Shown: piece by piece, positions 1 through 64,000 of the stretch
How the letters are laid out: every line of letters begins with the position of its first letter
Numbering within the stretch: position 1 is the stretch's first letter
Origin: Candidatus Gottesmanbacteria bacterium
GTDB lineage: Bacteria > Patescibacteriota > Microgenomatia > UBA10105 > UBA927
Assembly (NCBI GenBank): GCA_023245355.1
Contig: JAHFKN010000003.1
Span: 57,368 to 121,367 of the forward strand
Length of the DNA: 64,000 nucleotides
Direction: 5' to 3'
Program-made: the position numbers and the translations under genes
Notes under the pieces: generated by a model
The model's input: only the letters and a program-made list of their open reading frames with translations
What the model was told of the DNA's origin: nothing
Databases searched by the model: none

Positions 1-643
1 ATTTTCGGCTTCCCGTGATAATTACTCCGCCCAGAATAGTCGTGATAAGCATCATTCCCATGATAGTGCCTATCCCGAAGATACAAAGATACAGCAGAGC
101 CAGATTCTGATCGCTGATACTGCCCAGCACCAGGAGCGCGACGGCAGCGGAACCGGCCAGTCCGTGAATGAGGCCTACGATAAGCGGCCGGAGCAGCTGG
201 AAGACGCCGTGCTGCGTGATGAATTCCGCGACCGCTTCATGGCGTCTGCTTTTTTCATGCAGCGATGCGTCATGATGGTGCACATGGATATGCATCCTAT
301 CATGCTGATGGAAGTGGCTGTGTACGCCGGAGAATGCTCCGAGAAGTTTTTGCATGATACCGGTCAGGTTGAGTATCCCCAATACAACGAGCGCTATCGC
401 GACGACAAATTCAAAAGACAACTGGAGTTTTGCCGGTATGGAAACATGAAAAAGAATGATTGCGATGCCTACGACAATAATCATCATGGTGTGTCCGATG
501 CCCCAGCTGATGCCTATCATGGCCGCTGACGTAAGTTTACGGGCACGGGAAACAATCGTTGTCACGGCTGCTACATGATCGGCATCCGTTGCGTGTTTTA
601 AGCCCAGAAGGAATCCTACGGCAAGAATAGTAAATGGATTCAT
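1..643 (-). CDS. Nickel/cobalt efflux transporter, NicO/RcnA-like (5' complete at 643, runs off window start)
   Basis: Minus-strand translation from ATG at 643..641 gives a polytopic protein with a His-rich loop (HFHQHDRMHIHVHHHD) and two GxxH...DH-type repeats typical of the NicO family. It is not in the ORF track because it lacks a stop inside the window. Confidence 0.5.
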   Translation of the reverse strand, partial: MNPFTILAVGFLLGLKHATDADHVAAVTTIVSRARKLTSAAMIGISWGIGHTMMIIVVGIAIILFHVSIPAKLQLSFEFVVAIALVVLGILNLTGIMQKLLGAFSGVHSHFHQHDRMHIHVHHHDASLHEKSRRHEAVAEFITQHGVFQLLRPLIVGLIHGLAGSAAVALLVLGSISDQNLALLYLCIFGIGTIMGMMLITTILGGVIITGSRK

Positions 644-653
644 GCTGTTTTCG

Positions 654-1166
654 TTATATCCAGTGTTCCAGGAGTACCATCAGCGTCACGATCCAGAGAG
701 CGATTTCAAGATACAGCACCCAATGTTTCATATACCAATGCACCCATTCATGCGTATCGCTGGGTATGATAGGAAGCATGCGGATAAAACTGTATTTTTT
801 CTTAATCCACGGCCCGAACCATGCAATGCCGTGGTAGATGGAAAACGTATCAAGAATAAAGTGGAGGAATACGTTGACCGTCGCAAGTCCGAGGTAGGTG
901 TAGAAAAACCGTATATGGAACGGGAGTGCCAGAACAGCAACGAATCCGAACACAATAAACCAGTTGGCCGGATAGTGTGACAGGTTTTTCAGCGCGCTGT
1001 GGTGGTCGTACACTCTGCGCAGCGATACAAGGCCGTCTATATCCGGGATATTGGCAAACGCGACCCCCAGAATGTAGGGGGTGATAGTAGTATCCGGCAG
1101 CCAACCGCGGTCAACAAAAAATTTTGTGACAAGGAGTCCGACTGCAGCATGAGAAAGTGTTGTCAT
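654..1166 (-). CDS. YdjM-like membrane-bound metal-dependent hydrolase (DUF457)
   Basis: 170 aa, 4-5 TM segments, N-terminal MTTLSHAAVGLL motif resembling the YdjM/DUF457 family. Confidence 0.45.
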   Translation of the reverse strand: MTTLSHAAVGLLVTKFFVDRGWLPDTTITPYILGVAFANIPDIDGLVSLRRVYDHHSALKNLSHYPANWFIVFGFVAVLALPFHIRFFYTYLGLATVNVFLHFILDTFSIYHGIAWFGPWIKKKYSFIRMLPIIPSDTHEWVHWYMKHWVLYLEIALWIVTLMVLLEHWI

Positions 1167-1183
1167 ACGGTGCGAGATGGGTA

Positions 1184-1559
1184 TTAGCCTGTTTTGGTTT
1201 GTGTCGGTTCCGGCGACTTCAATGGCGCTTCTTTCGGGTGCGTTTTCCGTTTCGCGATCTTCCCCAGTGTATACATGACGCGTTTGTGAAGGTCAATATT
1301 TTTTATGCGGGCAAAACGGATCACGGAGACGATGATATCTCCCAGTTCCTGTTCGTATGTTTCATCCTGCTGGGCGGCGAGGTTGGTGGGTTTCCGTCCG
1401 TGTTTAGCCAGGTACGCTCTGGCCATTTCACCGATTTCCTCGACCAGCGACAGAATGAGAAATGACCCGAATTCCTCCTGGTTTTTAACGTTTTTGTCCG
1501 CTTCTTCGAGGATAGTGATGTATTTACCGAACGGCGATCTGATTTGCGGTTTGTTCACC
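1184..1559 (-). CDS. MazG-like nucleoside triphosphate pyrophosphohydrolase
   Basis: MazG core motifs EEFGSFLILSLVEEIGEMARAY and ELGDIIVSVIRFA. The long ORF 1184..1747 overlaps the next gene, so a shortened start at GTG (plus 1559..1557) is inferred. Confidence 0.5.
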
Positions 1560-1564
1560 CGGTT

Positions 1565-1570
1565 ATTATA
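1565..1570 (-). promoter_or_regulatory. Candidate -10 box (TATAAT on minus strand) upstream of mazG-like gene
   Basis: Plus attata at 1565..1570 reads TATAAT on the minus strand, a few nt upstream of the inferred GTG start. Confidence 0.2.
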
Positions 1571-1595
1571 GCAGAACGCGCAGTATTCGTGCGAT

Positions 1596-1985
1596 TTATT
1601 TGCCGCCGATAATCTGCACGGTGTTGCCGTCGGGGTCGGAGAATGTGGCAAACCATTTTTCCATTGTCGGCGCTTTAAACGGCGCGGCGACAAACGGGAC
1701 GTTTTTGCTGACAAGATATGCATGTGCTGCACTGACGGAGTCGACATTTATGTTAAACATGATGCGCACGGGGTCTTTGTTGGTCCCTTGGATTTCCGAA
1801 TGTTGTCCTATCCACAGAAAGGGGAGGCCGTCAGGAAATTCGAATAAAATACCGGTGTCCTGCGGGTGATTGAGATGCTCATTAACCTTTAAATTGAACA
1901 CATCCTGATACCAGTGCGCTAACCGCTCATAATCCGCCGACCAAATGAGAATTGTAGTGATTTTATGAAATGTAATTGCTTCCAT
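1596..1985 (-). CDS. VOC/glyoxalase-bleomycin resistance family protein
   Basis: 129 aa with a typical paired beta-alpha-beta-beta-beta VOC fold pattern (WYQDVFNL, FEFPDG, DPDGNTVQI). Confidence 0.55.
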   Translation of the reverse strand: MEAITFHKITTILIWSADYERLAHWYQDVFNLKVNEHLNHPQDTGILFEFPDGLPFLWIGQHSEIQGTNKDPVRIMFNINVDSVSAAHAYLVSKNVPFVAAPFKAPTMEKWFATFSDPDGNTVQIIGGK

Positions 1986-2026
1986 TGAGGATTATTATAG
2001 CATGGCATCATGTGATTTTTCTGGGG

Positions 2027-2650
2027 TCATCGGTGTATGAGTAGGAAGAGGCCGATCATGCCGATAATCCCGAGCGAGTTGAGCATGTAAGAAGACAGAA
2101 CAAACCGGTGTGCGCTTACCCGTGAGATACCCAAAAGACCGATAGCTAAATCATCAGGCAGGGGGGTTACGATGATAAATATCACCAAGAGCGGCAAGGT
2201 CCACCGGAACATCCTGCTGTGGAATATATGTATAAGTTTCCTGCCGTGAAATTCATTAAAAATATCCTCAATTTCTTCCAGCAGTTCGGTATTGAGCACG
2301 TGGAGTATGGTCATGTCAGCTGCGACCGCGCTTGCCCCTGAGAGTGCTATAACCTGCCAGATCGGCGTCTGTTTTGCCAGAATGGAAAGCATAAGCCCTC
2401 CGATGGGAGCTGTAAACGGCGTGACAAACAGAATACCGGCTGCGGCAATTGCAGCAAACCGGTACATTCCCAGTCCGGAGAGCGCAGTTTCGAGACCGTT
2501 CCCTTGAGCAAGCCAGACTGTGACGATAAGCCCGACAGCGCACAGAATGAGGTTTATGTGGGTGTGCCGTTTGCGGAGTTGTTTTGGGTGCTTGAGGTGG
2601 CGGTGGTTGGATAAGTGGATTGGCCTACGCATATATGTATATAGTAGCAA
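2027..2650 (-). CDS. DUF368-like polytopic membrane protein (possibly N-terminally truncated or split)
   Basis: GISRVSA motif resembling the GISRSG signature of DUF368. The first 30 aa are basic low-complexity, so the true start is probably internal. Confidence 0.35.
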   Translation of the reverse strand: MLLYTYMRRPIHLSNHRHLKHPKQLRKRHTHINLILCAVGLIVTVWLAQGNGLETALSGLGMYRFAAIAAAGILFVTPFTAPIGGLMLSILAKQTPIWQVIALSGASAVAADMTILHVLNTELLEEIEDIFNEFHGRKLIHIFHSRMFRWTLPLLVIFIIVTPLPDDLAIGLLGISRVSAHRFVLSSYMLNSLGIIGMIGLFLLIHR

Positions 2651-2698
2651 ATTCCGTGTGAATCTGAACCACTCATCATCGGAAGAGAATGTCCCGTG

Positions 2699-2905
2699 TT
2701 ATACCAAATCAGAGAGTTTGTGTGTGGAAAAAAGCACGATGAGCCCTAGTACCAGCGAGATAATGTAGCTAGCCAGCAAATGATCCGGAAATATGTAGAG
2801 ATCCATGAGGCCCCATGCGCCGCGCCAGACCAGAACCACGGCAACTGCTATCCATAGCACACGGATATACGACGGTTTCCTTTTTTTCATATGCAGTTTA
2901 GGCAT
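2699..2905 (-). CDS. Small membrane protein (possibly detached N-terminal fragment of the DUF368 gene)
   Basis: 68 aa, 2 TM helices, immediately upstream of the DUF368-like ORF on the same strand. Confidence 0.25.
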   Translation of the reverse strand: MPKLHMKKRKPSYIRVLWIAVAVVLVWRGAWGLMDLYIFPDHLLASYIISLVLGLIVLFSTHKLSDLV

Positions 2906-3053
2906 GGCAGGCCTTAGTGGCCAGACTTAGAATAGTTTGGCACAAAGTAAGCTCGTTTGAAATAGATGAAATTGGTCAGTTCCTAAATCCCCAGCCAGCA
3001 ATTTTGTCTATGCTTAGTTAAAAGGATTATAATCAAATTATTATCTAAACTCT

Positions 3054-4151
3054 ATGGAAACTTCAGGTGGAAATGTGGGCAACCCAAAGAAAAATTTCAG
3101 GTTGATAATACAACTCTGGCTTGTATTTGAAGTTAGTGTTTTAGTTTTTCTTACTGATTTTGTCTATGTAATAGCGATAAAGAAAGTCTTGTTTAATGAG
3201 GCTCCAGATGTTTTCGGAATCGTTCTATTAGCATCTATGCTTGTAGGAGGATTATCTTTCTTTTTGGCAATAGTCCTCAGTCTGCTTAGAAAGCACTTTA
3301 GCGATAAGAAAATAACTTTTTCAAAAGTTTTATTGATACTACTGACGTTACCTGTGTTGCCATTTTACTTGTTCGTCTCGCATCTTCTTGATAAAAACAG
3401 AAAGCTTTTTCCAAGACTACTGAGTGGTTCTGTTTTGTTGGTTGTTTTATTTCCCTTTTGGATTTTGGGATATGTAGTTCTGTATTATGTTTCTACGGAT
3501 GAATTGTTTTTGGGTTCAAGATATCAAGTTTCGTCAATTGCATATTCCGATTCCATGATGCCTACCTTCAAACCAGGGTCAATTGGTAAGTATTATCCTT
3601 ACAAAAATATATTTTACAAATTAAATCCTAACTGGGCTTATAAGATTGAACGAGGAGACATTGTAAGGTTCAGTAGTGGGGTGACTCAAGATTATTTGAA
3701 TAAGGAGGGAAATATAGACTACCACAATTTTGTTAAGAGGGTTATTGCAATTGAGGGAGATAAAGTTGAACTCAGAGCAGGAGTGGTAATACTAAACAGT
3801 GAGCCATTATCAGAACCTTACACCCTTGAACCCAATTCAACTTTTGCCCTGGATGACGCATACAAGAATGCAAAATCGCAGGGTTTAAGTGGGCTGTTTT
3901 TGGATGAATGTAAAGCTATTGTAATTCCAGAGGGTAAGCTATTTGTACTAGGTGATAACAGAAAAAATAGCAATGACTCAAGAGTTATTGGTCTAGTTGA
4001 TTTGGCAGACATTAATGGGTACTTTCCGTACAAAGAACAGAAACAACCATTCAAAGAAGGAGTAAATGTTATTAATTACTCTGACCAATGGAGAACCTCA
4101 ACTGACCTAAATTCTTCAATTCTCCAGAAGGTTGAAAATTATTGTTTATAA
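3054..4151 (+). CDS. lepB: Signal peptidase I (S26 family) with a long polytopic N-terminal extension
   Basis: S26 boxes: SMMPTF (Ser box), VKRVIAIEGDKVEL (Lys box), GDNRKNSNDSR (box E). The N-terminal 160 aa have multiple TM helices. The gene is markedly AT-richer than its surroundings. Confidence 0.65.
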   Translation: METSGGNVGNPKKNFRLIIQLWLVFEVSVLVFLTDFVYVIAIKKVLFNEAPDVFGIVLLASMLVGGLSFFLAIVLSLLRKHFSDKKITFSKVLLILLTLPVLPFYLFVSHLLDKNRKLFPRLLSGSVLLVVLFPFWILGYVVLYYVSTDELFLGSRYQVSSIAYSDSMMPTFKPGSIGKYYPYKNIFYKLNPNWAYKIERGDIVRFSSGVTQDYLNKEGNIDYHNFVKRVIAIEGDKVELRAGVVILNSEPLSEPYTLEPNSTFALDDAYKNAKSQGLSGLFLDECKAIVIPEGKLFVLGDNRKNSNDSRVIGLVDLADINGYFPYKEQKQPFKEGVNVINYSDQWRTSTDLNSSILQKVENYCL

Positions 4152-4371
4152 CGAAGAAATACATATATGAAAATGTTACACGCAGGAAATAGAATCATTT
4201 TTAATGTTTTGTAATGAAGATCCGAAGCTGTTTGCCAGTTCGAGACCTGCCTTGCAAAGAGAACTTTTAAGATTTGTTATCTCGAACCTTATTTTGAGGG
4301 ATAAAAAGGTCAAATATACGCTCAAAACTCCATTTGATATAGTAGCCAAATACTCTCAAAGTGAGAATTAG

Positions 4372-4442
4372 CAGGCTCGGAGGGAATCGAACCCCCAATA
4401 GAGGTTTTGGAGACCCCTGGTATACCATTTACCTACGAGCCT
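4372..4442 (-). tRNA. tRNA-Trp (anticodon CCA)
   Basis: Cloverleaf folded by hand: acceptor AGGCTCG/CGAGCCT, D-stem GGTA/TACC, anticodon stem GGGGT/ACCTC with loop CTCCAAA, T-stem GGGGG/CCCTC with loop TTCGATT, discriminator G. No CCA encoded. Confidence 0.8.
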
Positions 4443-4450
4443 ATGATGAT

Positions 4451-4699
4451 CTATTTTATCAGCTTCAGACGTTTAATTAAACCTTGATAGGCGGATCCGT
4501 GTTGTTTCAGCTTGTGCTCCCGTACTGTTGCACTGATTTTATCACGGTATGCTTCGTAATATATGAGTTGGGGATGAATCATTTTTCTTGTTGTAAAGGT
4601 TTTGCCACTAATATGTTCGCGAATTCTACGTTTAAGATCGCTTGAGTATCCAATATATAGTGAGTGATTGTTGTCTTGAAGAAGGTATACGTAATACAT
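4451..4699 (-). CDS. GIY-YIG nuclease superfamily protein (YhbQ/UPF0213-like, 82 aa)
   Basis: MYYVYLL...LYIGYSSDLKRRIREH...YYEAY...REHKLK matches the GIY-YIG core and the YhbQ-like pattern. The ORF is wedged between the tRNA-Trp 5' end and a partial tRNA copy. Confidence 0.75.
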   Translation of the reverse strand: MYYVYLLQDNNHSLYIGYSSDLKRRIREHISGKTFTTRKMIHPQLIYYEAYRDKISATVREHKLKQHGSAYQGLIKRLKLIK

Positions 4700-4700
4700 G

Positions 4701-4751
4701 GGTATACCATTTACCCCGCCTTTCGCGAAAGGCTGGGTTTACCTACGAGCC
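4701..4751 (-). repeat. Partial duplicate of tRNA-Trp 5' end (positions 1-24) interrupted by a 24-nt palindrome flanked by TAAA direct repeats
   Basis: On the minus strand, AGGCTCGTAGGTAAA + CCCAGCCTTTCGCGAAAGGCGGGG + TAAATGGTATACC reproduces GGCTCGTAGGTAAATGGTATACC of the intact tRNA. The insert (plus 4714..4737) is a near-perfect palindrome around TTTCGCGAAA, with TTTA repeated at 4710..4713 and 4738..4741. Confidence 0.7.
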
Positions 4752-4812
4752 TAACTAAAGGGTATTGTAGCAATTTTCGGCCGGGAATGAAATTCCAAAT
4801 CCGAAGGAACGA

Positions 4813-5322
4813 TTACAGAAGTTTGAGCGTGGTAATGAATTGCGTAAATACCGGCCCGAAGCCGCCGATATATACATCAAGGCCTGTTTTGGGATGGGTG
4901 AACATAAGTTTATCGGTCGGGGATCCGTCTTTGGCGGACGTATCGTGATACAGACGGGCTGAGACACTTGCCGTGCCGCTCGCTACAGGAATGTTCATGG
5001 ATTCGATTTTATCCGCCGGTAACGCGATTCCGGGAATATCTTTCTGACAGACGACGATAACGGATCCATCCGGATGGGAAAGATTTGCAAATACCGTGCC
5101 GCTGGTCGAGCTTTCCATCGGGGTTAACGTGTTCGGATATTGAAATGAGACGCCGCATGTAGAACCCACAAGATACGCAAACGTCGGTGACGGCGTGGTA
5201 ATCTGCGTGGGAAGAGCGTTGGTGGACGCTTGCTGCGGGATAGTCCGGCCGAGGTTAAAGCCGATAAGAAGCGCGGCAACAATTGCCAAAAAAGCCGTAA
5301 AGAGCAGAGTGTTTCTGTGCAT
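4813..5322 (-). CDS. Hypothetical secreted/membrane-anchored protein
   Basis: The long ORF 4813..5535 overlaps rpmG. An internal start MHRNTLLFTAFLAIVAALLIGF (signal anchor) at 5322 gives 170 aa. Confidence 0.4.
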   Translation of the reverse strand: MHRNTLLFTAFLAIVAALLIGFNLGRTIPQQASTNALPTQITTPSPTFAYLVGSTCGVSFQYPNTLTPMESSTSGTVFANLSHPDGSVIVVCQKDIPGIALPADKIESMNIPVASGTASVSARLYHDTSAKDGSPTDKLMFTHPKTGLDVYIGGFGPVFTQFITTLKLL

Positions 5323-5326
5323 GCCT

Positions 5327-5500
5327 TTAGTCCAGCTTGCTTGTTTCTTTGTGCTCTGTGTGTTTCCGGCATTTCCGGCAATACTTTTTGAGCACGATTT
5401 TTTCCGTTGTGTTGACCTTATTTCTACTAGTGATGTAGTTTTGGGATTTGCACACGGTGCAGATGAGCGCGAGCACGAGTCGTTGATCTTTTTTTGCCAT
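5327..5500 (-). CDS. rpmG: 50S ribosomal protein L33
   Basis: MAKKDQRLVLALICTVC...YCRKCRKHTEHKETSKLD: a zinc-ribbon L33 with CxxC...CxxC, about 57 aa. Confidence 0.75.
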   Translation of the reverse strand: MAKKDQRLVLALICTVCKSQNYITSRNKVNTTEKIVLKKYCRKCRKHTEHKETSKLD

Positions 5501-5527
5501 AGAGGGATTATAGCCCAAAAACGTTTG

Positions 5528-6490
5528 TTACTCAAGCAGTCTGTTGCTGATTATGGCGGCTGCGACGGTTTGGGAAAAGAACGCACGTCCGGAATCAGAG
5601 TAGTGTATATGGTCGCCTGCGTTTATAAGTGAGAGTCTGCCGTTCCCTTTGGCGTCCATGCTGGAATGGTATGCATCGGCCACCGGGAATCCCTGGCTTT
5701 TGGCAAACGCGACCGTGTTTTCTATGTATTTTTTGATTTCCGTCACCTTATCGAGTTTTCCCTGAGTACCGAAAGAAATACCGGGCGCTCCGTCGCCGAA
5801 TACGTCCCAATTGGGAGTGATGGTTGCGGCAAAAATGATTTTGGTTTCCGGAAGTTCGCGGCGGATTGTGTCGACGATGTCAGCTAGCTTCAGCCAATGG
5901 CGGGTAAGCGCTTCATTGATGTCAGCAGACGGATATGGGTTGTATCCGAATGACTCCACAACGATAACATCGGGCTTTTCACTTACGACCGAATTTCTCC
6001 CTAATCCGAGATATGAATAGCCGTTGGTGAGCCTGCGCAGTCCCGAATCGATATTTTCAGCTCCGACTCCGTGGTTGATGATGGTAAATGTGGCATTGGG
6101 GTAGACGGCATTGAGCCGTCCGGCGAGTCCGCTTCCGACCGGACCTAACGTGTCGATCATCGAATCGCCGAGCAATGTTACGGTCCAGGATTTTTTCCGT
6201 GCAGTTCTTGTTGCCGGTGTCGGAGACGGACTTGCGATCCCGGGTTCCGTTGGCACGGGCATAAGCGTCGGAGAAGGAGTCGCTGTTGCAACGGACTGGC
6301 CGAGGACTGAGCCCGTGTCTGGGATAACATGTAACAGATCGCTGAAACTGACCAGCGGTTTGGATACAGGGCGGTTTGGCAGCAATATCGGTGTGGGATC
6401 AGGTAACGGAGATATGATTCCTTCGGACGCGTATACCGTGAATGAAAACATCAGAAAACTTCCGATAATAAATACCGCAATCCAGCGCAT
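5528..6490 (-). CDS. SGNH/GDSL-family hydrolase with signal peptide and Pro/Thr-rich linker
   Basis: Block I motif TLLGDSMID and later SGNH-type blocks (GYNP, DHIHYSDSG). N-terminal signal peptide and PSPTP-rich linker. Confidence 0.6.
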   Translation of the reverse strand: MRWIAVFIIGSFLMFSFTVYASEGIISPLPDPTPILLPNRPVSKPLVSFSDLLHVIPDTGSVLGQSVATATPSPTLMPVPTEPGIASPSPTPATRTARKKSWTVTLLGDSMIDTLGPVGSGLAGRLNAVYPNATFTIINHGVGAENIDSGLRRLTNGYSYLGLGRNSVVSEKPDVIVVESFGYNPYPSADINEALTRHWLKLADIVDTIRRELPETKIIFAATITPNWDVFGDGAPGISFGTQGKLDKVTEIKKYIENTVAFAKSQGFPVADAYHSSMDAKGNGRLSLINAGDHIHYSDSGRAFFSQTVAAAIISNRLLE

Positions 6491-6545
6491 ATATCCATCA
6501 TAATGGGCATACGGGGGTACGGTCTAGTAGGGAATGTTATGGGTA

Positions 6546-6932
6546 TTATTCCCGTTTCAGCAGCGTGCTTTCCACGCGTTTCGCGCCGAAAAACTCTTTA
6601 CAGAATGCCTCGGTTTTTTTTGCGTCATACCACGCACATGAGAATATGTTGAGATACACGCTTTTTTTGTATTCTGAAAAATGTGCGGTGACGGAGCTTG
6701 TTTCTATAAGCTGGACCAGCGAATACCCGCTCGTGATGGGATTATCGTGTCCGAAATGAGGGATAAGCGGTTCACCATACCGTTTCATCATGATGACGTC
6801 ATCGCAGAGTGTAATCACGAATTCTTTAATTTTTTCTCCGCTTGAGATTGTCTCAAGGTTACAGTCGTATAAATTGAGGATAAGCTCCTGTCCGAACATC
6901 GTTTCTTCATTGGGTGTGGGTGAATTCAGCAT
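6546..6932 (-). CDS. speH: S-adenosylmethionine decarboxylase proenzyme (SpeH-type, pyruvoyl-dependent)
   Basis: IETSSVTAHFSEYKKSVYLNIFSCAWYD matches the ES-HxxxH/PE self-processing region of small AdoMetDC. 128 aa. Confidence 0.55.
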   Translation of the reverse strand: MLNSPTPNEETMFGQELILNLYDCNLETISSGEKIKEFVITLCDDVIMMKRYGEPLIPHFGHDNPITSGYSLVQLIETSSVTAHFSEYKKSVYLNIFSCAWYDAKKTEAFCKEFFGAKRVESTLLKRE

Positions 6933-7105
6933 GCTGTTTCTTATGACCGGAGTTTGCTATCAGGTTGATGCGCATTTCTCCGATGCACAATACCAAAAAA
7001 TAATTATTACTGTTTATTTAGATAACGGTATTTTTACACCCTTGTCAATACATGAAACGGATGTATTTCATCTGACGCGCTCTGACAGGCGAAATAATTT
7101 ATACT

Positions 7106-7975
7106 ATGTATATGAACTGGATTCTCGCAGGATTCCTTATGTTTGCTTTCTCGGTCGTGCAATATCTGCTCGTCCGCAAAAGCGTTCAGCTGAAAACTCC
7201 GTCGCAGTTTTCTAATTTAGCCATGTTCCTAATCCCGTCCGTGTTATTTTACGGAATTTCGGCCGCATCGGGGATAAGTCTTCATATCGGGTGGTATGAA
7301 TTTGCCGTGATTGTCGTGCTTGCCGTATTTTTCAGTTATTTGGGAAATGTATGGTCGTTAAAAAGCATAGAAGTTGCGCCGAACCCCGGATATAGCCTTG
7401 TGTTGTCCAAGAGCTATGTAGTGTTTACAACCCTTGCTTCCATCCCGTTATTTCATGCGGCTCTTACCGTCCGATCGGGAATAGCAATTGCAATCATCCT
7501 CGTATGTTCAGCGCTCATATCAATTACGGGAAAGGTGAAACAAGCCGGCCATGTCCGCGCGTCATGGCTGCCGCTTTCAATCGGTGCATTTTTTTGTTGG
7601 GGAATGCTCTCACTGACCTCAAAATACCTCCTGATTCTGGGCGTACACATATATAGTCGGCTTATATACTCCATGGTCATCGTGACCGTGTTAATCGGTA
7701 TCGAAATGGCAGTGAAAAAAATATCGTTCCGGCGTATTTCTTTGCGGCAGGCTGCAATTTCCGTACTGATCGGCGTATGTTCCGCCGGATTTAATTATTT
7801 TATGCAGGCCGGTTTCGCGACGGCTCCGAATATCGGCTATATCAACGCGATGAACGCGTCTTCTATCGGACTGGTGGTTTTGGGATCGGCAGTATTTTTT
7901 CACGATGAATTTTCGCTCCGCAAAGGTATCGGGGTGGCCGGAGTCATCGCCGGACTTATCATGTTAGTCGTATAA
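7106..7975 (+). CDS. EamA/DMT-superfamily transporter (10 TM)
   Basis: Two homologous 5-TM halves, hydrophobic throughout, 289 aa. Confidence 0.5.
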   Translation: MYMNWILAGFLMFAFSVVQYLLVRKSVQLKTPSQFSNLAMFLIPSVLFYGISAASGISLHIGWYEFAVIVVLAVFFSYLGNVWSLKSIEVAPNPGYSLVLSKSYVVFTTLASIPLFHAALTVRSGIAIAIILVCSALISITGKVKQAGHVRASWLPLSIGAFFCWGMLSLTSKYLLILGVHIYSRLIYSMVIVTVLIGIEMAVKKISFRRISLRQAAISVLIGVCSAGFNYFMQAGFATAPNIGYINAMNASSIGLVVLGSAVFFHDEFSLRKGIGVAGVIAGLIMLVV

Positions 7976-7995
7976 ACGTATTACAGTTATTTTGT

Positions 7996-9012
7996 ATGGC
8001 AGATATATTTTATCCGGTAGCACACCGGTCAGACGAAGAAATTGAGGCACTGAAAAACCGGTATGTTTCGTTTGACGAAAACGTTATTCCCGGACTGATA
8101 AAACAATCGTGCAGCATGACGGCCGTATCCTGGAAAAAACCGGAAAGCTGGAGCACGTCACACGTCATTTACGTCGTGTCGGTCCGTGAGCGGCAGCGTC
8201 CTGTCGTTATCCGCGCAAATATCGGCTGGGGAGAGCCTGAGCGGTACATGCTGGTCGAGAAATGTATTACCGACAGGGCAGCGGTTCACGGAATTCCGGT
8301 TAACCGTATTCTCTATGTGGATATCAGCAGGGAGATATACCCGTTCGATTATCAGATTCAGGATATGCTGGAAGGCAAAGATATCGAAAGTTCATTTCGC
8401 GGAACCCGGGCTGAGTATGACCAGTTGTCATTTGATCTGGGTGCATATGTCGGGAAATGGGGTGAGTTGGAGTTTGAAGGGTTCGGCCGGTTTGATCTGG
8501 ATGAAGCTGAACATAGCTCGCTTGCAGGCACGAAGCAATCCATGTATGAATACATGATCGTGCGGCTCGATGAGGATATCCGGTATTTAGCCGATGCGCA
8601 GGTTGTCTCAGTCATGCAGGCTGATGCAATCCGGAAATTATTTGAAATACATAAGCCGGTGATGAATGTGAAAAAAGGAACCCTGGTGCAATATGACCTC
8701 GCGGATCATAACGTGATGTTTGACGGCGGGAAAACGATTACCGGTATTTTTGACTGGGAAGCGGCGGTAACAGGAGACCCGGTGTTGGATTTAGCGAGTG
8801 CCCCTACATGGAAGACGTTTTTCCCTCGTGAGGAAAAAATGATAGAGGGGTACCGTTCCGTACGGGATCTGCCGAATTTTTTCAGGGAAAAAATAGCGAT
8901 TTACCGCCTGCGCACCATGCTGTGGAAAATGGTGTATGCCATACGGGCGGGGATTCTCAATGAAGACAGGAAGAAAAAGTTTGAGGCAGCGCTCGTGCCA
9001 TTTAGGATATAA
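7996..9012 (+). CDS. Phosphotransferase-family kinase (APH/ChoK fold)
   Basis: Catalytic loop DLADHNVMFD and metal-binding IFDWEAA, as in aminoglycoside/choline kinase-like phosphotransferases. Confidence 0.55.
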   Translation: MADIFYPVAHRSDEEIEALKNRYVSFDENVIPGLIKQSCSMTAVSWKKPESWSTSHVIYVVSVRERQRPVVIRANIGWGEPERYMLVEKCITDRAAVHGIPVNRILYVDISREIYPFDYQIQDMLEGKDIESSFRGTRAEYDQLSFDLGAYVGKWGELEFEGFGRFDLDEAEHSSLAGTKQSMYEYMIVRLDEDIRYLADAQVVSVMQADAIRKLFEIHKPVMNVKKGTLVQYDLADHNVMFDGGKTITGIFDWEAAVTGDPVLDLASAPTWKTFFPREEKMIEGYRSVRDLPNFFREKIAIYRLRTMLWKMVYAIRAGILNEDRKKKFEAALVPFRI

Positions 9013-9047
9013 CCCCCGGGGGTGTGAACGGGATGTATTCCGTGCGT

Positions 9048-9272
9048 TTATTTTTTGGGTTTGTCGTTTAAATCTATTCTTAATACCCTTTTCGTCAGGC
9101 GGTATGCAATCTCGGCAAGGGAATTCATTTTTTCGATTTTTTCATCATCAGTACCGTCTTCGGTAACCACTTTCAGAATATTTGCATGTGCAGCATCTAC
9201 AATTTCCTGCCTGTCGCGGTTGAGAATTCTTTTCATCCTCCGATGCGGATGTGGTGGCTGATCTTCGCTCAT
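9048..9272 (-). CDS. Hypothetical small charged protein
   Basis: 74-aa ORF in an intergenic gap. No recognisable domain. Confidence 0.2.
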   Translation of the reverse strand: MSEDQPPHPHRRMKRILNRDRQEIVDAAHANILKVVTEDGTDDEKIEKMNSLAEIAYRLTKRVLRIDLNDKPKK

Positions 9273-9301
9273 GTATCCGAGTATATCAAATAATGAATTT
9301 A

Positions 9302-11503
9302 TTAATAGACAACATTAGTATGCTTCCTGATCGAAAATTCCTCGTATTCAAAATATGGCATCATATCGTGTATCGGTTCTATGTTTGTATAGTCCGTTTG
9401 TTGAATAGATACATATTTTTGATAGATCCATTCATGCTGCGGATTGAATGCTCTTTGTAGTGACGGTATCGTGCTATATTGCCTGAGAATGCCGTCCATA
9501 TATGCTGTGTCCCATGCCACGTTCTGTTTAGAGCAAATGACATAGGTTTTATTATATGCCCCTAAGAATGGACATATGCGTGACAATCCCGAAATGGCTG
9601 CATCATACTGCCGCTGATAATTATGGTGCAGCATAATGATATAGACGCCGTTATCAGTCAGAAGCGGCAGCATGGATCGGAAATATTCTATGGACCGGAC
9701 GGATGTCGATCCTGACCATCCCAATACGGTAAGATTATCGATTATGAGTGTATATGAGAGGCGAGATGCTTCGGCAAAAGATGTGTACGTATGTGCATCC
9801 GTAGCATAGATTGTTACTCTCGGATCTGTGAGCGGGTGAGACAGTACATCAGATGCTTCCTGTTTACTCAGCAGGGTAATGAGTTCATTAGACCACTCTA
9901 CTATGTCGACTGCCTGCACGTTTGTCATCGCAAGTACGTCCCGCACAATACCACCTCCGCCGAGCCCCAGGATAAGGATGTGCTTTCTATCAGGAGCGCC
10001 TGACGCGATTGCAGCAAGAAGGGAGTGGGCCTGCAGATACGGGATATATGACGCAACTGTTCCGTTTATACTTACCGAGCCGGCGTTATGATGGCCGTCC
10101 GTCCAGTTTATGGCAGCGACACCTCCTATACCTTCCACCCGTTGTGATGCCGGTGTAGAAGATTTTTGTATCCACCGGTTCCATATAGTTCCCGGTATGT
10201 TGATAAGAAGTATCATGAGCAGTGCGGCGTAAACGGCGTATGTTAGTCTGGTTTTTTCCTGTGACAGCAAGAATACTGTCGAAGTAAGATAGACTGCAAA
10301 TATGGTAATGATGCTCCACCTGGTGCCCATTACCGGAAGTCCCAGGATCATAAACAGTAATCCGCCAACCAGGGATCCTGCCGAAGATATAAACGATAAT
10401 ATTCCTGATTGCCGTTCCATATCCTCGGTCGGACTGGTAGATATGATAAGCGGAAAAAATGAACCGGATAAAAACGCAATCAGCCCCGTATGTTGAAACC
10501 CACCGATAAAAAATAACGATAAGAGGCCTTGATCGGGCATTGTCTTCGGAAAGTACATTGTTCCTATAAATGCGATAGGTAGCATGAGAAACAGCGGTGC
10601 AAGTCCGATATGGGGCGTCATCCGCTTATAGAGCGGGGAGAGGATATAGCTTCCGGCTGCGTACGACATAAGATAGGTTAGCAAGGCAAACGGGTATGTA
10701 TACGGGCTGGAGTTACTCCATGTCACAGTAATGGCGCGGAATATGGACGTTTCAAGAATAATTGATAGCATACTTGCTACTCCCATAGCCGCAAAATATT
10801 TTGTATTCACCGGCATAGCTGTTTCGAGAACTGGCGGTTTATTCGTCGTCTGTTTCCGGTCAATAAAAAGAAATATGCAGAAAATATACAGAAATATTAC
10901 CGCTATCAAAAGAAAAATAAGGCGGAAATCAATAAGCGGTAACAAAACCCGGATGAGTGTATAGATACCAGCTGCAGAGCCGGCTGTGTAGGTTCCGTAT
11001 AAGAAATCCGGCGTGCGGAATATCCCCCGGTTAGTGTAACGCATGATTCTTGGCAATATTGCCCCTGAAAGGATTGCGATTGGTATTGTCAGCAGGATGG
11101 CGGTGGCAAGGAGGATAGATTGAGAAAGCGATGCGTTCATGTGTTGAGAAATGATAAAACGCGATACACTCTGGAGTATCGGGAGCGCAAGCCCGGCACT
11201 TATAAGCGTATAAACACTGCTTATCCAGGCAATAGTGCTATATGGGAATAGTTTTTTACCCGACGGAAAAATTGCAAGTCCGGCTCCCAGTCCCATACCA
11301 ACCAGCGTGGTTAACAAAATGGCAAATGAAGATGCTGCCGTGCCGCCAACAAAGAGTTTTATCAAACGTTCTGCAATCACCTGATAGCTGATCGTGGCAA
11401 ATCCGGTAAGAAATATCGCGATGATAACCGTGGCAGAATAAACCGTTCCGTGTGTGGAGCGCGCGGGGCGTATGTCTGAGCGCGCAAAGGTATCTATTTC
11501 CAT
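9302..11503 (-). CDS. speE: Polyamine aminopropyltransferase (spermidine synthase-like) fused to an N-terminal polytopic membrane domain
   Basis: C-terminal ILILGLGGGGIVRDVL (GGGDGG-like dcSAM site) and IIDNLTV motifs. About 450 aa of N-terminal TM helices. Partner AdoMetDC gene at 6546..6932. Confidence 0.6.
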   Translation of the reverse strand: MEIDTFARSDIRPARSTHGTVYSATVIIAIFLTGFATISYQVIAERLIKLFVGGTAASSFAILLTTLVGMGLGAGLAIFPSGKKLFPYSTIAWISSVYTLISAGLALPILQSVSRFIISQHMNASLSQSILLATAILLTIPIAILSGAILPRIMRYTNRGIFRTPDFLYGTYTAGSAAGIYTLIRVLLPLIDFRLIFLLIAVIFLYIFCIFLFIDRKQTTNKPPVLETAMPVNTKYFAAMGVASMLSIILETSIFRAITVTWSNSSPYTYPFALLTYLMSYAAGSYILSPLYKRMTPHIGLAPLFLMLPIAFIGTMYFPKTMPDQGLLSLFFIGGFQHTGLIAFLSGSFFPLIISTSPTEDMERQSGILSFISSAGSLVGGLLFMILGLPVMGTRWSIITIFAVYLTSTVFLLSQEKTRLTYAVYAALLMILLINIPGTIWNRWIQKSSTPASQRVEGIGGVAAINWTDGHHNAGSVSINGTVASYIPYLQAHSLLAAIASGAPDRKHILILGLGGGGIVRDVLAMTNVQAVDIVEWSNELITLLSKQEASDVLSHPLTDPRVTIYATDAHTYTSFAEASRLSYTLIIDNLTVLGWSGSTSVRSIEYFRSMLPLLTDNGVYIIMLHHNYQRQYDAAISGLSRICPFLGAYNKTYVICSKQNVAWDTAYMDGILRQYSTIPSLQRAFNPQHEWIYQKYVSIQQTDYTNIEPIHDMMPYFEYEEFSIRKHTNVVY

Positions 11504-11745
11504 TTATGTTTCACTCCCCGCGTTTTTCCTTTTTCCACTTCCATCGAGAAACACCGATCGAACAGATCGAGGGCTTCATCGGATGCTAAATGACGATCCC
11601 GTACAAGGTGCCGGAAAAAATCCATATAGGTGTCCTGTGTGAGCGGGTGATTTCCGCGGACACTAGCTTCATACGCCAGGCGGGCAAGTGCGTGAATATA
11701 GAACGTTTCTATGTGGTTCATGATCACAGGGGGCAGGGGTGCTAT

Positions 11746-11819
11746 GGAGCCCGGAGCGAGAATCGGACTCGCGACCTAGTTCTTACCAAGAACTCGCTCT
11801 ACCACTGAGCCATCCGGGC
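11746..11819 (-). tRNA. tRNA-Thr (anticodon GGT), CCA encoded
   Basis: GCCCGGA/TCCGGGC acceptor, D-stem GCTC/GAGC, anticodon stem AGTTC/GAACT with loop TTGGTAA, T-loop TCCGATT, 3' TCCA. Confidence 0.85.
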
Positions 11820-11934
11820 GGAATACAGGGTATTGTACCAAATAGGAAGATTGCTGTGAATGATTTTGTATGAAGCATGCGACTAATATACTTACTACAA
11901 AATGTTTGTTACCCGTCAAACGGGATCATATAGT

Positions 11935-12882
11935 ATGAAGAAAGCAATTTTGGTTACCGGAGCATTCGGATTGGTTGGATCAGACCTTGTTCCTGCTTTG
12001 CAGAAGAAATACGGAGCCTCCCTCGTGTTTGCGCTGGGCAACAAAACAATTCCCAAAGATTTCCGCGGACAATTAGTCAAAGGCGATGTCCGTGATTTGT
12101 CATCGCTTAAAAAAATAGTCACGAAATACAATATCGGCATCGTGTATCATCTGGCGGGGTTGCTATCCGTCGGAGGAGAAAAACATCCGGATCTGGCATG
12201 GGACGTGAATCTTAACGGACTCCGCAATGTCCTTGATCTTGCACGTGACGAGCACCTCCGGATGTTTTGGCCCAGTTCCATTGCCGCATTCGGTCCGACG
12301 ACACCGAAAGATATGACGCCGCAGCACACGGTGATTGAGCCCACGACAATGTACGGCATTACGAAATATGCGGGAGAACTATTATGTCAGTACTATCATT
12401 CGCGGTGGGGCGTCGATGTCCGGAGTCTCCGGTATCCGGGGCTTATCGGGTATAAGGCGCCGCCGGGAGACGGAACGACTGAGTATGCCGTTCATATTTT
12501 TTACGGGCTGCTCAAAGAGAATGCATACAATCCGTTTCTGAAAGCCGATGCGCGTCTTCCGATGATGTATATCGATGATGCGATTCGGGGGACGATGCAG
12601 CTTATGGCAGCACCTGCCGATAAAATCACCGTTCGGACAAGTTACAATTTCACAGCGATCAATTTTACGCCGAAAGAGCTTGTCACCGAAATCAAAAAAC
12701 TATACCCGACGTTTAAAGCTGCCTATGTGCCTGATCCGGCAAAACAGCGCATTGCCGACGGGTGGCCGAAATCGATTGACGACACTCAGGCGCGGAAAGA
12801 CTGGGGATGGAAGCCCGAGTTTGATCTTCCCACGATGACCAAAACCATGATTAACGGGTTGAAAAAGAAGTTGGCTATATAA
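11935..12882 (+). CDS. tdh: NAD-dependent epimerase/dehydratase family, L-threonine 3-dehydrogenase-like
   Basis: N-terminal VTGAFGLVGSDL Rossmann motif and extended-SDR YxxxK region. Immediately followed by kbl, a known tdh-kbl pairing. Start taken at internal MKKAIL. Confidence 0.55.
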   Translation: MKKAILVTGAFGLVGSDLVPALQKKYGASLVFALGNKTIPKDFRGQLVKGDVRDLSSLKKIVTKYNIGIVYHLAGLLSVGGEKHPDLAWDVNLNGLRNVLDLARDEHLRMFWPSSIAAFGPTTPKDMTPQHTVIEPTTMYGITKYAGELLCQYYHSRWGVDVRSLRYPGLIGYKAPPGDGTTEYAVHIFYGLLKENAYNPFLKADARLPMMYIDDAIRGTMQLMAAPADKITVRTSYNFTAINFTPKELVTEIKKLYPTFKAAYVPDPAKQRIADGWPKSIDDTQARKDWGWKPEFDLPTMTKTMINGLKKKLAI

Positions 12883-12953
12883 ATTGTATTGTATGTCTTG
12901 CGGAGTCTGACGGTGCTTCGTCATACGCACAAAAGACGGAAAGGAATGCATAT

Positions 12954-14159
12954 ATGCATCCGTTACAGCATTATTTTGACACGATCGAGGATATGAAGAA
13001 AAAAGGGTTATATACCCCGATTCGGGTGCTGGAATCAGCGCAGGGACCATGGATCACGATTGACGGGAAAAAGGTACTCAATTTTTGTTCTAACAATTAT
13101 CTGGGGTTCGCCCAGGATAGGCGGTTGGTGTCAGCAGTGGTTAAGGCTGTGAAAAAATACGGAATCGGTGCGGGAGCGGTGCGGCCGATTTCCGGCAACA
13201 TGACGCTCCATATGGAAGCTGAGAAGGCGCTGGCGAAATTAAAAGGTGCGGAAGCGGCGTTTCTTCTTCCCGGCGGATTTATCGCAAATATTGTGGCTGT
13301 CGCGACCATTGTCGGTAAAGAAGATATCGTTATCTCAGACGAACTTAATCACGCATCTATCATCGATGCTATCAAGCTCGCACAGGTGAAAACGAAATTT
13401 ATCTATAAGCATAATGACATGGCAGAGCTGGAATTGCGGCTCAAAGAAGCGGTCGCCGCCGCCAAAACACCCAAATCAGACGGACAGAAACCGGTGATTC
13501 TTGTCGTGTCGGACGGCGTATTCAGTATGGACGGCGATATAGCACCTCTTCCCAGGATTGTCGCGCTCGCCAAAAAGTATGGCGCAATCACTATGGTCGA
13601 TGATGCACATGGAGAAGGTGTGTTGGGAGACGGACGGGGAATCGCGGCGCATTTTTCGCTCCACGGGAAACTCGATATTGAAGTGGGAACGCTGTCGAAA
13701 GCATTCGGTGTGCTGGGCGGTGTTATCACCGGAAAGAAAGAACTTATAGAATATTACCGTCAGAAAGGGCGGCCATATCTGTTTTCGACCGGACTCACAG
13801 TAGCGGACTGCGCGGCGGTTATCGAAGGCGTGAAAATTTTGACTAAATCAAAGTCGCTCGTCAAAACGCTTTGGAGTAACGCCGCTTACCTCAAAAAAGA
13901 ACTTGAGAAAGCAGGATTTAATACCGGAGTCACCCAAACGCCCATTACACCCGTGATGCTGGGAGATGAAAATTTGGCCAAGGAATTCAGTAAACGTCTG
14001 TACGAACGCGGGGTATTTGCTACTCCCATCAAATTCCCTATGGTTGCGATGGGAAAGGCGCGTATCCGCGTGATGCCGTCCGCCGTTCATACCAAAAAGG
14101 ACATTGATTACGGTGTCGCAGCCTTTGTGGCAGTCGGAAAAGAACTGAAGGTTATTTAA
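12954..14159 (+). CDS. kbl: 2-amino-3-ketobutyrate CoA ligase / glycine C-acetyltransferase (PLP-dependent, AONS family)
   Basis: SMDGDIAPL, MVDDAHGEG and GTLSKAFG (PLP-lysine) motifs. 401 aa. Confidence 0.7.
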   Translation: MHPLQHYFDTIEDMKKKGLYTPIRVLESAQGPWITIDGKKVLNFCSNNYLGFAQDRRLVSAVVKAVKKYGIGAGAVRPISGNMTLHMEAEKALAKLKGAEAAFLLPGGFIANIVAVATIVGKEDIVISDELNHASIIDAIKLAQVKTKFIYKHNDMAELELRLKEAVAAAKTPKSDGQKPVILVVSDGVFSMDGDIAPLPRIVALAKKYGAITMVDDAHGEGVLGDGRGIAAHFSLHGKLDIEVGTLSKAFGVLGGVITGKKELIEYYRQKGRPYLFSTGLTVADCAAVIEGVKILTKSKSLVKTLWSNAAYLKKELEKAGFNTGVTQTPITPVMLGDENLAKEFSKRLYERGVFATPIKFPMVAMGKARIRVMPSAVHTKKDIDYGVAAFVAVGKELKVI

Positions 14160-14881
14160 AGCGCTGCGCCTTTAAAATTCGGGCAGTTTGCTTTGGCCCA
14201 TGAGAGGAATTCTTGTGTGCATTCGAACTTGATGCCAGCCGTGTCCGGTCCCGGCATGCAGTCTACCCATTCGGTTTTGGGACACGTAAATCCCTGCCGG
14301 GGATCAGAGGGCACTGTTTGGTCCGTATCAAATACACATTGATTATTACGGCAGACCGGCTGAGAAGGCGACTCGCACGGTTTGCAGGCCACAAAAGATT
14401 CGCATGTGGTTTTCTGGCTGTAGTCGGTTCCGGGTACGTAGGATTCCCATCCGTCTTTTCCGATCTGTGACCTATTGATAGGCTCCGGGCAGACGCAGCA
14501 GCCGGATGATACCAGGATTCCCGTCGTACAGTCGCGGTCGGTGTCACAGGAGAGAGGATCCGTGTATATCGGGTTTACCCCGTCATCGATCGTCGGCTGG
14601 GTAAACCGTTTTCCGTCGCGGGTAACACAGGTCGGCGGAAAACTTTCCTGGATCACGCTTCCACGGGCTTTTACGCATTCTTCATATGTGGTAACGGCAG
14701 TCGATGAGAAAAATTCCTGATATGCGAACAAGCCGCCGCTTCCTAAGAGTATGCCGAATATAAGTATCAACGCCGTATAGACAGGACGTAAAGACAGACG
14801 GGTGCGGGGAGGTTCAGGAGCCGAAGATACCGAAGCGGGGAGTTCCTGTTGTTTCTCATTAGTTTGCAGCGGATCTTCCAT
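14156..14881 (-). CDS. Cys-rich secreted/membrane-anchored hypothetical protein
   Basis: N-terminal TM anchor, then about 20 Cys in CxxC/CC patterns. No recognisable family. Confidence 0.4.
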   Translation of the reverse strand: MEDPLQTNEKQQELPASVSSAPEPPRTRLSLRPVYTALILIFGILLGSGGLFAYQEFFSSTAVTTYEECVKARGSVIQESFPPTCVTRDGKRFTQPTIDDGVNPIYTDPLSCDTDRDCTTGILVSSGCCVCPEPINRSQIGKDGWESYVPGTDYSQKTTCESFVACKPCESPSQPVCRNNQCVFDTDQTVPSDPRQGFTCPKTEWVDCMPGPDTAGIKFECTQEFLSWAKANCPNFKGAAL

Positions 14882-14948
14882 TAGGTACCAGTATAAATCG
14901 TGTGATCGGTAACATACAAGGCAAAATCCTATGTGATACAGTAAGGGA

Positions 14949-15941
14949 ATGAAATATGCGGGCGTATTGATTGTTCTGGGGCTCCTGATAGCGGGTTTTT
15001 CTACGTACGCATTGTTGGGACCCAGGCAATCCGTATCCGTTCTTTCTCCGATTACTCAGGTTGTGGAACGACCCTTGGACAAATATACGATAGAGACGCT
15101 TACCAGGAGGCAGGGAATAGCCGGTAACATCATGCTGGATGACGCGGTTGCAACGGCGTCGGGTTTTACCGAATGGACATTTCATTACACAAGCGACGGG
15201 AAAAAAGTTACCGGTCTGGCTCATATTCCGGCAGGCGTCACCGATACACGAAAAGCGCCGGTTATTGTTCAGTTCCGGGGATATGTCGAACGCAGCGCGT
15301 ATGCGCCGGGAATCGGTACGAAGAAAAGTGCGGAAGTATTTGCCCGGAACGGATATATTTCGTTGGCGCCTGATTTCTTAGGATACGGAGGGTCTGATAA
15401 CCCGGAAGATGATGTGTTTGAAGAACGGTTTCAGACGTATCTTGCTGCTCTCGATCTTCTGGCTTCCGTCCGGTCGCTGTCGCTAGCTGATCCGTCCAGA
15501 GTCGGGATCTGGGCACACAGCAACGGGGGACAGATAGCACTCACAATCCTTGAAATCACCCAAGGGAAGTATCCTACCGTTTTGTGGGCGCCGGTTACCC
15601 GCGCATTTCCGTATTCCATATTATATTATACCGACGAAGCGGAAGATAAAGGTAAGGCGCTGCGTAAAAAACTTGCGGATTTTGAACGGGATTATGATTC
15701 GGATCTCTATGCCATGACAAATTTTCTCGACCGGATCAAAGCTCCGCTTCAGTTACATCAGGGGACTGCTGATGACGCAGTTCCGGTTCGTTGGAACGAT
15801 GAGTTTGTCGCTGATCTGAAGAAGCGTAACATTACTATCGGATACTTTTTGTATCCGGGCGCCGATCATAACCTGCAGCCTTCATGGAATACAGTAATTG
15901 CGCGGGATATCGAGTTTTTTACCCGGTACCTCAAGCCGTAA
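14949..15941 (+). CDS. Secreted alpha/beta hydrolase (dienelactone hydrolase/S9-like)
   Basis: Signal peptide, nucleophile elbow GIWAHSNGGQIA (GxSxG), downstream Asp and His (GADHNL) in triad order. Confidence 0.6.
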   Translation: MKYAGVLIVLGLLIAGFSTYALLGPRQSVSVLSPITQVVERPLDKYTIETLTRRQGIAGNIMLDDAVATASGFTEWTFHYTSDGKKVTGLAHIPAGVTDTRKAPVIVQFRGYVERSAYAPGIGTKKSAEVFARNGYISLAPDFLGYGGSDNPEDDVFEERFQTYLAALDLLASVRSLSLADPSRVGIWAHSNGGQIALTILEITQGKYPTVLWAPVTRAFPYSILYYTDEAEDKGKALRKKLADFERDYDSDLYAMTNFLDRIKAPLQLHQGTADDAVPVRWNDEFVADLKKRNITIGYFLYPGADHNLQPSWNTVIARDIEFFTRYLKP

Positions 15942-15974
15942 GTATATACGGCGCGTGCGTTTTGTCAGATAGCA

Positions 15975-16481
15975 TTATGGCTGCGGGAATGTGAACGCTG
16001 CGCTGCAGCTTGAATTCGCATTCAGGTCATCTTTGATGACCACATCCACGATGGCCGGCGTATTGGCGGTAATTGCCAGCGGTTTCGTCGTGCATCGGAA
16101 CGTGGATCCTCCCCGCTGCGGGGAAGCAGTCAGCGGGCTGGTGACGGAAGATTTTGTAACTTCCTTGCCGTCAATTTTTACTGAAAAATCACACGTTACG
16201 TTCTTGGCTCCCGTTACGTCTCCGCCTTCAACAGAAAGATAATATTCGGAAAATCCGACTTTCGGGTTAAAGTATTGCTGGTCACACCCTAAAGCCGAAA
16301 TAGGTCCCGGCGTGGGGGAGGTTACAGCAACGGGCTGCCCTGCAGGGGTTACCACGGCATTCTTCGGACTCTTTGTCCGGAAGTACCATGCACCGGCTAC
16401 AACTGCGACAACCAATACTGCCCCTACGACGTACGTCATCATGGATGGGGATTCCATGGACTCTTCAGATGTTTTATCCAT
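15975..16481 (-). CDS. Membrane-anchored hypothetical protein
   Basis: 168 aa, single N-terminal TM (MMTYVVGAVLVVAVVAGAWYF), beta-rich ectodomain. Confidence 0.35.
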   Translation of the reverse strand: MDKTSEESMESPSMMTYVVGAVLVVAVVAGAWYFRTKSPKNAVVTPAGQPVAVTSPTPGPISALGCDQQYFNPKVGFSEYYLSVEGGDVTGAKNVTCDFSVKIDGKEVTKSSVTSPLTASPQRGGSTFRCTTKPLAITANTPAIVDVVIKDDLNANSSCSAAFTFPQP

Positions 16482-16583
16482 ATAGAATCAGTATAGGAAT
16501 TTTTGTGGGTTATGCAATAGGGGAAGTTACATCCGTTGTACGCTACCCGCCGGATGACTCTCCTGGGAATGTCGGGCGTGTTG

Positions 16584-16668
16584 TGCTGAGGCCAAGATTC
16601 GAACTTGGGTAGGCCTGTCGGCCGGCAGTTTTACAGACTGCTGCGATTGTCCACTCCGCCACCTCAGC
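16584..16668 (-). tRNA. tRNA-Tyr (anticodon GTA), type II long variable arm
   Basis: Acceptor GCTGAGG/CCTCAGC, anticodon stem GCAGT/ACTGC with loop CTGTAAA, long variable arm CGGCCGACAGGCCTA, T-loop TTCGAAT, discriminator A. Confidence 0.85.
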
Positions 16669-16693
16669 AATATTCGTTTATCAGTATGCTGTT

Positions 16694-16724
16694 GCCCCAG
16701 TTGCTTTGAGGGGCCACCTCAGCA
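16694..16724 (-). repeat. 12-nt duplicate of tRNA-Tyr 5' end plus adjacent GC hairpin, upstream of the intact tRNA
   Basis: Plus gccacctcagca at 16713..16724 repeats 16658..16669 (tRNA positions 1-11 plus one upstream nt). The hairpin GCCCC-N11-GGGGC lies at 16694..16714. Confidence 0.5.
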
Positions 16725-16804
16725 TGGGATTACGAACGTTCTTTATTATATCCCATCATCCGGTTGCTGGAAACCGGGAATGTATCGCTCTATAATGGAT
16801 ATCT

Positions 16805-17125
16805 ATGACAAGCGGAAAACGGTTGGTTGCGCGCGTGGCTCCGTATGCACGGTTTGTACGCGGGATTGCGCACCCGCACCGGCTGGCAATCCTGTATCTA
16901 TTGGCACATGAACCCATGAATCCTCATGATATAGGAGCGCACATGCCGGTTGCTGAAAGTCTTGTTGCCCATCACCTGAAAGCGATGTATGCGTCCGGTT
17001 GGCTCAACAAGCAGCGCATCGGAAAAAATGTGCTGTATAGCGTAAACAAAAAAACACTCCGGGAAATACCTAAATTTCTTCTGGATACGCCGTTATGGCG
17101 AAATATGAGCAAAAAACCGGTATAA
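16805..17125 (+). CDS. ArsR/SmtB-family transcriptional regulator
   Basis: Winged-HTH pattern HPHRLAILYLL...ESLVAHHLKAMYASGWL. 106 aa. Confidence 0.55.
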   Translation: MTSGKRLVARVAPYARFVRGIAHPHRLAILYLLAHEPMNPHDIGAHMPVAESLVAHHLKAMYASGWLNKQRIGKNVLYSVNKKTLREIPKFLLDTPLWRNMSKKPV

Positions 17126-17132
17126 TTGCACC

Positions 17133-18014
17133 ATGGAGCATCCGGTAACTGCACTCACGAGAGAAGCCATGACAGGACAGGAGATCCAACTCCTGCTCAA
17201 ACAAGCCACGCCCGAGCGTAGGGGCATATTTGAAAAACTTCAGGAGAAAGCGTGGTTTCAGCAGACGGATCCCTCTATTCAGAAAACACTGCTGACGCTT
17301 CCTTCCAAGGGTCGCGAGAATCACGACGGATTTCTGGAAGATTTAGCAGGACGGCCGGAGGAAATCGCCAATATTAAAGTGGAACGTATGATCGATGTAC
17401 CCAGAGGATCATTTGCCCTCGTGCCGAAGTTTGAAGTATCGCGTAAAGATAATCCTGCTATCCGTTATACCTATGAATACGTCAGTTGGCGAACCGGTCC
17501 GCTTTCAGGGGCAAAAGGAGTAGTATTTGTGGAAAAAGACGGGCAGACGACACACTTTATCGTGCTGCGGGGCGAGAAGTTTGCCCCCGGCAAAAAAACC
17601 TGGGACGCAATCGGCGGTTTTCTGGATAAAGATGCAGACGGAGTCGGTCATCTTGATGACAGGATTCTCCACGAGGTCCGGGAGGAATTGGGAGCACCAT
17701 CGGCACAGGTAAATAAAATTGTTGACTTGGGGCGCGTGATGCCCGATGCCGGATTTTCCAATAACGAACCGTCGTTATTTGCCGCATTTATCTCGGATGC
17801 CGATATGCAGACACTCTCAACTCAACCGGTGAATCCCGATATATACGAGCTCAAAAGCGGGGCAGTCATATTACCCATGGAACAATTAGCGGATATCGTC
17901 ATGGAAAATAATGACGGGTACTTTCTTTCCACGATTGCGCGCGCATGGGCCAAAGGAATAATTGCTCCGCCCGCGGCGGTGAGCGGCAAGGCCGTAGGAT
18001 TTTCTCCGAACTGA
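17133..18014 (+). CDS. Hypothetical protein with C-terminal Nudix-like hydrolase domain
   Basis: GGFLDKDADGVGHLDDRILHEVREELG approximates the Nudix box Gx5Ex7REUxEExGU. Confidence 0.4.
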   Translation: MEHPVTALTREAMTGQEIQLLLKQATPERRGIFEKLQEKAWFQQTDPSIQKTLLTLPSKGRENHDGFLEDLAGRPEEIANIKVERMIDVPRGSFALVPKFEVSRKDNPAIRYTYEYVSWRTGPLSGAKGVVFVEKDGQTTHFIVLRGEKFAPGKKTWDAIGGFLDKDADGVGHLDDRILHEVREELGAPSAQVNKIVDLGRVMPDAGFSNNEPSLFAAFISDADMQTLSTQPVNPDIYELKSGAVILPMEQLADIVMENNDGYFLSTIARAWAKGIIAPPAAVSGKAVGFSPN

Positions 18015-18020
18015 TTATTT

Positions 18021-18094
18021 TGGAGCCCCCAGTCAGAATTGGACTGACATCAGCGGTTTACAAAACCGTCGCTCTGCCGTTGAGCTATGGAGGC
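18021..18094 (-). tRNA. tRNA-Thr (anticodon TGT, probable), CCA encoded
   Basis: Acceptor GCCTCCA/TGGGGGC, D-stem GCTC/GAGC, anticodon stem ACGGT/ACCGC (one mismatch) with loop TTTGTAA, short variable arm, unusual T-loop TCCAATT. An alternative register would give GTA, but the type I variable arm argues against Tyr. Confidence 0.65.
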
Positions 18095-18760
18095 GTATAC
18101 CTGATTTTACCAAAGCCAAAGCAAATAGGGAACCGCGGGATACGCTAAGAGAAGAAAAAATAAGTGCTGCCGCGTGTCGAGTTGAAGTATTTTCCCCGAT
18201 TTGAGCAATCGGAAAGACTGATTTGAATACCTCGGTACTCAAATACGTTAGTCTTGTTACTTCCTAAGAGTATCAAAGGAAGCTACCTCAATGTTAAAAT
18301 TCTGTGGAGGAAAATTATCCACAACTCTACACGGGCATATTCATCGTAAAACAACCCGGTAATGACTGTCAAGTGGGGTTATTTGAGCGCGAGAAGCTGA
18401 AACAGCGTGAGGATGGTGAGCGTATTGGACATGAATAAAATCCAGGTAAGTTTTTCATGAAGCGGGGTAGCTTCCCACGCAGCGTCAAAATACTCGGTCC
18501 AGATTAAGCGGTTCAGCTTAAGGCCCAGGGCAATTGTTTTCCCCGTCGGCGAAAGAATGCGTGAATGAAAATTTCTGATAAACCGTGCCATACGGCTAGA
18601 AGTATATGGCAGGAACGTGAATTTCTGTTATGCATCACAATGATGTAGTTATATTCTTTTTGTCAGGTCGGCAGAACGGGGTGTTTGCGGGGTGATTACG
18701 AATCCCGGGGGAGGCACGCGCAGGCAAGCTACGAAGCGTTGTACGAAGCTGACTGACCCG

Positions 18761-19309
18761 TCAGACCATATCTTTGTCTATGAGGTTCCGCAGATACACG
18801 GATTTCGGCACACGGTTCTTTTTGGCCTGTTTCGCGAGGTAGGCCGCTTGTTTGCTGGATATGAAAAACGTAAATCTCGTATCAGCTTCGCCGCGGACAA
18901 AGTGGAGAAAATCCGTGATAATGGAAAGCAGTGTTTCCGGCGTGTACATTTCGCATACGATTTTTTCGTTTTCGTGATATGCGAAAAGTGCCGGCGGATC
19001 ACCCTCACTGTAAAGGATAAGGACGGGCTTGCCGCGATCGAGCGCCATGGATATTTCGTATCCGACACTGATAGAGGGGAAGCTGGTTTCAGCTATCAGA
19101 AAATCCGAGGAATTGATGCCGTCTTCGAGTCGCTGATGAAACGCCAGCCGTTTTTCCCTGGATTGGAGCTGGATATCTTTTTCGGAGACATTGAGGATAT
19201 GCTCGTCGAGCATTTCCACGCCTTTAGATTTTAACAGTTCCACAATCTGCTGGTATTTCGACAGATGATACTTCCGGCCGACAATGGATGCAGTAAAGTA
19301 TGCGCGCAT
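18761..19309 (-). CDS. Rcl/DNPH1-like (nucleoside 2-deoxyribosyltransferase superfamily) protein with C-terminal RHH-like tail
   Basis: N-terminus RAYFTASIVGRKYHLSKYQQIVELLKSKGVEMLDEHI parallels the Rcl motif YFCGSIRGG...IV..L..G....EH. The C-terminal about 40 aa (RFTFFISSKQAAYLAKQAKKNRVPKSVYLRNLI) look ribbon-helix-helix-like. Confidence 0.35.
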   Translation of the reverse strand: MRAYFTASIVGRKYHLSKYQQIVELLKSKGVEMLDEHILNVSEKDIQLQSREKRLAFHQRLEDGINSSDFLIAETSFPSISVGYEISMALDRGKPVLILYSEGDPPALFAYHENEKIVCEMYTPETLLSIITDFLHFVRGEADTRFTFFISSKQAAYLAKQAKKNRVPKSVYLRNLIDKDMV

Positions 19310-19317
19310 AGGTGTGT

Positions 19318-21261
19318 TTAGGTGTGATGGGATCTCGTACGTAGTATACCATGAGTCGCGAGATAGGCGTGCTGGATGGCAGGATCGGAGTGGTCATCGG
19401 CAAGTTTGGGCATAAGACTCCGGAATTTTTTAAGATCCGTTCCGGCGGCGACCCCCTGTTCAATAACCTTGATGGAGGGAACCAATACCACCTCTCCTTG
19501 CGAGTTGTTTGCCGGTACGAAGCGGGGGAGCAGTGTTTCGGATTGTTCCAGCAGTGTACACATATCGCCCAGCGACCGGATGATGGATAAGCCGAGCCGG
19601 GAAACGCCGCCCATATGTTTTCCCCGGACCATCAGAATGGGTATCATATCGCCGACAAGAAAATACGGCCACAGATTAAAAAATTCACGTAAGTCATCAA
19701 ATGCCACGTTCGTTTCTTCCGTAGACATGGGCTTGTCGCCCGTGCGGTCCGTATCAAGTTTCATAACGACCGGAATCGGCGTACCGTCGTGACCCGGGCT
19801 CGAATGGAGGAGTACGGAATATCCGGTAAACATTTCGCTGGCACTCGGTCGGTCCAAGTCCCCCTGACCGAGGGCAATGAGGGGTTTAGAGCCGATTTCA
19901 TGGTCTCCGGTGGCCAGATAATGCTCGATATGGTGCATTCCCGGATGGTTACCTTTCTCTAGCGTGTCGAGCAAAAATGCGTATGCGACAACATGAAACA
20001 GATGATGGATTACACGCCGGTCGGCAGGAGCGTGGTCGTTAGCCGCAGCGTTTTTCCATGCGTGGAAATACTCGCGGACCATCGCGCGCACGGAAGAAGA
20101 TTTTTTAAGATACAGATTCCATAGTGTTTCCGTGACATCTACCAGGCGGGAGATGCCGGGTATCCAATTATTCTGTAAGTCGGCATAGGTCATCGCACCT
20201 CTGTGAAGCACGCCTGTGTGTTCGATGTCGCGATAGACGTTTTCGGAATGCGTCAGAAGGGAAAAAATGCGTTTTTCCTTGGCGAGTTTTATCAGGATTT
20301 CTTTTGTAAATCCTCCGGCAGCAATGACATGTGCATTGGAAAGCACGTCTATACGGTCAAGACCTGCATACAGGTTGCCGGTTTCTTTTTCATACACTTC
20401 AATCGGGCTTACGATGGTAATATCCCGCTTTAGCTGTGACAGCGCCTGACGCTGCGCAATTTTTTGCACGATTCCTGCATACAGGCCTTTATCGGGGGTT
20501 ATGACCGAAACACCGTGCCGCGGCAACGTCCGCCAGAGTTTTTGTACCGATTCCAGACGTTGTGGTGCGGATTTGTCCGACGGATATTCTGCGGCTAGGG
20601 CATCGATATGGTCGAAGATAAACGTCAGCGAAGGAATTTCGGCGTGCGCCTCTTCGTTCGCAAGCATTTGGCCGCGTCTGCCGCATGTCGTGTGTTCGAT
20701 TAACGGCTCGACAAGGATATGTTTTCCCTGTCTTCCGTAATGGATAAACCGTTTAATCAGCGCGCTGGCCGTCGGATAAAATCTGTGTTTGGAGGGAATA
20801 TACGCAAATTCTATGTCGCCTGCCAGTACCCGGCCGACGTTGGATATATCGATCCCCATAGCCTCTGCGGATATGCCTTTGTCGACGCAGACGAGTACCC
20901 CGAAGAGCGGTTTCGGTTGGCCGGGCGTATACCAAAGGGATTTGTCTTTTACCTGCAGGTGCTGGTAGGCGGGGTCACCAAGCTGCAATGCGCGGGTGTT
21001 GATCTGGAGGATAATTTCTTTGGTGAGCGTTGCAATCTCGTCTGCGCGTTTTGTGAAACTTTTCCGTAATGAGTCCAGATTTTGGGAAATACCAAGTGTG
21101 ACCGCCAGCTCTTTGGGGAATGCCATAGCCTGCAGGCCCTCCATATAGGTTCGGATTGCCTGTGCTATGACATCAGGCGAAACGCTGCCGTCGATGATTG
21201 TTTCTACCCGTGCGTTTGCATGATTTTTCATATCAATAAAAGACAATAATAGTGCATTCAT
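19318..21261 (-). CDS. Large hypothetical protein (647 aa), no confident family assignment
   Basis: Long intact ORF. Contains VCVDKG and EHTTCGR (HxxCG), faintly reminiscent of beta-carbonic-anhydrase metal-site motifs, but no global match recognised. Confidence 0.4.
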   Translation of the reverse strand: MNALLLSFIDMKNHANARVETIIDGSVSPDVIAQAIRTYMEGLQAMAFPKELAVTLGISQNLDSLRKSFTKRADEIATLTKEIILQINTRALQLGDPAYQHLQVKDKSLWYTPGQPKPLFGVLVCVDKGISAEAMGIDISNVGRVLAGDIEFAYIPSKHRFYPTASALIKRFIHYGRQGKHILVEPLIEHTTCGRRGQMLANEEAHAEIPSLTFIFDHIDALAAEYPSDKSAPQRLESVQKLWRTLPRHGVSVITPDKGLYAGIVQKIAQRQALSQLKRDITIVSPIEVYEKETGNLYAGLDRIDVLSNAHVIAAGGFTKEILIKLAKEKRIFSLLTHSENVYRDIEHTGVLHRGAMTYADLQNNWIPGISRLVDVTETLWNLYLKKSSSVRAMVREYFHAWKNAAANDHAPADRRVIHHLFHVVAYAFLLDTLEKGNHPGMHHIEHYLATGDHEIGSKPLIALGQGDLDRPSASEMFTGYSVLLHSSPGHDGTPIPVVMKLDTDRTGDKPMSTEETNVAFDDLREFFNLWPYFLVGDMIPILMVRGKHMGGVSRLGLSIIRSLGDMCTLLEQSETLLPRFVPANNSQGEVVLVPSIKVIEQGVAAGTDLKKFRSLMPKLADDHSDPAIQHAYLATHGILRTRSHHT

Positions 21262-21518
21262 ATGCCGCTGTCGATATTATCCTGATACGCATATCGGTGA
21301 TGTATTTGCTTTTTAAAATATTCTTGTATTATGTCTTACAATATGTCGGCAGAACACGGGGGACATGGCAGTTCAGGAGGCATCTTTTTTATTGAGGGGG
21401 TTGCAGAGCCCTCGGAAGACGTGTGGAACAGTATTTTTGATATTTTTACGTTGTTTATCTTCGGGCTTTTTGCCATATTCGATACGCCGATAAAAAGCGA
21501 AACGCATAGCGGCGGACA

Positions 21519-22247
21519 TTAGCCGTTTAACATCTGCGGGAGTTTCCAGACATCGAAAATACTCGGTTTGAGCACGGTAATCCTTCTGATACCGATTTTT
21601 TTGTGGATAAGATTTTCGTAGGCATCGACGATATGGTTCCGGAATTTTGCCGTGTCGCGCCATGACAGATCAAGTTGTTTGGCATATACATCCGGCGCCC
21701 ATCCGTCGCAGTTGAAAGCGAATATGCCGTTAAGTCGCAATCCGTACGGATCCAAAGACATATTTTTATGCCAGTTGAGTACGGCGTGCGAATTCCTCGC
21801 ATGCTCACCGTAGTATGTTGATATTGTTCCGTTAAGCGCGCGGACACGCTCCAGCCGTTCATCTCCCCGCACGCGTTCCGGAGCCCCCACAAGACCGGGA
21901 TCGTGTTCTACGATGGCTGCATATGCGCATCCTTTGGCGCTGTAATGATGATGCGTATCCACATGGGCAGAAATCGGTATGCCGGCTGCAACTGTTGCGT
22001 CCCACGCTTCGTGTTCCCGCAAGCCGAGAATTTTCTTAAGTCCGTCTACTACTGAAAATGTCGCACCCGGGAGCTCTACGCCCCTCATAACGTCAGATTG
22101 GCGCTCGTCGACGCACCGCAGTTCCCAGGGTGATTCAGGATGAAGAAACAGCCGGAGCACCCGCCCGGGATTTGTCTGGAGCATTTCTGCTTCGGGTCTT
22201 GAAAGAAATCGATTCATACCTTTGTAGAAAAAAGGTATTATACTCAC
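21519..22247 (-). CDS. Hypothetical protein
   Basis: 242-aa ORF with a His cluster (HVDTHHHYSAKGCAYA). No recognisable family. Confidence 0.35.
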   Translation of the reverse strand: MSIIPFFYKGMNRFLSRPEAEMLQTNPGRVLRLFLHPESPWELRCVDERQSDVMRGVELPGATFSVVDGLKKILGLREHEAWDATVAAGIPISAHVDTHHHYSAKGCAYAAIVEHDPGLVGAPERVRGDERLERVRALNGTISTYYGEHARNSHAVLNWHKNMSLDPYGLRLNGIFAFNCDGWAPDVYAKQLDLSWRDTAKFRNHIVDAYENLIHKKIGIRRITVLKPSIFDVWKLPQMLNG

Positions 22248-22273
22248 GGAAAAATATACCGGTCAAGAGGTGC

Positions 22274-22963
22274 TTAGATGATGCCTGCAGTCCCGACGCC
22301 GGGCAACAGCAACGACAAAACGAAATTGATGACGGGGGAAATAACACGGCTTATCGGGGATGCACCTCCGAAAACCGGAAACACGAGAAACAGCAGAAAA
22401 ATCATGCCGTACGATTCCAGTTCCTGCCATTGCCGGGCATATTCTGCCGGCAGCAGTCCTCCGACAATTTTAAATCCGTCCAGCGGATGGATCGGTACGA
22501 GATTAAAAATTGCCAGGAATACGTTCATGATGATGATCGGCTGAATGATGATATACGCAACCATGGCATACGGACCGGAAAGAAACGCGCGGAGAATAAG
22601 CGATAATGCCGTGGCAAGCGCGATGTTTGATACGGGTCCGGCAAAGGAAATTATCGCCGCATCCCGCTGGGGATTCTTGAGATTGAACGGATCAAATACA
22701 ACCGGTTTGCCCCATCCGAATCTGGCAATAAGCAGCATCAGTGTGCCGAGCGGATCCAGATGAGCCAGGGGATTTAGCGTGAGGCGTCCCTGCAGGCGGG
22801 GCGTGGGGTCTCCCAGGCGGTCGGCTGCGAGTGCATGGGCAAATTCATGAACGGTTATAGCTACTACCAGCGCGATCAGCCAGGAAAAGAATCCAAATGG
22901 ATTATTGAAGAGTTCACCCAACATATGGTATAGTATAGCTTCTATGGCACTCAAATGCGACAT
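22274..22963 (-). CDS. Site-2-protease-like zinc metalloprotease (peptidase M50 family)
   Basis: HExxH in a TM helix (ITVHEFAHALAA) and downstream LNPLAHLDP (LDG-like motif). Polytopic. Confidence 0.6.
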   Translation of the reverse strand: MSHLSAIEAILYHMLGELFNNPFGFFSWLIALVVAITVHEFAHALAADRLGDPTPRLQGRLTLNPLAHLDPLGTLMLLIARFGWGKPVVFDPFNLKNPQRDAAIISFAGPVSNIALATALSLILRAFLSGPYAMVAYIIIQPIIIMNVFLAIFNLVPIHPLDGFKIVGGLLPAEYARQWQELESYGMIFLLFLVFPVFGGASPISRVISPVINFVLSLLLPGVGTAGII

Positions 22964-23201
22964 CTGTTCGAAACATTCCGTAGCTGGGGGAACCCATAAG
23001 CACCACCGCGGTGTTGCCGGCGGTCAGTGGAAACGACGGGCAACCCATACCAAGCGGACTATCGGTGTGAACATGCATTGGGTCACGATGCCGGTTGACG
23101 GCGTCATGACTCGTCTTCATGCGTGTGCAAGTTGTATCAAGCGCGTGAGGTTTGATATCAAGAAAAAAGCAGCTGCATCAGCTGCAGTAGCAACCGCGTA
23201 A
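22944..23201 (+). CDS. rpmB: 50S ribosomal protein L28
   Basis: MALKCDICSKHSVAGGTHKHHRG...HTKRT...HACASCIKR matches bL28 with a zinc-ribbon Cys pattern. Start taken at the internal Met of ORF 22905..23201. Confidence 0.6.
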   Translation: MALKCDICSKHSVAGGTHKHHRGVAGGQWKRRATHTKRTIGVNMHWVTMPVDGVMTRLHACASCIKRVRFDIKKKAAASAAVATA

Positions 23202-23220
23202 CAATGAGTAACGGCTGACG

Positions 23221-23517
23221 TTACTTCGGTTGGCAGAGGAATACCTGACATCCCCGGGCATCAGAACCCAGTTTCCACTCACCATTGCATTCCGATGACT
23301 GCGGAAGCTGTCCGTTAAATGCCGCCAGCGGATTGGGACAGGCGAGTCCCGCCCGGCTCCGGAGATCAAGCGCGACACCTTTCATGCTGGCAACTACGAC
23401 AACCAGAAGAAGGAACGCGAGAGTCAGGAATATGACAAAGTTCCATGAGCCCAAGTCTTTGCCCATCTTCGAAGATAGTGATGGTTTTGCTTGGATGCGG
23501 GATTTTTTTCTGGCCAT
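23221..23517 (-). CDS. Small membrane-anchored Cys-containing hypothetical protein
   Basis: Internal start MARKKSRIQ, single TM, Cys-rich C-terminus. Confidence 0.3.
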   Translation of the reverse strand: MARKKSRIQAKPSLSSKMGKDLGSWNFVIFLTLAFLLLVVVVASMKGVALDLRSRAGLACPNPLAAFNGQLPQSSECNGEWKLGSDARGCQVFLCQPK

Positions 23518-23844
23518 ATATATTTCCTCCTTGGAACTATATCCAGCGTAGAGAAATGCGTGAAATGTGTCAAGGGGGAAGCGGAGTAAAATATTGACTT
23601 TGAAAAGAGAGCCGTAGATAATATGCCTCATGAAAAGAACAGCACCTAGAATTCGTAAAGAAAAAGGTACTGCCGGTCAGGATGAAACCGTTTTCGGTCT
23701 CTCACTACGACCATTACCTGTTGAAACATCGATGCGTTCGGGTGATCATCCGCTAAGACCGGTGCGGGAAGAAAAGAAAAAGAAAGATGAACGGACGGCA
23801 GTTTCCTTCCTTTCGTTGCCCCGGATCTGGGACATATTTGCAAG

Positions 23845-24795
23845 TTAAGGTAAAGGCGAAAGATAGGCCTCGGCAAACTGTTTCCACGAAACAGATTTTT
23901 TCCCTTCCAGCTGAACCTGGTCAATTGCCAGGATGTTATGGTCCAGGTGGAGCTCGAGAATTTTGAGCCGTAAGGGTTCCGTATTGTGTTGTGCGTGTAT
24001 TATCCTGGTCCATACTCCCGGCCACGGGTGTAGTGCGCGGTATTTCCGTTCTATCCTTTCGGCATCAGCGCCGGAGGACATGGCTGCAGCAATTGCCTCC
24101 CATGGTTCGAAACCGTCTTCCCGTGTAAATTTCCGTGCGTATTTGGGCTTTTCGCTTCCTATGTGCGAAACAGGACGGGTTGCTTTGAGTTTTCCCTGAA
24201 TAACGACAGGTAATATGCCGGCAAGCAGATCCGCACCTATGGCAAAAAGTTTTGTCCGGAGCGGGTCACTCGTGTCTTTTGGGGTGATCGGAATTTTTTC
24301 CTGGGCCAGGATCAGGCCCTGATCAAATGTCTCCGACAATGTAACGACCGAAACTCCCGTCTGATGGTCTCCTTCCATAATTGCCCACGGCACCGGATCG
24401 GCTCCTCTCCAATAGGGAAGAATGCTCGGGTGGACATTTATGCCGCCGAATTTAGCATCCCGGATTGTATTCCAGGGAATTTTAATACCGTAGGACGCAG
24501 ACACTAACAGGTCCGCCTGTACGGGTTGCAGCGTATCGATCACCTGCTGTTCGTTTCTATACAGCCATGGTTTTTCGGGGTTACTTTCAAATGTCAGGAC
24601 GGGAATCGTGTGTTTTTTGGCCCACAGCTCTACCGGGGTGGCCGTGACGGTGTGATTTCTGCCAATGGGTTTCGGGGGCTGGGTAACTACAGCAGCGACC
24701 GTGCAGCCATTGACAGTCATGAGTTTTTCCAGCACGAGAACGGAATCCGTCGTGGAACCGAAAAAAATGATGGTTGTAGGATGATTAGTCTTCAT
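23845..24795 (-). CDS. fmt: Methionyl-tRNA formyltransferase
   Basis: IIFFGSTTDS N-terminus, SYGIKIP, HPSILPYWRGADPV (formyl-transferase SLLP motif region). Lies downstream of def. Start taken at MKTNHPTTIIFFG. Confidence 0.75.
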   Translation of the reverse strand: MKTNHPTTIIFFGSTTDSVLVLEKLMTVNGCTVAAVVTQPPKPIGRNHTVTATPVELWAKKHTIPVLTFESNPEKPWLYRNEQQVIDTLQPVQADLLVSASYGIKIPWNTIRDAKFGGINVHPSILPYWRGADPVPWAIMEGDHQTGVSVVTLSETFDQGLILAQEKIPITPKDTSDPLRTKLFAIGADLLAGILPVVIQGKLKATRPVSHIGSEKPKYARKFTREDGFEPWEAIAAAMSSGADAERIERKYRALHPWPGVWTRIIHAQHNTEPLRLKILELHLDHNILAIDQVQLEGKKSVSWKQFAEAYLSPLP

Positions 24796-24986
24796 TGTCT
24801 GATTTTGTGACTCCGGTTCCTTTGATCGGGTTGCCGCCGTGCAACGCCTGTTGAATTTGTCTGTCAACTTCTTTCACGAGTGCGGTCATAGGTTTTCTGG
24901 TTTTTGCCTGCACCGTTAACATATCCGATTTTTTCTTGAACAGATGCGAGATGAATGATGTTTCTTTACTTTGTAAGTCATTCATA

Positions 24987-25532
24987 TTACGGAAGCGGTA
25001 TTTCTTCCAGAAGTTCGTCGCCCTTTTCGTCTGTTGAGACCTGGAATAGTTTTTCCTGCTGTTCCAATACCCGTTGAGTAAAAAGAATACCGTTTACATG
25101 GTCCGTTTCGTGCTGGATGATCGTAGCCAGGAATCCTGAAAATTCTTCCTGATGTACGCAACCCGTTGCGTCCTGATACCGCAGGGTAAGCGAGGATGTG
25201 CGGCGGACTTTACCCCAGACGTTCGGTATGGACAGGCACCCTTCGAGTTTATTGCCGCGTTCAGGAACGCCGTCTGTCACTTCGTCGGATTTTTTGACAA
25301 TTTCCGGATTGATAAACACGCGGATTTTTGCCCGCTGGTTGGGTTTTGTGAGAAAAAGACGGATACTGACGCCAACCTGCGTTGCGGCTAAGCCGACACC
25401 TTTCGGGTTGACGGTTGCAAGCAGGGTTTCTTCCATTTCCGAGATGAGTTTTGCAAGTTTACCGTCAAATACGGTGACCGGGGATGCCGGGGTAGTGAGA
25501 ACAGAATTGGGAACATGCACGATAGGCTTCAT
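24987..25532 (-). CDS. def: Peptide deformylase
   Basis: GVGLAATQVG (motif 1), EGCLSIP (motif 2), QHETDHVNG (motif 3, HExxH). Confidence 0.8.
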   Translation of the reverse strand: MKPIVHVPNSVLTTPASPVTVFDGKLAKLISEMEETLLATVNPKGVGLAATQVGVSIRLFLTKPNQRAKIRVFINPEIVKKSDEVTDGVPERGNKLEGCLSIPNVWGKVRRTSSLTLRYQDATGCVHQEEFSGFLATIIQHETDHVNGILFTQRVLEQQEKLFQVSTDEKGDELLEEIPLP

Positions 25533-27778
25533 TTGACTTTCTCCGAAAAGTCCTTGTCATTGGGGTCGATATTCGTAAGATATTCCCTAAGGATTGCATT
25601 GGCTTCCGCAGGCTTTTTGGTTTCGGTGTAAAACACCCACAGCGCGTAATATGCGTCCCGGTATCCGGGTTTGAGCGATTTGGCTTTTTGTAGGTTTACG
25701 ATTGCCTGCGCTGAATCTCCTTCGCGACCCAACAGAATTGCAAGGTTATAGTAAATCTTCGGATCATTGGGAGAGAGCGACACGGCATATTTGAGTGTCT
25801 CTATGGCCTTTGCATTAAATGTCGGTTCAAGGGAGGAAAGCGTGTAGTATATTTTTGTCCGTGTTTTATAAAAATTGACATTTTTCGGAGACGTATTGAT
25901 TGCAGTAACACTTTCGCCGACAGAAAGAGCAGCCAGCTGGGCTGCCTGCGTGGCATTACTGCCTTCAAATGCGGCAACGGCAAGGGTGGCGTATGCGCTT
26001 CCGAGTTCATCGTGATAGGCAGGTTCGTTTTTATTGAGGCTGATAGCCTGAACAAATGCGGGGATTGCCTGACCGAATGAGCCGGACCGGACGAGGCGGT
26101 ATCCTTTGGCATACAGCGTATCTGCATACCAGAATGCCCCGATCCTCATGAGTAAGGAGATGCTGCCGATACAAAGAACCCAGATACTCCACCCCGGAAG
26201 ATTCATAGATTTTACATTGGTTCTGAGTTCCCGGCCGGAAAGCGCGACGCTGAATGCGGGGAACAGGAAAAGCACCAGTTGCATGACGACGACGGAAAAT
26301 CCGAAAAAGTTGGTAATCAGTACCGAAAACCATCCGGCAAACAATGCAGCCTGAAGAACGAATGTTGCAGCATCGTTCGATGCGGCGGTATTGTTGTTCT
26401 GCACCAGTTGTTTTCTGACAATTTTTATAAACCACCAGATGTAGGACGCGAGGAACAAAAGATAGCTACCGAGGCCGAATACCCCTGTAGTTGCCAGATA
26501 GTTGAGGTATTCGTTGTGCGCTTTATTATACAGGAAGTCCCATTCGCTTGTCTGGTTGTGGCCGACCGGCCGGTATTGGTAAAACGCGAATGCAAATGTT
26601 TCCGTACCGGTTCCGATGAGTTTTGTTTTCACTGTGCTTGCCCACGCGTTGATTGCCGCCTGCCACACGTATTTCCGGATCACGCCGGATTCCGTTCCTC
26701 CTACTTCAAGCGCCGGTCCCGTAGTTGCAGAGGGTGTCGCTTCTGCAGGTGCCGCCTGCTGCTTCGTGGTCAATGTGCGTACGGCGTTTTTCCACCCGGT
26801 GAATGTCACAAACCTGTCGATTGCCGGTGTTCCCGTGCCGTTTGCAAATACGATAAGAGCAAAAAGCAGGTGAAGGACAGCAACAGGTTTTACCTCCGGG
26901 AGGCGTTTAAGATGATCAAATGTTTTAACTCCGGTACCCGGTATAAGTGTAAGACACCAAAATACCGCGTCAGCGATGATAAATCCCAACAAGCCGGATC
27001 TGCTTCTGGTAAATAGCAGGACAGTAAACAGAAGGGTCGGCAGTACTGCATAGGCTGACATGAAAAACCAGCGGGTGCCGGTAGCTTTGTCCTGCTGCAT
27101 CCGTATGAGTCCAAGCGCCCAGGTGACGGGAATAAACGCGATGAGGTAGGCTGCCAGCCAGTTCGGTTGTCCGAGGGTGGAAAATACGCGGTTTTGGACG
27201 TCCTGTACCCATAGGTGTTTATCGATGCCCAGTCGCTCCAGCACGCCATAGAATGCGACTAAGGCAGCGGTAACCACCGCAGCCTTGAGAAGCGTAGGCA
27301 CAGACGTAAGGCGTAATGTGAGCACCGGCTTCTGTTTCAGCTTATTTTTTGCTGATTTGGCGGTTATCGGGGCCGTATCCCGTATTTCTTCCCTGTGTAT
27401 AAAGAGGTCTGCATTGTTTATGAATGCGTAGTAGAGCAGGACATACGAAATCACCGACCACAGCCCTCCGTTAAATCTGCTGTAGTACCCGAGCCAGCTT
27501 ACATGCGGATCAATCGAGAAAAGTGTGCTGACAAGCTGGGAAGTAGCAAAAAGCAGGATAGGGATGTCCAGGGGGGTGCGTTGTAAGCGGATTTCGCGCT
27601 GCCTGATCATTTTGACAAGCCAGCCCGTTGCCACAATCACGGTGATTCCGTACACCATCATCATTTTGTTGTACTCAAAGAGTTCGTAGTTCCAGGGGGT
27701 AAGAAGCAGGGGAACGAGGCTAAAAAGCAGGTAAAATCCTATTTTTATGCACGTGTTGCACAAGCTTATAAGCTTCAT
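25529..27778 (-). CDS. O-antigen ligase/Wzy-like polytopic membrane protein with C-terminal TPR repeats
   Basis: About 12 TM helices with a large periplasmic loop, then at least 4 TPR-like repeats (AYHDELGSAYATL..., KIYYNLAILLGREGDSAQA...). Confidence 0.5.
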   Translation of the reverse strand: MKLISLCNTCIKIGFYLLFSLVPLLLTPWNYELFEYNKMMMVYGITVIVATGWLVKMIRQREIRLQRTPLDIPILLFATSQLVSTLFSIDPHVSWLGYYSRFNGGLWSVISYVLLYYAFINNADLFIHREEIRDTAPITAKSAKNKLKQKPVLTLRLTSVPTLLKAAVVTAALVAFYGVLERLGIDKHLWVQDVQNRVFSTLGQPNWLAAYLIAFIPVTWALGLIRMQQDKATGTRWFFMSAYAVLPTLLFTVLLFTRSRSGLLGFIIADAVFWCLTLIPGTGVKTFDHLKRLPEVKPVAVLHLLFALIVFANGTGTPAIDRFVTFTGWKNAVRTLTTKQQAAPAEATPSATTGPALEVGGTESGVIRKYVWQAAINAWASTVKTKLIGTGTETFAFAFYQYRPVGHNQTSEWDFLYNKAHNEYLNYLATTGVFGLGSYLLFLASYIWWFIKIVRKQLVQNNNTAASNDAATFVLQAALFAGWFSVLITNFFGFSVVVMQLVLFLFPAFSVALSGRELRTNVKSMNLPGWSIWVLCIGSISLLMRIGAFWYADTLYAKGYRLVRSGSFGQAIPAFVQAISLNKNEPAYHDELGSAYATLAVAAFEGSNATQAAQLAALSVGESVTAINTSPKNVNFYKTRTKIYYTLSSLEPTFNAKAIETLKYAVSLSPNDPKIYYNLAILLGREGDSAQAIVNLQKAKSLKPGYRDAYYALWVFYTETKKPAEANAILREYLTNIDPNDKDFSEKVK

Positions 27779-28997
27779 GGCGGTAAGTATATCACGATTT
27801 TACGAAAAAATTGATCCGGCAAAGTATTTTTTCCGGGGCAGAAGTAGGGCTAATTAGCTTGACAAACATGGCCTTTTTATGTTATAGGATATGCTCCTGT
27901 CTATGAAAATTCAATATATCGCCGTTCCGCTGTCCTGCCGGCGAATCACGCGAGCCCTTAGCTGGGCTTCTTTGCGTTGGGTGCTTTGCGAGAGAATTCT
28001 TATTCTCGAGCTTAGCAGCCGAACGATCCCGCTGAAGCGCTCTTTGCGCCGTGTACGGATAGTACTGAAAAGGCGCAAAGCAAGCTTGTGCGGGAGGGTT
28101 GAGGGTAATTTTTGAGGTTGGTAAAGCTGGTTGAGGCTATTTGAGGCTGGCCCGCTGGGCGGGAGGACATGGAAAAACGTTGAAATATTAGGTTGATATT
28201 TGAGGCTAGGATTGTTGACTGGCTAGTTAACGATCCCGATCAGATCGGGAGAGTTTACGAGCCATCAATCCCGCTTCGCGGGACGGGAATTGAGATTCGA
28301 AGTTCGGGTAGCTAAGGAAAACATTGAAATAACAGGCTTGATGTTGAGGCTGGGATTGCGGGCTTTTGGACAGGGAGCCCGCAATTCTGGCCTAAATGAG
28401 GCTGGACCTTGCCCCTCCCTGTGAAGCAGGGCGAGGGTGAGGGTATTGTTCTGAGCTTAAGATGTGCCTGAGCAGCCTCCAATTGCGGAGGTATGTTTCC
28501 GGGTGTGTCTTTGAGCGCACATTAACAACTGAACGAAGGAAATAGATGAAGAGTTATAGATGAGTGGAGAGTGATTACGATTGAGTGAGCAACGCATGAT
28601 ACATGCTGCAATGCTGCTCATTTTTGGCAGGAAGTTTTTTACGTGCGTAGTTTCACAATAGAACTGAACAGAGGGAAGAATTGAAGCATTCTTTCTTGTG
28701 GTCAGTTCTATTGGGGAATTTAATGTAATGTAACAATTACCATCGATTGTTTTTTAATCGATATCGACTTTGGGGGAAATTTTAAGTCTAGTACTATCCC
28801 AACTCTGTATGTGTTTTTTTATAGACACTACAACCAAGTCACGCGGAATAAACACCGCAAACTCAAGATGTAATCCCGCAAGGGTCACATCTTAAACAAT
28901 TCCGTGTCAGCTCACGTTGGCATCGGAACTACCGCACAACCAATTCAGACAATCTTTACAGAACGTCTGTTGGAATCCAATTTATAGGAGCCAGATC
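27779..28997. other. 1.2-kb ORF-free, highly structured intergenic region (candidate origin of an integrated element and/or large ncRNA)
   Basis: No convincing ORF. Contains nested inverted repeats, hairpins cccgctgggcggg (28151..28163), cccgatcagatcggg (28235..28249), cccgcttcgcggg (28270..28282), gcgggc..gcccgc (28358..28382), and an AT-rich tract (about 28680..28870) with the palindromes aatcgatatcgatt and agaactgaac..ggtcagttct. Confidence 0.5.
28112..28403 (+). repeat. Iteron-like direct repeats: TTGAGGCT(R)G in six copies, plus a duplicated 45-nt segment
   Basis: TTGAGG(C/T)T at 28112, 28131, 28141, 28200, 28344 and 28397. The 45-nt units ggaaaaacgttgaaatattaggttgatatttgaggctaggattg (28171..28215) and ggaaaacattgaaataacaggcttgatgttgaggctgggattg (28316..28358) are about 80% identical. 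Confidence 0.55.
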
Positions 28998-29213
28998 ATG
29001 GCGAAGCAAGGTAAGAAAGGCAAGCAAGACGAGCAAGTTGTTGAAGTACCCGCCGAAGAGCACGTGGAAGGTGATAAACCGACCAGACGACCCAAAAAGG
29101 TCCCTGCTCAAGGCAAGCGTTTCCGCAGCGGTCCCAGAGAACATCGGGAAAGCCGGAGAAGCGGATTTCATCACTTGCTGAATGAAGGCGAGGAGGACGA
29201 ACAACTCTCGTAG
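28998..29213 (+). CDS. Small highly charged, probably disordered protein
   Basis: AGGAG SD 8 nt upstream of the ATG. 71 aa rich in K/E/R/Q. First gene of the GC-rich plus-strand block. Confidence 0.4.
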   Translation: MAKQGKKGKQDEQVVEVPAEEHVEGDKPTRRPKKVPAQGKRFRSGPREHRESRRSGFHHLLNEGEEDEQLS

Positions 29214-29234
29214 AGATACTTCATTTGCTTGTTA

Positions 29235-29262
29235 CCAGTCGGTCACTTATCGGTGACCGACT
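29235..29262 (+). terminator. Perfect 10-bp stem hairpin after the small charged-protein gene
   Basis: agtcggtcac-ttatc-ggtgaccgact followed by ttctcc. The T-run is weak, so it may be an attenuator or processing site. Confidence 0.3.
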
Positions 29263-29578
29263 TTCTCCTATTCCAGGCCGGTGAAATCACCGCGTCTGTT
29301 ACTTCCGGGACACTGACCGTGTACCCAAACCCATTCGGAATTCGTCCGGGTGGTCATGCCAAGAAAGGAGCGTGAGTTACAGAAGGTACCAAATCGTTTT
29401 TCTGATCGTGAAGTACGTTTAGAAAAGAAGTAGGTTGGATCTTAAGTATGTCTTTGTCATTCCGAAGCCTGGCTTTTGGCTGGGTCCTGGAAAAGTCGGA
29501 TGACGTTTGATTGACAGAACAGGTGAAGATTTGCTTCGACAATCAATTCGATTATGTACAAAAACAGGAGTGTGTATC

Positions 29579-29992
29579 ATGTCAGCAACTCGAAATGACC
29601 CGAAGAAAAAAGACGACAAGAAAGGTACGTCTCTGGCAAAATTGCTCGCAGGCAGTGAAGAGCCCGCGAAAAACGGTAATCACGACACTGGTAGCGGCGG
29701 CGGAAATCTCGTCGGCGCAATCGGCGCAGGGCTCGGTAAGTTTTTCGGCAATCTGCTTCCCGCAGGTTTTAAGAGCGCCAAACTCAAGGACACCGCTACG
29801 CAGGTTATCAAGACCCCGCTGGGCGGCAGTATCGTCGGCACCTATGTGTCCGAAATCGAAATTGAAGGCGCACCCGATATCATCAAGGCGATTGAAGAAG
29901 CCAAGGAAGCCACTGAGCAAGCGGCTATACTGGCTGACAAGGAAGTCGCCATGGCGAAAATCGAAGCCGGTAACGCAGACAAGGAGGAATAA
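29579..29992 (+). CDS. Hypothetical protein with glycine-zipper segment
   Basis: AGGAG SD. GNLVGAIGAGLGKFFGNLLPAG glycine zipper, acidic coiled-coil C-terminus. Confidence 0.45.
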   Translation: MSATRNDPKKKDDKKGTSLAKLLAGSEEPAKNGNHDTGSGGGNLVGAIGAGLGKFFGNLLPAGFKSAKLKDTATQVIKTPLGGSIVGTYVSEIEIEGAPDIIKAIEEAKEATEQAAILADKEVAMAKIEAGNADKEE

Positions 29993-29995
29993 ATA

Positions 29996-30751
29996 ATGAC
30001 CACCGAAACCACACAGCCGACGCGGCTGGATAAGATCCGTCCATTCATGGCATGGGTCGTCCTTCCCGCGATTCTGGCGATGGTGGCAGGAGTGTTCGTG
30101 AATTTCAAAGTGCCATGGCTCCGTCCCGGTGCCGTGGCCCTTTTGCTCCTGTCTGCCGTGCCGTTATGGCCCGTGATTACGGCTAAGCCCTCGAAAAAGG
30201 TTAACTGGGCTGGTTTCTTCTGGCTGGCTGTGCATGTCGTGCTGTTTGCGACTGCCGGTTATCTGGAATGGGACCATCTCAAGTGGCCCATCAGCCCGTG
30301 GCTTGGCTTTGGATCAATGGTTGTCATCTGGATTGGCGTCGTCGTCGCTATCTCGCAAATCAAAGTGCGAAGCGAAGGCGATTCACCGTCAGTCCGTCAT
30401 GTGACGCCAACCGTCTCTGATGGCGCTGTTAAGGTAACGAATAAGCTCGCCGCTAAACTCGGACTTCCCATCGGCAAAGAAGCCGAAGTCGATATGGGGA
30501 AATTTCTCCAACGTATGGAGATGGCGGCAGAGAACGAACGTCGGACACTCGACCTGGAAGAACGCAAGGAAGTACGCGCGATTCTTGAGTTTGGTCTCAA
30601 GCACCAGCTGATTGCCCCTGAGGAAATTAGTGCGCGAGTCCGGGCATTAGCAGGTATTACCAGTGTCGAAGAAGTTGTCGCTCCGCGTTCACCGCGCCGT
30701 CAACGCGATACCGGTTACGAAATTCCGCAACGATCGAAACGGAGGTTGTGA
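29996..30751 (+). CDS. Integral membrane protein (4 TM) with C-terminal coiled-coil/charged domain
   Basis: GGAGG SD. Overlaps the next gene by 4 nt (ATGA). Confidence 0.5.
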   Translation: MTTETTQPTRLDKIRPFMAWVVLPAILAMVAGVFVNFKVPWLRPGAVALLLLSAVPLWPVITAKPSKKVNWAGFFWLAVHVVLFATAGYLEWDHLKWPISPWLGFGSMVVIWIGVVVAISQIKVRSEGDSPSVRHVTPTVSDGAVKVTNKLAAKLGLPIGKEAEVDMGKFLQRMEMAAENERRTLDLEERKEVRAILEFGLKHQLIAPEEISARVRALAGITSVEEVVAPRSPRRQRDTGYEIPQRSKRRL

Positions 30752-31530
30752 TGGACAGTGGAACGATCACCACGATTGTGTTTGTCCTTTTGGGTTTGGG
30801 CGTGTTGGGCTTGGGACTTGCAATTCCGGGCAACTACAACGTTATCCGACCCAACGAGCGCGGTTTTACCTATGCGTTCGGTAAAGTAACGAGTCTCAGA
30901 GGCCCCGGCCCTACACTGACCTGGCCCTGGGAGAATCTGATTATCCGTCCCATCAACCAGCAAAAGGTTGATATTGAGTTGTCCCGCCTGACAACCGGCG
31001 CGCCTGATCCGATGGAGTTTGACCTGACCATGAGCGCGCTGATCCATGTCGCAGATGTGGAAAAGTCCGTCTTCGGGTTTCAGGGCAACTTCAAGCAGGC
31101 GCTGGACGATTTGGCACAAGGAGCGATGCAAGCCGCTTTGGTCCGTGTTGGTGGTAACGCACTGCTCGACAATACGCTCCCGCGTGTTCTTGAGCATGTA
31201 AGCGAAACCATCACCAAGCATGTGACTGAGAAATGGGGCATTGCCGTTGATGAGCTGGTTATTTCGGACATTGGACTGCCCCAAGTGCTCATTGACGCTA
31301 CTGCAATCCGTGCCAAGTCCAAGGCAGAAGCCGAGGCTCTTACGAACCTGTCCAAGGCAGAAGCCGAAAACTACGAGCGCGAACTCAAAGCGCAGGGACG
31401 TAACTATCGTTTCCATCAGCTCATGGACACCCTGGAGAAGATGGCCAAAGGCGGCGCATTCCGTGCTGTCGGCGACCTCAACTCCGTGCTGGGGATGGTT
31501 CTGGTGGATAACAAGGAGGATGCGGCATGA
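30748..31530 (+). CDS. SPFH/band-7 (stomatin/prohibitin/flotillin-like) domain protein
   Basis: N-terminal TM, then VIRPNERGFTYAFGKVTSLRGPGPTLTWPWENLIIRPINQQKVDIE typical of the SPFH fold. C-terminal coiled-coil (EAEALTNLSKAEAENYERELKAQ). Confidence 0.65.
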   Translation: MMDSGTITTIVFVLLGLGVLGLGLAIPGNYNVIRPNERGFTYAFGKVTSLRGPGPTLTWPWENLIIRPINQQKVDIELSRLTTGAPDPMEFDLTMSALIHVADVEKSVFGFQGNFKQALDDLAQGAMQAALVRVGGNALLDNTLPRVLEHVSETITKHVTEKWGIAVDELVISDIGLPQVLIDATAIRAKSKAEAEALTNLSKAEAENYERELKAQGRNYRFHQLMDTLEKMAKGGAFRAVGDLNSVLGMVLVDNKEDAA

Positions 31531-32057
31531 ACGCATGGTTTAACTATGCATTGGAACGGTTGTACGCCTGGCTTTTGCTGGCGCTTCAGCAGTTCCTGTC
31601 TCTCATCAGCATCTGCAAGAAATTGTGGTGGGGCGGGCTTATCTTAGCCGTCTACATCCTTATCGAGCAGGTGTTCGATGCGCCGGCGCTGTTTACTCTG
31701 ACAGCGGAAACGTACCAGTACCGAAAAGGCATTCTGACGCTTCTCATGTTGGCGTGGGTCTTGTTACTCACAAGCCATGTCCTCGTGCGTCAGGAATATG
31801 TCGTTGGTGACGAAGATAAGGCTATCGAGACGTTCAGTGGCAACGCGAATTGGATGAGCATTGTGTTCGCTCTCATCGCGACGCTGTTTTTCTGGATTCT
31901 CGGGACGCCGAAACTGACCCTCGTCATCCTCGGACCGTTACAGATCGTGCCTTTCTTTCTCGGAACTGACTACAAGGAGCAGGCTGACATGGAGTTGCCT
32001 CGGTTGATTAACCTCACCTTGGTCGCGCTGTCTGTCTGGATCGTTGCGTTCCAATAA
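31527..32057 (+). CDS. Integral membrane protein (4 TM)
   Basis: Translationally coupled (ATGA) to the SPFH gene. 176 aa. Confidence 0.5.
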   Translation: MNAWFNYALERLYAWLLLALQQFLSLISICKKLWWGGLILAVYILIEQVFDAPALFTLTAETYQYRKGILTLLMLAWVLLLTSHVLVRQEYVVGDEDKAIETFSGNANWMSIVFALIATLFFWILGTPKLTLVILGPLQIVPFFLGTDYKEQADMELPRLINLTLVALSVWIVAFQ

Positions 32058-32070
32058 AAAGGAGGATGAG

Positions 32071-32916
32071 ATGAAAATTCTCATCAAGTACGGTTGGATC
32101 ATCCTCCTTATGGGGGTGATATCTGCCTGCAGCACAGCGACTCCGATGAGTCCCGTGGAAGTGCAGATGACGAGCATGGCGGCTCAAGCACAGGCGTGTG
32201 CCACGCTTCAAGCGATCGGTACACCGTACCCTTGTAACCCGCCTACTGCGACTCTGCAACCCACGAGCACGCCGACACCGATGCCGTCACCGACTGCAAC
32301 CCCTTACACAGGGTGGAAACAGTTCACGGAAGATGGTTCGTATGTTGGTGATATGCCTCCCGGTTTCGAGCCGCCATGCGAAGGCGTCGTCGGGTGCCCC
32401 GGTAAGTTGTACATCCAGTATGTCAACGGGGTACCTGTTTCCGGTGATCAAGGCGGCACGACAGGCACACCTGGCTATTGGCCCTGGCTACTAGTTGGGA
32501 TCCCAGTCGCGCTCGCGTTTTTCCTGATTATCGGCATCGGCGTTCATGGCGCAACAGCACCGCAACGCGCGCTGGCTGAAAGCATCAAAATGACCGCAAA
32601 GGTTCAGGCAAAACTGCTCGAAATGTCCGGCTTGAAACAGCCCGCTTTACAAGCGCCAAAGGACGTACGGGCAGGTGACCTATGGGTTTACCTCCAGCGG
32701 TTCATTCAGGAATGTCATCCGGATCAGCGGTTTGAGACAACGATGCGGCATCACATGCGCGCATATCATCGTAAAGATGACTTGATCCCTCTGGAAACGA
32801 TGGCTGGTTGGGTACATGCGTTTGACCAAACCAACGAAACCAACGTGCTTGAGGCGTTCACAGCGTTTGCTGACCGGGCTGACTTCAATCATCAATTAGT
32901 AGAGAGGAGTTCGTGA
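32071..32916 (+). CDS. Lipoprotein with Thr/Pro-rich linker, a C-terminal TM segment and cytoplasmic tail
   Basis: AGGAGG SD, lipobox-like LMGVISAC, PTSTPTPMPSPTATP linker, a TM segment (LLVGIPVALAFFLIIGIGV). Start taken at the internal Met after the SD. Confidence 0.5.
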   Translation: MKILIKYGWIILLMGVISACSTATPMSPVEVQMTSMAAQAQACATLQAIGTPYPCNPPTATLQPTSTPTPMPSPTATPYTGWKQFTEDGSYVGDMPPGFEPPCEGVVGCPGKLYIQYVNGVPVSGDQGGTTGTPGYWPWLLVGIPVALAFFLIIGIGVHGATAPQRALAESIKMTAKVQAKLLEMSGLKQPALQAPKDVRAGDLWVYLQRFIQECHPDQRFETTMRHHMRAYHRKDDLIPLETMAGWVHAFDQTNETNVLEAFTAFADRADFNHQLVERSS

Positions 32917-33131
32917 TGGAAAAGATCGTGATCATTCTGATCATCGTCGGTGTGGTAATGCTTGCCGGCAGTAACATGGCGCAATCCGTTGCCATTGACC
33001 TGTCAGCCGGCCCCCATGCCGAAGGTGAAGCACAAGTGCTTGCGGCTCAGTCCGAAGGCATTCAGGCGCAGAACCAAACCGATCAGGCAGCAGCCGAGCA
33101 AGCGCTGACTGATAAGACTCAGGTCGACTAA
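32913..33131 (+). CDS. Small single-TM protein
   Basis: GGAG SD, 72 aa, overlaps the upstream stop. Confidence 0.4.
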   Translation: MMEKIVIILIIVGVVMLAGSNMAQSVAIDLSAGPHAEGEAQVLAAQSEGIQAQNQTDQAAAEQALTDKTQVD

Positions 33132-33176
33132 GCTACACAAGCCAGCCGTGTCTTCAAGTGGAAGGCGCTTCAGTGG

Positions 33177-33566
33177 GTGCTGGGTATCGTCGGTGGGTTC
33201 TCGTTGGCGCTCGTCCTCATCATGGTGGCAGTAAATGCCTCAGCGTTCATGGGTCTCATCAACTTCCGTATGGCGGTGATGCCCGTAGGCGTTCAACGAG
33301 GCGATGACATCATGTGGGTGTTGCCGCTCATGCCGAATATCGGGTTTCTGACGCATCAAGGCGCGCCGGGAGTCGTGACCAAGCTGACTGCTCATGATCA
33401 TCCTCGCCTCAGCGAGTCGCATGATTCTGTCGGTCTGGCAATGGCAAACGCACTTCGCGAAAAGGCACGCTCAGCGTCCTATGGACAGCAAGGCGACGGT
33501 GGTTTTGCCAATGCTATGCATACGCTCTCGGACGTACTCAATGGGCGACCCCGACTCGGTTCCTAG
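33177..33566 (+). CDS. Membrane protein, hypothetical
   Basis: 129 aa, 2-3 TM. Last gene of the GC-rich block. Confidence 0.4.
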   Translation: MLGIVGGFSLALVLIMVAVNASAFMGLINFRMAVMPVGVQRGDDIMWVLPLMPNIGFLTHQGAPGVVTKLTAHDHPRLSESHDSVGLAMANALREKARSASYGQQGDGGFANAMHTLSDVLNGRPRLGS

Positions 33567-34219
33567 GTGGTGCCACATGCGCCCCCTCAAAAAACCTTAT
33601 AAGCTGCCCAACAAGGACAGCCCTTCGTTCAGTAAAACAATCTATTCCGCTCAACGGCGGCCGTTTGTTTCCCTCATGGGAGCAGACGTCCGCCGACGCG
33701 GGAATCCTAGCCGATCAACCGGCACCATACCTTCGACCTGCGAAAGCGGGAAGAGAAGATTGGTGCCGGCAGGCTTGGGATGCATGGGAAAGAGAGGTGT
33801 GGCGTATCGCCACTTTATCAGCATCTGCTGAACTCTCTTTCCCGTCTCTTTCCGATTTTCAACCGTTGGTTGAAGACCGAAATGAGAGAATAAACACTAT
33901 TTGATTTCTGCCCTATGAAAGAAATGTTACAAACATTACATTCTGCTGCACTCATACGTATCGTTTCGCGGTACGGCGTTCTGGGAGAACAGGAAGCAGT
34001 CACGGTTACGAATTTGCCCAGACGGGGAGTGCGGTCTTCGGTGATCGGCAGAACGGATATCAGGACGGAGCCGACGCCTGATTTGCTCACTGGGTTATTT
34101 GTCGTTACCTCGAGATCAAGAGGTAAATATACGTTGCAAAATCAATCTACCGGCATAGAGTTATCAGGCGTGCCGCGAAAGAGTATACGGAAGATTCTGG
34201 ATTGGGAATAAGGCGGGCG

Positions 34220-34591
34220 TTATTTAATTTTAATTCCGAACCAGCCTGCAATCACTCCCAGTGCGCTTCGTGCAGCATGTTGTCTGTCTGTTTCACTCAT
34301 GTCGTCTCCCGGTGCGACCTGAATTTTTAACCGTTGTCTGTGAGTACGTTCTCCTTTGGGCTCATAAAAAGCTCCGGCTACAGCTTTGCCCCGTGTCACA
34401 AGCCCCATTTCCCCCTCACCGTCGTCAGCGAGCGCGTGTTTTAATTCATGGTGGGCGCCCCGTGCAGCTTCTTCATGCGGTACCCCGCGGGCTTTGGACA
34501 GACGGCCGACGTGCGCTGCTGCGCGCGCCTTGTCGCCTTTTGTTTTCAGGCTTTTATCTGTGGTTAATAAATACTCATCTTCTTCAATCAT
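34220..34591 (-). CDS. Small HExxH-motif protein (possible minimal zinc metallopeptidase-like, ImmA/IrrE-like motif)
   Basis: GAHHELKHALAD contains HELKH. 123 aa. The assignment is tentative. Confidence 0.35.
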   Translation of the reverse strand: MIEEDEYLLTTDKSLKTKGDKARAAAHVGRLSKARGVPHEEAARGAHHELKHALADDGEGEMGLVTRGKAVAGAFYEPKGERTHRQRLKIQVAPGDDMSETDRQHAARSALGVIAGWFGIKIK

Positions 34592-34662
34592 AAAAAAATT
34601 ATATCAAGAATCGCGCTTTTTTTACAGGTATTAGTGTTGCGGTGGTATAATTACAGGCTGTT

Positions 34663-34950
34663 ATGCCAATGAACCCGGAATTGAAAAAAGCCCTGTGGTG
34701 GATGGCACCCATTAACTTCGACGGAACATTCTGGGGTGCTACGTTCCGCTCGGTAGAAACGGTTGCCGCCGGTATCGGTTCGATATTGCTTCTCCACACG
34801 GTAGGAGCCGATTGCAGCGGTCCTATCGCCATAGGCACGCTTCTCATCATGGGAGGGCAATTTGCCGGAGTGCCCAGGCACAACCGGGAACACCGCTCAG
34901 CCTTACGTAAATTCTGGAGTATCCGGCCTGATCCGCCCGATGAAGATTAA
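34663..34950 (+). CDS. Small membrane protein
   Basis: Preceded by TTACAG-N18-TATAAT (34626..34655). 95 aa, 2 TM. Confidence 0.3.
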   Translation: MPMNPELKKALWWMAPINFDGTFWGATFRSVETVAAGIGSILLLHTVGADCSGPIAIGTLLIMGGQFAGVPRHNREHRSALRKFWSIRPDPPDED

Positions 34951-35269
34951 CGGAGAATGAGTATAGTTTTTGTTCAATCACAATCCCGCTTTCTGATGTT
35001 CGTTGCCGTACAAACCGGCATTTGATAGTATATGGTCGCGGTTTCGGGTTTCCTGGTTACCATAGCGCGGTAATTCTAGGGAACTTTTTTTGTACCTTAA
35101 CAAACGGGAGAATAAGCAGTTTGTAATTATTGAGAGTCCTATGGAGAGAACCATATGTAGGTTCTCTGTGTCGGTCTATCAACAATCAACACGTAAGGAG
35201 GCACTTCGGAAAATTATAGTAACCCACTATTTCTATTCATGTTTTTCATATAGACCCTTTGGAGGAGTC

Positions 35270-35530
35270 ATGACCAATCCACTGCTCGAAAAGTTTCGTA
35301 AATCCTTGAGTAAAATCAACTGGAAAAAACTCGGGACAATCGTCTTTTACAGCGCCTTTGGTCTTATGTGCGCTGGCATCTTGTTTCTGTTCGTCGGGCT
35401 GGTTATCGTCGGTCACCCGTCGGCACCTGAGTATGAAAATCCAATCAACGCGCTGATCACGTTGGGAATTTTCCTGGGCGCCGGGATAACCATTTACACC
35501 TTCCGGGGTGGGGGAGGAAAAAAGAGGTAA
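35270..35530 (+). CDS. Small 2-TM membrane protein
   Basis: Internal start MTNPLLEKF of ORF 35090..35530. Hydrophobic core, GGGGKKR tail. Confidence 0.3.
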   Translation: MTNPLLEKFRKSLSKINWKKLGTIVFYSAFGLMCAGILFLFVGLVIVGHPSAPEYENPINALITLGIFLGAGITIYTFRGGGGKKR

Positions 35531-35741
35531 AAGCCACCTCGCGTGGAGAACACAAGGGCAAGTCATCTTGCTTGCCCTTTCTTGTTTTATTTCTGCGTAT
35601 GCAGAAATGCAATGATATAGTTCCGACGCACGGTCTTTTGCGCTTTTTTGTTTCTTTTTTTGTCCTTTGCTGCTTGTTCTCCCGTTTTTCTTTTCCCCGG
35701 AAATACCCAATCCCGATAATTTGTTATAATGCCGATATTCT

Positions 35742-36611
35742 ATGGTAGAAGTATCACCAGAGCGTTTCAGGCTATTGGGTACCCCGCCGCAAAGAGTCAA
35801 AGAAATTCCGGTACACGAAGTATCCAAGCCTGCGGAAGTGGCAGTATCGCTGCGTCCTACCGTTGCCATGGACAAGCATTCCCCGGAGGCGATAAAGGCC
35901 AAAAAGATTGCAAAAAAACCGCTGCCTGCGCTTTGGGGCAACAGGGCAGAATTTTTGCCGGAAACAGCAGCATTTTTAAAAGGGTGCGGGATAGATCCTG
36001 ATTTGGTAAATCCCATTCCGTTGGGGGAAGGGCTTACGAATGTCGTGTTTTCCTACGCATCGCCGGACGGGAGCCAAAAGGTGATAAAAATCGCACGGCA
36101 GGCACGGAAGGGATTTATGAGTGCCGGTTACCATCACGATGCGGAAAATATCGCACTGGTCAAAAAGTTTTTCGGTTCGTATGCCGTGCCGACGGAGCTT
36201 CGGCAGGACCAGGCAACGGGCAAATATCTCATGTTGCAGGATGCAATCACCGGCACACCGGTGACGAACAAAACAGAATCAGCATCCGTCCGCGCGCAGC
36301 TTGTGGATCTGGCCCGCTTAAACCGGGAAATGATGCGGCAGACAGGATACAGCATGGATTTTATCGGAGTACCCGGCATGTTTACCTGGTTTCGGCATCA
36401 GTTCCGGCAGATCATTACCCGGAAAAGCGAGTTCCAATTATCAAACATCTTCATGGACCAGTCCGGCAATCTCAAAATCATCGATGAGGGGCTGCTCCGG
36501 TTCGGCAAAGGGTTATCGCTGAAGCAGCGGTTGGGTTCCTGGTCCGGCTTTTTGGCAAACCGTCTTATTATGCGCCTGTACTTCGGAGTCGATTTACGCC
36601 CCAAAGCGTAA
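35742..36611 (+). CDS. Kinase-like protein (APH/ChoK-like fold, tentative)
   Basis: NIFMDQSGNLKIIDEG resembles the catalytic loop/DFG region of phosphotransferase-fold kinases. Preferred over the overlapping antisense ORF 35246..36016. Confidence 0.35.
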   Translation: MVEVSPERFRLLGTPPQRVKEIPVHEVSKPAEVAVSLRPTVAMDKHSPEAIKAKKIAKKPLPALWGNRAEFLPETAAFLKGCGIDPDLVNPIPLGEGLTNVVFSYASPDGSQKVIKIARQARKGFMSAGYHHDAENIALVKKFFGSYAVPTELRQDQATGKYLMLQDAITGTPVTNKTESASVRAQLVDLARLNREMMRQTGYSMDFIGVPGMFTWFRHQFRQIITRKSEFQLSNIFMDQSGNLKIIDEGLLRFGKGLSLKQRLGSWSGFLANRLIMRLYFGVDLRPKA

Positions 36612-36863
36612 TTTGCTATAATCCTCTTCTATGGAAAATCAGATCAGCAAAAATATGGCCCGCAGAGCGTGGAATTTTTTGCGGGAAAGCGGGCAGATAT
36701 TGTTTGGTGTATCCAGATCAGGACATGCCGATACCGTAAGACACGTAAGCCCTGATATGGTCGAGTGCGGACAGCAAACGTATCCGGTTCGCAGTTTGCC
36801 GGGTCACGTACGGGAAATTCTTCGGGATTCGCGGGAACGGTTTTTGCAATACTGGCGCTGATA

Positions 36864-37427
36864 CTAAAACGGTATGTCGTCCGTCGGTAGTTGTGCTTTT
36901 CTTCTGGCTGCTTCTTCTTTTTGAAACGCCTCGGCACGTTCTTCCATAAGAGCAAGCAGCTCGTACTCTCTTCCTACATTAGACTGGAACCCACCACGTG
37001 ATAATTTTTGGTATGGGCTCATTTTTCCCTCGGATTTTCCGTCGATGTGTCCCCGTGAATGCCTGCCATGACGGGCAGAGCGTAGGCTTCGGCGTTCATG
37101 TTCGCGCGGAAGAAGGGTACCAACGACATCGTGCGTGAGTTCGCGATGAGGCCGCTCATGTTTTCGGGCACGGTAGGGAATTGCCCTCGTATCCTGTGAG
37201 TTTTCGCTTCGCGTCACCAAAATTTCTCCCCGTCTGGTTTGCATTGCTTTCCCAAGTAACGTATCGGCAATATTTCTGGCAAATGTTCTTCCCAAACTCA
37301 GTACGTCAGTCCACACTTCATCGTGGGTTAGATTATCTATTCCGACCTCATTTCCGTGTTCATCAAATGTCCGTTGATCAACGGAGGTATCTGGCCGCAG
37401 GTATTTTCGTTCAGGAGCACCTTTCAT
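36864..37427 (-). CDS. Hypothetical protein (Arg/His-rich low-complexity centre)
   Basis: 187-aa ORF. No recognisable domain. Coding status uncertain. Confidence 0.2.
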   Translation of the reverse strand: MKGAPERKYLRPDTSVDQRTFDEHGNEVGIDNLTHDEVWTDVLSLGRTFARNIADTLLGKAMQTRRGEILVTRSENSQDTRAIPYRARKHERPHRELTHDVVGTLLPREHERRSLRSARHGRHSRGHIDGKSEGKMSPYQKLSRGGFQSNVGREYELLALMEERAEAFQKEEAARRKAQLPTDDIPF

Positions 37428-37492
37428 ACCTATTATTATATCCCAGGAAAGCCAGTATGACGCGTTTTCCGATGTGGTAGAATGACTTCATC

Positions 37493-38548
37493 ATGTTCGA
37501 CTGGATATTTAGTCTGCTTTCACACGATCTTGGTATTGATTTAGGAACCGCAAATACGCTCGTGTATGTGAAAAACAAAGGCATTATGATCCGCGAACCG
37601 TCCGTTGTAGCCCGGCACAGGAAAACAAAGCGTATTATTGCAATAGGCCGGGAAGCAAAGCACATGCTGGGGCGCACTCCCGATACGATCGAAGCACTGC
37701 GTCCGCTCAAAGACGGCGTGATTGCGGATTTCGACGCGACGGCAGCAATGCTGACTCACTATATCCGGCTGGTACACATGCAGCCCAAACGTCCGGGATT
37801 TCCGAGCATACCCAAACCGAAAGTCGTGGTCGGTATTCCGTCCGGAGTCACGGAAGTCGAACGCAGGGCAGCCGCAGAGGCGGCTATTATGGCGGGCGCC
37901 CGCGAGGCATATCTTATAGAAGAGCCTATGGCAGCAGCCATAGGAGCAGGACTTCCCATTCAGGAAAGCCGGGGGAGCTTTATCTGCGATATCGGCGGGG
38001 GGACGACCGAAATTGCCGTCTTGTCATTGGGTGGAATTGTCGTCAACCGCAGTATCCGCACGGCCGGAGACGAAATGGATGAAGCCATCGTGTCGTTTGT
38101 ACGTCTGAAACATTCGTTACTGATTGGGGAACCTACTGCGGAAGAGGTAAAAATTGCCGTCGGAAGCGCATACCCTATCGATAAAACGGACAAACAGACT
38201 GTCGTTCGCGGACGCGATATAGAAACAGGTCTTCCCCGGAGTGTCCGGCTGTCGGAAACGGAGGTGCGTGAAGCAGTATCCCCGGTTGTCCATGAGATCG
38301 TTGAGGCGGTTGCAGAGACGATAGAAGAAACGCCGCCCGAGCTTATCGGAGATATTATGGAACATGGTATTGTGCTGGCAGGCGGCGGCAGTAAACTCGT
38401 GGGTATTGATAAGCTCATCGCGACGGAACTCAAGATGCCGGTGTGGATTACGGACGATCCGCAGACCGCTGTAGTCCGCGGGTGCGGAAAGCTGCTGGAC
38501 GACGAAGTATTGTTGTCCAAAGTAAAGATTGCCGCCCGTAAAGTATAA
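37493..38548 (+). CDS. mreB: Rod shape-determining protein MreB
   Basis: IGIDLGTANTLVYV phosphate-1 motif, DIGGGTTEIAV and GIVLAGGG actin-fold motifs. 351 aa. Confidence 0.85.
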   Translation: MFDWIFSLLSHDLGIDLGTANTLVYVKNKGIMIREPSVVARHRKTKRIIAIGREAKHMLGRTPDTIEALRPLKDGVIADFDATAAMLTHYIRLVHMQPKRPGFPSIPKPKVVVGIPSGVTEVERRAAAEAAIMAGAREAYLIEEPMAAAIGAGLPIQESRGSFICDIGGGTTEIAVLSLGGIVVNRSIRTAGDEMDEAIVSFVRLKHSLLIGEPTAEEVKIAVGSAYPIDKTDKQTVVRGRDIETGLPRSVRLSETEVREAVSPVVHEIVEAVAETIEETPPELIGDIMEHGIVLAGGGSKLVGIDKLIATELKMPVWITDDPQTAVVRGCGKLLDDEVLLSKVKIAARKV

Positions 38549-38556
38549 TAGAAGTC

Positions 38557-39123
38557 ATGCGACTTGCCTCATTCATTTCCCAGCTCACCGAACCTATGGT
38601 TTTGGTCACGGCACTTGTTGTGTCGGGCGCCTGGCAGCGCGGTTTACGGGGAATCCCGTTTGTTTCATTCGTGATGTATGTCGGTCTCTTTTTTTTGGCG
38701 TCACTCGGACTGCGTATCTTTGCGGTACGCAGACTCAAAACGAACTGGGATATATCCGACCGGGAAAAACGGGTGAAATCACTGGTGCCGTTTGTGGGAA
38801 TTTGTGCCGTATTTTTCTTGTGTATGCTCTTCTGGCGTAACGGCGGACTTATACAATTCGGGATGACACTTATTCTTTGGATGGTGGGATTTGTTCTGAT
38901 TACCCTGCGGACAAAAATATCCGGCCATCTTGCCATTCTCACCCTGACTTTGGGATACGCCGCTTCGTGGTACGGGTACATGGTTCTTCCGGCATTTGGC
39001 ATTCTGCCGTTTGTCGCCTGGTCGCGGTTGGTTCTTAAGCGGCATACGATGATAGAAGTAATCGGGGGCATTATGTATTCACTTGCGTTTCTCATGCTCA
39101 TCCGTTTTGCGGGGTGGGCGTAG
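38557..39123 (+). CDS. Polytopic membrane protein between mreB and PBP2 (MreD-position; weak PAP2-like motifs)
   Basis: 188 aa, 5-6 TM. KISGHLAI and SRLVLKRHTMIEV loosely resemble PAP2 motifs 2 and 3. Occupies the place of mreC/mreD. Confidence 0.3.
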   Translation: MRLASFISQLTEPMVLVTALVVSGAWQRGLRGIPFVSFVMYVGLFFLASLGLRIFAVRRLKTNWDISDREKRVKSLVPFVGICAVFFLCMLFWRNGGLIQFGMTLILWMVGFVLITLRTKISGHLAILTLTLGYAASWYGYMVLPAFGILPFVAWSRLVLKRHTMIEVIGGIMYSLAFLMLIRFAGWA

Positions 39124-41009
39124 TATCCCGTATGGTCAAACTTGGAAGTGCATTCTCCGACAATCTTGTTTCGTCGCATAAAGTCCGGTCCAAACAAAAG
39201 CCGGATGAACTGCCGTGGTGGGCAGGGGCCGGGCGCGCGCTTATGTTTGCCACGGTATTATGTGTCGGTTTTTTTGTACTCATTTGGCGGTTGTTCGATC
39301 TGACATTGGTACACGGCAGGGAATACCGTCAGCTTTCGGACAATAACCGTACGCGGGATGTCGTCCGGCATGCGCCCCGCGGCATACTGCTGGACCGCAC
39401 CGGCAAACCGCTCGTGCGCAATATTCCGCAGTACCGGCTTATCAAACCCTGCGGCGCGGAATCTATCGGCGAGTGTGTTTCGTTCCTCACTCAGGACGAA
39501 GGGGACCGCCTTATGCGGTCAGGAGGGTTACCCGCCGGCCAGTTTGTAGAAGTCGATTATGTCAGGCGGTATCTGTACGGAGAGGCGACCGCGCATGTGG
39601 TCGGGTACACGGGAGAATTATCACAAGAAGAACTGTCGAGTGATTATTATAAATCGCGAAATTACGGACTGGGAGACCGGGTAGGACGCATGGGAGCGGA
39701 AGAAGTGTATAACGAACGGCTGCGGGGAAGAGACGGCAAGGAATTAGTAGAAATTGACTCAACCGGAAAAATCCTGAGAACATTGGGACGTCAGGAAGAA
39801 TTGGCGGGTGAAAATATTTCTCTGGCATTGGACGGAGCACTTGCAAAAGCTGCTGCCGACGCATTTCCCCCGGGTCACAAAGGTGCCATTATCGTGACGA
39901 AGCCTTCAAGCGGTGAAGTGCTTGCCATGTACTCCAGTCCCGGATTTTCTCCTGATGCATTTACCGTCGGGATGTCGCAGGCAGAATATGCAGCCCTCAT
40001 CAGCAACCCGGATTTGCCTATGTTTAACCGTGCGATAGGCGGCTCATATCCTCCCGGTTCGACATTTAAAATCGTGACGTCGCTGGCCGGATTGGAAGAA
40101 GGAGCAATTACCAAATCAACGACGGTAGAGGATAACGGCGTCATTACGATCGGTCCGTTTACGTTTCCGAACTGGTATTTTCTCCAATACGGGAAAACGG
40201 AAGGAATCGTGAATGTCGTGAAAGCGCTGCAGCGGAGTAATGATATCTTTTTTTACAAAGCGGGTGAATGGATAGGTGTTACCAAACTTGCCCAGTGGGC
40301 CAGGAAGGTCGGTATCGGGGCGCCTCTTGGTATCGAATTGTCCGGTGAAGCAGGCGGACTTATGCCTGATCCGGCGTGGAAAAAAATACGGTTTGCAACG
40401 GAAGCGGACAAAATAGCCCGCAATGACGAATGGTATTTGGGAGATACGTATCATATTTCCATCGGGCAGGGATATTTACTGACAACGCCGCTTGCGGTCA
40501 ACACATGGACCAATATCATTGCAAACGGCGGTAAGCTGTGCAGGCCGACAATCCGCAAAATTACCAGTCTGCGTGAAGAGCGGGAACAATGTAAGGATCT
40601 GGGGCTGAAAAAAGAGTCAATCAATATCATTATGGAGGGTATGGAAAAGGCCTGCGCTACGGGAGGCACCGGGTGGCCGTTATTTAATTTTGCCGTCAGT
40701 AAAGCGACGGGAACGCCCGCAGATGTTCAGGAGTCCTCACCGTCGGCCGCCGTAAAGGTACAGATTCCGGTGGCATGCAAAACCGGTACAGCTGAATTCG
40801 GCGATCCCAAGAACCGCACGCATGCATGGTTTACGGCATTTGCACCGATTCCCGAGCAGTATATCCCCGATGACATAAAAGCAACGGAGAATTATATCGA
40901 CGGAAATCCCGAAATTTCGGTCACCGTATTGGTGGAAGGTGCGGGAGAAGGAAGCAATGTTGCGGCCCCAATTGCCAAGAAAATTTTTGAGGAATGGTTC
41001 TCAAGATAA
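39114..41009 (+). CDS. mrdA: Penicillin-binding protein 2 (class B transpeptidase)
   Basis: N-terminal TM, dimerisation domain, then SxxK (STFK), SxN (SIGQGY region) and KTGTA motifs. Confidence 0.8.
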   Translation: MGVVSRMVKLGSAFSDNLVSSHKVRSKQKPDELPWWAGAGRALMFATVLCVGFFVLIWRLFDLTLVHGREYRQLSDNNRTRDVVRHAPRGILLDRTGKPLVRNIPQYRLIKPCGAESIGECVSFLTQDEGDRLMRSGGLPAGQFVEVDYVRRYLYGEATAHVVGYTGELSQEELSSDYYKSRNYGLGDRVGRMGAEEVYNERLRGRDGKELVEIDSTGKILRTLGRQEELAGENISLALDGALAKAAADAFPPGHKGAIIVTKPSSGEVLAMYSSPGFSPDAFTVGMSQAEYAALISNPDLPMFNRAIGGSYPPGSTFKIVTSLAGLEEGAITKSTTVEDNGVITIGPFTFPNWYFLQYGKTEGIVNVVKALQRSNDIFFYKAGEWIGVTKLAQWARKVGIGAPLGIELSGEAGGLMPDPAWKKIRFATEADKIARNDEWYLGDTYHISIGQGYLLTTPLAVNTWTNIIANGGKLCRPTIRKITSLREEREQCKDLGLKKESINIIMEGMEKACATGGTGWPLFNFAVSKATGTPADVQESSPSAAVKVQIPVACKTGTAEFGDPKNRTHAWFTAFAPIPEQYIPDDIKATENYIDGNPEISVTVLVEGAGEGSNVAAPIAKKIFEEWFSR

Positions 41010-41028
41010 GCCTTGATATAATGCCATC

Positions 41029-42399
41029 ATGGCAAAAAAGCCGCGCATCATTATCATCGGCGCCGGGCCCGCCGGGTTAGGGGCTGCCTGGAGGCTTACC
41101 GAATTAGGCATCTCTGATTTTACCGTCTATGAAAAGCAGGGGTATGCCGGAGGGCTTGCTACCTCATTTACGGACGACGCGGGATTCACCTGGGATATCG
41201 GCGGGCACGTCCTCCATTCGCATTATCCGTATTTTGACCGGATGTTTGAGTCGGTCATGACCAGCGAGTATTTCACACACCAGCGCGAGAGCTGGGTGTG
41301 GATCTACGATCGGTTCGTGCCGTACCCGTTCCAAAACAACATTCACCGTCTCCCTCCGAAAGCGCTCCGGGAATGCTTGCAGGGGCTGCATGAAATTTCG
41401 CAAAAAAAGCCCAAAAAACTCCGTACATTTGCGGATTGGATTACCGCATCGTTCGGGTCCGGTATCGCCAAACATTTTTTGCTTCCGTATAACCGCAAAG
41501 TGTGGGCATATCCGCCGGATAAGATGAATTACCAGTGGGTCGGTGACCGGGTGGCAACGGTGGATGTTTCCCGGATAGAGCGGAACATACAAACGCAGCG
41601 TGACGATGTTTCCTGGGGTCCGAATGCCGTGTTCCAGTTTCCGAAAAAAGGCGGCACCGGTGCTATATGGGAACGCGTTGCCGGCAGATTCCGCCGCCGC
41701 ATTGTATTTCACCGCGAGGTCATCTCGCTTAACCTGAAGAAAAAAACCATCGTGTTGTCTGACGGATCTACCGACTCGTATGACCTCCTGTTTACGACCA
41801 TGCCGCTTGACGTACTCGCCAAAAAACAAACGGATATCCCGCTTCCTGCTGCGTCCCGGTTGCATCATTCGTCCGTAACGATTGTGGGCATCGGTATAGC
41901 AGGGAATACGCCTGAAGCGCTTTCGACCAAGTGCTGGATGTATTTTCCTGAAAACAAAGCACCGTTTTTCAGGGCAACGGTATTTTCCAATTATTCCCGG
42001 TACAATGCGCCAAAAGGCGCATGGTCACTTATGACGGAAGTAGCGTCTTCCCGCTATGTGCCGCTGCCGCACGGAGATATTGCCAAAGAAGTGCTGGCGG
42101 GAGCCCGGAGCGTAAAACTCATTCCGAAAGGCGCCTCGATAGAAGATCTCTGGACATTCCGTTCGGAATACGGGTATCCGACCCCGACGCTGTTGCGGGA
42201 CAAATATCTTTCAGGCGTATTGCCTGTATTAGAACAATTCGGTGTGTATTCCCGCGGCCGGTTCGGCGCGTGGAAGTATGAAGTGAGCAACCAGGACCAT
42301 ACGTTTATGCAGGGGGTGGAGTGGGTAAATCATATCCTGAATAAAGAGGAAGAAATTACCCTGCATAATCCCGGGAAAGTAAACGGGGGAAAACGATGA
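41029..42399 (+). CDS. FAD-dependent oxidoreductase (amine-oxidase / UDP-galactopyranose-mutase-like)
   Basis: IIIIGAGPAGLGAA dinucleotide-binding motif and GGLATSF...DIGGHVLHSH resembling the Glf/amine oxidase N-terminus. Confidence 0.5.
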   Translation: MAKKPRIIIIGAGPAGLGAAWRLTELGISDFTVYEKQGYAGGLATSFTDDAGFTWDIGGHVLHSHYPYFDRMFESVMTSEYFTHQRESWVWIYDRFVPYPFQNNIHRLPPKALRECLQGLHEISQKKPKKLRTFADWITASFGSGIAKHFLLPYNRKVWAYPPDKMNYQWVGDRVATVDVSRIERNIQTQRDDVSWGPNAVFQFPKKGGTGAIWERVAGRFRRRIVFHREVISLNLKKKTIVLSDGSTDSYDLLFTTMPLDVLAKKQTDIPLPAASRLHHSSVTIVGIGIAGNTPEALSTKCWMYFPENKAPFFRATVFSNYSRYNAPKGAWSLMTEVASSRYVPLPHGDIAKEVLAGARSVKLIPKGASIEDLWTFRSEYGYPTPTLLRDKYLSGVLPVLEQFGVYSRGRFGAWKYEVSNQDHTFMQGVEWVNHILNKEEEITLHNPGKVNGGKR

Positions 42400-43565
42400 A
42401 TATTTTAGTCATTACCGCAACATATCCGCCGAGTGCTAACGGGGTTGCCGTGTCGACAAAGCGTACGGTGACGGCGCTGAGGAAATTAGGGCATAGGGTG
42501 GTGGTGTACGGGCCGAAGCGTTCAGGAATACCTGAAGAACAGGATTATATCGCGGCCCCGACTATCAGGATTCCGCTGCTGGGGATATCCGATTATCCGA
42601 TTGCGATTCCGCATCCCGTAGCTGTATTGTGCGCGCTATTGCCGGATATCCGATGGGATATTATTCATGTACATCATCCGGTTATTGCCGGCCCGTTTGC
42701 AGTCCGCATGGGTAAAAAACTCGGCGTCCCCGTCGTATTTACCTATCACACACGGTATGACCAATATATCGAACATTTCCTGGGGGCACCGCTGTATTTC
42801 CGGCGGTGGTTATATCGATGGCTGTATGAAGGCGGTCTGGTGAGTATCATACGGTCGTTTGACGGTGTTATTGCAACGACCCGGTGGCTCAAAACGATGC
42901 TCACTAAAACCATACCCGGTCTCCGGGTGTATTACGCGTCCACCGCAGGTCTGACAAAATCCTTTTTCGTACGGCGTTCCAAGCAAACACTCCGCCGTAC
43001 GCTCGGGTTATCGGAAGCGGAACCGGTGTTTTTGAGTGTTTCCCGTTTGTCCAAAGAAAAACGAACCGATATTTTACTGCGCGGTTTTTTGCACTGGGCA
43101 GATACGCATGATCAGGGGATTCTCGTCATGGTCGGCGACGGGGGTAACAGATCATATCTGGAATCCCTCTCGCGCGCGTCGGTTCATCATGCGCGCGTGC
43201 GTTTCGTCGGGAAAATTCTGAATGATGATTTGCCGCAGTGGTATAGCTGTGCCGATATATTTTTGTACAGTTCAATTACCGACACGATCGGCATAAATAT
43301 TCTCGAAGCCATGTCAGCCGGTTTGCCGGTAGTCGCGCCCGATCATCTGACCACGCGGGAAATTATAGTTCCCGGGGCCAACGGGCAGTTGTATAAAGGA
43401 AACGAGTCCGGCATGGCAAAGGCAATAGATACCGCATTACGCTACAGGAACAGGCTTGCCCGCGGTGCGTTCCACACTGCAAAAGGCTATGATGTCATGA
43501 TTACAATCAGACAATTATTGGGTATTTATGAAACACTCATCCGCCAATACAAACGTCATACATAG
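42396..43565 (+). CDS. Glycosyltransferase family 4 (GT-B)
   Basis: ILEAMSAGLPVVAPD (E-x7-E region) and N-terminal ITATYPPSANGVAV typical of GT4. Confidence 0.65.
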   Translation: MNILVITATYPPSANGVAVSTKRTVTALRKLGHRVVVYGPKRSGIPEEQDYIAAPTIRIPLLGISDYPIAIPHPVAVLCALLPDIRWDIIHVHHPVIAGPFAVRMGKKLGVPVVFTYHTRYDQYIEHFLGAPLYFRRWLYRWLYEGGLVSIIRSFDGVIATTRWLKTMLTKTIPGLRVYYASTAGLTKSFFVRRSKQTLRRTLGLSEAEPVFLSVSRLSKEKRTDILLRGFLHWADTHDQGILVMVGDGGNRSYLESLSRASVHHARVRFVGKILNDDLPQWYSCADIFLYSSITDTIGINILEAMSAGLPVVAPDHLTTREIIVPGANGQLYKGNESGMAKAIDTALRYRNRLARGAFHTAKGYDVMITIRQLLGIYETLIRQYKRHT

Positions 43566-44691
43566 TGCCCGCGATATGGCGCGGCAATCGCTTCTTGCCT
43601 GTGTTTCTGATATCGGGATTACCGCAGGGACGCATCATTTTGTGGATCTATGGGCGCGCGACAGTTTGTTTGCCACGTTCGGCGTAAACGTACTGGGGCT
43701 CCCTGATATATCCAAAAAAACAATGGAAACATTTTTGCGTTTCCAGCGGCCGGACGGGTTGGTCCCGTATCTGGTGTTACGGAGCCGCCACACGATCGGA
43801 AAATATTTCGGACGTCATGCGTATTACGAAACTCCCGTTGCTCATTTCCGCTCACATATGTCTTTCGGTATCGTACCGGACGGCGGCATATTGGTAATTA
43901 TTGCAGCCGCGCAGTATGCAGAAAAATCCGGCGATGTACGGTTTCTGAAGAACCAGTATAAGCGGCTTGTTTCTGCATTTGCCTGGTATGAAGCGCGTTT
44001 TGGGAACGGACTGGTCAGGGAATGGTTCCAGTGCGAATGGGCCGATGCGTTGCTTAAATCCGGGAAAACACTGTATACCAACATATTGTATTTTCGGGCA
44101 GCCACGGATATGTCTTCTATAGCGAAACGTCTGGGAAAATTACGGGATGCCGCGCGTTTTGCCGCGCGTGCAGCAGAGGTGCGCACGCGTGTCGTATCCG
44201 AGTTATGGACGGGAGAGTTTTTTGCAGATTGGAAAGACTGGAAACGACAGGATTATTTCGCCACGCACCCTAACATGCTCGCAATTATTTTCGGTTTAGC
44301 GACTGGGCATCAGGCAGAGATGATCCTCCATACGGCGAAAACCCGGGTTTGGAACGGCTGGACGGCAGAAAACAACGCGCCGAAATATCCGTTCTGGCGG
44401 GTGCCGATTTTTCATACTGCTATCGGTATGCACGACTATCATAACGGGTTACTCTGGCTTCAACCGGGAATTCTTTATGCAGTTGCGCTGCATACTCGTG
44501 GGCATATAAAAGAAGCAAAAGCCGTGTTGACAGGCATAGCGGAAAAAATTGTTTCTTCCGGCGGTGCGCACGAGGTGTATGAGCAAAACGGTCATCCTGT
44601 ACGGCGCACGGTATACCGGTCTGAACATCCGTTTGCATGGAGTGCCGGGCTTTTTGTATGGGCATCGCATATACTAATGAAGGAACTATGA
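43528..44691 (+). CDS. (alpha/alpha)6-barrel glycoside hydrolase-like protein (GDE_C / GH63-like)
   Basis: HFVDLWARDSLFATFG and an aromatic-rich barrel pattern. Assignment tentative. Confidence 0.4.
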   Translation: MKHSSANTNVIHSARDMARQSLLACVSDIGITAGTHHFVDLWARDSLFATFGVNVLGLPDISKKTMETFLRFQRPDGLVPYLVLRSRHTIGKYFGRHAYYETPVAHFRSHMSFGIVPDGGILVIIAAAQYAEKSGDVRFLKNQYKRLVSAFAWYEARFGNGLVREWFQCEWADALLKSGKTLYTNILYFRAATDMSSIAKRLGKLRDAARFAARAAEVRTRVVSELWTGEFFADWKDWKRQDYFATHPNMLAIIFGLATGHQAEMILHTAKTRVWNGWTAENNAPKYPFWRVPIFHTAIGMHDYHNGLLWLQPGILYAVALHTRGHIKEAKAVLTGIAEKIVSSGGAHEVYEQNGHPVRRTVYRSEHPFAWSAGLFVWASHILMKEL

Positions 44692-45404
44692 AATCATCCA
44701 TATCGGTTATTATCGCGGCATACAATGAAGAACGTACGCTCTCTTCCATTGTCGAGATCGTCCTTGCCTGGGGAAAAGCAAAAGAGATCATCATTGTAGA
44801 TGACGGTTCTACAGATCAAACCACCAAGAGTGTCAGACAATTCGTGCCCAGGATACATCTAATTCGCCACACACAAAATTCCGGAAAAGCTTCCGCAATG
44901 GCAGACGGGATAAGGAAATGCAGCGGGGATGTAATTGTTTTTTTGGATGCTGATACGGTCGGGTTAACCCACAGAGATTTGGATCGTATGGCAGATCCGG
45001 TGGTTTCCGGTGCTGCCGATATGGTATTGGGAGCGGCCAGATTCTGGTCGGCGGGAAAATTTGAACCGTTTAACAACCTCACCGGTCAGCGGGTACTCCG
45101 CCGTGAAACTGTCGTTCCCGTACTCGAAAAAATACAGCATCTCGGATACGGCATCGAGCTTTTTCTTAATAAGCTCTATGACGGGAAACGGGTTGTTACC
45201 GTGCGGTTGCCTCATGTATTTATATTGGGGAAACTGGAAAAACAATCGCTGCCTGATGCGCTGTTATCGTACGTGAAGGAAATCCGAGAATTATTGTCCC
45301 AATTGGTCACCCAGTATGCGGATGAAATCGGCCCGCACGCAAAACATATTTTCCGTGAAATTATCCGGTATATCGGCCGGATGCTCGATGCGCTTACCGC
45401 ATAA
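44688..45404 (+). CDS. Glycosyltransferase family 2 (dolichyl-phosphate mannosyltransferase-like)
   Basis: ISVIIAAYNEE, IIVDDGSTDQT and VFLDADTV (DxD) motifs. Confidence 0.6.
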   Translation: MKSSISVIIAAYNEERTLSSIVEIVLAWGKAKEIIIVDDGSTDQTTKSVRQFVPRIHLIRHTQNSGKASAMADGIRKCSGDVIVFLDADTVGLTHRDLDRMADPVVSGAADMVLGAARFWSAGKFEPFNNLTGQRVLRRETVVPVLEKIQHLGYGIELFLNKLYDGKRVVTVRLPHVFILGKLEKQSLPDALLSYVKEIRELLSQLVTQYADEIGPHAKHIFREIIRYIGRMLDALTA

Positions 45405-45406
45405 CT

Positions 45407-46507
45407 ATGGATGCCGATCTGCCCTATATGGTGGGGTTTAGCAGATTTCCCGGTATTGGTCCGGCCCGGTTTAAACTCCTCTATGATTATTTCGGGTCTG
45501 CGAAGACCGCATGGGGAGCATCGTTATCAGAACTTCTCGGTATAAAACTCGGCAACACTCTGAGCCGTCAGTTTGTCGAATTTCGGAAAACAGCCGACGT
45601 AGACGGATATCTTAAAACGTTGGAAACGCTTCATGTAGTGCCGCTCACCATCCGTGATCCGAAGTACCCCCGGCTGCTTCGTGAAATACCGGATGCGCCG
45701 TTTGTACTCTACGTACTCGGAAAAAAGGGAAATACGCCCATAAATCTTGAGCGGACTATTGCCGTCGTCGGAACGCGCCGCATAACAGCGTACGGGAAAG
45801 AAGTGACACAGCATCTGGTGCGGGGTCTGGTAAAAAACGGAATCACCATCGTTTCCGGGATGGCCTACGGTATTGATGCCGCAGCCCATTGGAGCGCGTT
45901 GGAAGCCGGCGGAAAAACGATTGCGGTTTTGGGTTGCGGTATTGACATCATCGCTCCCGCAGGTAATGCTAGGTTGTATCAGTCGATAGCGGGCGGCGGA
46001 GGGGCGATTGTTACGGAAATGCCGCTCGGCCATCGGCCGCTCAAAGGCCTGTTTCCGGCTCGTAACCGTATTATCAGCGGGTTAAGCCTCGGAACATTGG
46101 TTGTCGAGGGGGCATCTGACAGCGGAGCCCTGATCACTGCACGGAACGCGGCTGAACAGGGGCGGGAAGTGTTTGCCGTTCCCGGTCCGATTACGAGTGT
46201 GTATAGCAAGGCTTCGGCCGGACTTATAAAAAACGGCGCAACGCTGGTTGAGTCGGCAGAAGATATTCTTTCGGCGGTAGGATTAGCGCATACGGGAAGG
46301 ACAGAAGCGGTGAAAACACCTGTGCGCGGGAGCTCTGAGGAAGAGCAAAAAATATTGGATTTGTTGGTATCAGGACGGTTGCCGATTGATGATATTGTGA
46401 GGGGGTCAGGCTTGACCGCCGGAAAGGTCGCTGCTATCCTTACCGTTCTTGAAATCAGGGGATCGGTCAGGGATTACGGGGAAAAACTATACGGTCTATG
46501 CAATTAA
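45407..46507 (+). CDS. dprA: DNA processing protein DprA (Smf)
   Basis: Rossmann-like DprA core VSGMAYGIDAAAH...GGGAIVTE...GALITAR. Classic pairing upstream of topA. Confidence 0.75.
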   Translation: MDADLPYMVGFSRFPGIGPARFKLLYDYFGSAKTAWGASLSELLGIKLGNTLSRQFVEFRKTADVDGYLKTLETLHVVPLTIRDPKYPRLLREIPDAPFVLYVLGKKGNTPINLERTIAVVGTRRITAYGKEVTQHLVRGLVKNGITIVSGMAYGIDAAAHWSALEAGGKTIAVLGCGIDIIAPAGNARLYQSIAGGGGAIVTEMPLGHRPLKGLFPARNRIISGLSLGTLVVEGASDSGALITARNAAEQGREVFAVPGPITSVYSKASAGLIKNGATLVESAEDILSAVGLAHTGRTEAVKTPVRGSSEEEQKILDLLVSGRLPIDDIVRGSGLTAGKVAAILTVLEIRGSVRDYGEKLYGLCN

Positions 46508-48531
46508 TAATCGTTGAATCACCGACGAAAGCCAGAACACTGTCGCGGTTTTTGGGAAGTAACTACCGCATCGAGGCATCTATGGGGCACGTGCGCGATT
46601 TGCCCAAAAGCACGTTAGGGGTCGATGTGGACCACGATTTTACCCCGAGTTACATAATTCCGCGGGATAAAACCAAACAGGTAAATGCCTTAAAAGACGC
46701 GGCCGCGAAAGCCGATGAAGTGATATTGGCAACCGATCCTGACCGCGAAGGAGAAGCTATAGCTTTTCATGTGGCAGCGATCCTCCGCGAGATGGATGAG
46801 AAAAAAGCGAAAAAATCCAAAAGAAAGCAACCGGAAATCGCCGGAGGTTTCCGCAGGATTGTGTTTCATGAAATTACGGAAACGGCTATCAAAGAAGCGC
46901 TTGCTCATCCGCGGGAGTTGGATCTTCGGATGGTAGATGCACAGCAGGCGCGACGTGTTCTGGACCGGCTTGTCGGGTACAAATTGTCGCCGCTTTTGTG
47001 GAAAAAACTTTCCAAACGGTGGTTATCCGCCGGACGCGTTCAGTCCGTTGCCGTCCGGCTTATTGTCGAGCGCGAGCGGGAAATCCGAAAATTCGAATCC
47101 AAGGAATATTGGACCATAGCCGGATTATTCGCACTGCCCGGCGGCGGTGATATATCAGCCGTGCTCGTTTCCAAAGACGGCGTGAAATACGAACGGTCCT
47201 TAGTGTTTGATCTGTTTGACGGTAAATATACGACGGCCGGTTCATTGTTGTCAGACGAAGCATCGGTGAAAGCGGTCATCGCAGATTTCGCTTCTCCATA
47301 TACGGTATCTGCGGTAGACAAAAAAGAAATCCGCCGCAATCCTGCTGCTCCCTATACGACAAGTACCCTGCAGCAGGATGCCGGGAGACGTTTATACTTT
47401 TCGTCCAAAAAAACGATGCAGATTGCTCAGAAGCTGTATGAAGAGGGATATATTACCTATCACCGGACGGACAGCGTCAATATAAGCGAAAAATTTATTG
47501 ATGAAGCACGCTCGTTTATCACATCAGAATTCGGTCCGTTGTATGTGCCGAAATCACCCCGCCGCTACAAAACGAAATCAAAAGTAGCGCAGGAGGCACA
47601 TGAGGCAATCCGTCCGACTGCCGCAAGCCGCAGAGCAGAGGCCATACAGGAAGGGGACTTTAACCGCGATCATATGCGCCTCTATGACCTTATCTGGAAA
47701 CGTGCCGTGGCAAGTCAGATGGCAGAAGCGGTATTTGATTCGACGACCATTGATATTACCAGCAGCAACGGGTATCAGTTTGAAACGAGCGGATCAGTGA
47801 TTAAATTTGACGGATTTCTGAAAATAACCGGCCGGGAAGCCGAAGAAACGGTTATTCCCGATGTTTCAGAGGGGCAGCAATTATCCCTCAAAGACAGTGT
47901 ACCCACACAGCATTTTACCTCGCCGCCGCCCAGATATACGGAAGCGTCCCTCATAAAAACGCTGGAAGAAAAAGGAATCGGCAGACCGAGTACGTATGCG
48001 CCGATCATGTCGACCATTGTGGACCGTCAGTATGTCACCCGTGATGAAAAAAAGCTGGTACCGACTGAGTTAGGATTTGCGGTGACGGATTTTTTGGTTC
48101 AGTATTTTCCCAATATTCTGGACCTTCCGTTTACCGCACATATGGAAGATGACCTGGATGCGATAGCAAACGGAGAGAAGGAATGGGTTCCCGTAATCAG
48201 GGAATTTTATACGCCGTTTAGTGAAAGTATCGAAAAAACATATACCGACGCGGAAAAAGTAAAGTTGTTGGAGGAAAAAATCGATGAGAAGTGTCCCGTT
48301 TGCGGTCATGACCTGGTTATACGGACCGGCAGATTCGGCAAATTTATCGCGTGTACCAATTTTCCGGAATGTACGTATACGCGGCAATACGGCGAGAAAG
48401 CAGACATCAAGTGCCCGCGCTGCGGCGGGGATATTGTCATAAAGCAAAGCCGCAGGGGGAAGAAATTCTACGGATGCAGTAATTATCCGACCTGCACGTT
48501 TGCCGCGTGGAAAAAAGAAGATATTAAGTAG
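46498..48531 (+). CDS. topA: DNA topoisomerase I
   Basis: Toprim N-terminus (LIIVESPTKA, DPDREGEAI), catalytic Tyr region (YITYHRTDS), and three C-terminal C4 zinc ribbons (CPVCGH..C..C, CPRCGG..C..C). Confidence 0.85.
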   Translation: MQLIIVESPTKARTLSRFLGSNYRIEASMGHVRDLPKSTLGVDVDHDFTPSYIIPRDKTKQVNALKDAAAKADEVILATDPDREGEAIAFHVAAILREMDEKKAKKSKRKQPEIAGGFRRIVFHEITETAIKEALAHPRELDLRMVDAQQARRVLDRLVGYKLSPLLWKKLSKRWLSAGRVQSVAVRLIVEREREIRKFESKEYWTIAGLFALPGGGDISAVLVSKDGVKYERSLVFDLFDGKYTTAGSLLSDEASVKAVIADFASPYTVSAVDKKEIRRNPAAPYTTSTLQQDAGRRLYFSSKKTMQIAQKLYEEGYITYHRTDSVNISEKFIDEARSFITSEFGPLYVPKSPRRYKTKSKVAQEAHEAIRPTAASRRAEAIQEGDFNRDHMRLYDLIWKRAVASQMAEAVFDSTTIDITSSNGYQFETSGSVIKFDGFLKITGREAEETVIPDVSEGQQLSLKDSVPTQHFTSPPPRYTEASLIKTLEEKGIGRPSTYAPIMSTIVDRQYVTRDEKKLVPTELGFAVTDFLVQYFPNILDLPFTAHMEDDLDAIANGEKEWVPVIREFYTPFSESIEKTYTDAEKVKLLEEKIDEKCPVCGHDLVIRTGRFGKFIACTNFPECTYTRQYGEKADIKCPRCGGDIVIKQSRRGKKFYGCSNYPTCTFAAWKKEDIK

Positions 48532-48565
48532 CTCTTCTTGATGATACGCGGTATACTACACTTGT

Positions 48566-48916
48566 ATGGACGAGAAGAAAAAGACCATAGCAGCGCTCAC
48601 CATTATTGTCGGCGGTATCGTACTGGTCGTTATTATCATCGGTGTATTGGTTTCCGGTAAAAAGGTAGTATCACCGGTGCCTGACGAGGGAGCAATCCGG
48701 GTCATATTTATCAGTCCGACGCCGTTTTCCGTTGCGACCGAAATGCCGCAGGTTACGGAAACGAGCCGTACAACCCCGAAGCCGACTGCTAAGCCGACGG
48801 CTAAACCGCAGGCCACTCCCACTGCTACTCCGAAAGCGACGGGTACCCCCGGAAGTGCCACGGTGACGCCGACACGGACTCCGACGCCAAGACCTACCGT
48901 ATCACCGACGCCCTGA
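48566..48916 (+). CDS. Membrane-anchored Thr/Pro-rich protein
   Basis: N-terminal TM, then a TPKPTAKPTAKPQATPTATPKATGTP low-complexity ectodomain. Confidence 0.4.
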   Translation: MDEKKKTIAALTIIVGGIVLVVIIIGVLVSGKKVVSPVPDEGAIRVIFISPTPFSVATEMPQVTETSRTTPKPTAKPTAKPQATPTATPKATGTPGSATVTPTRTPTPRPTVSPTP

Positions 48917-48919
48917 CCC

Positions 48920-49468
48920 ATGGACAGCCTGCTTTCTATCGACCGCTCCGTTTTTCTCAGCATAAATCTGCTGCCTCATACGGCTGTTACGGATTGGCTG
49001 GCGTTATTTTTTTCCGGTGCAGGTACTGCCGGATTTATCTGGATATGCATAGCAGTAGTTCTGTTTTTCAACGAAGAAAAGAAAAATCACCGTTTTTTTC
49101 TGCCGATAGCACTTGCCCTGGGAGCTAGCTGGCTTCTGGTTGAACGGATGCTCAAATACGCCGTAGCACGGCCCCGGCCTCATGTGCTGGACGGTGCGTT
49201 AATAGTCGGCAGCGCTTCGGGTTTTTCGTTCCCGTCCAGCCATGCTGCGGTTTCGTGGGCTATGGCCGTCGTGATGACCCGTTATGAGCCGCGGTTGCGT
49301 TGTGTCTGGTACCTGCTCGCCGCCGTGATTTCGTTTACCCGGATTTATCTTGGCGTGCATTATCCGCTGGATGTGATTGCGGGTGCTGCAATCGGGTGGG
49401 GAATCGGCAGCATTGCGTTGGTGTGGGCGGCTCCGCACCGGAAGAAGTCTCCTGCATCAAGCCGGTGA
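48920..49468 (+). CDS. PAP2-family lipid phosphatase
   Basis: PSSHA (motif 2) and YLGVHYPLDV (motif 3, SRx5Hx3D-like). Polytopic. Confidence 0.6.
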   Translation: MDSLLSIDRSVFLSINLLPHTAVTDWLALFFSGAGTAGFIWICIAVVLFFNEEKKNHRFFLPIALALGASWLLVERMLKYAVARPRPHVLDGALIVGSASGFSFPSSHAAVSWAMAVVMTRYEPRLRCVWYLLAAVISFTRIYLGVHYPLDVIAGAAIGWGIGSIALVWAAPHRKKSPASSR

Positions 49469-49487
49469 TGCGGCACGGTAATCGTCT

Positions 49488-51281
49488 TTATTGTGTTTTG
49501 TTTATCCTGTAGATTTCCGCCAGGCCGTTTGCGTACATACGCGTATACCGCGCCGGATCGTTTATAAGAAGGTGCGCATTGACGGCATTGCCCTGAGAAT
49601 TTTTCGTAAATGTTTTATTTCCGATAAATGCGTACGTTTCTTTCCCCCGGTTTACCCTTGGTTGGTCCATATCAATAGGATTTGTGTGATAGAGCGTAAT
49701 TTGTCTGTTTGTGATGGCCGGTATCCACAGTCCCGCATCTTCATAATTATTGAGGATAATATCAGAAGGCTTCGTATGTTCGGACAGCCACTGCATTGCG
49801 TCCAGATCCTGTTGGGTGACGACACTTAAGTTCCCCGAGCGGATATATCGTTGCAGATGATTTTCTACATGCGGATAGTATGCGTAGACAATCAGGAGTA
49901 ACGTAAGGCCGGTAAGTATATACCTATTGACCGGAGAGAAGTATTTGCGCATGGAGTCCATACTGTAGGATATTCCTCCGGCCAGACTCAGCGCGATAGG
50001 AATCACAAGGAGTAATACCATACGCTTGGGATACAAAAGCGATGAAAAAGGAATCCACCAGAGACGCGCGTTCATGATAAGGATAAGAATGCCCATAGTC
50101 CATACTCCATACCGCAGCAGAAGATGCGGCCGGAATATGCCGGTAATGAAAAGCGAGATCAGATACAACACGATAATCGGAGCGCCGAGTGTTCCTATAA
50201 GAAAGCGGATTGCCTCCGGTGTTACAGAAAACGGGTTGCCGGACCACTCCATTATTTCCTGCATCTGCAGTCCTTTCACGTACGTTTCCGTATGCGGCGA
50301 TATGGGTACGGGATTCTTCAGAATATGAAACAGAAACGGTACGGTGAACATTGCGCACGCTGCCGCAATACACAGGAATGCAGTGCTGTTATGTTTTATC
50401 CTGTTTTCCATACGGCGCCACAGGAGCGGCAGATACAGGAGTGATATATATCCGAGTCCTATCGGCATAATATAATGGATAAGTACTGCACAATACGCGG
50501 CGGCGAAAAGAAAAAAAAGCGACCCCCGTTGTTTCAGGTGGAAAAAAAATATAACGGAAATCAGAAGAAAGTCCAGTGAAAGTACCGTCGGATTTGCTCC
50601 CCACTCGATAAAATCATTGGGGGTCAGACTTAGCCACGTGACGGCAACTGTCGCTATAGCGCTTATAAAAGGCGGAAATTTGCTGCGGATAAGCGTATAG
50701 ATACATACCGCGAAAAACCAATAGGTAAATACGCTCAGCCAAAGTGCATTTGTGTAGACCGGGAGTTTGTTTAACAGCATCATGTCCGCGATAAGTACCG
50801 GAAATCCGATAGGGTAGGAAGTAAATTGCTGAATTGGTACAAGTGGCTCCATGGTTTTGGGAAACCCGTCAGCCAGATAAATAATTTTAGACAGATATGC
50901 ATGCATGCTCATGTCCGCACCGCTCGGTGCGATCGTGCCGTTAAGAGCAAGCATGCCGGGAACAGCCAGGAGAAGGAACCACCCGAGTATGACAATGTTT
51001 GCCCTGATGTTGTGCGTATGTGTGATAACAAAGCGGCGCGTCCTGTACAGGATTGCGATAAATGTACCTATGGACAGAACAATCGACGAAAAAAGAACAT
51101 AATGAAGCGGAAAGCGGAAATATTTAAGAAACCAGAAGCCGATAATCCAATAGGCAAGTGAAAGCGCGATGCAAATCGGGATTTTTTCCGTAAGGAGCAA
51201 CCGCGGAAAAAAATCTTTTCTCAGTGTCAGCAGCGTTCCCGGAAATAAAAAAAACAGCGCCGTAAGAACGATACCGGTCAT
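49488..51281 (-). CDS. Large polytopic membrane protein, possible lipid-linked glycosyltransferase (GT39/ArnT-like)
   Basis: 597 aa, about 14 TM. Placed among envelope genes. No motif-level confirmation. Confidence 0.35.
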   Translation of the reverse strand: MTGIVLTALFFLFPGTLLTLRKDFFPRLLLTEKIPICIALSLAYWIIGFWFLKYFRFPLHYVLFSSIVLSIGTFIAILYRTRRFVITHTHNIRANIVILGWFLLLAVPGMLALNGTIAPSGADMSMHAYLSKIIYLADGFPKTMEPLVPIQQFTSYPIGFPVLIADMMLLNKLPVYTNALWLSVFTYWFFAVCIYTLIRSKFPPFISAIATVAVTWLSLTPNDFIEWGANPTVLSLDFLLISVIFFFHLKQRGSLFFLFAAAYCAVLIHYIMPIGLGYISLLYLPLLWRRMENRIKHNSTAFLCIAAACAMFTVPFLFHILKNPVPISPHTETYVKGLQMQEIMEWSGNPFSVTPEAIRFLIGTLGAPIIVLYLISLFITGIFRPHLLLRYGVWTMGILILIMNARLWWIPFSSLLYPKRMVLLLVIPIALSLAGGISYSMDSMRKYFSPVNRYILTGLTLLLIVYAYYPHVENHLQRYIRSGNLSVVTQQDLDAMQWLSEHTKPSDIILNNYEDAGLWIPAITNRQITLYHTNPIDMDQPRVNRGKETYAFIGNKTFTKNSQGNAVNAHLLINDPARYTRMYANGLAEIYRINKTQ

Positions 51282-52054
51282 AGGATCATCACCGCCAAGT
51301 AGAACAGTCCTGCCAGGATCCGGTAGATACCGAAGTTTGTAAACGTCGCATGCGCGACATAGCGGGTAAATGCCCTGATAACAAACAGCGCGGTGATCCA
51401 GGAAATGACGAACCCTATCATCAGGGTGCCTATTTCAGGGGGTGTGAACGAGTGGGCGCTTTTTAGAAGATCCAGTCCTGTAGCGGCGGCCATGGTCGGA
51501 ACTGCCAGAAAAAAAGAAAATTCCACGGCGTCTTTGCGTTTGAGTCCCGACAGCATTCCTCCGACGATGGTAGAAGCAGAGCGTGATACGCCCGGTACCA
51601 TGGACAGAGACTGAAACAGCCCGATGGCAAGCAATGCCTTTGTATCCAGAGTCAGAATTGTTTTCGATTGTCCCGTAGGATGCGTTACCCAGTATCGCTC
51701 GAGTGCGATTAATATGGCGCCGACTACAATCAAAGCTGCGACAACGACGATCTCGTTGCCCAGTAAGTACGTTTTGATCAGTTTATAAAACAGTACACCT
51801 AAGATGCCGGTCGGAATAAACGCGATAACGGTAGGGCGGAGCAGCATAGGTTCTTTCATGAGCCGTTTCATATACAGGGATACAACCGCCATAATGGCTC
51901 CCAACTGGATAAAAATCTCAAAGCTTTTGACAAAATCCGACCCCGGAATCTGCAGTATTTTGGAAACCAGTATCAGATGCCCGGTGGAGGATACGGGAAG
52001 AAATTCCGTAATACCCTCGATTGCGGCAAGTATAATCGTGTGTATGATGTTCAT
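51278..52054 (-). CDS. uppP: Undecaprenyl-diphosphatase
   Basis: EGITEFLPVSSTGHL and PGVSRSASTIVGG signature motifs. Confidence 0.8.
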   Translation of the reverse strand: MNIIHTIILAAIEGITEFLPVSSTGHLILVSKILQIPGSDFVKSFEIFIQLGAIMAVVSLYMKRLMKEPMLLRPTVIAFIPTGILGVLFYKLIKTYLLGNEIVVVAALIVVGAILIALERYWVTHPTGQSKTILTLDTKALLAIGLFQSLSMVPGVSRSASTIVGGMLSGLKRKDAVEFSFFLAVPTMAAATGLDLLKSAHSFTPPEIGTLMIGFVISWITALFVIRAFTRYVAHATFTNFGIYRILAGLFYLAVMIL

Positions 52055-52074
52055 GTAACTATGGTATCAAATAT

Positions 52075-53646
52075 CTACGGGCGGTTGAAATATCCCGTTT
52101 CTATCAGGTTCTTGCGGTGTTCTTCGTCGATCCAGTCCGGGAAAGGCTCTGATTTGGGCGGATAATCCGGCTGTGCATATAGTACATCGTACAGAGCACT
52201 TGTTAACATATCCGTAATTTGGGGGTAGTCCGCCGTAACAATGTCTTTTTCATGAGTGTCAGTGCTGAGATGATAAAGTTCAGGGGTATGTTCCTGTGTA
52301 TTTTTCATCTCAAGGAATAATTTCCATTCCGTGTTCTGTATTGTTTTGGTTTTCCAGCTGTTTGTCCATTCCGTGATAATGTATGGATTTTTCTTTCCGG
52401 TATGATTCCCGTATACGGCCGGCCGGAAACTCACTCCCCGTAACGCATCGGATTTGGGTTTCCCGATAATATCCAGAATAGTAGGATAAACGTCTATGTG
52501 CTGTATCGGATCGTCTATGCGGGCCGGTTTTGCGCCGGGAACATGCATGATAAGCGGCACGTTAATTTCCGGATTGTACATTTTTATCCCGTGTCCGATA
52601 AGCCCTCCCTCACCCAGCAGTTCACCGTGTTCAGAGGATATGATAACGATGGTATTCCGCATGAGGTTGTTTTTTTCCAGTTGTGCAAGTATATCGTTTA
52701 CGTATAGATCCGTGCGTCTGACATATTCATCATACACATGCCTCATGTATACGAGAAATCCGGCATAATCCCGGTCGGCAAACGCAGGACCGATCACGTG
52801 CGACAGTATAACGTCGCGGTCTTCGGCGGGAAGCTCCAGAAACACCTGTTCGGCTTCATGAAGCGTCGGAGCGGATTGCAGTGTTTTGTACCAGGTCCGG
52901 TATTTGGCCAGCGGAATATCCGATCCTGTCGTAAACGATATATGTCCGAGAAGAGTATTTAATGCCGTTTGGCGGACTGTTTCCGTAAACGGAGTGGTTT
53001 GCAGTTTCGGGGGGATGTATTCCGGATCCAGCGGAAATTTTAGCGGTGCACGCATAAGATGGTTCGGGTAATCGTGAACGCCGTCGGTATGGATAAACAG
53101 GAACGCGGGCTTCCGTTGACGGTTTGACGCTTCGACGTCGTTGACGGCTTTACGCGTCATACCCAGTGATTGGTCAATATCATTTGGCACTATGATTTTG
53201 TTCATAAATCCCGTTTCCAGTCCCTGATACAGACCGACACTCGGCTGGTTTGTACTGACAAACGTCGTGTCGTACCCCGAATGTTTAAGATACAAAGGCA
53301 GCGGGATAATTTCCGGGTTAAGCATATTAAGCAGGGTAACGCCGATTCCGTGACTGGATGGGTATAACGAGGTAAAAAAAGACATAATGCTGGGCAATGT
53401 CCAGGATGAGGCGGAAAATGCACGGGTAAAAAGGGTGTTCCGATCGGCAAATGAACATATGTTGGGAGCGGTGTTGAATTTATAGCCGTAACACGGGAGC
53501 GAATCCGCACGGAGGTTATCGATCATAATAATTACGATATTGCACCGGAAGCAGGGTTTTGAGTCGGGGGAGGGCATACGGAGGAATACGGTATATATTC
53601 CTAACGCGACCATGCCTATAATAAGCAGGTTCCGTATGTAGTGCAT
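52075..53646 (-). CDS. Sulfatase-like (alkaline-phosphatase superfamily) membrane-anchored hydrolase/transferase
   Basis: N-terminal TM, IVIIMIDNLRADSL metal-binding region, and a later HGE/HG motif (SSEHGELLGEGGLIGHG). Confidence 0.55.
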   Translation of the reverse strand: MHYIRNLLIIGMVALGIYTVFLRMPSPDSKPCFRCNIVIIMIDNLRADSLPCYGYKFNTAPNICSFADRNTLFTRAFSASSWTLPSIMSFFTSLYPSSHGIGVTLLNMLNPEIIPLPLYLKHSGYDTTFVSTNQPSVGLYQGLETGFMNKIIVPNDIDQSLGMTRKAVNDVEASNRQRKPAFLFIHTDGVHDYPNHLMRAPLKFPLDPEYIPPKLQTTPFTETVRQTALNTLLGHISFTTGSDIPLAKYRTWYKTLQSAPTLHEAEQVFLELPAEDRDVILSHVIGPAFADRDYAGFLVYMRHVYDEYVRRTDLYVNDILAQLEKNNLMRNTIVIISSEHGELLGEGGLIGHGIKMYNPEINVPLIMHVPGAKPARIDDPIQHIDVYPTILDIIGKPKSDALRGVSFRPAVYGNHTGKKNPYIITEWTNSWKTKTIQNTEWKLFLEMKNTQEHTPELYHLSTDTHEKDIVTADYPQITDMLTSALYDVLYAQPDYPPKSEPFPDWIDEEHRKNLIETGYFNRP

Positions 53647-53708
53647 AGAACGTATAGTAGCAGAAAAATACCGGTACGAAAATTATCGCGGATTGATATA
53701 ATTGCCTC

Positions 53709-54266
53709 ATGATAAAGATGAATGCCAAGGAACTCAGGACGACGGAAGTAGATCCGGAGATTGCCCGGTCTATCAAAAAAAATCCGGTTTTTATCATTTG
53801 CGATAATGTGCTGGATACGTACAATGTCGGTTCCATATTCCGGCTGGCAGACGCCATAGCTGCAAAAAAAGTGTTTTTATGCGGTGCTACGCTGACACCT
53901 CCGAATTCACGGATAAAAAAAGCGTCGATTAACACGACCGGTTGGGTGGATTGGGAATACTGCGAAACGGCAATGGAAGCCATTACAAAACTCCGCGCAG
54001 AACACGCTGATATACAAATCGTTGCAGTAGAGCAGGACCGGCGGAGTAAGCCGTTTTACCAGGTGACGTATGGGTTTCCCCTGGCGATTGTCGTCGGTCA
54101 CGAAACGACGGGCGTATCTTCTGAGGTGCTGGATACGGCTGACGTGATCGTGGAAATGCCGATGTGGGGAATTAACACGTCCCTGAATGTTATGGTGTCC
54201 TGCGGGATAATCCTGTATGAGATCATGAAACAACATACGCAGACAATCGGTTCCGCTTCATATTGA
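53709..54266 (+). CDS. SpoU/TrmH-family RNA 2'-O-methyltransferase (SPOUT)
   Basis: NVGSIFRLADA (motif 1), VVGHETTGVS (motif 2), MWGINTSLNV (motif 3). Confidence 0.65.
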   Translation: MIKMNAKELRTTEVDPEIARSIKKNPVFIICDNVLDTYNVGSIFRLADAIAAKKVFLCGATLTPPNSRIKKASINTTGWVDWEYCETAMEAITKLRAEHADIQIVAVEQDRRSKPFYQVTYGFPLAIVVGHETTGVSSEVLDTADVIVEMPMWGINTSLNVMVSCGIILYEIMKQHTQTIGSASY

Positions 54267-54270
54267 GAAG

Positions 54271-54996
54271 ATGCGTTGTTCACCATTTGCATCTCTGGGA
54301 ATGTACAATAGGTACATGAAGCATCTGGTTGTCGCAGGCAGTATTATTCTTCTTTTCCTTTTCGGACTGTTATCCAAATATGAAGATCGTGCGTTTATTC
54401 GGAACCTGGATTTTGCGGTAACCGTGAGACTGCAGGAGCGGATTGACCGGTCATCACATCTACGCGCAGCGTCTGTCGTCGGAAACCTGATGGAGGGAGC
54501 AACGTTTTTTGCGAGCCCTGAATTTATCAGCATAGTAACCGTCTGTCTTACCGGATTCCTGCTCTATGACCGGAAGAAAAAGCGATGGAACATGCGCGCT
54601 TTGGCTGTTCCGCTGGCGCTTACAGCACTGGTTCTGGTCGAAATATACAGCAAATCTGTCGTGCATCATCCGGCGCCGGTGTTTAGCATGATCAAAAATC
54701 CGACGACGATTTTTCCTGCCAATTACATCAATGAACAGTTCTCTTATCCGTCGGGACATGCGGCTAGGGGATTGTTTATCGCTGTCATTGCCGGTATCTG
54801 GCTGATACGCGACAGGTTTGTCCGTAAGGGCGCGGCCATGTTGACATTGGGGCTGTTAAGCGGGTATGTGTTACTTGTTTCCGTAAGCAGGATTTATTTG
54901 GGGCATCATTGGTTTTCCGATGTGGCAGGCGGGTGGCTATTAGGAGGTGCGTGCAGCATGGCATGTGCGTCTTTCCTCTATAAAAAAAATGTATGA
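54271..54996 (+). CDS. PAP2-family lipid phosphatase
   Basis: YPSGHA (motif 2) and SRIYLGHHWFSDV (motif 3). Confidence 0.6.
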   Translation: MRCSPFASLGMYNRYMKHLVVAGSIILLFLFGLLSKYEDRAFIRNLDFAVTVRLQERIDRSSHLRAASVVGNLMEGATFFASPEFISIVTVCLTGFLLYDRKKKRWNMRALAVPLALTALVLVEIYSKSVVHHPAPVFSMIKNPTTIFPANYINEQFSYPSGHAARGLFIAVIAGIWLIRDRFVRKGAAMLTLGLLSGYVLLVSVSRIYLGHHWFSDVAGGWLLGGACSMACASFLYKKNV

Positions 54997-55985
54997 GAAC
55001 CGCGGTGAAACGGGCAGCTTTGGGATTTCTCATTTTTTTGGAAATCTGCGCCATTATTTTTCTAAGTGTACGGGTGGTCCGTCAGGTAGAAAAGCAAATT
55101 CACTCAATTAAATACGCCGCCAATCTTCCTGCCGCTGCGTATAACCCGCAGATAAAAAGTGAACGGTTCCCTCATTTTTTCGAGCCGGAAGCGGCACGTA
55201 TCATAAACGACAACCCGGCATGGCTGGGTTATACTGTTTCCTACTCGATTAACGCAGACAGTCTGAATGAGCGGAATGACTACCCGATAACCAAGACCGT
55301 TGACGGGTTCCGCATTGTGACGCTGGGCGATTCATTTACCTACGGATTGTTCGTGAACACGTACGAAAACTATACGGAACGTTTGGAGGATTACCTTGCG
55401 GGCGTATGCCCCAACGGGAGGCAGTATGAGGTAATAAATCTGGGTGTGCCGGCATATGATATCGGATACAGCGCTGAGCGGTTTCGGCTGCGCGGACAGA
55501 AATATGACCCGGACCTGGTAGTGTGGTTTATCAACCCATTTACATTTGAAGTGGACGCCGACAGAAGGCAGGCACTGGAAAATGAATACCTGAGTAAAAT
55601 TTCGGAGGCGAATTACTGGAAAGAATTGAACGGAGAGGTGGAGTATTATCCCGGCATGCTGGCATGGCAGCAACTGGGAAAAGAAACTCGCATGGAGCAA
55701 ACTATTGAAAAACAAGTGCAGTATTTCCGGGAGTTCCTGGCGTCATATCATAACGATTTACTTATTGTGGCAAACCAGTGGGATCTTTGGTACCCGGCAG
55801 CTGCCGAGGCATTGCAAAGGGAACTGGCGGACCGTACCAATGCGTGGATTTACAAAATGGATCCGCTGGTGCCGGGCGTCACATTGTTACCTGACGGGCA
55901 TCCGAACGTGGAAGGGCATATGCGCATTTCCGAACGCATAGCGACGTATATGCTTGAGAACAATATCCTGACGTGTGCCCGGTGA
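54993..55985 (+). CDS. SGNH/GDSL-like hydrolase
   Basis: IVTLGDSFTYG block I. N-terminal TM anchor. Confidence 0.5.
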   Translation: MRTAVKRAALGFLIFLEICAIIFLSVRVVRQVEKQIHSIKYAANLPAAAYNPQIKSERFPHFFEPEAARIINDNPAWLGYTVSYSINADSLNERNDYPITKTVDGFRIVTLGDSFTYGLFVNTYENYTERLEDYLAGVCPNGRQYEVINLGVPAYDIGYSAERFRLRGQKYDPDLVVWFINPFTFEVDADRRQALENEYLSKISEANYWKELNGEVEYYPGMLAWQQLGKETRMEQTIEKQVQYFREFLASYHNDLLIVANQWDLWYPAAAEALQRELADRTNAWIYKMDPLVPGVTLLPDGHPNVEGHMRISERIATYMLENNILTCAR

Positions 55986-56051
55986 CGGCTTCGTCTGAAC
56001 GGAGTACGGGTAATTTGAACTATAGGGTATATTTCGGTATAATCCCGCAGT

Positions 56052-56702
56052 ATGGTAGAACGAAAGCCGGGATATATCAAACGACATACGCCCAAAGGCC
56101 GGTACGAGGAGTACCGGGCCAAACATGCGCATCTTATAGCCCAAACCCAGGGCGAGGCGCGCTACCTTTTTGAAAAGAAACTGGATACTGATGCCAGACG
56201 GTATGCGCGAATTTCGGTTGCGCGGGATGTGCTGACTGCAGCGGTGCTAGCCACCGGCGCAGTATATATAGGAAGGGAAATCAAAAATCAAACGCTGGGT
56301 ACCACGCTCGGATCCATTCCGCGTAAGATACACGAACTCTCGGAGAGAATTAAGGCGGCAGGCCTCACAAAAGCCAATACCGTACTGGAATATGCCGGAT
56401 CCCATCTTGCCGAGGGCGCAGCTGCACGGATTGAATCACATCTTCCGGTCATGATGGAAATCATTGAGCGTGAGGCGCCCGCTGTCGGCCGGGCTGCTGC
56501 TTCAGGGGCATTGCAGGAAGTGCATCAATCGCTTCCGCAGATTACTCATGCATTGGAAGTGCAACTTACCGCATCGGGAGACGTGATAGCAGCACGCATT
56601 ATGGCTGCCATAGAATCAGGCATGCCGCATATGGCAAAAACGTTTGCAGCGTCAGTACGCAGTATTCCGGGCATGCTTCTGTTCGGAACGGGGAAGAAGT
56701 GA
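56052..56702 (+). CDS. Hypothetical Ala-rich helical protein
   Basis: 216 aa, Ala/Glu-rich amphipathic helices. No family recognised. Confidence 0.35.
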   Translation: MVERKPGYIKRHTPKGRYEEYRAKHAHLIAQTQGEARYLFEKKLDTDARRYARISVARDVLTAAVLATGAVYIGREIKNQTLGTTLGSIPRKIHELSERIKAAGLTKANTVLEYAGSHLAEGAAARIESHLPVMMEIIEREAPAVGRAAASGALQEVHQSLPQITHALEVQLTASGDVIAARIMAAIESGMPHMAKTFAASVRSIPGMLLFGTGKK

Positions 56703-56718
56703 GGCGTATTGTTTCCCC

Positions 56719-56748
56719 TTGACGCACGGATAAGAGCCAGCATATAAT
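56719..56748 (+). promoter_or_regulatory. Near-consensus sigma70-like promoter (TTGACG-N18-TATAAT)
   Basis: ttgacg at 56719..56724 and tataat at 56743..56748. Confidence 0.3.
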
Positions 56749-56799
56749 AAGGTTCAATGAGTGACTAAGAGCTGACCATTGGTGTATGGATAGCGATAT

Positions 56800-56824
56800 C
56801 CCGACCGAATGGTCGGGTTTTTTT
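56800..56824 (+). terminator. Rho-independent terminator
   Basis: cccgacc-gaat-ggtcggg followed by ttttttt. Confidence 0.65.
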
Positions 56825-57034
56825 GTCTTCATTGACCGGATTCTCGCAAATTTACATTTGGAATAAGAACAGCGGCTTTATTTTCACTTTACGAAATCGG
56901 GGGTAAACCCCGGGTCGCATCGGACGGAAGTCAAACGGTGACTTTTTCGAAATAGCCCTTTAACAATCGAATGGTGATAGGATTTTTTTTGATGTAAGCA
57001 GATTTTTGGTCAAACAAAAGTCCCTTATGTCAAT

Positions 57035-58544
<1,510 letters not shown>

Positions 58545-58704
58545 ATTTGAAAAATATCACTCGATCGGGATATTCACCAATTAGGTGAATGGTCTTTGAT
58601 ATTTTTCTCTCAAAACCCTAGATCCTATGCAAATCGTCATGTGTTGCTTCCGCTTTTATGCGGTGTGACTGGACGAGCTGCTCTGGATCCCTATCACCAT
58701 TGGA

Positions 58705-61188
58705 TTGTTAAAGATGACAATAATCCTCTCGTCCGCCGGCTGGCGGAGAGGGGATTTTTTGTGGGCATATTGGTACAATACGTTCGTGATAATTCTTTTC
58801 CGCCGGTATGGGATCTTTCTTGTATTGGCAGTCATTACCGCTCTGCTTTTTTCCCCGGTTTTGTTAAAAGGAATGGTTCCTATTCCAGCCGATTACATGC
58901 TCGCGTGGTATGAGCCCTGGAAAACAGCCAATTCAGTAAATGGCGTGCCGGCAATTCCTCATAAACCGGTTGTTGATGACGCGTTCCGGCATTTGTATCC
59001 GTTGCGGGTGATCGCATCAGAGATTCAGAAACAGGGCAGTATGCCGTTATGGAATCCGTATAATGCAGCAGGCACTCCGCTGTTTGCGATCATGCATCCG
59101 GGGTATCTTACTCCGTTCGGACTATTTTTTCTTATCGGTACCCCTGTCGTCGCCTGGACGCTGTATGTGATGATGCAGCCCGTCGTGCTGGGATTTGCGA
59201 CGTATTGGTATGCAAGAAAACTCCGGTTAAAAAGATACGCTTCGGTTTTTGCATCAGCTGTCATAGTACTTTCGGGTTTTTCAATCGTCCGGCTTGAGTA
59301 CGGGGAATTTTTATACGTGCTGGCCGGTTTGCCGTTCCTTCTTGGGATTGTTGAAGAGTTGGTCAGTAGCCCCAAAAGCAGAGTCATCCTGGTTATTCCC
59401 TGGATTGTTATGGGGATCATGCTATCCGGCCAGCCCCATATGATTATATATACGCTGGGACTATTCGCGCTGTATGCGTTCGTCAGACTGCCGTTTGCCG
59501 GTGCAGTACGGGTAGGAGGGTTTGCGGCATTGGGAGTTGGGTTATCTGCAGTGCAATTACTTCCGGGTCTGGAACTCTACACACAATCGACTATCGACCG
59601 GACGACGAGCGCATTTATTTTTGAGCGGTTCCTTCTGCCGGTTGTCCATCTTATCACCGTTATTATTCCGAATTATTTCGGTAATCAGGCAACATACAAT
59701 TATTTCGGTCCCCATGACTATACTGAGACGGTAGCGTACGTCGGGTTCATCCCGGTATTTTTTGCAGTGTTGGCAAACCGGTATGTGCGCACGCCGGTCG
59801 TACGGTTTTTTTCTGCCGTGGCTGCCGTTTCCGCACTTATGACGGTCGATTGGTTTGGTGCGAGACTCTTTTTTTCATTGCCGATTCCCGTTCTTTCATC
59901 GGATGTTCCCAGCCGCGTGTTTGTGCTTACCATGTTTGCGATTGCGATATTGGGTGCTATGGGAATTTCCGTGTGGGAAACACTCCCGTCAAAAAAAACG
60001 CGTTCCTGGCTGTTCTGGTCAGGATTGGTGCTCGGCGCAATCCTTTTGGGGACGTGGATTATGTATAGGATGCATATTGTCTGTCCGCCTGAAGTGTCAG
60101 GGTGCCGCATGGTGAGTCTTCGCACGACACTTATCGAAGCCGCCGGATTTGCAGCGTTTGTCGTCTCCTGCCTGTTTGGTTTTCGCGCTAAAGGAACATT
60201 GCGCGTTATCGCCCTGAGCGTTCCGCTGGTTGTCGTGTTGGCACTCGGTACATATAATGCACGGAAATTTCTTCCGTTTTCCCCGCGTTCGCGTGTGTTT
60301 CCCGAGACCCCCGTATTGTCAGCGGTTTCAAACATTGCGGGGTATAACAGATTTTTCGGATTTGGCGGAGCCGACTTCCGTACAAATCTTACATCCTATT
60401 ACCATTTGTATTCCCTGCAATACTTTGATCCGCTGCATCTTAAGCGGTATGCGGAACTTATAAGCTTCGTAAACACCGGGGACCGGAAAAAAGATATCCG
60501 CAGAAGCGATGTGAATATTATTTCTGATGCGACGGTAAGTGCGCAGTTGTATGCCCGGCGTGAGCGGATGCTGGATATGGCGGGTACATACGCACTGATA
60601 ACCAGAAAAAGTGACAATGTGACGCCTGGTGTTCCTGTAACGTGGCAAGATGGTACCTGGCAGATTATAAAACGGCCGACAGCACTTCCGCGGGCATATC
60701 TTATTACTGACGTAAGGATTCAGCCTGATCCTGACGCGTTGCTTTCACAGCTGTTTTCCGGTGAGACTGATATACAGAAAACGGCATTTGTTGAAGCTCC
60801 GGTTTCACTCATCGATACCGGTTCGGACATGACAGGATCCGTTATGATTGATTCGTATCAAGCCAATGCCGTGATGATGTCAGTCACCTCATCCTCGGAC
60901 GCGCTGCTTGTATTATCCGATGCATATTATCCTGGTTGGCGGGCGAGTCTGGACGGAAAAGAAACATATATTTACCGGACAAATTACGCGTTCCGCGGAA
61001 TAGCTGTTCCGAAAGGAACGCATAAGGTCCGGTTTTATTATGATCCCTCCTCATTTCGTATCGGCCTCTGGATAAGCGGGCTGAGCGTGTTTGTATGGAT
61101 TTTGATCTGGTTTGTTCCTGTGATAAAATCTCACAATGACAGTAGAAGAATTACCCGAAGCACAGCCAAGACAAAGAAGAATAACTGA
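58705..61188 (+). CDS. YfhO-family polytopic membrane protein (putative lipid-linked glycosyltransferase)
   Basis: 827 aa, about 13 N-terminal TM helices plus a large extracytoplasmic C-terminal domain and a final TM, the usual YfhO architecture. Confidence 0.5.
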   Translation: MLKMTIILSSAGWRRGDFLWAYWYNTFVIILFRRYGIFLVLAVITALLFSPVLLKGMVPIPADYMLAWYEPWKTANSVNGVPAIPHKPVVDDAFRHLYPLRVIASEIQKQGSMPLWNPYNAAGTPLFAIMHPGYLTPFGLFFLIGTPVVAWTLYVMMQPVVLGFATYWYARKLRLKRYASVFASAVIVLSGFSIVRLEYGEFLYVLAGLPFLLGIVEELVSSPKSRVILVIPWIVMGIMLSGQPHMIIYTLGLFALYAFVRLPFAGAVRVGGFAALGVGLSAVQLLPGLELYTQSTIDRTTSAFIFERFLLPVVHLITVIIPNYFGNQATYNYFGPHDYTETVAYVGFIPVFFAVLANRYVRTPVVRFFSAVAAVSALMTVDWFGARLFFSLPIPVLSSDVPSRVFVLTMFAIAILGAMGISVWETLPSKKTRSWLFWSGLVLGAILLGTWIMYRMHIVCPPEVSGCRMVSLRTTLIEAAGFAAFVVSCLFGFRAKGTLRVIALSVPLVVVLALGTYNARKFLPFSPRSRVFPETPVLSAVSNIAGYNRFFGFGGADFRTNLTSYYHLYSLQYFDPLHLKRYAELISFVNTGDRKKDIRRSDVNIISDATVSAQLYARRERMLDMAGTYALITRKSDNVTPGVPVTWQDGTWQIIKRPTALPRAYLITDVRIQPDPDALLSQLFSGETDIQKTAFVEAPVSLIDTGSDMTGSVMIDSYQANAVMMSVTSSSDALLVLSDAYYPGWRASLDGKETYIYRTNYAFRGIAVPKGTHKVRFYYDPSSFRIGLWISGLSVFVWILIWFVPVIKSHNDSRRITRSTAKTKKNN

Positions 61189-61393
61189 CAGGGGGCAGCG
61201 CATTGCGCGCCTGCGCATGGCACTTATACGGGGAGGAGCATCCGGAGTACAGATGCCGGAGGTTGACGGATATCCCGTGGCGACTGAACCGTTGCCGGGA
61301 ACCGTACGGACGACGCATGTCGATAGGCACAAACGAAGACAAACGGTTGATGTTTCCCTTGATGAGTAGAGAGAAGATCAGTGGTTCCTATGT

Positions 61394-61555
61394 GAGGCTT
61401 TGGAAGGTTGAGTCCACGAAATCCCGCTATGCGGGAGAATCGAGAATCCCTGGTAGCAATTTGAGCGTTTTATTGAGGCTTTGGAAGGTTGAGTCCACGA
61501 AATCCCGCTATGCGGGAGAATCGAGAATCCCTGGTAGCAATTTGAGCGTTTTATT
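61394..61555. repeat. 81-bp tandem direct repeat x2, tRNA-Cys-3'-end-derived, each with a CCCGCTATGCGGG hairpin
   Basis: Units 61394..61474 and 61475..61555 are identical. The third period (61556) is the tRNA-Cys 3' end itself (gaggctcggaagggaatcgaacc versus gaggctttggaaggttgagtcc). Confidence 0.8.
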
Positions 61556-61556
61556 G

Positions 61557-61628
61557 AGGCTCGGAAGGGAATCGAACCCTTGCATAGAAGTTTTGCAGAC
61601 TCCCGCGTTACCACTTCGCCACCGAGCC
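61557..61628 (-). tRNA. tRNA-Cys (anticodon GCA)
   Basis: Acceptor GGCTCGG/CCGAGCC, 3-bp D-stem, anticodon stem GGAGT/ACTTC with loop CTGCAAA, T-loop TTCGATT, discriminator U. No CCA encoded. Confidence 0.85.
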
Positions 61629-61653
61629 ATGGATATAAACATGAGTCTTTTAG

Positions 61654-61725
61654 TGGGTGCGCATAGAATCGAACTATGGACCTCTTTCTTATCAGGAAAG
61701 CGTTCTACCACTGAACTACGCACCC
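61654..61725 (-). tRNA. tRNA-Ile (anticodon GAT)
   Basis: Acceptor GGGTGCG/CGCACCC, D-loop AGTTCAGTGGTAGAAC, anticodon stem CTTTC/GAAAG with loop CTGATAA, T-loop TTCGATT, discriminator A. Confidence 0.85.
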
Positions 61726-61973
61726 AGTAAACTATTTTGTAATCTTGTTTTTAAGTCTTCTTTTAGCGCATGCATTTTGAGCTTCTTTTCTCTCATCAAT
61801 GCATCTTTTTTGTCTTTATACGCTTCGTAATATACTAAAATCCACGGTCGGTATCCTTTTGTTGATTTCACCTCTCCGTTATTGTGCTGATGTAATCTTG
61901 TACGTAAATCCCCGGTTGATCCTATATATACGTCATTATTAACCTTGCTTTTGAGGACATATACATAGTACAT
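61716..61973 (-). CDS. GIY-YIG nuclease superfamily protein (YhbQ/UPF0213-like, 85 aa)
   Basis: MYYVYVLKS...VYIGSTGDLRTRLHQH...YYEAYKDK...REKKLK. About 50% identical to the GIY-YIG protein at 4451..4699. Its 3' end overlaps the 5' end of tRNA-Ile by about 10 nt. Confidence 0.75.
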   Translation of the reverse strand: MYYVYVLKSKVNNDVYIGSTGDLRTRLHQHNNGEVKSTKGYRPWILVYYEAYKDKKDALMREKKLKMHALKEDLKTRLQNSLLGA

Positions 61974-61980
61974 ACCACTG

Positions 61981-62025
61981 TCAGGCGAAGCCTGATCTGG
62001 CTTTGCCAGAAACTACGCACCCAGT
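61981..62025 (-). repeat. Two tandem 15-nt hairpins plus a 15-nt duplicate of the tRNA-Ile 5' end, upstream of the GIY-YIG gene
   Basis: tcaggc-gaa-gcctga (61981..61995), tctggc-ttt-gccaga (61996..62010), then aactacgcacccagt (62011..62025), identical to 61713..61727 (tRNA positions 1-12 plus 3 nt upstream). Confidence 0.65.
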
Positions 62026-62053
62026 CAGGATGGCAATAATTGTACCACAAGGC

Positions 62054-63454
62054 TCACTGATAAATCACTACCGGCGTGCCTATATCGGCGAATTGGTACA
62101 CTTCCTTGGCATCTCCCACATCGAGCGCGACACAGCCTCCGGTATTCGGAGCACCGATAAATTCCCGTGGCCGTTGGATTTTGTTTCTTCCGGAATAGAA
62201 ATACGGCAGCTCATGAATACCAAAGTAGGCATGAAGTTCTTTGGAATATTCAAAGCCCATCCAGTACGGCATCCAGACGTTATAAATGCCCGAAAATCCC
62301 AATCCGGTTTTGTTGAGGATTTTAAATGATCCGACGGGGGTGGGATAGTCTTTACCGGTAGAAACGCGGTATATTTTGACAATCTTTTTGTCCTTAAACG
62401 TAAATAGTTTCTGCTGCGATATATCGATTTCTATATATTTTCCGGCAATTTCTCCTTCGGTATTGGGACCGCTGTCTATCCCTACCTTGACCGATTCGGC
62501 CGGTCCGCCCGCAAATCGCGTTGTGAGTGCATTTTTTATCCCGTTGCCGACCCGTTCATATGCGGTTTGCGGATTAAATGTTGCCTGATACACGGATAAT
62601 GCGGTAGTGAGGTCCGGCAAAAAGGTATCGTAATTGACGGAAAACGTGACCGTGTCCGAATTGGCGGACATGCTGGCAGTCGTATACCGCCGTAAGTCGG
62701 CTGGTGAAAGTGTTATGAATTGATTGGTGCCGTTTAAGCCGACGATGACGGTCAGCGGCTCGCTGTATACGCTGGCCAGCTTCGTATTTGTCGAAGCGAC
62801 AAGTTCTTCGAGGTGGTTTGGCGCTTCGACCAGCGGAACGGTCAGCGGCTCGCCGACGGAGCCGAAGTGGCGGAGAAGCTCAGTCTGAAACAATGTGATA
62901 TCGACAACATACCGTTGCTGCGGGGCAAACAGCGTCGCCTTTTTGTTATCCTGATCAAGGTAAACGATATTCTGACTGCTGAGTCCTGCGTCATTAAGTT
63001 TGGCAACATATTCGTAAAACTCCTGAGAAAAAGAAAGCGGAACGCTTACAATCCGCGGCCGGAATATCTGGTTTGCTACACTCTGAATTTTTTCCGGCCA
63101 GGAAAGCATATTCGGGGTGAATATCTCATGAATTACTTCATCGGGGTCCATATAGACGCCGATATGCTCGTAGGATAAATCGTAGGTTTGGGAGTTAATG
63201 GTAAGTACAAGTGTAGATTGGTAACACCGGGTGAGAAATTCCCGGATTGCTTCCTTGGTGCGCAGTCCCATGTTGGTATTCCCGATGACCGTATTGGGAA
63301 AACTTAGGGTGTTTGCGCTGATAATCAGGAGAAACATGGCGTTTATCAGGGTAAATGCGGCAAGGACATTTCGCCGGGTCAGAATTTTTTTGTGCCGCAA
63401 GTGCCGCACGATATGACGTGCATGGTGAGAGATAGCCGCAACGTGACGCTTCAT
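62054..63454 (-). CDS. L,D-transpeptidase (YkuD domain) with N-terminal TM and repeat domains
   Basis: C-terminal catalytic region YFGIHELPY...APNTGGCVAL (His...Cys in LDT order). Confidence 0.65.
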   Translation of the reverse strand: MKRHVAAISHHARHIVRHLRHKKILTRRNVLAAFTLINAMFLLIISANTLSFPNTVIGNTNMGLRTKEAIREFLTRCYQSTLVLTINSQTYDLSYEHIGVYMDPDEVIHEIFTPNMLSWPEKIQSVANQIFRPRIVSVPLSFSQEFYEYVAKLNDAGLSSQNIVYLDQDNKKATLFAPQQRYVVDITLFQTELLRHFGSVGEPLTVPLVEAPNHLEELVASTNTKLASVYSEPLTVIVGLNGTNQFITLSPADLRRYTTASMSANSDTVTFSVNYDTFLPDLTTALSVYQATFNPQTAYERVGNGIKNALTTRFAGGPAESVKVGIDSGPNTEGEIAGKYIEIDISQQKLFTFKDKKIVKIYRVSTGKDYPTPVGSFKILNKTGLGFSGIYNVWMPYWMGFEYSKELHAYFGIHELPYFYSGRNKIQRPREFIGAPNTGGCVALDVGDAKEVYQFADIGTPVVIYQ

Positions 63455-63508
63455 ATCTTTTAGGCTATCAGAACTCGCTTCTCAGGACAATTTGGAAAAA
63501 CGTGCTGA

Positions 63509-63973
63509 TCAGGATGAAGCCAGGGGATTTTGTGAAAGCGATTGGATAATGGTCGGAAGACGGGTGGCTATGTGTTTGGCGTCGCCTTTGTCGTTTAAGA
63601 GACCCCAGTTGAGCACGCCGAATTCTTTATCGTCGAATAACTCATAGAACCCGATGTTCCGGATATTATTATCGTTGACGACGGGGAGCATGGCCTGTGC
63701 GATTTTTTCGACAGCATATGACTGAAGCTTTTCGTGTTTCGGGTTTTTTTTCTGGATCGGGTCGAGTGTGGGGAATCCGAATTCCCCGACGTCTATTGCC
63801 AGAGCAGGAAACAACGTACGTGTCCGATGAACTACCTTTTCAAACTCATGTATGTCGGTAATCTGATCCGTAAGAAGTGTCAGAAAGTCGCCACGCACAT
63901 TTCGTGTTCCTTTGGTCGCAATCGCCTCAAGCGCCTGATGGGCCACCGTTATTCCTGATTTCGGACGCAGCAT
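63509..63973 (-). CDS. Hypothetical protein (possibly the C-terminal part of a longer gene starting beyond the window end)
   Basis: 154-aa ORF. No family recognised. The reading frame remains open to the window edge. Confidence 0.25.
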   Translation of the reverse strand: MLRPKSGITVAHQALEAIATKGTRNVRGDFLTLLTDQITDIHEFEKVVHRTRTLFPALAIDVGEFGFPTLDPIQKKNPKHEKLQSYAVEKIAQAMLPVVNDNNIRNIGFYELFDDKEFGVLNWGLLNDKGDAKHIATRLPTIIQSLSQNPLASS

Positions 63974-64000
63974 TTTTTTATTGTACTGGTATGATCCGGG

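Follow-up and report, generated by a model that had tools for sequence, protein, structure and literature searches.

The locus described here raises the question of how a small nuclease gene came to lie between two copies of a tRNA sequence, one broken and one whole, and whether the palindrome that splits the broken copy belongs with that gene. On the minus strand of the window (the whole 64-kb stretch of DNA that was analysed), a copy of tRNA-Trp positions 1-24 split by a 24-nt palindrome (hereafter PAL) and a TAAA repeat is followed by 1 nt, an 82-aa open reading frame (ORF) with a GIY-YIG domain, 8 nt, and the complete tRNA gene. The initial annotation had described this order from the letters, and it held base for base (Table 1).

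The tRNA-Trp locus and its empty counterpart

The repeat begins 1 nt upstream of tRNA position 1, and the 258 nt between its two copies are occupied by the GIY-YIG ORF. As had been anticipated, only the downstream copy scores as a tRNA, whereas the upstream one yielded no tRNA in the Rfam search even at E<=1. A chance repeat was ruled out by the two exact occurrences of the tRNA-Trp 15-mer in the window against 0.00 expected from shuffles. So was an assembly artefact: an independent Logan assembly of the same strain is identical over 471 nt at the locus, with no mismatch, and the arrangement is therefore not the product of one assembler. A tRNA intron of group I or archaeal type was also rejected, since the PAL-bearing copy ends at position 24, without a 3' half, and matches no intron family in Rfam.

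Table 1 Positions of the features at the tRNA-Trp locus and at the other affected tRNA genes of the window
Feature	Position	Strand	Remarks
Likely tRNA promoter, extended -10 box TGCTACAAT	4764..4772	minus	11 nt 5' of the partial tRNA-Trp copy
Partial tRNA-Trp copy, part 1 (positions 1-15), AGGCTCGTAGGTAAA	4752-4738	minus	exact 15-mer repeat
PAL, 24-nt palindrome/hairpin CCCAGCCTTTCGCGAAAGGCGGGG	4737-4714	not assigned (.)	in the D loop; one A/G mismatch
TAAA	4713-4710	minus	direct repeat of tRNA-Trp positions 12-15, bordering PAL in the manner of a target-site duplication
Partial tRNA-Trp copy, part 2 (positions 16-24), TGGTATACC	4709-4701	minus	
Single base C	4700	minus	between the partial tRNA-Trp copy and the ORF
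Predicted gene for an 82-aa single-domain GIY-YIG nuclease	4699-4451	minus	Pfam match
8-nt spacer ATCATCAT	4450-4443	minus	from the stop codon to tRNA-Trp
Intact tRNA-Trp(CCA)	4442-4371	minus	ARAGORN and Rfam (62.2 bits); first 24 nt are the second repeat copy
ORF-less scar: tRNA-Tyr positions 1-11 (16723-16713), then hairpin CCCTCAAAGCAACTGGGG	16695..16723	minus	45 nt upstream of the intact tRNA-Tyr (16583-16668)
81-nt unit from the 3' end of tRNA-Cys	61393..61568	minus	2.2 copies
Intact tRNA-Ile(GAT)	61653..61725	minus	
Second GIY-YIG gene, 85 aa	61973-61716	minus	35.3% G+C; stop codon inside tRNA-Ile
Partial tRNA-Ile copy: positions 1-12, 15-nt hairpins TCTGGCAAAGCCAGA and TCAGGCTTCGCCTGA, positions 13-20	61973..62022	minus	

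The extended -10 box upstream of the partial copy probably serves as the promoter of the tRNA. We infer this function by comparison with the clean tRNA-Thr genes of the window, which are arranged alike, with TGGTACAAT and TGGTAAAAT at 12 and 9 nt upstream, respectively; the sequence is also kept in the empty-site relative described below. A consensus promoter scan made no call at the partial tRNA-Trp copy because it requires a -35 box. It is the partial tRNA copies, not the intact tRNAs, that the promoter motif precedes.

A close relative, L082, shares with the window 92.6% identity over 569 nt upstream, the same promoter and an identical 72-nt tRNA-Trp, and carries neither PAL nor ORF. It thus represents the empty site, and by comparison two insertions are present in the window, both bordered by repeats of resident sequence (4 nt and 24-25 nt, respectively). 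The otherwise conserved tRNA-Trp site therefore exists in filled and empty alleles, which agrees with the original proposal of an insertion into the tRNA gene with a full tRNA regenerated downstream. Each of the 11 relatives in which the neighbouring gene is present lacks the ORF; four of them (L082, L083, L086 and L088) have a clean tRNA, and L084 has kept a remnant without the ORF, in which the D loop bears the same PAL at the same site. Both repeat copies in the window are the resident allele found in L082, so that duplication of the target fits as well as import from a donor. The idea that the element carried its own replacement 5' half consequently finds no particular support at this locus; such import is evident at others (L003, L016, L091/L092).

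Foreign DNA flanked by a direct repeat of tRNA sequence recalls the integrative elements that use a tRNA gene as attachment site and restore it by means of the repeat, in this case with an integrase later lost, and a second low-G+C insertion of 1.46 kb does abut the 3' end of the same tRNA-Trp. However, tyrosine integrases duplicate the 3' end of the tRNA, whereas positions 1-24, its 5' end, are repeated here around a very short insert filled by the GIY-YIG ORF. No integrase, as already stated in the initial annotation, and no transposase or other recombinase occurs among the neighbouring genes within several kb of the locus, and the same architecture is found in dozens of genomes without integrases. 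With no recombinase and the wrong tRNA end duplicated, we rejected an integrase island, an origin that we regard as extremely improbable.

The GIY-YIG protein and the adjacent palindrome

The 82-aa protein matches the Pfam GIY-YIG family (E 5.9e-13) over residues 1-70 and ends 12 residues past the domain match. Its AF2 model (pLDDT 90.8) is a single compact beta-beta-alpha-beta-alpha-alpha domain with no additional one, so that the protein consists of the catalytic domain alone and lacks the separate, linker-joined DNA-binding domain of the I-TevI and Seg types. In an alignment of 35 sequences Y5, Y15, G17, R25, H29, E49, R60 and E61 are invariant, which includes the catalytic core (Tyr, Arg, Glu) of homing-type GIY-YIG enzymes (Y5, Y15, R25, H29 and E61). 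Profile comparison with the PDB retrieved BH0048 (E 2.1e-11), EF2693 (6.1e-8) and SLX1 (3e-3), and a Foldseek search with the AF2 model retrieved 1zg2 (E 4.3e-5) and Slx1 (TM 0.65-0.71). By sequence and fold similarity the protein joins the UPF0213/YhbQ-Slx1-like branch of the GIY-YIG superfamily, as its first description as YhbQ-like had implied. NCBIfam gave sub-threshold matches only, and exact-protein look-ups returned the same strain or no match. A tblastn search of plasmids and phages yielded only weak GIY-YIG matches (33-44% identity, E 5e-5 to 8e-4), none of them linking to bona fide genes of the Ssn family, discussed below. The gene has a foreign base composition (36.9% G+C against 49.2% for the window), as does the second GIY-YIG gene of the window, the two lying 12-14 points under the host.

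PAL consists of two abutting 12-nt arms that form a hairpin of 10 pairs. It precedes the GIY-YIG start codon by 15 nt and occurs once in the window. In 434 kb of sequence, 45 of the 46 copies are situated at most 300 nt from a GIY-YIG ORF, a zone that makes up 17% of the sequence. Compensatory changes affect six of the ten stem pairs across the PAL family, with 95.7% of the cells paired, and the type of hairpin tracks the protein clade. By these measures, PAL is a conserved, covarying partner motif of this nuclease lineage and not the separate miniature insertion that had first been supposed. Its relatives are flanked by 3-5 nt repeats of local sequence (TCA, TTTA, TGAA, TCCA, GTCTC), and at about 11 loci PAL is present on both sides of the ORF-tRNA unit. 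ORF-less occurrences include, besides L084, copies downstream of tRNAs. Where the homologues are more distant, the ORF is enclosed by inverted arms similar to the PAL halves (arm-ORF-arm forms in L021, L074, L066 and L078), and PAL looks like the ORF-less form of these elements.

It seems very improbable that PAL lacks any functional tie to the GIY-YIG gene, be it as a miniature transposable element in its own right or as a structural RNA signal, for example a terminator or a 5' hairpin that stabilises mRNA. Its arms and the TAAA repeat do provide the terminal inverted repeats and short duplication of MITE/TIR transposons, copies without an ORF exist, and PAL would give the presumed transcript of the ORF a stable 5' hairpin. 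Against this, a dispersed family with a known transposase class is lacking: the single copy in 64 kb means that no burst of copies is visible in the window, and the sole associated protein is a GIY-YIG domain. PAL is also without a T tract, and no terminator-like site was called there. The adjacency of nearly all copies to GIY-YIG ORFs, the co-variation of hairpin type with protein clade and the PAL-like arms around the ORF of distant homologues argue in the same direction.

Recurrence at other tRNA and structured-RNA genes

A similar architecture at tRNA-Ile and a scar of it at tRNA-Tyr had been pointed out in the same window, and both are present (Table 1). At tRNA-Ile, the 85-aa protein shares 45% identity with the 82-aa one, and one genome holds two different GIY-YIG clades. 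The repeat begins 3 nt upstream of tRNA position 1, the ATG of the ORF overlaps the final base of the partial tRNA-Ile copy, and a promoter-like TGGTACAAT precedes that copy. Its 15-nt hairpins are of a type also found in the Cys/Ile protein clade (L036, L061). At tRNA-Tyr, where no ORF follows, the scar (CCCTCA...) resembles the left arm CCCTCACC of the arm-ORF-arm elements inserted after tRNA positions 11-13 (L041, L066). Near the tRNA-Ile locus, each copy of the 81-nt unit resembles, as judged by eye, a tRNA-Cys 3' fragment with a hairpin TCCCGCATAGCGGGA in the T loop.

Scanning genomes with a narrow alignment of the protein, we collected homologue loci, mostly from Patescibacteria. At 41 of 80 loci a tRNA starts between -18 and +16 nt from the ORF stop, most often tRNA-Trp and otherwise Arg, Cys, Ala or Gly. 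The spacers of these relatives (0-16 nt) are A/T-rich and not conserved, or else the ORF ends inside the tRNA. A partial copy of the adjoining tRNA lies upstream of the ORF at 31 of the 38 testable loci. Homologues are overwhelmingly tRNA-adjacent and flanked by tRNA fragments, the point on which the initial annotation had staked its claim, and the association of tRNA, ORF and hairpin is conserved. PAL occupies the D loop, and the ORF follows the D arm, in the window as well as in L001, its closest homologue, and protein clades track the target type as well as the hairpin. Tandem ORFs are found in L005 and L044, and the arrays and remnants seen at the same locus in relatives point to repeated events.

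The arm-flanked ORFs of distant homologues interrupt 23S rRNA genes, directly abut the 5' end of RNase P RNA genes, or follow positions 11-13 within tRNA genes. The cultured Deferribacter thermophilus carries two copies in a 23S rRNA gene (L056). In L078 the rRNA sequences flanking the insert are complementary to each other, so that the insert seems to be located at the apex of a 23S stem-loop; this would place it near helix 25, a classical intervening-sequence site.

Several of these observations could be explained by a classical free-standing homing endonuclease, which would make a double-strand break in the empty tRNA gene and have repair copy the ORF together with the donor tRNA 5' half, PAL serving only to mark or destroy the cleavage site of the leftover. 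The presence/absence polymorphism at a conserved site speaks for such an enzyme, and both where PAL sits and where the partial copy ends are inherited with the protein clade (window, L001). The partial and intact tRNAs are different alleles at many loci (L003, L016, L018, L044, L089-L092), so that foreign tRNA sequence has been imported there; foreign tRNA-Trp alleles occupy the locus in the relatives L003, L016 and L089-L092. There is also a precedent in SegB of phage T4, a homing enzyme of the free-standing GIY-YIG type that acts in a tRNA cluster and, like the present gene, is encoded among tRNA genes (PMC2330249). However, in the window both repeats match the resident allele, with no donor polymorphism, the filled allele keeps an intact target, and the protein lacks the DNA-binding domain used by homing GIY-YIG enzymes. 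In addition, repeats of local D-loop sequence flank PAL in four different alleles, which looks like fresh insertion and not donor inheritance. Overall, we consider homing of this type an unlikely explanation.

The protein tree roughly follows host groups, so that much of the inheritance may be vertical. This might reflect a domesticated host gene, for instance an Ssn-like regulator of DNA uptake or recombination, lying upstream of tRNA-Trp by chance. The tRNA fragments and hairpins would then be by-products of local recombination at hairpin repeats, and L082 would have lost the gene through recombination between the 15-nt repeats, an event within positions 1-15 that would restore a clean tRNA. 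The place upstream of tRNA-Trp is indeed common to many Patescibacteria lineages, the catalytic residues are conserved, and SsnA has a host-level role in Neisseria (PMC11893778). Nevertheless, vertical descent of this kind is difficult to reconcile with the low G+C of both copies and with the absence of the gene from every relative sharing the neighbouring gene, four of them with clean sites. Related ORFs at other tRNAs, inside 23S rRNA and at RNase P RNA, tandem copies, serial remnants and two different clades within one genome also speak against it, and we find it a rather improbable account.

Related systems and a possible mechanism

By domain size and hairpin pairing, the Ssn family (Chenal et al. 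2025, PMC11893778) comes closest among described systems; its members are single-domain GIY-YIG nucleases with NTS/SRM hairpin repeats that cut single-stranded DNA next to the cognate hairpins flanking their genes. The likeness extends to a small catalytic domain alone, well under 150 aa (94 aa in Neisseria, 82-85 aa here), to a cognate hairpin-forming inverted repeat beside the gene, often on both sides in an insertion-sequence-like manner, to the co-variation of hairpin and protein between lineages, and to the outer arms (TTCCCGC...GCGGGAA in NTS, TCCCGCC...GGCGGGA in PAL). However, PAL does not fit the published SRM pattern, HGTCWYN(0-2)YYVSBRHN(0-5)WNVSBRGN(0-2)RNCYNB, which does match a canonical NTS but had 0 matches in the window and was found near only 1 of 91 homologous ORFs. 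Moreover, there is one hairpin per 64 kb here against hundreds per genome in Ssn systems, the hairpins occupy loops within copies of tRNA genes, the nuclease gene is squeezed in between a tRNA promoter and the regenerated tRNA, and the best solved relatives of its product are UPF0213 and Slx1.

GIY-YIG ORFs are also known from insertion sequences in the rRNA genes of CPR bacteria that were found to be unlike both group I and group II introns (Tsurumaki et al. 2024, PMC11270868). The window protein has homologues at comparable places, inside 23S rRNA genes and flanked by inverted arms (L056, L067, L078), whereas tRNA genes were not covered in that study. Since a tRNA would not tolerate an excised or retained insert, the tRNA gene is here duplicated and regenerated, unlike in the rRNA insertions. 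The initial suggestion of a possibly undescribed system stands in part, given that nuclease-hairpin pairs (PMC11893778) and rRNA-inserted GIY-YIG ORFs (PMC11270868) are already known, while we found no description of tRNA targeting, of a regenerating duplication, of serial tRNA-Trp replacement or of tRNA-linked GIY-YIG arrays in the literature searched, coverage of which was incomplete.

Other systems share parts of this organisation. REP/RAYT and IS200/IS605 also combine a small nuclease with short palindromic hairpins, ORF-less hairpin copies and a likely folded single-stranded DNA substrate, but their HUH nucleases form a covalent intermediate, whereas GIY-YIG enzymes act by hydrolysis only, and they show neither tRNA-loop targeting nor long target repeats. 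SegB reportedly cuts within the tRNA gene region of related phages and is larger and multi-domain, unlike the 82-aa protein; no duplication of tRNA fragments and no hairpin partner are reported for it. In the mitochondrial atp6 gene of Allomyces, a mobile element with a GIY-YIG ORF reportedly supplies a substitute for one end of the gene, the original end being displaced as a pseudogene (Paquin et al. 1994). The logic is alike, in that an essential gene receives an insertion, keeps its function by part-duplication and leaves a displaced part to decay, but there the host gene is protein-coding and organellar in a eukaryote, its 3' end is replaced, and the replacement is clearly donor-derived.

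We favour, as reasonably probable, the interpretation that the 82-aa GIY-YIG gene and its cognate PAL form a small selfish element whose two parts travel together and which recently entered the resident tRNA-Trp. PAL would have been placed in the D loop of the promoter-proximal remnant and the ORF after position 24, with the first 24-25 nt of the gene duplicated beyond the ORF and a complete tRNA thereby rebuilt. Lying between the tRNA's own promoter and the tRNA, the ORF is probably co-transcribed with it, and RNase P would free the tRNA from the joint transcript. On the model of the Ssn nucleases, the protein probably has as its target DNA folded into hairpins, in its own PAL as well as in the stem-loops of structured-RNA genes. 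It would break this DNA, whereupon repair by the host would insert or copy the element. The repair route that we infer could be a homology-directed one, in which a donor array is copied and the conserved tRNA sequence to either side of the ORF provides the homology arms; because both repeats are the resident allele, this would need a near-identical donor or later gene conversion. Alternatively, the element could have been inserted in a transposition-like manner at widely staggered nicks, with duplication of the target. Against the selfish-element interpretation, the intact tRNA-Trp keeps every candidate target site, and a nuclease directed at tRNA DNA would put the host's own copy at risk; the single PAL in 64 kb, the rough agreement of the protein tree with host groups and the misfit between PAL and the SRM pattern weigh on the same side.

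More tentatively, one might go further and see here an unrecognised mode of mobility driven by a hydrolytic nuclease of only 82 residues, without integrase, transposase or DNA-binding domain, through the folded single-stranded DNA of structured-RNA genes, a possibility to which we give limited credence. In such a case the nuclease would read hairpin or cloverleaf single-stranded DNA and break loops and stem ends, target duplications of 12-43 nt from tRNA position 1 would rebuild the essential gene, and tRNA-Trp genes would, as a side effect, be serially replaced and exchanged across Patescibacteria.

If the selfish-element interpretation is correct, it shows how a minimal nuclease gene can settle in an RNA gene that is essential, and probably single-copy, and yet leave the host alive, by duplicating just enough of that gene for rebuilding and borrowing the tRNA promoter. 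Ssn-type nuclease-hairpin pairs, non-intron rRNA insertions and unexplained tRNA gene fragments may then belong to one family of elements living in the loops of structured-RNA genes. Many uncultured bacteria carry relatives of the element at genes for tRNA, rRNA and RNase P RNA. The data also point to horizontal tRNA gene replacement as a regular process in Patescibacteria, and the proteins are candidates for compact, possibly structure-guided single-strand nucleases with distinct specificities, for which the homologues of the cultured D. thermophilus make experiments feasible.

The tRNA-Trp locus and its empty counterpart

The initial annotation had described, on the minus strand, a GIY-YIG open reading frame (ORF) between an intact tRNA-Trp gene and a partial copy of its 5' part, broken in the D loop by a 24-nt palindrome (PAL) with a TAAA duplication. 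This description was exact, part by part, and the feature is confirmed as real. The same 471 nt were present, identical, in an independent assembly of the same strain, and a 15-mer repeat of tRNA-Trp has a chance expectation of 0.00. The tRNA scan suggested for the locus gave the downstream copy as its sole tRNA call, with both ARAGORN and Rfam.

Coordinates of the elements and their parts in the window and at related loci (L numbers)
Feature	Location	Strand	Remarks
Likely promoter box TGCTACAAT	4772-4764	minus	
Leader, 11 nt	between TGCTACAAT box and partial tRNA-Trp copy	minus	
tRNA-Trp positions 1-15	4752-4738	minus	
PAL CCCAGCCTTTCGCGAAAGGCGGGG	4737-4714	minus	24-nt palindrome
TAAA	4713-4710	minus	repeated
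tRNA-Trp positions 16-24 (one C follows)	4709-4701	minus	
82-aa ORF	4699-4451	minus	Pfam GIY-YIG, E 5.9e-13
Spacer ATCATCAT	between 82-aa ORF and intact tRNA	minus	
tRNA-Trp, intact	4442-4371	minus	ARAGORN and Rfam
Second GIY-YIG ORF, 85 aa	61973-61716		45% identical to 82-aa ORF; end inside tRNA-Ile
GIY-YIG ORFs abutting RNase P RNA 5' end	L046 3001-3703; L057 3001-3718; L073		
Linker CCGCCTGCCATAGCGC	L090 ~4834-4849; L091 ~3155-3170; L092 ~1765-1780		

A metagenome search with the 169-aa gene located just upstream of the element yielded 11 related loci. In the closest of them, L082, the protein of this gene is 96% identical and the DNA 92.6% identical over 569 nt; the intergenic region and the TGCTACAAT box are shared with the window, tRNA-Trp is identical over all 72 nt, and both PAL and the ORF are absent. 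Compared with this empty site, the window contains two insertions, one of 28 nt in the D loop, comprising PAL and TAAA, and one of 282 nt after position 24, consisting of C, the ORF, ATCATCAT and tRNA positions 1-24. Both are flanked by direct repeats of resident sequence, of 4 nt for the former and 24-25 nt for the latter. L082 thus supports the insertion into the tRNA gene, with a tRNA regenerated downstream, that had been proposed from the sequence alone. A recent gain of the element is more likely than its loss in L082, since a GIY-YIG homologue was found in none of the 11 relatives, the tRNA genes of three of them (L083, L086 and L088) are clean, and the G+C content of both GIY-YIG ORFs of the window lies 12-14 points below that of the window. 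Loss in L082 via recombination within positions 1-15 is a formally possible alternative.

The tRNA-Trp locus is unstable among these relatives. L084 has a decayed, ORF-less remnant. The PAL in it is nearly identical and occupies the same site in the D loop (TTAAA/PAL/TAAACGG); two further hairpins are present, and a different tRNA-Trp allele follows. In L089-L092, a promoter-proximal tRNA-Trp remnant, broken by a hairpin insert in L089 and L090, precedes a complete tRNA-Trp of another allele; the remnant of L091 and L092 agrees with the allele found intact in L083, L086 and L088. The same 16-nt linker, with no ORF, separates the truncated remnant from the new complete tRNA-Trp in L090, L091 and L092, and may be the leftover of a hairpin arm (CCCGCCTGC...).

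A low-G+C block of 1.46 kb (window 2906-4370; 35% vs 49%) abuts the 3' end of tRNA-Trp. The plus-strand ORF that it contains (3054-4151; 365 aa) is S26 signal-peptidase-like. The block has GCCTGC at both ends and is missing in L082, where a small membrane-protein gene lies 5 nt past the tRNA. Foreign DNA is therefore found on both sides of the tRNA.

The like arrangement at tRNA-Ile and the ORF-less scar at tRNA-Tyr that had been noticed initially are both present. Upstream of the 85-aa ORF, tRNA-Ile positions 1-12 are followed by two 15-nt hairpins and by positions 13-20, and tRNA-Tyr has its own positions 1-11 repeated ahead of the gene, together with a hairpin. Starting at the last bases of tRNA-Cys, an 81-nt unit occurs 2.2 times (61393-61568); each unit resembles the tRNA-Cys T arm and 3' acceptor strand with a hairpin (TCCCGCATAGCGGGA) in the T loop, and these repeats may correspond, on the 3' side, to the 5' tRNA fragments. 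With fragments at Trp, Ile, Tyr and Cys, four of the six tRNA genes of the window are therefore affected, and both tRNA-Thr genes are clean. TGnTAnAAT boxes lie 9-12 nt before position 1 of these two clean genes, and boxes of this type precede the partial copies of Trp, Ile and Tyr rather than the intact tRNAs, so the fragment next to the promoter represents the resident gene's original 5' end. In the simplest view, the ORF and the rebuilt tRNA would share one transcript, with PAL as a stable hairpin near its 5' end, and RNase P would free the tRNA.

Hairpins and targets of homologous elements

Most homologues retrieved by protein search belong to Patescibacteria, and scanning one genome per species provided 80 homologue loci. 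Judging by the hosts of its nearest homologues, the window too probably comes from a member of Patescibacteria, close to Microgenomates. In 41 of the 80 loci the start of a tRNA gene falls within -18 to +16 nt of the ORF stop; the closest homologues adjoin tRNA-Trp, and the rest Arg(CCT), Arg(GCG), Cys, Ala or Gly. Most testable loci (31/38) have a partial copy of the adjoining tRNA upstream of the ORF, ending most commonly near position 38-47 and more rarely near 11-24 or 59-74. In many loci this copy is broken by a palindrome of the PAL family (consensus CCCCGCCnTTCGCGAAnGGCGGGG), located in the D loop, in the anticodon loop, or bridging the anticodon and T loops with the intervening DNA lost. 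At ~11 loci the intact tRNA is also followed by a 3' fragment with PAL or by a dead copy that is nearly complete, giving an array of dead copy, ORF, tRNA and dead copy. Tandem ORFs occur in two homologue loci (L005, L044).

The window has a single PAL copy; across 434 kb of related loci, 45 of 46 copies are no more than 300 nt away from a GIY-YIG ORF, a zone representing 17% of the sequence. Among 35 distinct PALs, 6 of the 10 stem pairs are changed on both sides and 95.7% of cells are paired, and slid controls collapse. The PAL arms have therefore been kept complementary, which would fit either a hairpin in single-stranded nucleic acid or the copying of one arm from the other. Short repeats of the local loop, 3-5 nt long, lie on both sides of PAL: four different D loops provide TAAA, TTTA, TCA and TGAA, and the anticodon loops TCCA or GTCTC. 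This looks like a fresh insertion in each lineage; gene conversion homogenising both tRNA copies could mimic such local repeats.

More distant homologues have inverted arms on either side of the ORF, and the outer ends of these arms look like halves of PAL. Examples are L021 (ACCCCGCCCTT...ORF...AAGGGCGGGGT) and L066 (CCCTCACCTATGAAAC...ORF...GTTTCATAGGTGAGGG); the L066 insertion follows tRNA-Arg position 12-13, and positions 1-12 occur twice. These arm-ORF-arm forms also occur within 23S rRNA genes (L056, with two copies, L067 and L078) and right at the 5' end of genes for RNase P RNA (L046, L057 and, by sequence only, L073). At the three RNase P loci the right inverted arm continues straight into the conserved GGAGGAAAGTCC, and the Rfam alignment of the RNA begins only at the ORF end; read by eye, the ORF may lie in the loop of a hairpin just ahead of GGAGGAAAGTCC, probably P3. 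The PAL-like arms around distant ORFs, together with the PAL-ORF linkage, thus make PAL best read as the ORF-less, arm-to-arm form of the arm-ORF-arm elements. The palindrome had been taken for a separate miniature insertion: it did arise by an insertion event of its own, but it belongs to the same system, as a partner motif and not as a bystander.

L056 corresponds to Deferribacter thermophilus NZ_JAPNXM010000024.1, whose 23S rRNA gene contains GIY-YIG ORFs at 2384-2608 and 2963-3217, each surrounded by inverted arms of 15-19 nt; being cultured, this species offers a tractable system for the element family. At the homologue locus L041 (2955-3010, 3255-3275), GGTGAG precedes the partial tRNA-Ala copy and is the same as the inner end of the right arm of the element. 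The unit repeated there thus comprises GGTGAG and tRNA positions 1-11, a hint that a donor array, and not the target, was the source of the left flank.

Possible routes of insertion, related systems and the predicted nuclease

The linkage of ORF, hairpin and tRNA is conserved, events have been repeated at one locus, and several arrays contain foreign tRNA alleles. The data fit two routes. In one, a break inside the tRNA gene would be repaired by copying from a donor array, the donor's partial copy serving as pairing partner for the left end and its intact copy for the right. This would account for the foreign alleles in L003, L016, L018, L044 and L089-L092 and for PAL position and ORF junction being inherited together with the protein clade. 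A D-loop PAL and an ORF after the D arm are common to the window and to L001, its closest homologue; the tRNA alleles of the two differ. In the other, a transposition-like insertion would occur at nicks staggered by 12-43 nt, and selection would leave as survivors only events whose repeat starts at or just before position 1, accounting for the identity of both window copies to the resident allele and for the local repeats flanking PAL. Copying from a donor array is slightly favoured for spread between genomes. The filled allele keeps an intact tRNA that the nuclease would endanger, a problem for the mechanism.

The closest described system is that of the Ssn nucleases, single-domain GIY-YIG enzymes that cut single-stranded DNA beside cognate hairpins (NTS/SRM) flanking their gene; the likeness is good in anatomy and in the function inferred here (PMC11893778). 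The 82-aa protein has the size and single domain of an Ssn, but PAL does not fit the published SRM pattern, and membership of this family is unproven. The element does belong to the nuclease-hairpin selfish modules, a kind already known. For these bacteria, rRNA insertions that are not introns have been reported to contain GIY-YIG ORFs, without a mechanism or mention of tRNA (PMC11270868), and T4 SegB is a GIY-YIG enzyme in a tRNA cluster (PMC2330249). The literature searched yielded no description of tRNA-linked GIY-YIG arrays, regenerating 5' duplications or tRNA-loop hairpins.

Residues Y5, Y15, G17, R25, H29, E49, R60 and E61 are invariant in the protein alignment. The confident AF2 model (pLDDT 90.8) is a bare beta-beta-alpha-beta-alpha-alpha core, and among solved structures the protein matches UPF0213 BH0048 and EF2693 best, followed by Slx1 and, after it, by the catalytic domains of I-TevI and UvrC. 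From its kinship to Slx1/UPF0213 and the Ssn precedent, the protein is predicted to be an active nuclease recognising folded hairpin DNA. A rough neighbour-joining tree groups the proteins by target, with a large Trp clade in which Arg(CCT) and Cys are nested, a Cys/Ile clade, and RNase P- and 23S-associated ORFs partly grouped; it also sorts them by hairpin type and partly by host group.

One GIY-YIG clade (L047, L053, L059, L069, L079 and L080; ~3001-3450 in each) has flanking repeats of the type GGGTTTACCCGCACAC... The right-hand repeat of L080 continues into a reading frame for GFTFIETLVA, the motif at the N terminus of type IV pilin-like proteins, and the elements of this clade may target the conserved pilin leader-coding sequence for insertion.

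Follow-up and report, generated by a model that had tools for sequence, protein, structure and literature searches.

The region between positions 27779 and 28997 of a 64-kb chromosomal stretch from Candidatus Gottesmanbacteria (CPR) raises the question of what it encodes, if not a protein. In the following, this whole stretch is called the window; its assignment to a chromosome of this group follows from the flanking genes. The longest ORF inside the region comprises 74 aa (27891-28115) and lies mostly within a segment that is missing from the closest relatives, and no ORF of the region is conserved; an earlier note made from the sequence alone had described the region as ORF-free. That note had left two readings, a replication origin or a large structured RNA transcribed from a TTGACA promoter. 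The latter finds support in the conservation of the region and of its promoter, in compensatory base changes and in G-U pairs that are specific to one strand; we assign a probability of about 0.7 to a new large structured RNA which is encoded here and whose transcription is subject to antitermination of the rRNA type. The RNA, which has a length of about 1.1 kb here and of about 0.75-1 kb in most relatives, is previously undescribed.

The features which first drew attention to the region could largely be reproduced. Exact matches to TTGAGGYTRG occur four times in 64 kb, all on the plus strand between 28112 and 28353, compared with an expectation of 0.46; none of 100 shuffled sequences reached four. 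For the looser pattern TGAGGBT, 8 of the 21 matches in the window are located within 28100-28444, again all on the plus strand. Because of these four exact and eight clustered copies, the original count of six repeats is approximately right. The duplicated segment exists (28174-28214 and 28318-28358), but it measures 41 nt at a spacing of 144 nt with 76% identity, instead of 45 nt, about 145 nt and about 80%. GC hairpins of the CCCG-N-CGGG design are found at 28151-28163, 28235-28249 and 28270-28282, accompanied by GCGGGCU/AGCCCGC at 28358-28382, and the inverted repeat CTTTGCGCC/GGCGCAAAG is part of a longer 29-nt inverted repeat at 28022-28100. The AT-rich tract is real but mild, with 33-39% GC over 28600-28850 versus about 49% for the window. 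Segment 27880-28520 folds far better than its shuffled versions: the minimum energies are -273.5 kcal/mol (z = -7.4) for the plus strand and -196.3 kcal/mol (z = -6.0) for the minus strand.

About 22 distinct relatives keep the same region at the same place and in the same orientation, where it is oriented divergently to a Wzy_C-TPR/def/fmt cluster; with about 22 distinct sequences from one clade, the family is narrow. In 13 species-representative genomes, the noncoding region was identified upstream of the wzy homologue. A scan of metagenomes with the core motif described below, which ignored the genomic context, gave 10 further loci, all adjoining wzy, and the same motif had 0 matches in viral contigs. 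According to Pfam, the three left-hand genes encode a Wzy_C+TPR protein, a peptide deformylase and a formyltransferase; among the right-hand genes there is only one match (Band_7), and a 71-aa ORF and four other ORFs are without match. Genes farther downstream of the RNA vary among the relatives. Distant homologues of the downstream genes occupy the same place in the relatives L007, L012 and L014, and the idea that a block of foreign genes begins here was not borne out. The left boundary of the RNA is marked by an element which itself lies outside of it:

27785-27795, minus strand: TGATATACT, probable -10 promoter element of the divergent wzy-like gene

This assignment is suggested by the pattern AAGTATAnCAT, which is kept in all aligned relatives, and by its position a few bases before the wzy-like ATG at 27778. 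In one sample, the assemblies are interrupted at the borders of the region.

The alignment of the relatives was examined for compensatory changes. The following elements form the central part of the RNA:

28345-28393, plus strand: helix P1, a covarying stem of 21 bp with the nearly invariant loop UUGGACAGG (GGACAGG at 28368-28374), from RNAalifold on alignment A1
28387-28405, plus strand: alternative small hairpin, CUGGCCU (28387-28393) with AGGCUGG (28399-28405), from pair counts
28408-28441, plus strand: helix P2, a covarying hairpin
28452-28516, plus strand: helix P3, a long hairpin with the apex CCUCC-AAUUGC-GGAGG (28476-28491), ending directly 5' of the core
28517-28555, plus strand: invariant core GCACAUUAACAACUGAACGAAGGAAAUAGAUGAAGAGU, near-invariant in all members

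For the core alignment, RNAalifold predicted 37 pairs, 29 of which show compensatory changes. In the core helices, 92.4% of the cells are paired; sliding the partners lowers this share to 45-53%, and none of 500 shuffles reached the observed values; as the aligned sequences are related, a shuffle control can be exceeded by kinship alone, against which the slid-partner control argues. Helix P1 contributes 21 pairs (14 changed on both sides, 96% of cells paired), P2 13 pairs (12 changed on both sides, 89% of cells paired) and the small alternative hairpin 7 pairs (4 changed on both sides, 84% of cells paired). The apex of P3 covaries as well (CCUCC/GGAGG, CCUC/GAGG, CUUC/GAAG, CUCUC/GGGAG), and its lower stem was taken from single-sequence folds only. 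G-U pairs outnumber A-C pairs in the helices by 127 to 16, which indicates that the RNA is read from the plus strand; the lower free energy is also found on this strand. At the peptide level, members resemble one another in each of the six frames, and the alignments, which hold indels of many lengths, contain no single reading frame conserved across members. Thus, the region combines compensatory base changes with the lack of a conserved frame, and an intact ORF conserved in relatives, the sign of a decayed gene, was not found.

These helices also account for the repeats. The 5' base of P1 is the putative iteron UGAGGCUGG (28345-28353), and one CUGGCCU segment is complementary to both TGAGGCUGG copies, so that, judging from the complementarity, the partner of this strand could be the UGAGGCUGG copy on its 5' side or the one on its 3' side. 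The "iterons" are therefore RNA strands: some of them are alternative partners of one strand, others belong to duplicated or lineage-specific modules. The alternative that the region is an origin of a theta-type plasmid, a phage or the chromosome, with an AT-rich unwinding element beside an array of iterons, would explain why short direct repeats cluster next to a tract of lower GC content, as they do in iteron-type theta origins. The iterons of such origins (pSC101, R6K, P1) are, however, 17-22 bp long and regularly phased, Rep is encoded nearby and DnaA boxes are usual. In contrast, the repeats considered here have 8-10 nt (TGAGGYTGG), are spaced irregularly by 10-145 nt, and lie on one strand in covarying G-U-rich helices; the region offers neither phased iterons of 17-22 bp nor a match to the DnaA box TTWTNCACA (0 in 27779-28997), and no Rep-like neighbour was identified by Pfam among the flanking genes, as had been noticed before. 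The cumulative GC skew rises monotonically over the 64-kb window and stays positive, without a switch. A blastn search against plasmids and phages gave no match, and synteny of the locus on the chromosome is fixed across the clade. Finally, the tract of lower GC content is only mildly AT-rich (33-39% GC) and consists of conserved hairpins with covarying arms. Taken together, these findings make an origin extremely improbable, and the case illustrates that, in annotation, conserved strands of RNA helices can pass for origin iterons.

The following elements were located at the left end of the region:

27859-27888, plus strand: sigma-70-type promoter of the RNA, TTGACA with an 18-nt spacer ending in TG, followed by TATAGG
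27894-27978, plus strand: conserved 5' domain, from nhmmer and blastn conservation
27896-27902, plus strand: CCUGUCU at the 5' end of the RNA, within the 5' domain
27920-27943, plus strand: hairpin P0, CGCCG (27920-27924) with CGGCG (27939-27943), predicted from alignment A3
27952-27978, plus strand: terminator-like hairpin, GAGCCC (27952-27957) with GGGCUU (27964-27969), then CUUUGCGUU

The promoter-like site seen previously is indeed present (TTGACA at 27859-27864, TATAGG at 27883-27888 with a preceding TG) and conserved: the pattern common to the relatives is TTGACA-N18-TGnTATAGG, and TTGAC...TATGYTATAGGATAT is kept in nearly all of them. A strict promoter scan of the window did not list the site. 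Transcription would start at about 27894-27897. Within the 5' domain, the invariant CUGUCCUGCC spans the loop and the 3' strand of P0. The terminator-like hairpin was listed by the terminator scan (27952-27969) and is predicted from alignment A3; a GC-rich stem of the type AGCCC/GGGCU or CCCC/GGGG followed by U4-7 occurs at this conserved position in 12 aligned members, as expected of a terminator or attenuator. The pyrimidine motifs CUGUCY/CUGCC are strongly enriched; over the leading 170 nt, 19 members together have 74 of them, versus 4.7 expected.

The pyrimidine repeats could also be read at the level of DNA, namely as operators next to the promoter, bound by a response regulator of the OmpR/PhoB type or by another repressor, with the remainder of the region serving as spacer. 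CTGTC resembles the half-site of the Pho box, and seven copies in L014 are spaced by 11, 11, 12, 9, 8 and 10 nt. However, the spacing is irregular in most members, several copies sit in loops of conserved hairpins, and operators would cover the first 100 nt at most, leaving 0.7-1 kb of covarying G-U helices unexplained. We therefore regard a regulatory region of this kind as improbable. For a structured RNA, a contact between the invariant GGACAGG loop of P1 and the repeated CCUGUCC motifs of the 5' domain, both of which are nearly invariant, is a possible element of assembly.

The most conserved part of the RNA is the core, which is left unpaired in the RNAalifold consensus and is situated directly 3' of P3. 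Its sequence GCACAUUAACAACUGAACG (28517-28535) resembles boxA, and 15 of 19 positions match the genome's own 16S leader; GCNCNTTAACAANNGAANG has only two occurrences in 64 kb, one in the core and one in the 16S leader at 56955. Compared with the gamma-proteobacterial boxA consensus GYTCTTTAANA (PMC5725501) / GCUCUUUAACAA, the core of the window (GCACATTAACA) agrees at 9 of 11 positions and the 16S leader of the window (GCCCTTTAACA) at 10 of 11, i.e. with one mismatch, and a distant member, L045, carries GCTCTTTAACA, which agrees at all 11 (11/11). Variation within the family is concentrated at positions 3 and 5 of this motif, the remaining ones being nearly invariant. The context is that of a boxA: the element is single-stranded, is preceded by a hairpin, lies on the plus strand like the promoter and the G-U bias, and belongs to a long untranslated transcript. 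We propose the first 12-19 nt of the core as a candidate binding site of NusB/S10. The boxA-like element is found 330-630 nt downstream of the promoter, past most of the structured 5' half, and consequently cannot protect this half; the terminator-like hairpin at 27952-27978 is also located upstream of it. Two other roles of the core were considered and rejected. A micro-ORF (AAGGAAAUAGAUG..., MKSYR) was discarded because its AUG and frame are lost in L014, L012 and L028, and hairpins are inserted between the SD-like and the AUG parts in L011, L015 and L082. Pairing of the core with UUUUGCGUU, an element following the 5' hairpin, works in some members and fails in L014 and L076.

The similarity to an rRNA leader suggests a further explanation, according to which the region is a decayed gene or a leftover leader of an rRNA operon, padded with repeats and kept by inertia without a function of its own. 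It would be in line with the combination of a boxA-like motif and a strong promoter, with a module content that varies between close strains, and with the assembly breaks in one sample. Yet in a plain local alignment, the whole region matches the 16S leader no better than a shuffled sequence does, the similarity being confined to the boxA stretch; compensatory changes signal selection on pairing, and there is no single conserved reading frame. This explanation is very improbable.

Downstream of the core, the following elements were identified:

28649-28720, plus strand: long near-perfect hairpin of 27 bp, an inverted repeat (fold -34 kcal/mol, z = -6.9)
28742-28842, plus strand: conserved 3' domain, conserved in the closer relatives, pairings read from the sequence
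28742-28763, plus strand: hairpin AUCGAUUG..AAUCGAU of the 3' domain
within 28742-28842, plus strand: GACUU/AAGUC with UGGGGGA...UAUCCCA, a hairpin with a U-rich loop, and AACCAAGUCAC
28899-28997, plus strand: conserved segment reaching into the ribosome-binding site of the small ORF (AGGAG at 28987-28991)
28998-29213, plus strand: small 71-aa ORF, basic at the N-terminus and acidic at the C-terminus
29237-29262, plus strand: hairpin AGUCGGUCAC-UUAU-GGUGACCGACU, then UUCUCCUAUU (fold -18 kcal/mol, z = -5.3)

The long hairpin, which lies within the "AT-rich tract" and has the size of an RNase III substrate, comprises 24-30 bp in the relatives; in ten members, the fold is alike although the sequences of the arms differ. 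Its support by RNAalifold looked weak because MAFFT mis-registers two subgroups, and single-sequence folds were used instead. In the 3' domain, GACUU/AAGUC with UGGGGGA...UAUCCCA may form a pseudoknot. The segment 28899-28997 contains the hairpins UGUCAGC/GUUGGCA and CAGAC/GUCUG, and AAUCCAnUUUAnAGGAG is conserved in the L048/L012 group too. The hairpin at 29237-29262, which is also found 3' of the ORF in L007, L074, L008 and L011, probably marks where the transcription unit ends; the terminator scan of the window did not list it.

The 71-aa ORF is a frequent, not a universal companion of the RNA. Homologues at the protein level follow the RNA in L008, L011, L013 and L074, variant forms in L048, L012, L028, L081, L075 and L077, and L010/L083 retain the RNA without the ORF. 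The protein, whose sequence is of low complexity, belongs to no Pfam family, and big protein libraries contain only 3-4 related clusters, all unnamed. In most members, the conserved sequence reaches as far as the ribosome-binding site that precedes the small ORF, which makes a very long regulatory leader a live alternative: the RNA as a whole would act in cis, as a 5' leader for the gene of the small charged protein. Its 5' domain and terminator-like hairpin, together with the alternative UGAGGCUGG/CUGGCCU pairings, would sense a signal and set the level of transcription or translation of the ORF. The presence of a hairpin plus U-run 60-170 nt past the start in nearly all members, of mutually exclusive pairings which are both conserved, and of a small charged ORF 3' of the RNA in most members fits this proposal. 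On the other hand, it would be exceptional if a protein of about 70 aa had a leader of 0.75-1.1 kb, the folds do not obviously sequester the ribosome-binding site, no riboswitch or leader family of Rfam was matched, and in the short distant form L036, the ORF behind the RNA is unrelated and Cys-rich. That L010/L083 keep the RNA without the ORF, and that the genes farther downstream differ, argues for an RNA which is independent of the small ORF. We consider the leader unlikely and continue with the structured RNA as the preferred reading.

A comparison with known systems gave no precedent for the RNA as a whole. The Rfam 15 covariance models had no match in the region at the gathering score; this holds for OLE, GOLLD, ROOL and HEARO, which had been suggested for inspection, as well as for raiA, RNase P, tmRNA, SRP, 6S and group I/II introns. 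At E values up to 10, only chance-level matches to miRNA, snoRNA and lncRNA models appeared (E of 0.2 or more), no aptamer class of a riboswitch was matched, the loci of ten relatives gave no Rfam matches, and ARAGORN found no tRNA or tmRNA. With GOLLD, ROOL, HEARO and raiA RNAs, the RNA shares the size class and an ornate secondary structure, but it matches none of their covariance models (neither at the gathering score nor at E up to 10) and stands outside a prophage or mobile-element context, with 0 motif matches in viral contigs. The oapA gene adjoins the OLE RNA gene; in both cases, the gene of a partner protein, here a putative one, lies alongside. The companion here is small, soluble-looking and charged, and not a membrane protein, and the RNA is transcribed from a promoter of its own, contains a boxA-like core, belongs to another phylum, and does not match the OLE model of Rfam in sequence or structure. 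Otherwise, OLE RNA, which has about 600 nt and acts with OapA/B/C, is similar in being large, in its many conserved helices and invariant single-stranded stretches, and in its restriction to one bacterial group (PMC9723947, PMC10898510).

With respect to transcription, the closest resemblance is to the rrn leader (boxA; NusB, NusE/S10, NusA, NusG, SuhB). Both have a strong promoter, a hairpin directly before the single-stranded GCnCnUUAACAA, a long untranslated folded RNA downstream and a long helix of RNase III size, in addition to the 15 of 19 positions shared with the own 16S-leader boxA. In contrast to the rrn leader, no rRNA follows here, the boxA-like element lies after conserved helices and not near the 5' end, and a small protein gene usually ends the unit. 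Elements of the boxA type upstream of long untranslated RNAs are already known (PMC7862264, PMC5725501). Those of CRISPR arrays and of the suhB leader are, like the one proposed here, used outside rRNA operons in un- or poorly translated transcripts, where they control Rho termination; the suhB boxA is near the start codon and represses expression (PMC7862264, PMC5725501). Unlike the RNA described here, these transcripts are not ornate conserved structures.

Based on these results, the following course of events can be envisaged. Transcription of the plus strand would begin at the strong promoter at 27859-27888, divergent from the wzy-like gene, and would produce in succession the pyrimidine-repeat 5' domain with its terminator-like hairpin, optional hairpin modules, P1 to P3, the single-stranded core, the helix of 24-30 bp, the 3' domain, the ORF of the small charged protein and the terminal hairpin. 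The core, if it acts as boxA, would do what this element does in rRNA operons, namely bring NusB/S10 and the other Nus factors to the polymerase. The complex would allow about 0.5 kb more of untranslated folded RNA to be transcribed without termination by Rho, and might aid the folding of the RNA during its synthesis. The RNA may then be processed at the long helix (28649-28720), and the mature molecule most likely works by itself or in a ribonucleoprotein, of which the downstream-encoded small protein could be a part. More specifically, and only tentatively, we suggest a new class of large ornate RNAs specific to one lineage of CPR bacteria (Gottesmanbacteria), antiterminated by boxA/Nus and acting as a stand-alone ribonucleoprotein or as a self-assembling RNA, for which the small protein is a partner and not the regulated product.

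To our knowledge, the large structured RNAs of bacteria fall into only about a dozen known classes, each of which has either proved to be a central machine or is still an open puzzle. CPR/Patescibacteria have tiny genomes and unusual ribosomes. That a conserved folded RNA of 0.75-1.1 kb is kept in a genome of about 1 Mb points to an important role; in the literature searched, no description of large RNAs of CPR/Patescibacteria or Gottesmanbacteria was found. The boxA-like core predicts that Nus antitermination serves a non-ribosomal structured RNA, which would extend the few known non-rRNA targets (suhB, CRISPR arrays).

Between the 5' domain and P1, and again in front of the segment leading to the small ORF, the RNA of the window contains repeats and modules, several of which are not shared by all members:

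27979-28111, plus strand: lineage-specific insertion, present neither in the closest relatives L007 and L074 nor in any other
28022-28100, plus strand: hairpin with 29-nt arms, including CTTTGCGCC/GGCGCAAAG, within this insertion
28098-28214, plus strand: cluster of UGAGG(C/G/U)U repeats, with copies at 28100, 28113, 28132, 28142 and 28201
28151-28163, plus strand: small hairpin CCCGCUGGGCGGG within the repeat cluster
28215-28317, plus strand: optional module consisting of the hairpin UGGCUAGUUAACGA, CCCGAUC..GAUCGGG, GAGAGUUUACGAGCCA (28220-28264) and then CCCGCUUCGCGGG (28270-28282)
28843-28898, plus strand: insertion with the hairpin AAGAUGU..ACAUCUU, restricted to close relatives

The first copy of the 41-nt duplication (28174-28214) lies inside the repeat cluster, and UUGAGGYUGG is represented by one or two copies at the equivalent place in the relatives. 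The optional module is found in 0-2 copies among the relatives, with none in L007 and L074, and module content differs even among close strains. Its inner stem covaries, CCCGAUC/GAUCGGG being replaced by UCAAAU/AUUUGA in L011 and L048. The insertion at 28843-28898 has near-identical copies only in L074/L080 and L082, and a diverged counterpart in L007.

The region 27779-28997 is the gap between two divergent genes, and the window containing it is a CPR chromosome, as indicated by the labels of related loci (see below) and by the presence of its own bacterial 16S gene. The relevant features are:

25529-27778, - strand: wzy-like gene (749 aa) with Wzy_C and TPR domains
27979-28111: insertion unique to the window's lineage
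28215-28317: hairpin module, ancestral; one or two copies in L008, L010, L011, L048
28517-28542, + strand: invariant core
28998-29213, + strand: small ORF (71 aa) with a good AGGAG ribosome-binding site
29579-32916: block of genes for proteins of 137, 251, 260 (Band_7/SPFH), 176 and about 281-290 aa
56955-56965: boxA of the 16S leader, GCCCTTTAACA, some 80 nt upstream of the 16S gene

Here L numbers denote homologous loci in other assemblies or relatives. On the left side, the wzy-like gene is followed by peptide deformylase and Met-tRNA formyltransferase.

With the wzy-like protein as query, 67 loci were found in species-representative genomes; the majority carry the labels Candidatus Gottesmanbacteria, Microgenomates or Patescibacteria. 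In the closer relatives (54-96% protein identity), a gap of 0.7-1.3 kb lies upstream of the wzy homologue; according to blastn and nhmmer it is homologous to the window region, with conserved orientation, in L007, L008, L010-L016, L028, L048 and L057, and more weakly in L009. When metagenome contigs were searched with the 26-mer of highest conservation, an approach independent of gene context, ten further loci appeared, all ten adjoining a wzy homologue; the same search of viral contigs gave no match. A profile of the core found one copy per locus, plus short matches in L036, L045 and L049, which are more distant. The window sequence is identical in three other assemblies, and L006 is a strain variant (84-89% identical) covering the right-hand part, 28344-29300.

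A promoter, TTGAC(A)-N17/18-TG-T-TATAGGATAT, is conserved in the alignments; downstream of it, stem sequences vary yet remain paired, and loops are fixed. The stem of helix P1, for example, is GCGGGCU/AGCCCGC in the window, GUGUGUU/GACACAC in L011 and GCGGAUC/GAUCCGC in L014; the loop UUGGACAGG is common to all three. For the core domain, an 18-sequence alignment was folded with RNAalifold, and 29 of the 37 predicted pairs show compensatory changes. In this fold 92.4% of the cells are paired, compared to 45-53% when the partners were slid by 1-3 columns; these slid controls contained 4-16 pairs with double changes instead of 29, and none of 500 shuffles reached the observed pairing values. The helices contain 127 G-U but only 16 A-C pairs; therefore, the opposite strand would pair badly. 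Most likely, the region encodes an RNA that is transcribed in the + direction. A hidden or decayed gene was rejected, because peptide similarities between distant members are short and spread over all six frames, and because the alignments contain many insertions and deletions of varied lengths.

An earlier note, made from the sequence alone, had regarded this region as a candidate replication origin or a large ncRNA. The elements it listed are present: the entire window contains four copies of TTGAGGYTRG, all in the region and on the + strand (0.46 expected), and 8 of the 21 window matches of the looser TGAGGBT lie at 28100-28444. The duplicated segment comprises 41 nt, 144 nt apart, at 76% identity; the inverted repeat CTTTGCGCC/GGCGCAAAG is contained in a larger one with 29-nt arms; three CCCG..CGGG hairpins lie at 28151-28282; and in the AT-rich tract the GC content falls to 33-39% (28600-28850). 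This tract includes a long hairpin of 24-30 bp, which ten members form from quite dissimilar arms. Folding of the region is much more favourable than that of shuffled sequences, and more so on the + strand than on the - strand. An origin is refuted: no GC-skew switch was found in the window, no DnaA box in the region and no Rep gene near it, plasmid and phage similarity searches with the region gave no match, and RNA structure explains both the repeats and the lower-GC tract. In contrast, the large structured RNA is supported by compensatory changes, conservation, G-U bias and the conserved promoter; its structure and conservation are solid. No Rfam family matches, and a literature search on large RNAs in these bacteria found no paper.

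The "iterons" themselves belong to the fold. The copy at 28345-28353 forms the 5' base of P1. Its partner there, CUGGCCU (28387-28393), can also pair with the next copy, AGGCUGG (28399-28405). The relatives retain both pairings, with 96% (P1) and 84% (AGGCUGG) of the cells paired. One middle strand has to be matched by both copies, hence the two direct repeats, an arrangement characteristic of alternative pairings. Further copies sit within optional modules. The module 28215-28317 was lost from the closest relatives, L007 and L074; compared to the window, the closest relatives show indels of 133 nt and 103 nt. Across members, the distance between the -10 box and the core varies from 304 to 634 nt, the window having the longest. 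In the assembly of SRR14366791 (L003, L005), breaks occur within about 25-35 nt of both region edges; module and length variability probably explains these breaks, which suggest that coexisting strains in this sample differ in module content.

The most conserved stretch is the core GCACAUUAACAA(G/C)UGAAYGAAGGAAA, which is near-invariant in all members, unpaired in the consensus fold and begins directly after helix P3. It shares the pattern GCNCNTTAACAANNGAANG with the leader of the 16S gene (start at 57035; GCCCTTTAACAATCGAATG at 56955); it occurs nowhere else in the 64 kb, and in both places it is on the strand that is transcribed. The agreement with GYTCTTTAANA, the published gamma-proteobacterial boxA consensus (PMC5725501), is:

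16S leader copy: 10/11
window RNA core (read from the sequence): 9/11
distant member L045: 11/11

BoxA recruits NusB/S10 and other Nus factors; it precedes long transcripts that are not translated, among them 16S rRNA and CRISPR arrays, in which it counters Rho termination and aids folding (PMC7862264; PMC5725501; PMC4807359). As a structured untranslated transcript of ~1 kb is just the kind of RNA that would need such an element, we propose, based on sequence, position and analogy, that the core is a putative boxA, which would recruit Nus factors onto this transcript. We consider this link a good testable lead. In its mode of working the RNA would most resemble two known kinds: untranslated transcripts protected by boxA, of which the rRNA leader is one, and large ornate RNAs, of which OLE is one. 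It belongs to neither group. In the 16S leader (56718-57035) itself, a promoter close to consensus (TTGACG-N18-TATAAT) lies at about 56720-56749; the leader also contains small hairpins, one of which has a U-run behind it. No 23S gene follows the 16S gene within the window; therefore, the rRNA genes appear unlinked.

The first ~100 nt of the RNA carry 2-7 copies of CUGUCY/CUGCC in every member except L057, in total 74 copies in 19 members (4.7 expected). The first copy is at the inferred 5' end of the RNA, and one pair occupies the loop and the 3' strand of the P0 hairpin. As direct repeats just downstream of the promoter, the motifs were noted in the window (27896-27943), L014, L075, L076, L011 and L012. 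Their sequence is complementary to that of the invariant P1 loop, GGACAGG, which suggests a long-range or intermolecular contact; both sides are near-invariant, so that no covariation signal is possible. The repeats may also have other roles: they resemble a C-rich Rho loading site, they could be bound by a protein, or they could be DNA operators, for which the spacing of the seven copies in L014 (8-12 nt, close to 11 nt) would speak. They also resemble Pho-box half-sites. A conserved hairpin with U-run at 27952-27978 could be an attenuator; the core cannot help polymerase past it, because the hairpin lies upstream of the core.

In most members the small ORF lies 3' of the RNA; its product is basic at the N-terminus and has an acidic tail. 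The ribosome-binding region is conserved, and a stable hairpin follows the ORF. This protein family is tiny and unannotated in databases. L010/L083 kept the RNA and lack the ORF, in L036 a short form of the RNA precedes an unrelated, Cys-rich small ORF, and the genes beyond the small ORF vary between relatives; these facts speak for a function of the RNA itself, and a mere leader of the small ORF is the less probable reading. In L036 (reverse complement of 3300-4800), the RNA that holds the boxA-like core is much shorter, at about 300 nt, and between it and wzy a nucleotidyltransferase-like gene pair has been inserted.

The downstream block (29579-32916) has a somewhat higher GC content (54-55%) and was previously considered foreign. 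It does not look so, since distant homologues of its genes are found at the equivalent position in several relatives (L007, L012, L014, L038 and L042 were compared). In Pfam, its proteins have no family except Band_7. In L008, L010, L011, L013 and L016, a hairpin GTCGC-..ACAGAAAGGAGGTGCCA..ATG..-GCGAC is conserved about 150-250 nt upstream of a lipoprotein-like gene (about 290-330 aa), whose ribosome-binding site and start codon it encloses; it could be a translational control element. A related sequence, GAGTTACAGAAGGTACCAAATCG, is found in the window at about 29370-29400.

On the opposite side, the wzy-like gene has an apparent extended -10 box, TGATATACT (- strand, in 27779-27795), which ends just a few bases short of the ATG; its message therefore seems to be leaderless or nearly so, and the motif is kept in relatives. 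Finally, a tandem repeat of 81 nt (2.2 copies, 97% match) at 61393-61568 abuts a tRNA gene (- strand, 61557-61628). Each unit starts with TGAGGCT, as in the reverse complement of the tRNA 3' end, and carries CCCGCTATGCGGGAG, which is similar to TTGAGGCTGGCCCGCTGGGCGGGAG at 28141-28165; these units may be duplicated pieces of the tRNA end or a small repeat family.

Follow-up and report, generated by a model that had tools for sequence, protein, structure and literature searches.

A chromosomal SPFH operon between two conserved structured RNAs in one shallow clade of Patescibacteria

The window, by which we mean the whole 64-kb stretch of DNA that was analyzed, comes from a small uncultured bacterium of the Patescibacteria and contains at positions 28998–33566 a block of seven plus-strand genes, lying within a clade-specific insertion (27779–37492) that runs from the start of the wzy/TPR gene (25529–27778, minus strand) to the start of mreB (from 37493, plus strand). 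A first-pass annotation had described eight genes coupled by ATGA overlaps. The gene block is real, but 32916–33131 and 33177–33566 form one gene, and a single junction (g4/g5) is an ATGA overlap, the rest being TGATG overlaps (g3/g4 and g6/g7) or gaps, two of them, of 3 and 13 nt. The first ORF, g1 (28998–29213, 71 aa, highly charged), has a Shine-Dalgarno (SD) site that is conserved together with its ATGGC start, and its protein is unrelated in lineages L086 and L090. It is only putative as a gene, because its substitutions by codon position (11/10/13) lack a third-position excess; moreover, it is set apart by a 365-nt leader and a terminator-type hairpin at 29231–29257 (plus strand; GUCGGUCAC..GUGACCGAC, then UUUCU). 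This hairpin shows compensatory C-G to U-A changes in L002; in L086, L090 and L096 its sequence differs but pairing is kept. The next gene, g2 (29579–29992, 137 aa), encodes a basic N-terminus, a glycine zipper (GAIGAGLGKFFG) and an acidic helical C-terminus; it displays a third-position substitution excess (22/10/47) and an SD duplex of ΔG −9.3, and has no match in Pfam, NCBIfam, PADLOC or PHROG.

The product of g3 (29996–30751; coding pattern 50/34/89) has four transmembrane (TM) segments and a C-terminal domain of ~130 aa ending in an Arg-rich tail, mostly helical in a low-confidence prediction. Only six homologues were found among 5.8 billion proteins and nothing in PDB, Pfam, phage or plasmid searches, and the AF2 model, with a pLDDT of 52, is unusable. 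In g4 (30751–31530, 259 aa) an N-terminal TM anchor precedes an SPFH domain and a C-terminal helical region. Its earlier assignment as an SPFH/band-7 protein was borne out by Pfam Band_7 (PF01145, E=8e-19, 68.8 bits against a cut-off of 23.6). The best PDB matches by sequence are QmcA (8z5g, 5e-6) and stomatins; HflK (17 bits, far under the equivalog cut-off of 159) and flotillin (domain score 14.6 against a cut-off of 27) were rejected as identities. Downstream, g5 (31527–32057, 176 aa; 14/5/33) encodes a polytopic membrane protein without a match in Pfam, NCBIfam, PADLOC or PHROG profile scans. The 281-aa product of g6 (32071–32916; 42/34/90), which has counterparts of ~40% identity in types L096 and L100 and no match in family and PDB searches, carries a lipoprotein-type signal (..LMGVISAC), followed by a Thr/Pro linker, a Cys-containing outer domain, one TM segment and an inner domain of ~110 aa. 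Finally, g7g8 (32916–33566, 216 aa) encodes a single two-TM protein, the best conserved of the operon (91–95% identity within type A versus 92–96% for MreB), with only 24 representatives among 1.84 billion proteins and an AF2 model again unusable (pLDDT 50). In the window it is interrupted by an in-frame TAA at 33129–33131, a GAA to TAA change private to this sequence, since L001, L002 and the closest relative, L084, are intact; this could mean an impaired operon in the window or an error in the assembly.

Upstream of the block, a promoter-like site (TTGACA-17-TTATAGGAT) is followed by a conserved element of ~80 nt (together 27850–27975, plus strand; conserved in 6–7 lineages), with a hairpin CGCCG...CGGCG and a terminator-like end (AGCCC..GGGCU UCUUU, 27952–27969); a small RNA and a tiny leaderless ORF are both possible readings of it. 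Between 28097 and 28445 (plus strand) lie modules made up of UUGAGGCUGG and a hairpin, in variable number, with five exact TGAGGCT copies in 270 nt as well as variants; alignment indels show ~300 nt more of these modules in the window than in its relatives. To the right of the operon, a 650-nt structured non-coding stretch had been proposed: 348 nt are indeed strongly structured (33567–33914), but 33915–34211 (plus strand) is a real, conserved gene of 98 aa (codon-position substitutions 26/10/48 and 12/3/29), with homologues in L001, L002, L084, L086, L091 and L096. The small HExxH protein reported beside it was confirmed as a 123-aa product on the minus strand (34220–34591; 26/10/64), its HELKH motif invariant in five alleles, including the L084 allele at 36% identity; profile scans gave no family match, and its promoter is of the leaderless type (gatataat 8 nt before the ATG). 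A 95-aa small hydrophobic protein (34663–34950, plus strand) is present in all operon types (50% identity in L096, 59% in L100), also behind a leaderless-type promoter (ggtataat).

An unexpected find was that of two conserved structured RNAs around the operon. The 5' leader upstream of g2 (29274–29545, ~270 nt, plus strand) comprises several hairpins and an irregular 110-nt hairpin domain (29427–29537), with blocks almost invariant even in L096, whose SPFH protein is 28% identical. Its fold has a z of −2.1 and shows covariation: paired cells reach 95.7% versus 32–40% in slid controls, and both-side pair changes number 18 versus 0–5. A model of the leader (R2) matches every type A or B block locus and none of 80 outgroup loci, without a match in L100 or in Rfam. 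The 3' element (33567–33905, ~340 nt, core 33643–33782) begins right after the last operon stop and is far more stable than its shuffles (MFE −145.5 kcal/mol versus −101 ± 5; z=−8.2, and −5.9 for the minus strand), with G-U pairs pointing to the plus strand and no codon pattern in its substitutions. Paired cells reach 94.4% versus 32–48% in slid controls, and a 9-bp helix, CCGGCACCA/UGGUGCCGG, becomes CUCGGCGAA/UUCGCCGAG in L100 through six compensatory pairs. The corresponding model (R1) matches all block loci covering the site, including L100 (82 bits), which was outside the training set, with no match in 80 outgroup loci or in Rfam.

Most likely, the leader and the 3' element control expression or stability. 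A different view is that they are functional partners of the membrane proteins in a membrane ribonucleoprotein resembling OLE RNA-OapA/B/C, with the Arg-rich tail of g3 and the hyper-basic g1 among the partner proteins. Membrane ribonucleoproteins with large structured RNAs are known, OLE being one (PMC12265935, PMC10898510), and such a role would fit with RNAs that are better conserved than the majority of the proteins (the 3' element is found in all three operon types, the leader in types A and B), co-occur strictly with the operon and, for the 3' element, are oddly stable for a UTR. Nevertheless, profile scans detected no RNA-binding domain in any block protein, the RNAs are not homologous to OLE or other Rfam families, both lie flush against the coding region, as expected for cis-acting UTR elements, and the leader is missing from the L100 matches. 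We thus regard this analogy-based alternative as decidedly unlikely.

The block stands out in composition. Its GC content is 53.9% versus 48.9% in the rest of the window, making 28998–33566 the top-GC 4.6-kb segment of the 64 kb, ~2.2 SD over the mean, and tetranucleotide distance reaches its maximum at 29001 (z=3.6), which marks the block as the most atypical stretch. The earlier estimate by eye of high-50s versus mid-40s percent GC was thus real yet overstated, the shift being only ~5 points. Both GC1 (0.607 versus 0.542) and GC3 (0.612 versus 0.530; Mann-Whitney p=1e-4) are raised. One could argue that the shift is a chance event or a trivial by-product of membrane-protein amino acids, and the raised GC1 does fit with Ala/Gly/Val-rich proteins; GC3, however, is at least 0.575 in all seven block genes versus 8 of 51 others (p=1e-4), hydrophobic genes elsewhere (such as those at 7106–7975, 38557–39123 and 51278–52054) show ordinary GC and GC3, and neither the tetranucleotide peak on the block nor the SD contrast described below, which does not depend on amino-acid content, is accommodated. 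These statistics already refute such a reading, which we find scarcely credible. The GC offset persists at +4 to +9 points in most related lineages, independent of genome GC; the L100 block has no excess (48.7% versus 50.6%).

Translation starts set the block apart as well. Using the 16S 3' end found within the window (...GAUCACCUCCUUUCU) as the source of the anti-SD, we found AGGAG, GGAGG or AGGAGG 5–8 nt before the start of all seven block genes, with duplex ΔG from −6.5 to −11.6, in agreement with the first-pass annotation. Values of −9 or lower occur in six of seven block genes versus 2 of 52 elsewhere (Fisher p=4e-6; MWU p=1.5e-5). The difference stems from the leaderless look of most other genes: 19 of 51 non-block genes, versus a background of 3.4% (p=2e-15), match TATAAT at 5/6 or better with the match ending 5–11 nt before the start, and none of the seven block genes does. 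Other tightly packed same-strand runs (38557–48531 and 54271–55985) mostly lack strong SD sites, the best being −8.6 at 42396, and the block is therefore exceptional within the window. We attribute its foreign look to this expression architecture and to a preference for GC3-rich codons that most alleles retain. An intrinsic expression architecture fails for some alleles, since that of L100 lacks the GC excess, has weaker SD sites and gives no match to the R2 leader model; alleles circulating from an unsampled donor pool richer in GC would likewise be expected to keep up a lasting GC3 offset.

The genomic context argues that the region is old. The wzy-mreB gap measures 9.7–9.9 kb in the window, L084 and L001 versus 56–490 bp in ~18 outgroup Patescibacteria, whose spacer lacks the block; we therefore interpret the 9.7-kb region as an old clade-specific insertion. 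In the nearest outgroups, L005 and L006 (MreB ~80% identical), the spacer holds unrelated genes: a PIN/antitoxin-like pair and other genes upstream of mreB in L006, a different membrane protein in L005. In contrast, the same flanks, M50-fmt-def-wzy on one side and mreB-pbp2 on the other, surround the block in all the related lineages that we found (L001, L002/3, L084/5, L086-89, L090-95, L096-98 and L100-102; at least eight lineages), and the locus recurs in contigs of ~1.2 Mb (GCA_048499835.1 and GCA_023245335.1).

The block had at first been taken for a probable horizontally acquired element, that is, a recent island (cryptic plasmid, prophage remnant or defense island of known type) whose composition and SD usage have not been ameliorated. 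This would account for its outlying GC, GC3 and tetranucleotides, its un-neighborly SD usage and its absence from the site in outgroups, and SPFH operons with partner genes are known to move laterally (PMC2636767). It is largely refuted by the conserved synteny, in which locus, flanks and gene order are the same clade-wide while SPFH identity falls to ~22%, a divergence over which the GC offset persists. Moreover, we found at the block no integrase, transposase, tRNA target, att direct repeat or terminal inverted repeat; no PADLOC match and, in PHROG, only a generic SPFH family; and no relatives in IMG/VR, INPHARED phages or PLSDB plasmids. The suggested origin-like region did not hold up either, as GC skew runs monotonically through the whole window and 27779–28998 contains no DnaA-box cluster. 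Together with the synteny, these results leave no positive evidence for a plasmid, a prophage remnant, a recent island or a known defense system, and we judge the recent-island reading highly improbable. The block is a chromosomal operon of one shallow Patescibacteria clade (members share at least 92% identity in MreB), not a mobile element.

Block proteins range from 97% to less than 25% identity between genomes with equally diverged flanks, which points to deeply separated types of allele and to their exchange. Relative to the window, L090, L096 and L100 are alike in their flanks (def 66–70%, wzy 54–55%, MreB ~92%), whereas their SPFH proteins are 50%, 28% and ~22% identical and their g7g8 proteins 91%, ~51% and ~38%. 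At the nucleotide level the window and L002 are mosaic, with 91–97% identity in g3-g4 and 66–72% in the flanks. From these sequence comparisons, block alleles appear to move between related genomes. Such a pattern could also mark a variable envelope or conflict locus, in which surface or membrane proteins under diversifying selection (with phage exclusion, membrane abortive infection or episymbiont-host contact as possible roles) would be swapped as cassettes, the conserved leader RNA, g7g8 and 3' RNA serving as homology arms. The variable content upstream of mreB in L005 and L006, the replacement of g9 by a 33–36%-identical allele in the otherwise ~95% identical L084, and the outward-facing Cys-containing domain seen on inspection of the g6 sequence are all consistent with it. 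On the other hand, known defense proteins gave no match, recombination extends beyond the block (fmt of L084 is 69% identical, its neighbors 95%), and the most variable proteins, SPFH, g3 and g5, are not obviously surface-exposed. Overall, we consider this possibility rather doubtful.

The explanation that we favor, and consider probable, is that of a clade-specific leadered SPFH operon, inserted long ago, with exchanged alleles and a scaffold-client role. The 9.7-kb region would have entered the wzy/mreB spacer in the clade ancestor and later diversified into deeply different allelic types, traded among lineages by homologous recombination. In a mostly leaderless genome, one leadered polycistronic mRNA with strong SD starts and stop/start overlaps would be produced, bounded by the structured leader and the stable 3' element; the operon limits, the promoter of g2-g8 and the place of the 3' element within the mRNA are putative, and the terminator-like hairpin between g1 and the leader, which bears on the transcription source of g2-g8, is a point against it. 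As a putative membrane-anchored stomatin/QmcA-like scaffold, tightly coupled by its gene to polytopic g3 and g5, g4 would oligomerize on the membrane, as in solved SPFH assemblies, and corral or regulate co-encoded, co-evolving membrane clients, the other products being the lipoprotein-type bitopic g6, the conserved two-TM g7g8 and the glycine-zipper g2. This mechanism is drawn by analogy, since the partners have no recognizable domain and both AlphaFold models (pLDDT 50–52) are unusable.

HflK/HflC-FtsH and the flotillins (FloT/FloA) have the SPFH fold in common with g4, as well as a helical region at the C-terminus, and back the broad notion of an oligomer that encloses membrane and retains membrane proteins as clients. 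Unlike HflK/HflC-FtsH, the block has one SPFH gene rather than a paralogous pair and no adjacent FtsH gene. A comparison can also be made with the stomatin-type SPFH plus NfeD operons (SPFH1/SPFH2), such as E. coli qmcA-ybbJ and Pyrococcus PH1511-PH1510 (Hinderhofer et al. 2009, PMC2636767): the block likewise has one SPFH protein, ~260 aa long and anchored at its N-terminus, with QmcA (8z5g) and stomatins as its nearest solved relatives, and its gene is translationally coupled to that of an adjoining multi-pass membrane protein. It differs in having five partners instead of one and two conserved RNAs, and a search of the block proteins of all three allelic types for NfeD (PF01957) found nothing at E ≤ 0.05–0.1. 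The C-terminal domain of g3, with its low-confidence prediction of a mostly helical fold, is a further difference. In B. subtilis pspA-ydjGHI (samGHI), the SPFH protein YdjI is reported to be recruited by two membrane proteins (bioRxiv 10.64898/2026.02.06.704340); there too an SPFH protein is encoded with small dedicated membrane proteins of unfamiliar family in an envelope-related context and presumably acts through them. YdjI/SamI is described there as a cytosolic protein, while g4 is anchored by a TM segment of its own; the block has no PspA gene, and family scans gave no similarity between the two systems. The block resembles genomic islands and integration hotspots in being atypical, confined to one clade and placed between conserved genes, in a spacer that is variable in the nearest outgroups. 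It differs from them in its lack of an integrase, tRNA or att site, in a position and gene order fixed clade-wide, and in varying by allele replacement rather than by presence and absence. With the OLE-OapA/B/C system of Firmicutes (PMC12265935, PMC10898510), it shares large and highly conserved structured RNAs beside genes for small multi-pass membrane proteins of obscure biochemistry. Its RNAs, however, have no OLE or Rfam match and abut the coding region like UTRs, and no OapA/B/C homologues were found; a ribonucleoprotein role for them is pure conjecture by analogy. The operon thus appears as a lineage-specific arrangement, in which a probable stomatin-like scaffold is encoded with five unfamiliar membrane proteins between two RNAs that lie outside Rfam.

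The DNA is a Patescibacteria (CPR) chromosome fragment carrying a 16S rRNA gene, six tRNAs, and envelope and housekeeping genes (fmt, def, a Wzy_C/TPR protein, mreB, PBP2, dprA and topA); judged by MreB, the named genomes most closely related to it are Microgenomates-type MAGs (62-68% identity). The plus-strand gene block at 28998-33566 (g1 to g7g8) stands out by its composition: GC is 53.9% versus 48.9%, the highest of any 4.6-kb window in the 64 kb, with GC3 of 0.612 versus 0.530 (p = 1e-4) and GC1 of 0.607 versus 0.542, and in a scan of the 64-kb window the tetranucleotide distance peaks at 29001 (z = 3.6). The compositional shift reported in the first-pass annotation is thus real, but its size is ~5 points, not the roughly 12 estimated there. 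The most deviant single gene of the window is by far another one, a 365-aa gene at 3054-4151 (plus strand; GC 35%, GC3 0.32), which adjoins tRNA-Trp (4371-4442) and resembles signal peptidase I (motifs SMMPTF and GDNRKNSNDSR, by inspection); recent horizontal acquisition is more plausible for it than for the block. As for the 16S rRNA gene (57035-58542), it is followed by an 827-aa ORF (58705-61188) and two opposite-strand tRNAs, and since the 5.4 kb left in the window hold no 23S rRNA gene, the rRNA genes are apparently not linked.

Comparison with related contigs revealed a clear excess of third-codon-position substitutions in g2 (29579-29992), g3 (29996-30751), g4 (30751-31530), g5 (31527-32057) and g6 (32071-32916), all on the plus strand, and in both halves of the last gene. 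The first gene, g1 (28998-29213, plus strand), has a conserved Shine-Dalgarno (SD) site and start but no such codon-position signal, and the ORFs at its position in two relatives (L086 and L090) encode unrelated sequences. It could be either a small ORF that evolves fast or a leader ORF. The two small membrane proteins initially annotated at the end of the block turned out to be one 216-aa gene (g7g8), interrupted here by a GAA to TAA change at 33129-33131; the codon is GAA in L001, in L002 and in the closest relative, L084 (~95% identical to the window). This private in-frame TAA cuts in two the best-conserved of the operon's proteins; it may represent a true nonsense allele, a variant within the population or a mistake in the assembly. 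Coupling through ATGA overlaps, also suggested at first, holds for g4/g5; g3/g4 and g6/g7 overlap instead as TGATG, and gaps of 3 and 13 nt separate g2/g3 and g5/g6.

Only g4 has a recognizable family among the block proteins when Pfam, NCBIfam, PADLOC, PHROG and PDB are searched. Its match to Pfam PF01145 (SPFH/Band 7; 8e-19, 68.8 bits, covering 174 of 176 profile positions) lies well above the gathering threshold of 23.6 and bears out its original identification, and the allele in L100, a divergent relative, still scores 40.8 bits. The other block proteins have no relatives in these collections, and in the divergent alleles of L096 and L100 Band_7 is again the sole Pfam match above threshold. 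Profile and sequence searches of PDB with g7g8, g3, g6 and g12 (one of the later genes before mreB) gave nothing below E = 0.4, and the AlphaFold2 models of g7g8 (alignment A5) and g3 (alignment A6), with pLDDT of 50 and 52, were too poor for a fold search. The partner families are tiny: 6 homologs of g3 among 5.8 billion clusters, and 24 representatives of g7g8 among 1.84 billion; the more distant members of the g7g8 family (P0029 and P0035) lie on contigs too short for gene context.

Using exact-protein and profile look-ups, we recovered the block in at least eight lineages (loci L084/85, L086-89 from GCA_048499835.1 on a 1.23-Mb contig, L002/3, L001, L090-95, L096-98, and L100-102 from GCA_023245335.1, 1.22 Mb). 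A metagenome scan found the close relative L084/L085 alone, and a scan of GTDB species representatives and IMG/VR with the SPFH alignment found no relatives, its patterns probably being too specific for divergent alleles. The gene order is constant: M50-(L28)-fmt-def-wzy precedes the small ORF-g2-g3-SPFH-g5-g6-g7g8 series, and g7g8 is followed, further downstream, by a gene for a 289-aa protein and then by mreB-pbp2. In ~18 outgroup Patescibacteria with 57-68% identity in MreB, a gap of 56-490 bp separates def-wzy from mreB, and the nearest outgroups (MreB ~80%) carry unrelated genes between wzy and mreB. Because the outgroups lack the block at this site, we regard the 9.7-kb region at 27779-37492 as having been inserted, or having arisen, long ago in a spacer of variable content; it has become fixed in a single shallow clade (MreB identity of at least 92% among members).

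Two features of the block are those of a recent island, plasmid or phage: its atypical composition, and its absence from ~18 outgroup genomes at the same site. Against this origin, the flanks are the same in all lineages seen, a conserved synteny that the first-pass annotation had itself named as contrary evidence, and no instance with different neighbors was found wherever flanks are visible. Nor did any protein scanned in 28998-37427 match an integrase, transposase, replication or structural gene in Pfam, PHROG or NCBIfam; the nearest tRNA that could serve as a target is ~10 kb away, and a search around both the block and the 9.7-kb insert turned up neither att nor terminal repeats (15 nt or longer). 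Relatives of the block are missing from IMG/VR, INPHARED and PLSDB, and tblastn searches of phage and plasmid collections, with g3 and g7g8 as queries, found nothing. We therefore consider a recent mobile origin, including the suggested derivation from a plasmid or phage, very improbable. A defense role, likewise suggested, finds no counterpart among the PADLOC-DB models, which gave no family for 10 proteins at E <= 0.1, and the supposed origin-like region beside the block shows a monotonic GC skew with no inflection and no DnaA-box cluster. The horizontal transfer claim dissolves, and it is the RNAs, the contrast between leaderless and SD-led genes, and the pattern of allelic types that would interest specialists in CPR biology, in SPFH proteins and in bacterial RNA.

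Two genes between the block and mreB deserve mention. The small, SD-led g11 (35270-35530) was detected in the window, L084 and L001, and not in the other lineages covering the region (L002, L086, L091, L096 and L100); an 18-nt inverted repeat (35102-35119 and 35670-35687, 94% complementary) brackets it, and g11 may be a small inserted unit. The 289-aa protein (35742-36611, plus strand) is present in all operon-bearing lineages with 43-93% identity and displays kinase-like motifs (GEGxxxxVF...VIKIA and NIxxD...IID), with faint matches to the ABC1 atypical kinase (E = 0.06, in two of eight members) and to a CTD kinase catalytic loop (E = 0.7).

The contrast in SD usage noted at first pass stood up to quantification. 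The 3' end of the 16S rRNA carries a canonical anti-SD, and strong SD sites precede all seven block starts (dG -6.5 to -11.6), whereas only 2 of 52 other starts reach dG -9 (Fisher p = 4e-6). Instead, 19 of the 51 non-block genes (37%) are preceded by a TATAAT hexamer (at least 5/6) whose end lies 5-11 nt upstream of the ATG, compared with 3.4% at random positions (p = 2e-15) and with none of the block genes. Given this spacing of the TATAAT boxes, the genome appears to use mostly leaderless mRNAs, and the block appears as the single clearly leadered, SD-driven polycistronic unit in view. Genes preceded by such a box include those at 34591, 34663, 35742, 37427, 37493, 38557, 41029, 53709, 56052, 16805 and 17133, and the pattern recurs upstream of genes in L091, L096 and L100. 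We also considered that SD sites could merely mark genes internal to operons. The other overlapping gene runs (38557-48531 and 54271-55985) are mostly devoid of strong SD sites, the strongest being -8.6 at 42396, and operon position alone is therefore insufficient to explain the contrast. What looks like foreign SD usage here marks a leadered polycistronic operon among leaderless genes, and island calls based on SD sites or composition need a synteny check in such genomes.

The operon is bracketed by two conserved RNA elements. The first, the g1-g2 spacer (5' leader), is more conserved than the proteins: blocks such as GGGACACUGACCGUGUACCC, AAGGAGCG, UGUCAUU..GAA and AGUCGGAUGACG vary little or not at all, even in L096. 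In the RNAalifold prediction, g1 is followed by a terminator hairpin and then by a multi-hairpin leader. Pair counting supports this structure: 95.7% of cells are paired, versus 32-40% in slid controls, and 18 pairs are altered on both sides, versus 0-5; none of 500 shuffles matched this covariation. Conserved secondary structure with compensatory changes is thus found upstream of the same genes in ~7 lineages, although the statistical power of the RNA tests, based on ~7-9 independent sequences or lineages, is modest. By inspection of the predicted structures, no terminator or SD-sequestering helix is obvious beside the SD of g2. The second, the 3' element, spans 340 nt directly after the g7g8 stop, has no codon signal, and folds at -145.5 kcal/mol (z = -8.2; opposite strand, z = -5.9), with the invariant motifs CCGCUCAACGGCGG and CCGCCGACGCGG and a GAAA-capped hairpin. 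From two allelic types of the operon, A and B, we built a covariance model, and this located it at the expected place in L100, a third type excluded from the model (82 bits); a 9-bp helix has been recast there through six compensatory pairs.

Both elements are absent from 1.35 Mb of outgroup loci. At gathering thresholds Rfam 15 reported the 16S rRNA and tRNAs only, and scans of 27779-29600 and 33500-35800 at E <= 5 gave only chance miRNA or sRNA matches. We know of almost no regulatory RNA described from this phylum; the 5' leader and the 3' element are candidate new RNA families, absent from Rfam. When viral sequences were scanned, the invariant core of the 3' RNA brought up two identical phage contigs (L105 and L106), which we rejected as homologs because they match the first hairpin only (22.5 bits) and have no second domain. 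For the leader, its invariant hairpin matched no virus.

Further upstream, the region at 27850-28900 comprises a promoter-like site, an ~80-nt element with a terminator-like hairpin, and a variable module array. The ~80-nt unit (27893-27975), conserved behind the likewise conserved promoter-like site, could be a small RNA (hairpin CGCCG..CGGCG plus the terminator-like hairpin) or a tiny ORF beginning M-K-I-Q-Y-I-A-V-P-L-S-C-R-R, which in L090 meets a stop after 13 codons. The array (28097-28445) consists of UUGAGGCUGG-plus-hairpin modules in lineage-variable copy number, with ~300 nt more of them in the window than in its relatives, and the module motif UUGAGGCUGG is SD-like (GAGG). The core of the modules, TGAGGCT, also occurs three times at exact 81-nt spacing at 61393-61561 (plus strand), beside tRNA-Cys/tRNA-Ile (61556-61725, minus strand).

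Sequence divergence within the block does not follow that of its surroundings. The window is equally distant from L090, L096 and L100 in def (66-70%), wzy (54-55%) and MreB (~92%), whereas its identity to the same three falls from 50% to 28% and ~22% in the SPFH protein, and from 91% to ~51% and ~38% in g7g8. L002 shows 63-74% amino-acid identity to the window in the flanks and 96-97% in g3/g4, with nucleotide identity of 91-97% in the g3-g4 segment versus 66-72% in the flanks, and L001 is the closest to the window for g5 and g12. This decoupling of the block from its flanks points to deep allelic types of the operon and to recent replacement of segments by homologous recombination. A mosaic of this kind could be taken for mobility specific to the block, an interpretation tempered by replacements elsewhere in L084. 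Its fmt (3495-4544; window, 23845-24867) is only 69% identical, compared with 95-98% for M50, def and wzy, which indicates homologous replacement of a housekeeping gene, and its allele (13882-14205) of the small protein g9 (34220-34591, minus strand) is 33-36% identical, with the invariant HELKH kept. Since both were replaced in an otherwise ~95%-identical genome, recombination is general and extends beyond the block. Allelic types at a fixed locus offer a small, tractable case for studying recombination among ~30%-diverged Patescibacteria genomes.

Types A and B retain both the SD sites and the GC excess (+4 to +9 points), while L100 has no GC excess (48.7% versus 50.6%) and weaker SD sites. 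To a trivial composition effect as the explanation of the block we give almost no credence. A diversifying envelope or conflict locus is a rather unlikely alternative; the strong divergence of the SPFH protein at constant flank distance speaks for it, and the recombination seen at fmt and g9, which is not particular to this operon, against it. The block is an operon confined to one clade, at a fixed locus and with SD-coupled translation; conserved structured RNAs lie on either side of it, and it encodes one SPFH protein along with five orphan membrane proteins.

SPFH scaffolds occur almost universally, and to our knowledge little is known of their clients and regulation beyond a few model systems. 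The nearest solved relatives of g4 are QmcA and the stomatins, with similarity to the 26-chain QmcA entry 8z5g; by inspection, g4 has a hydrophobic stretch at residues 8-25, TIVFVLLGLGVLGLGLAI, and an Ala/Glu/Lys-rich segment at ~180-235. By analogy, the SPFH protein would oligomerize on the membrane like QmcA, stomatin or HflK/C, and the oligomer could organize or restrain g3, g5, g6 and g7g8. Divergence is greatest in g3, g4 and g5, the SPFH gene and those nearest to it, which would fit co-evolving contacts and points to testable physical partners. The strong SD sites and overlaps would set protein stoichiometry, and the 5' leader and 3' element may govern transcription read-through, translation or mRNA stability. 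Alternatively, the two structured RNAs, the SPFH scaffold and its basic-tailed membrane partners could form a clade-specific membrane-anchored ribonucleoprotein, the RNAs being functional rather than UTRs. If so, the OLE-type "membrane RNA" principle would have a second, unrelated example, in which the proteins of the locus diversify fast and its RNAs stay fixed. The greater constancy of the leader relative to the proteins would favor this reading, and the position of both elements directly beside the coding region would fit UTRs instead; we hold it to be a long shot. We favor, with moderate confidence, the overall picture of a clade-specific SPFH operon with scaffold-client and RNA roles, and have far less confidence in any specific physiological role.

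Known SPFH systems provide the frame for this operon. HflK/HflC come as a paralogous SPFH pair, whereas the block holds a single Band_7 gene, which scores 17.3 bits against TIGR01933 (equivalog cut-off 159.4); with the flotillin C-terminal domain (PF15975) g4 reaches 14.6 bits, the cut-off being 27, and it qualifies for neither group. The closest known systems are the stomatin-NfeD operons, and the block probably works like them. However, no block protein of the window, L096 or L100 matched NfeD (PF01957) at E <= 0.05-0.1, and because this defining partner was found in no allelic type, the block falls outside the stomatin-NfeD operon class. It is thus a compact, clade-restricted SPFH operon without NfeD, in which five orphan membrane proteins are co-inherited, and is best seen as a variation on the theme of SPFH operons, distinguished by its novel partners and by two RNA elements that are candidates for new families.
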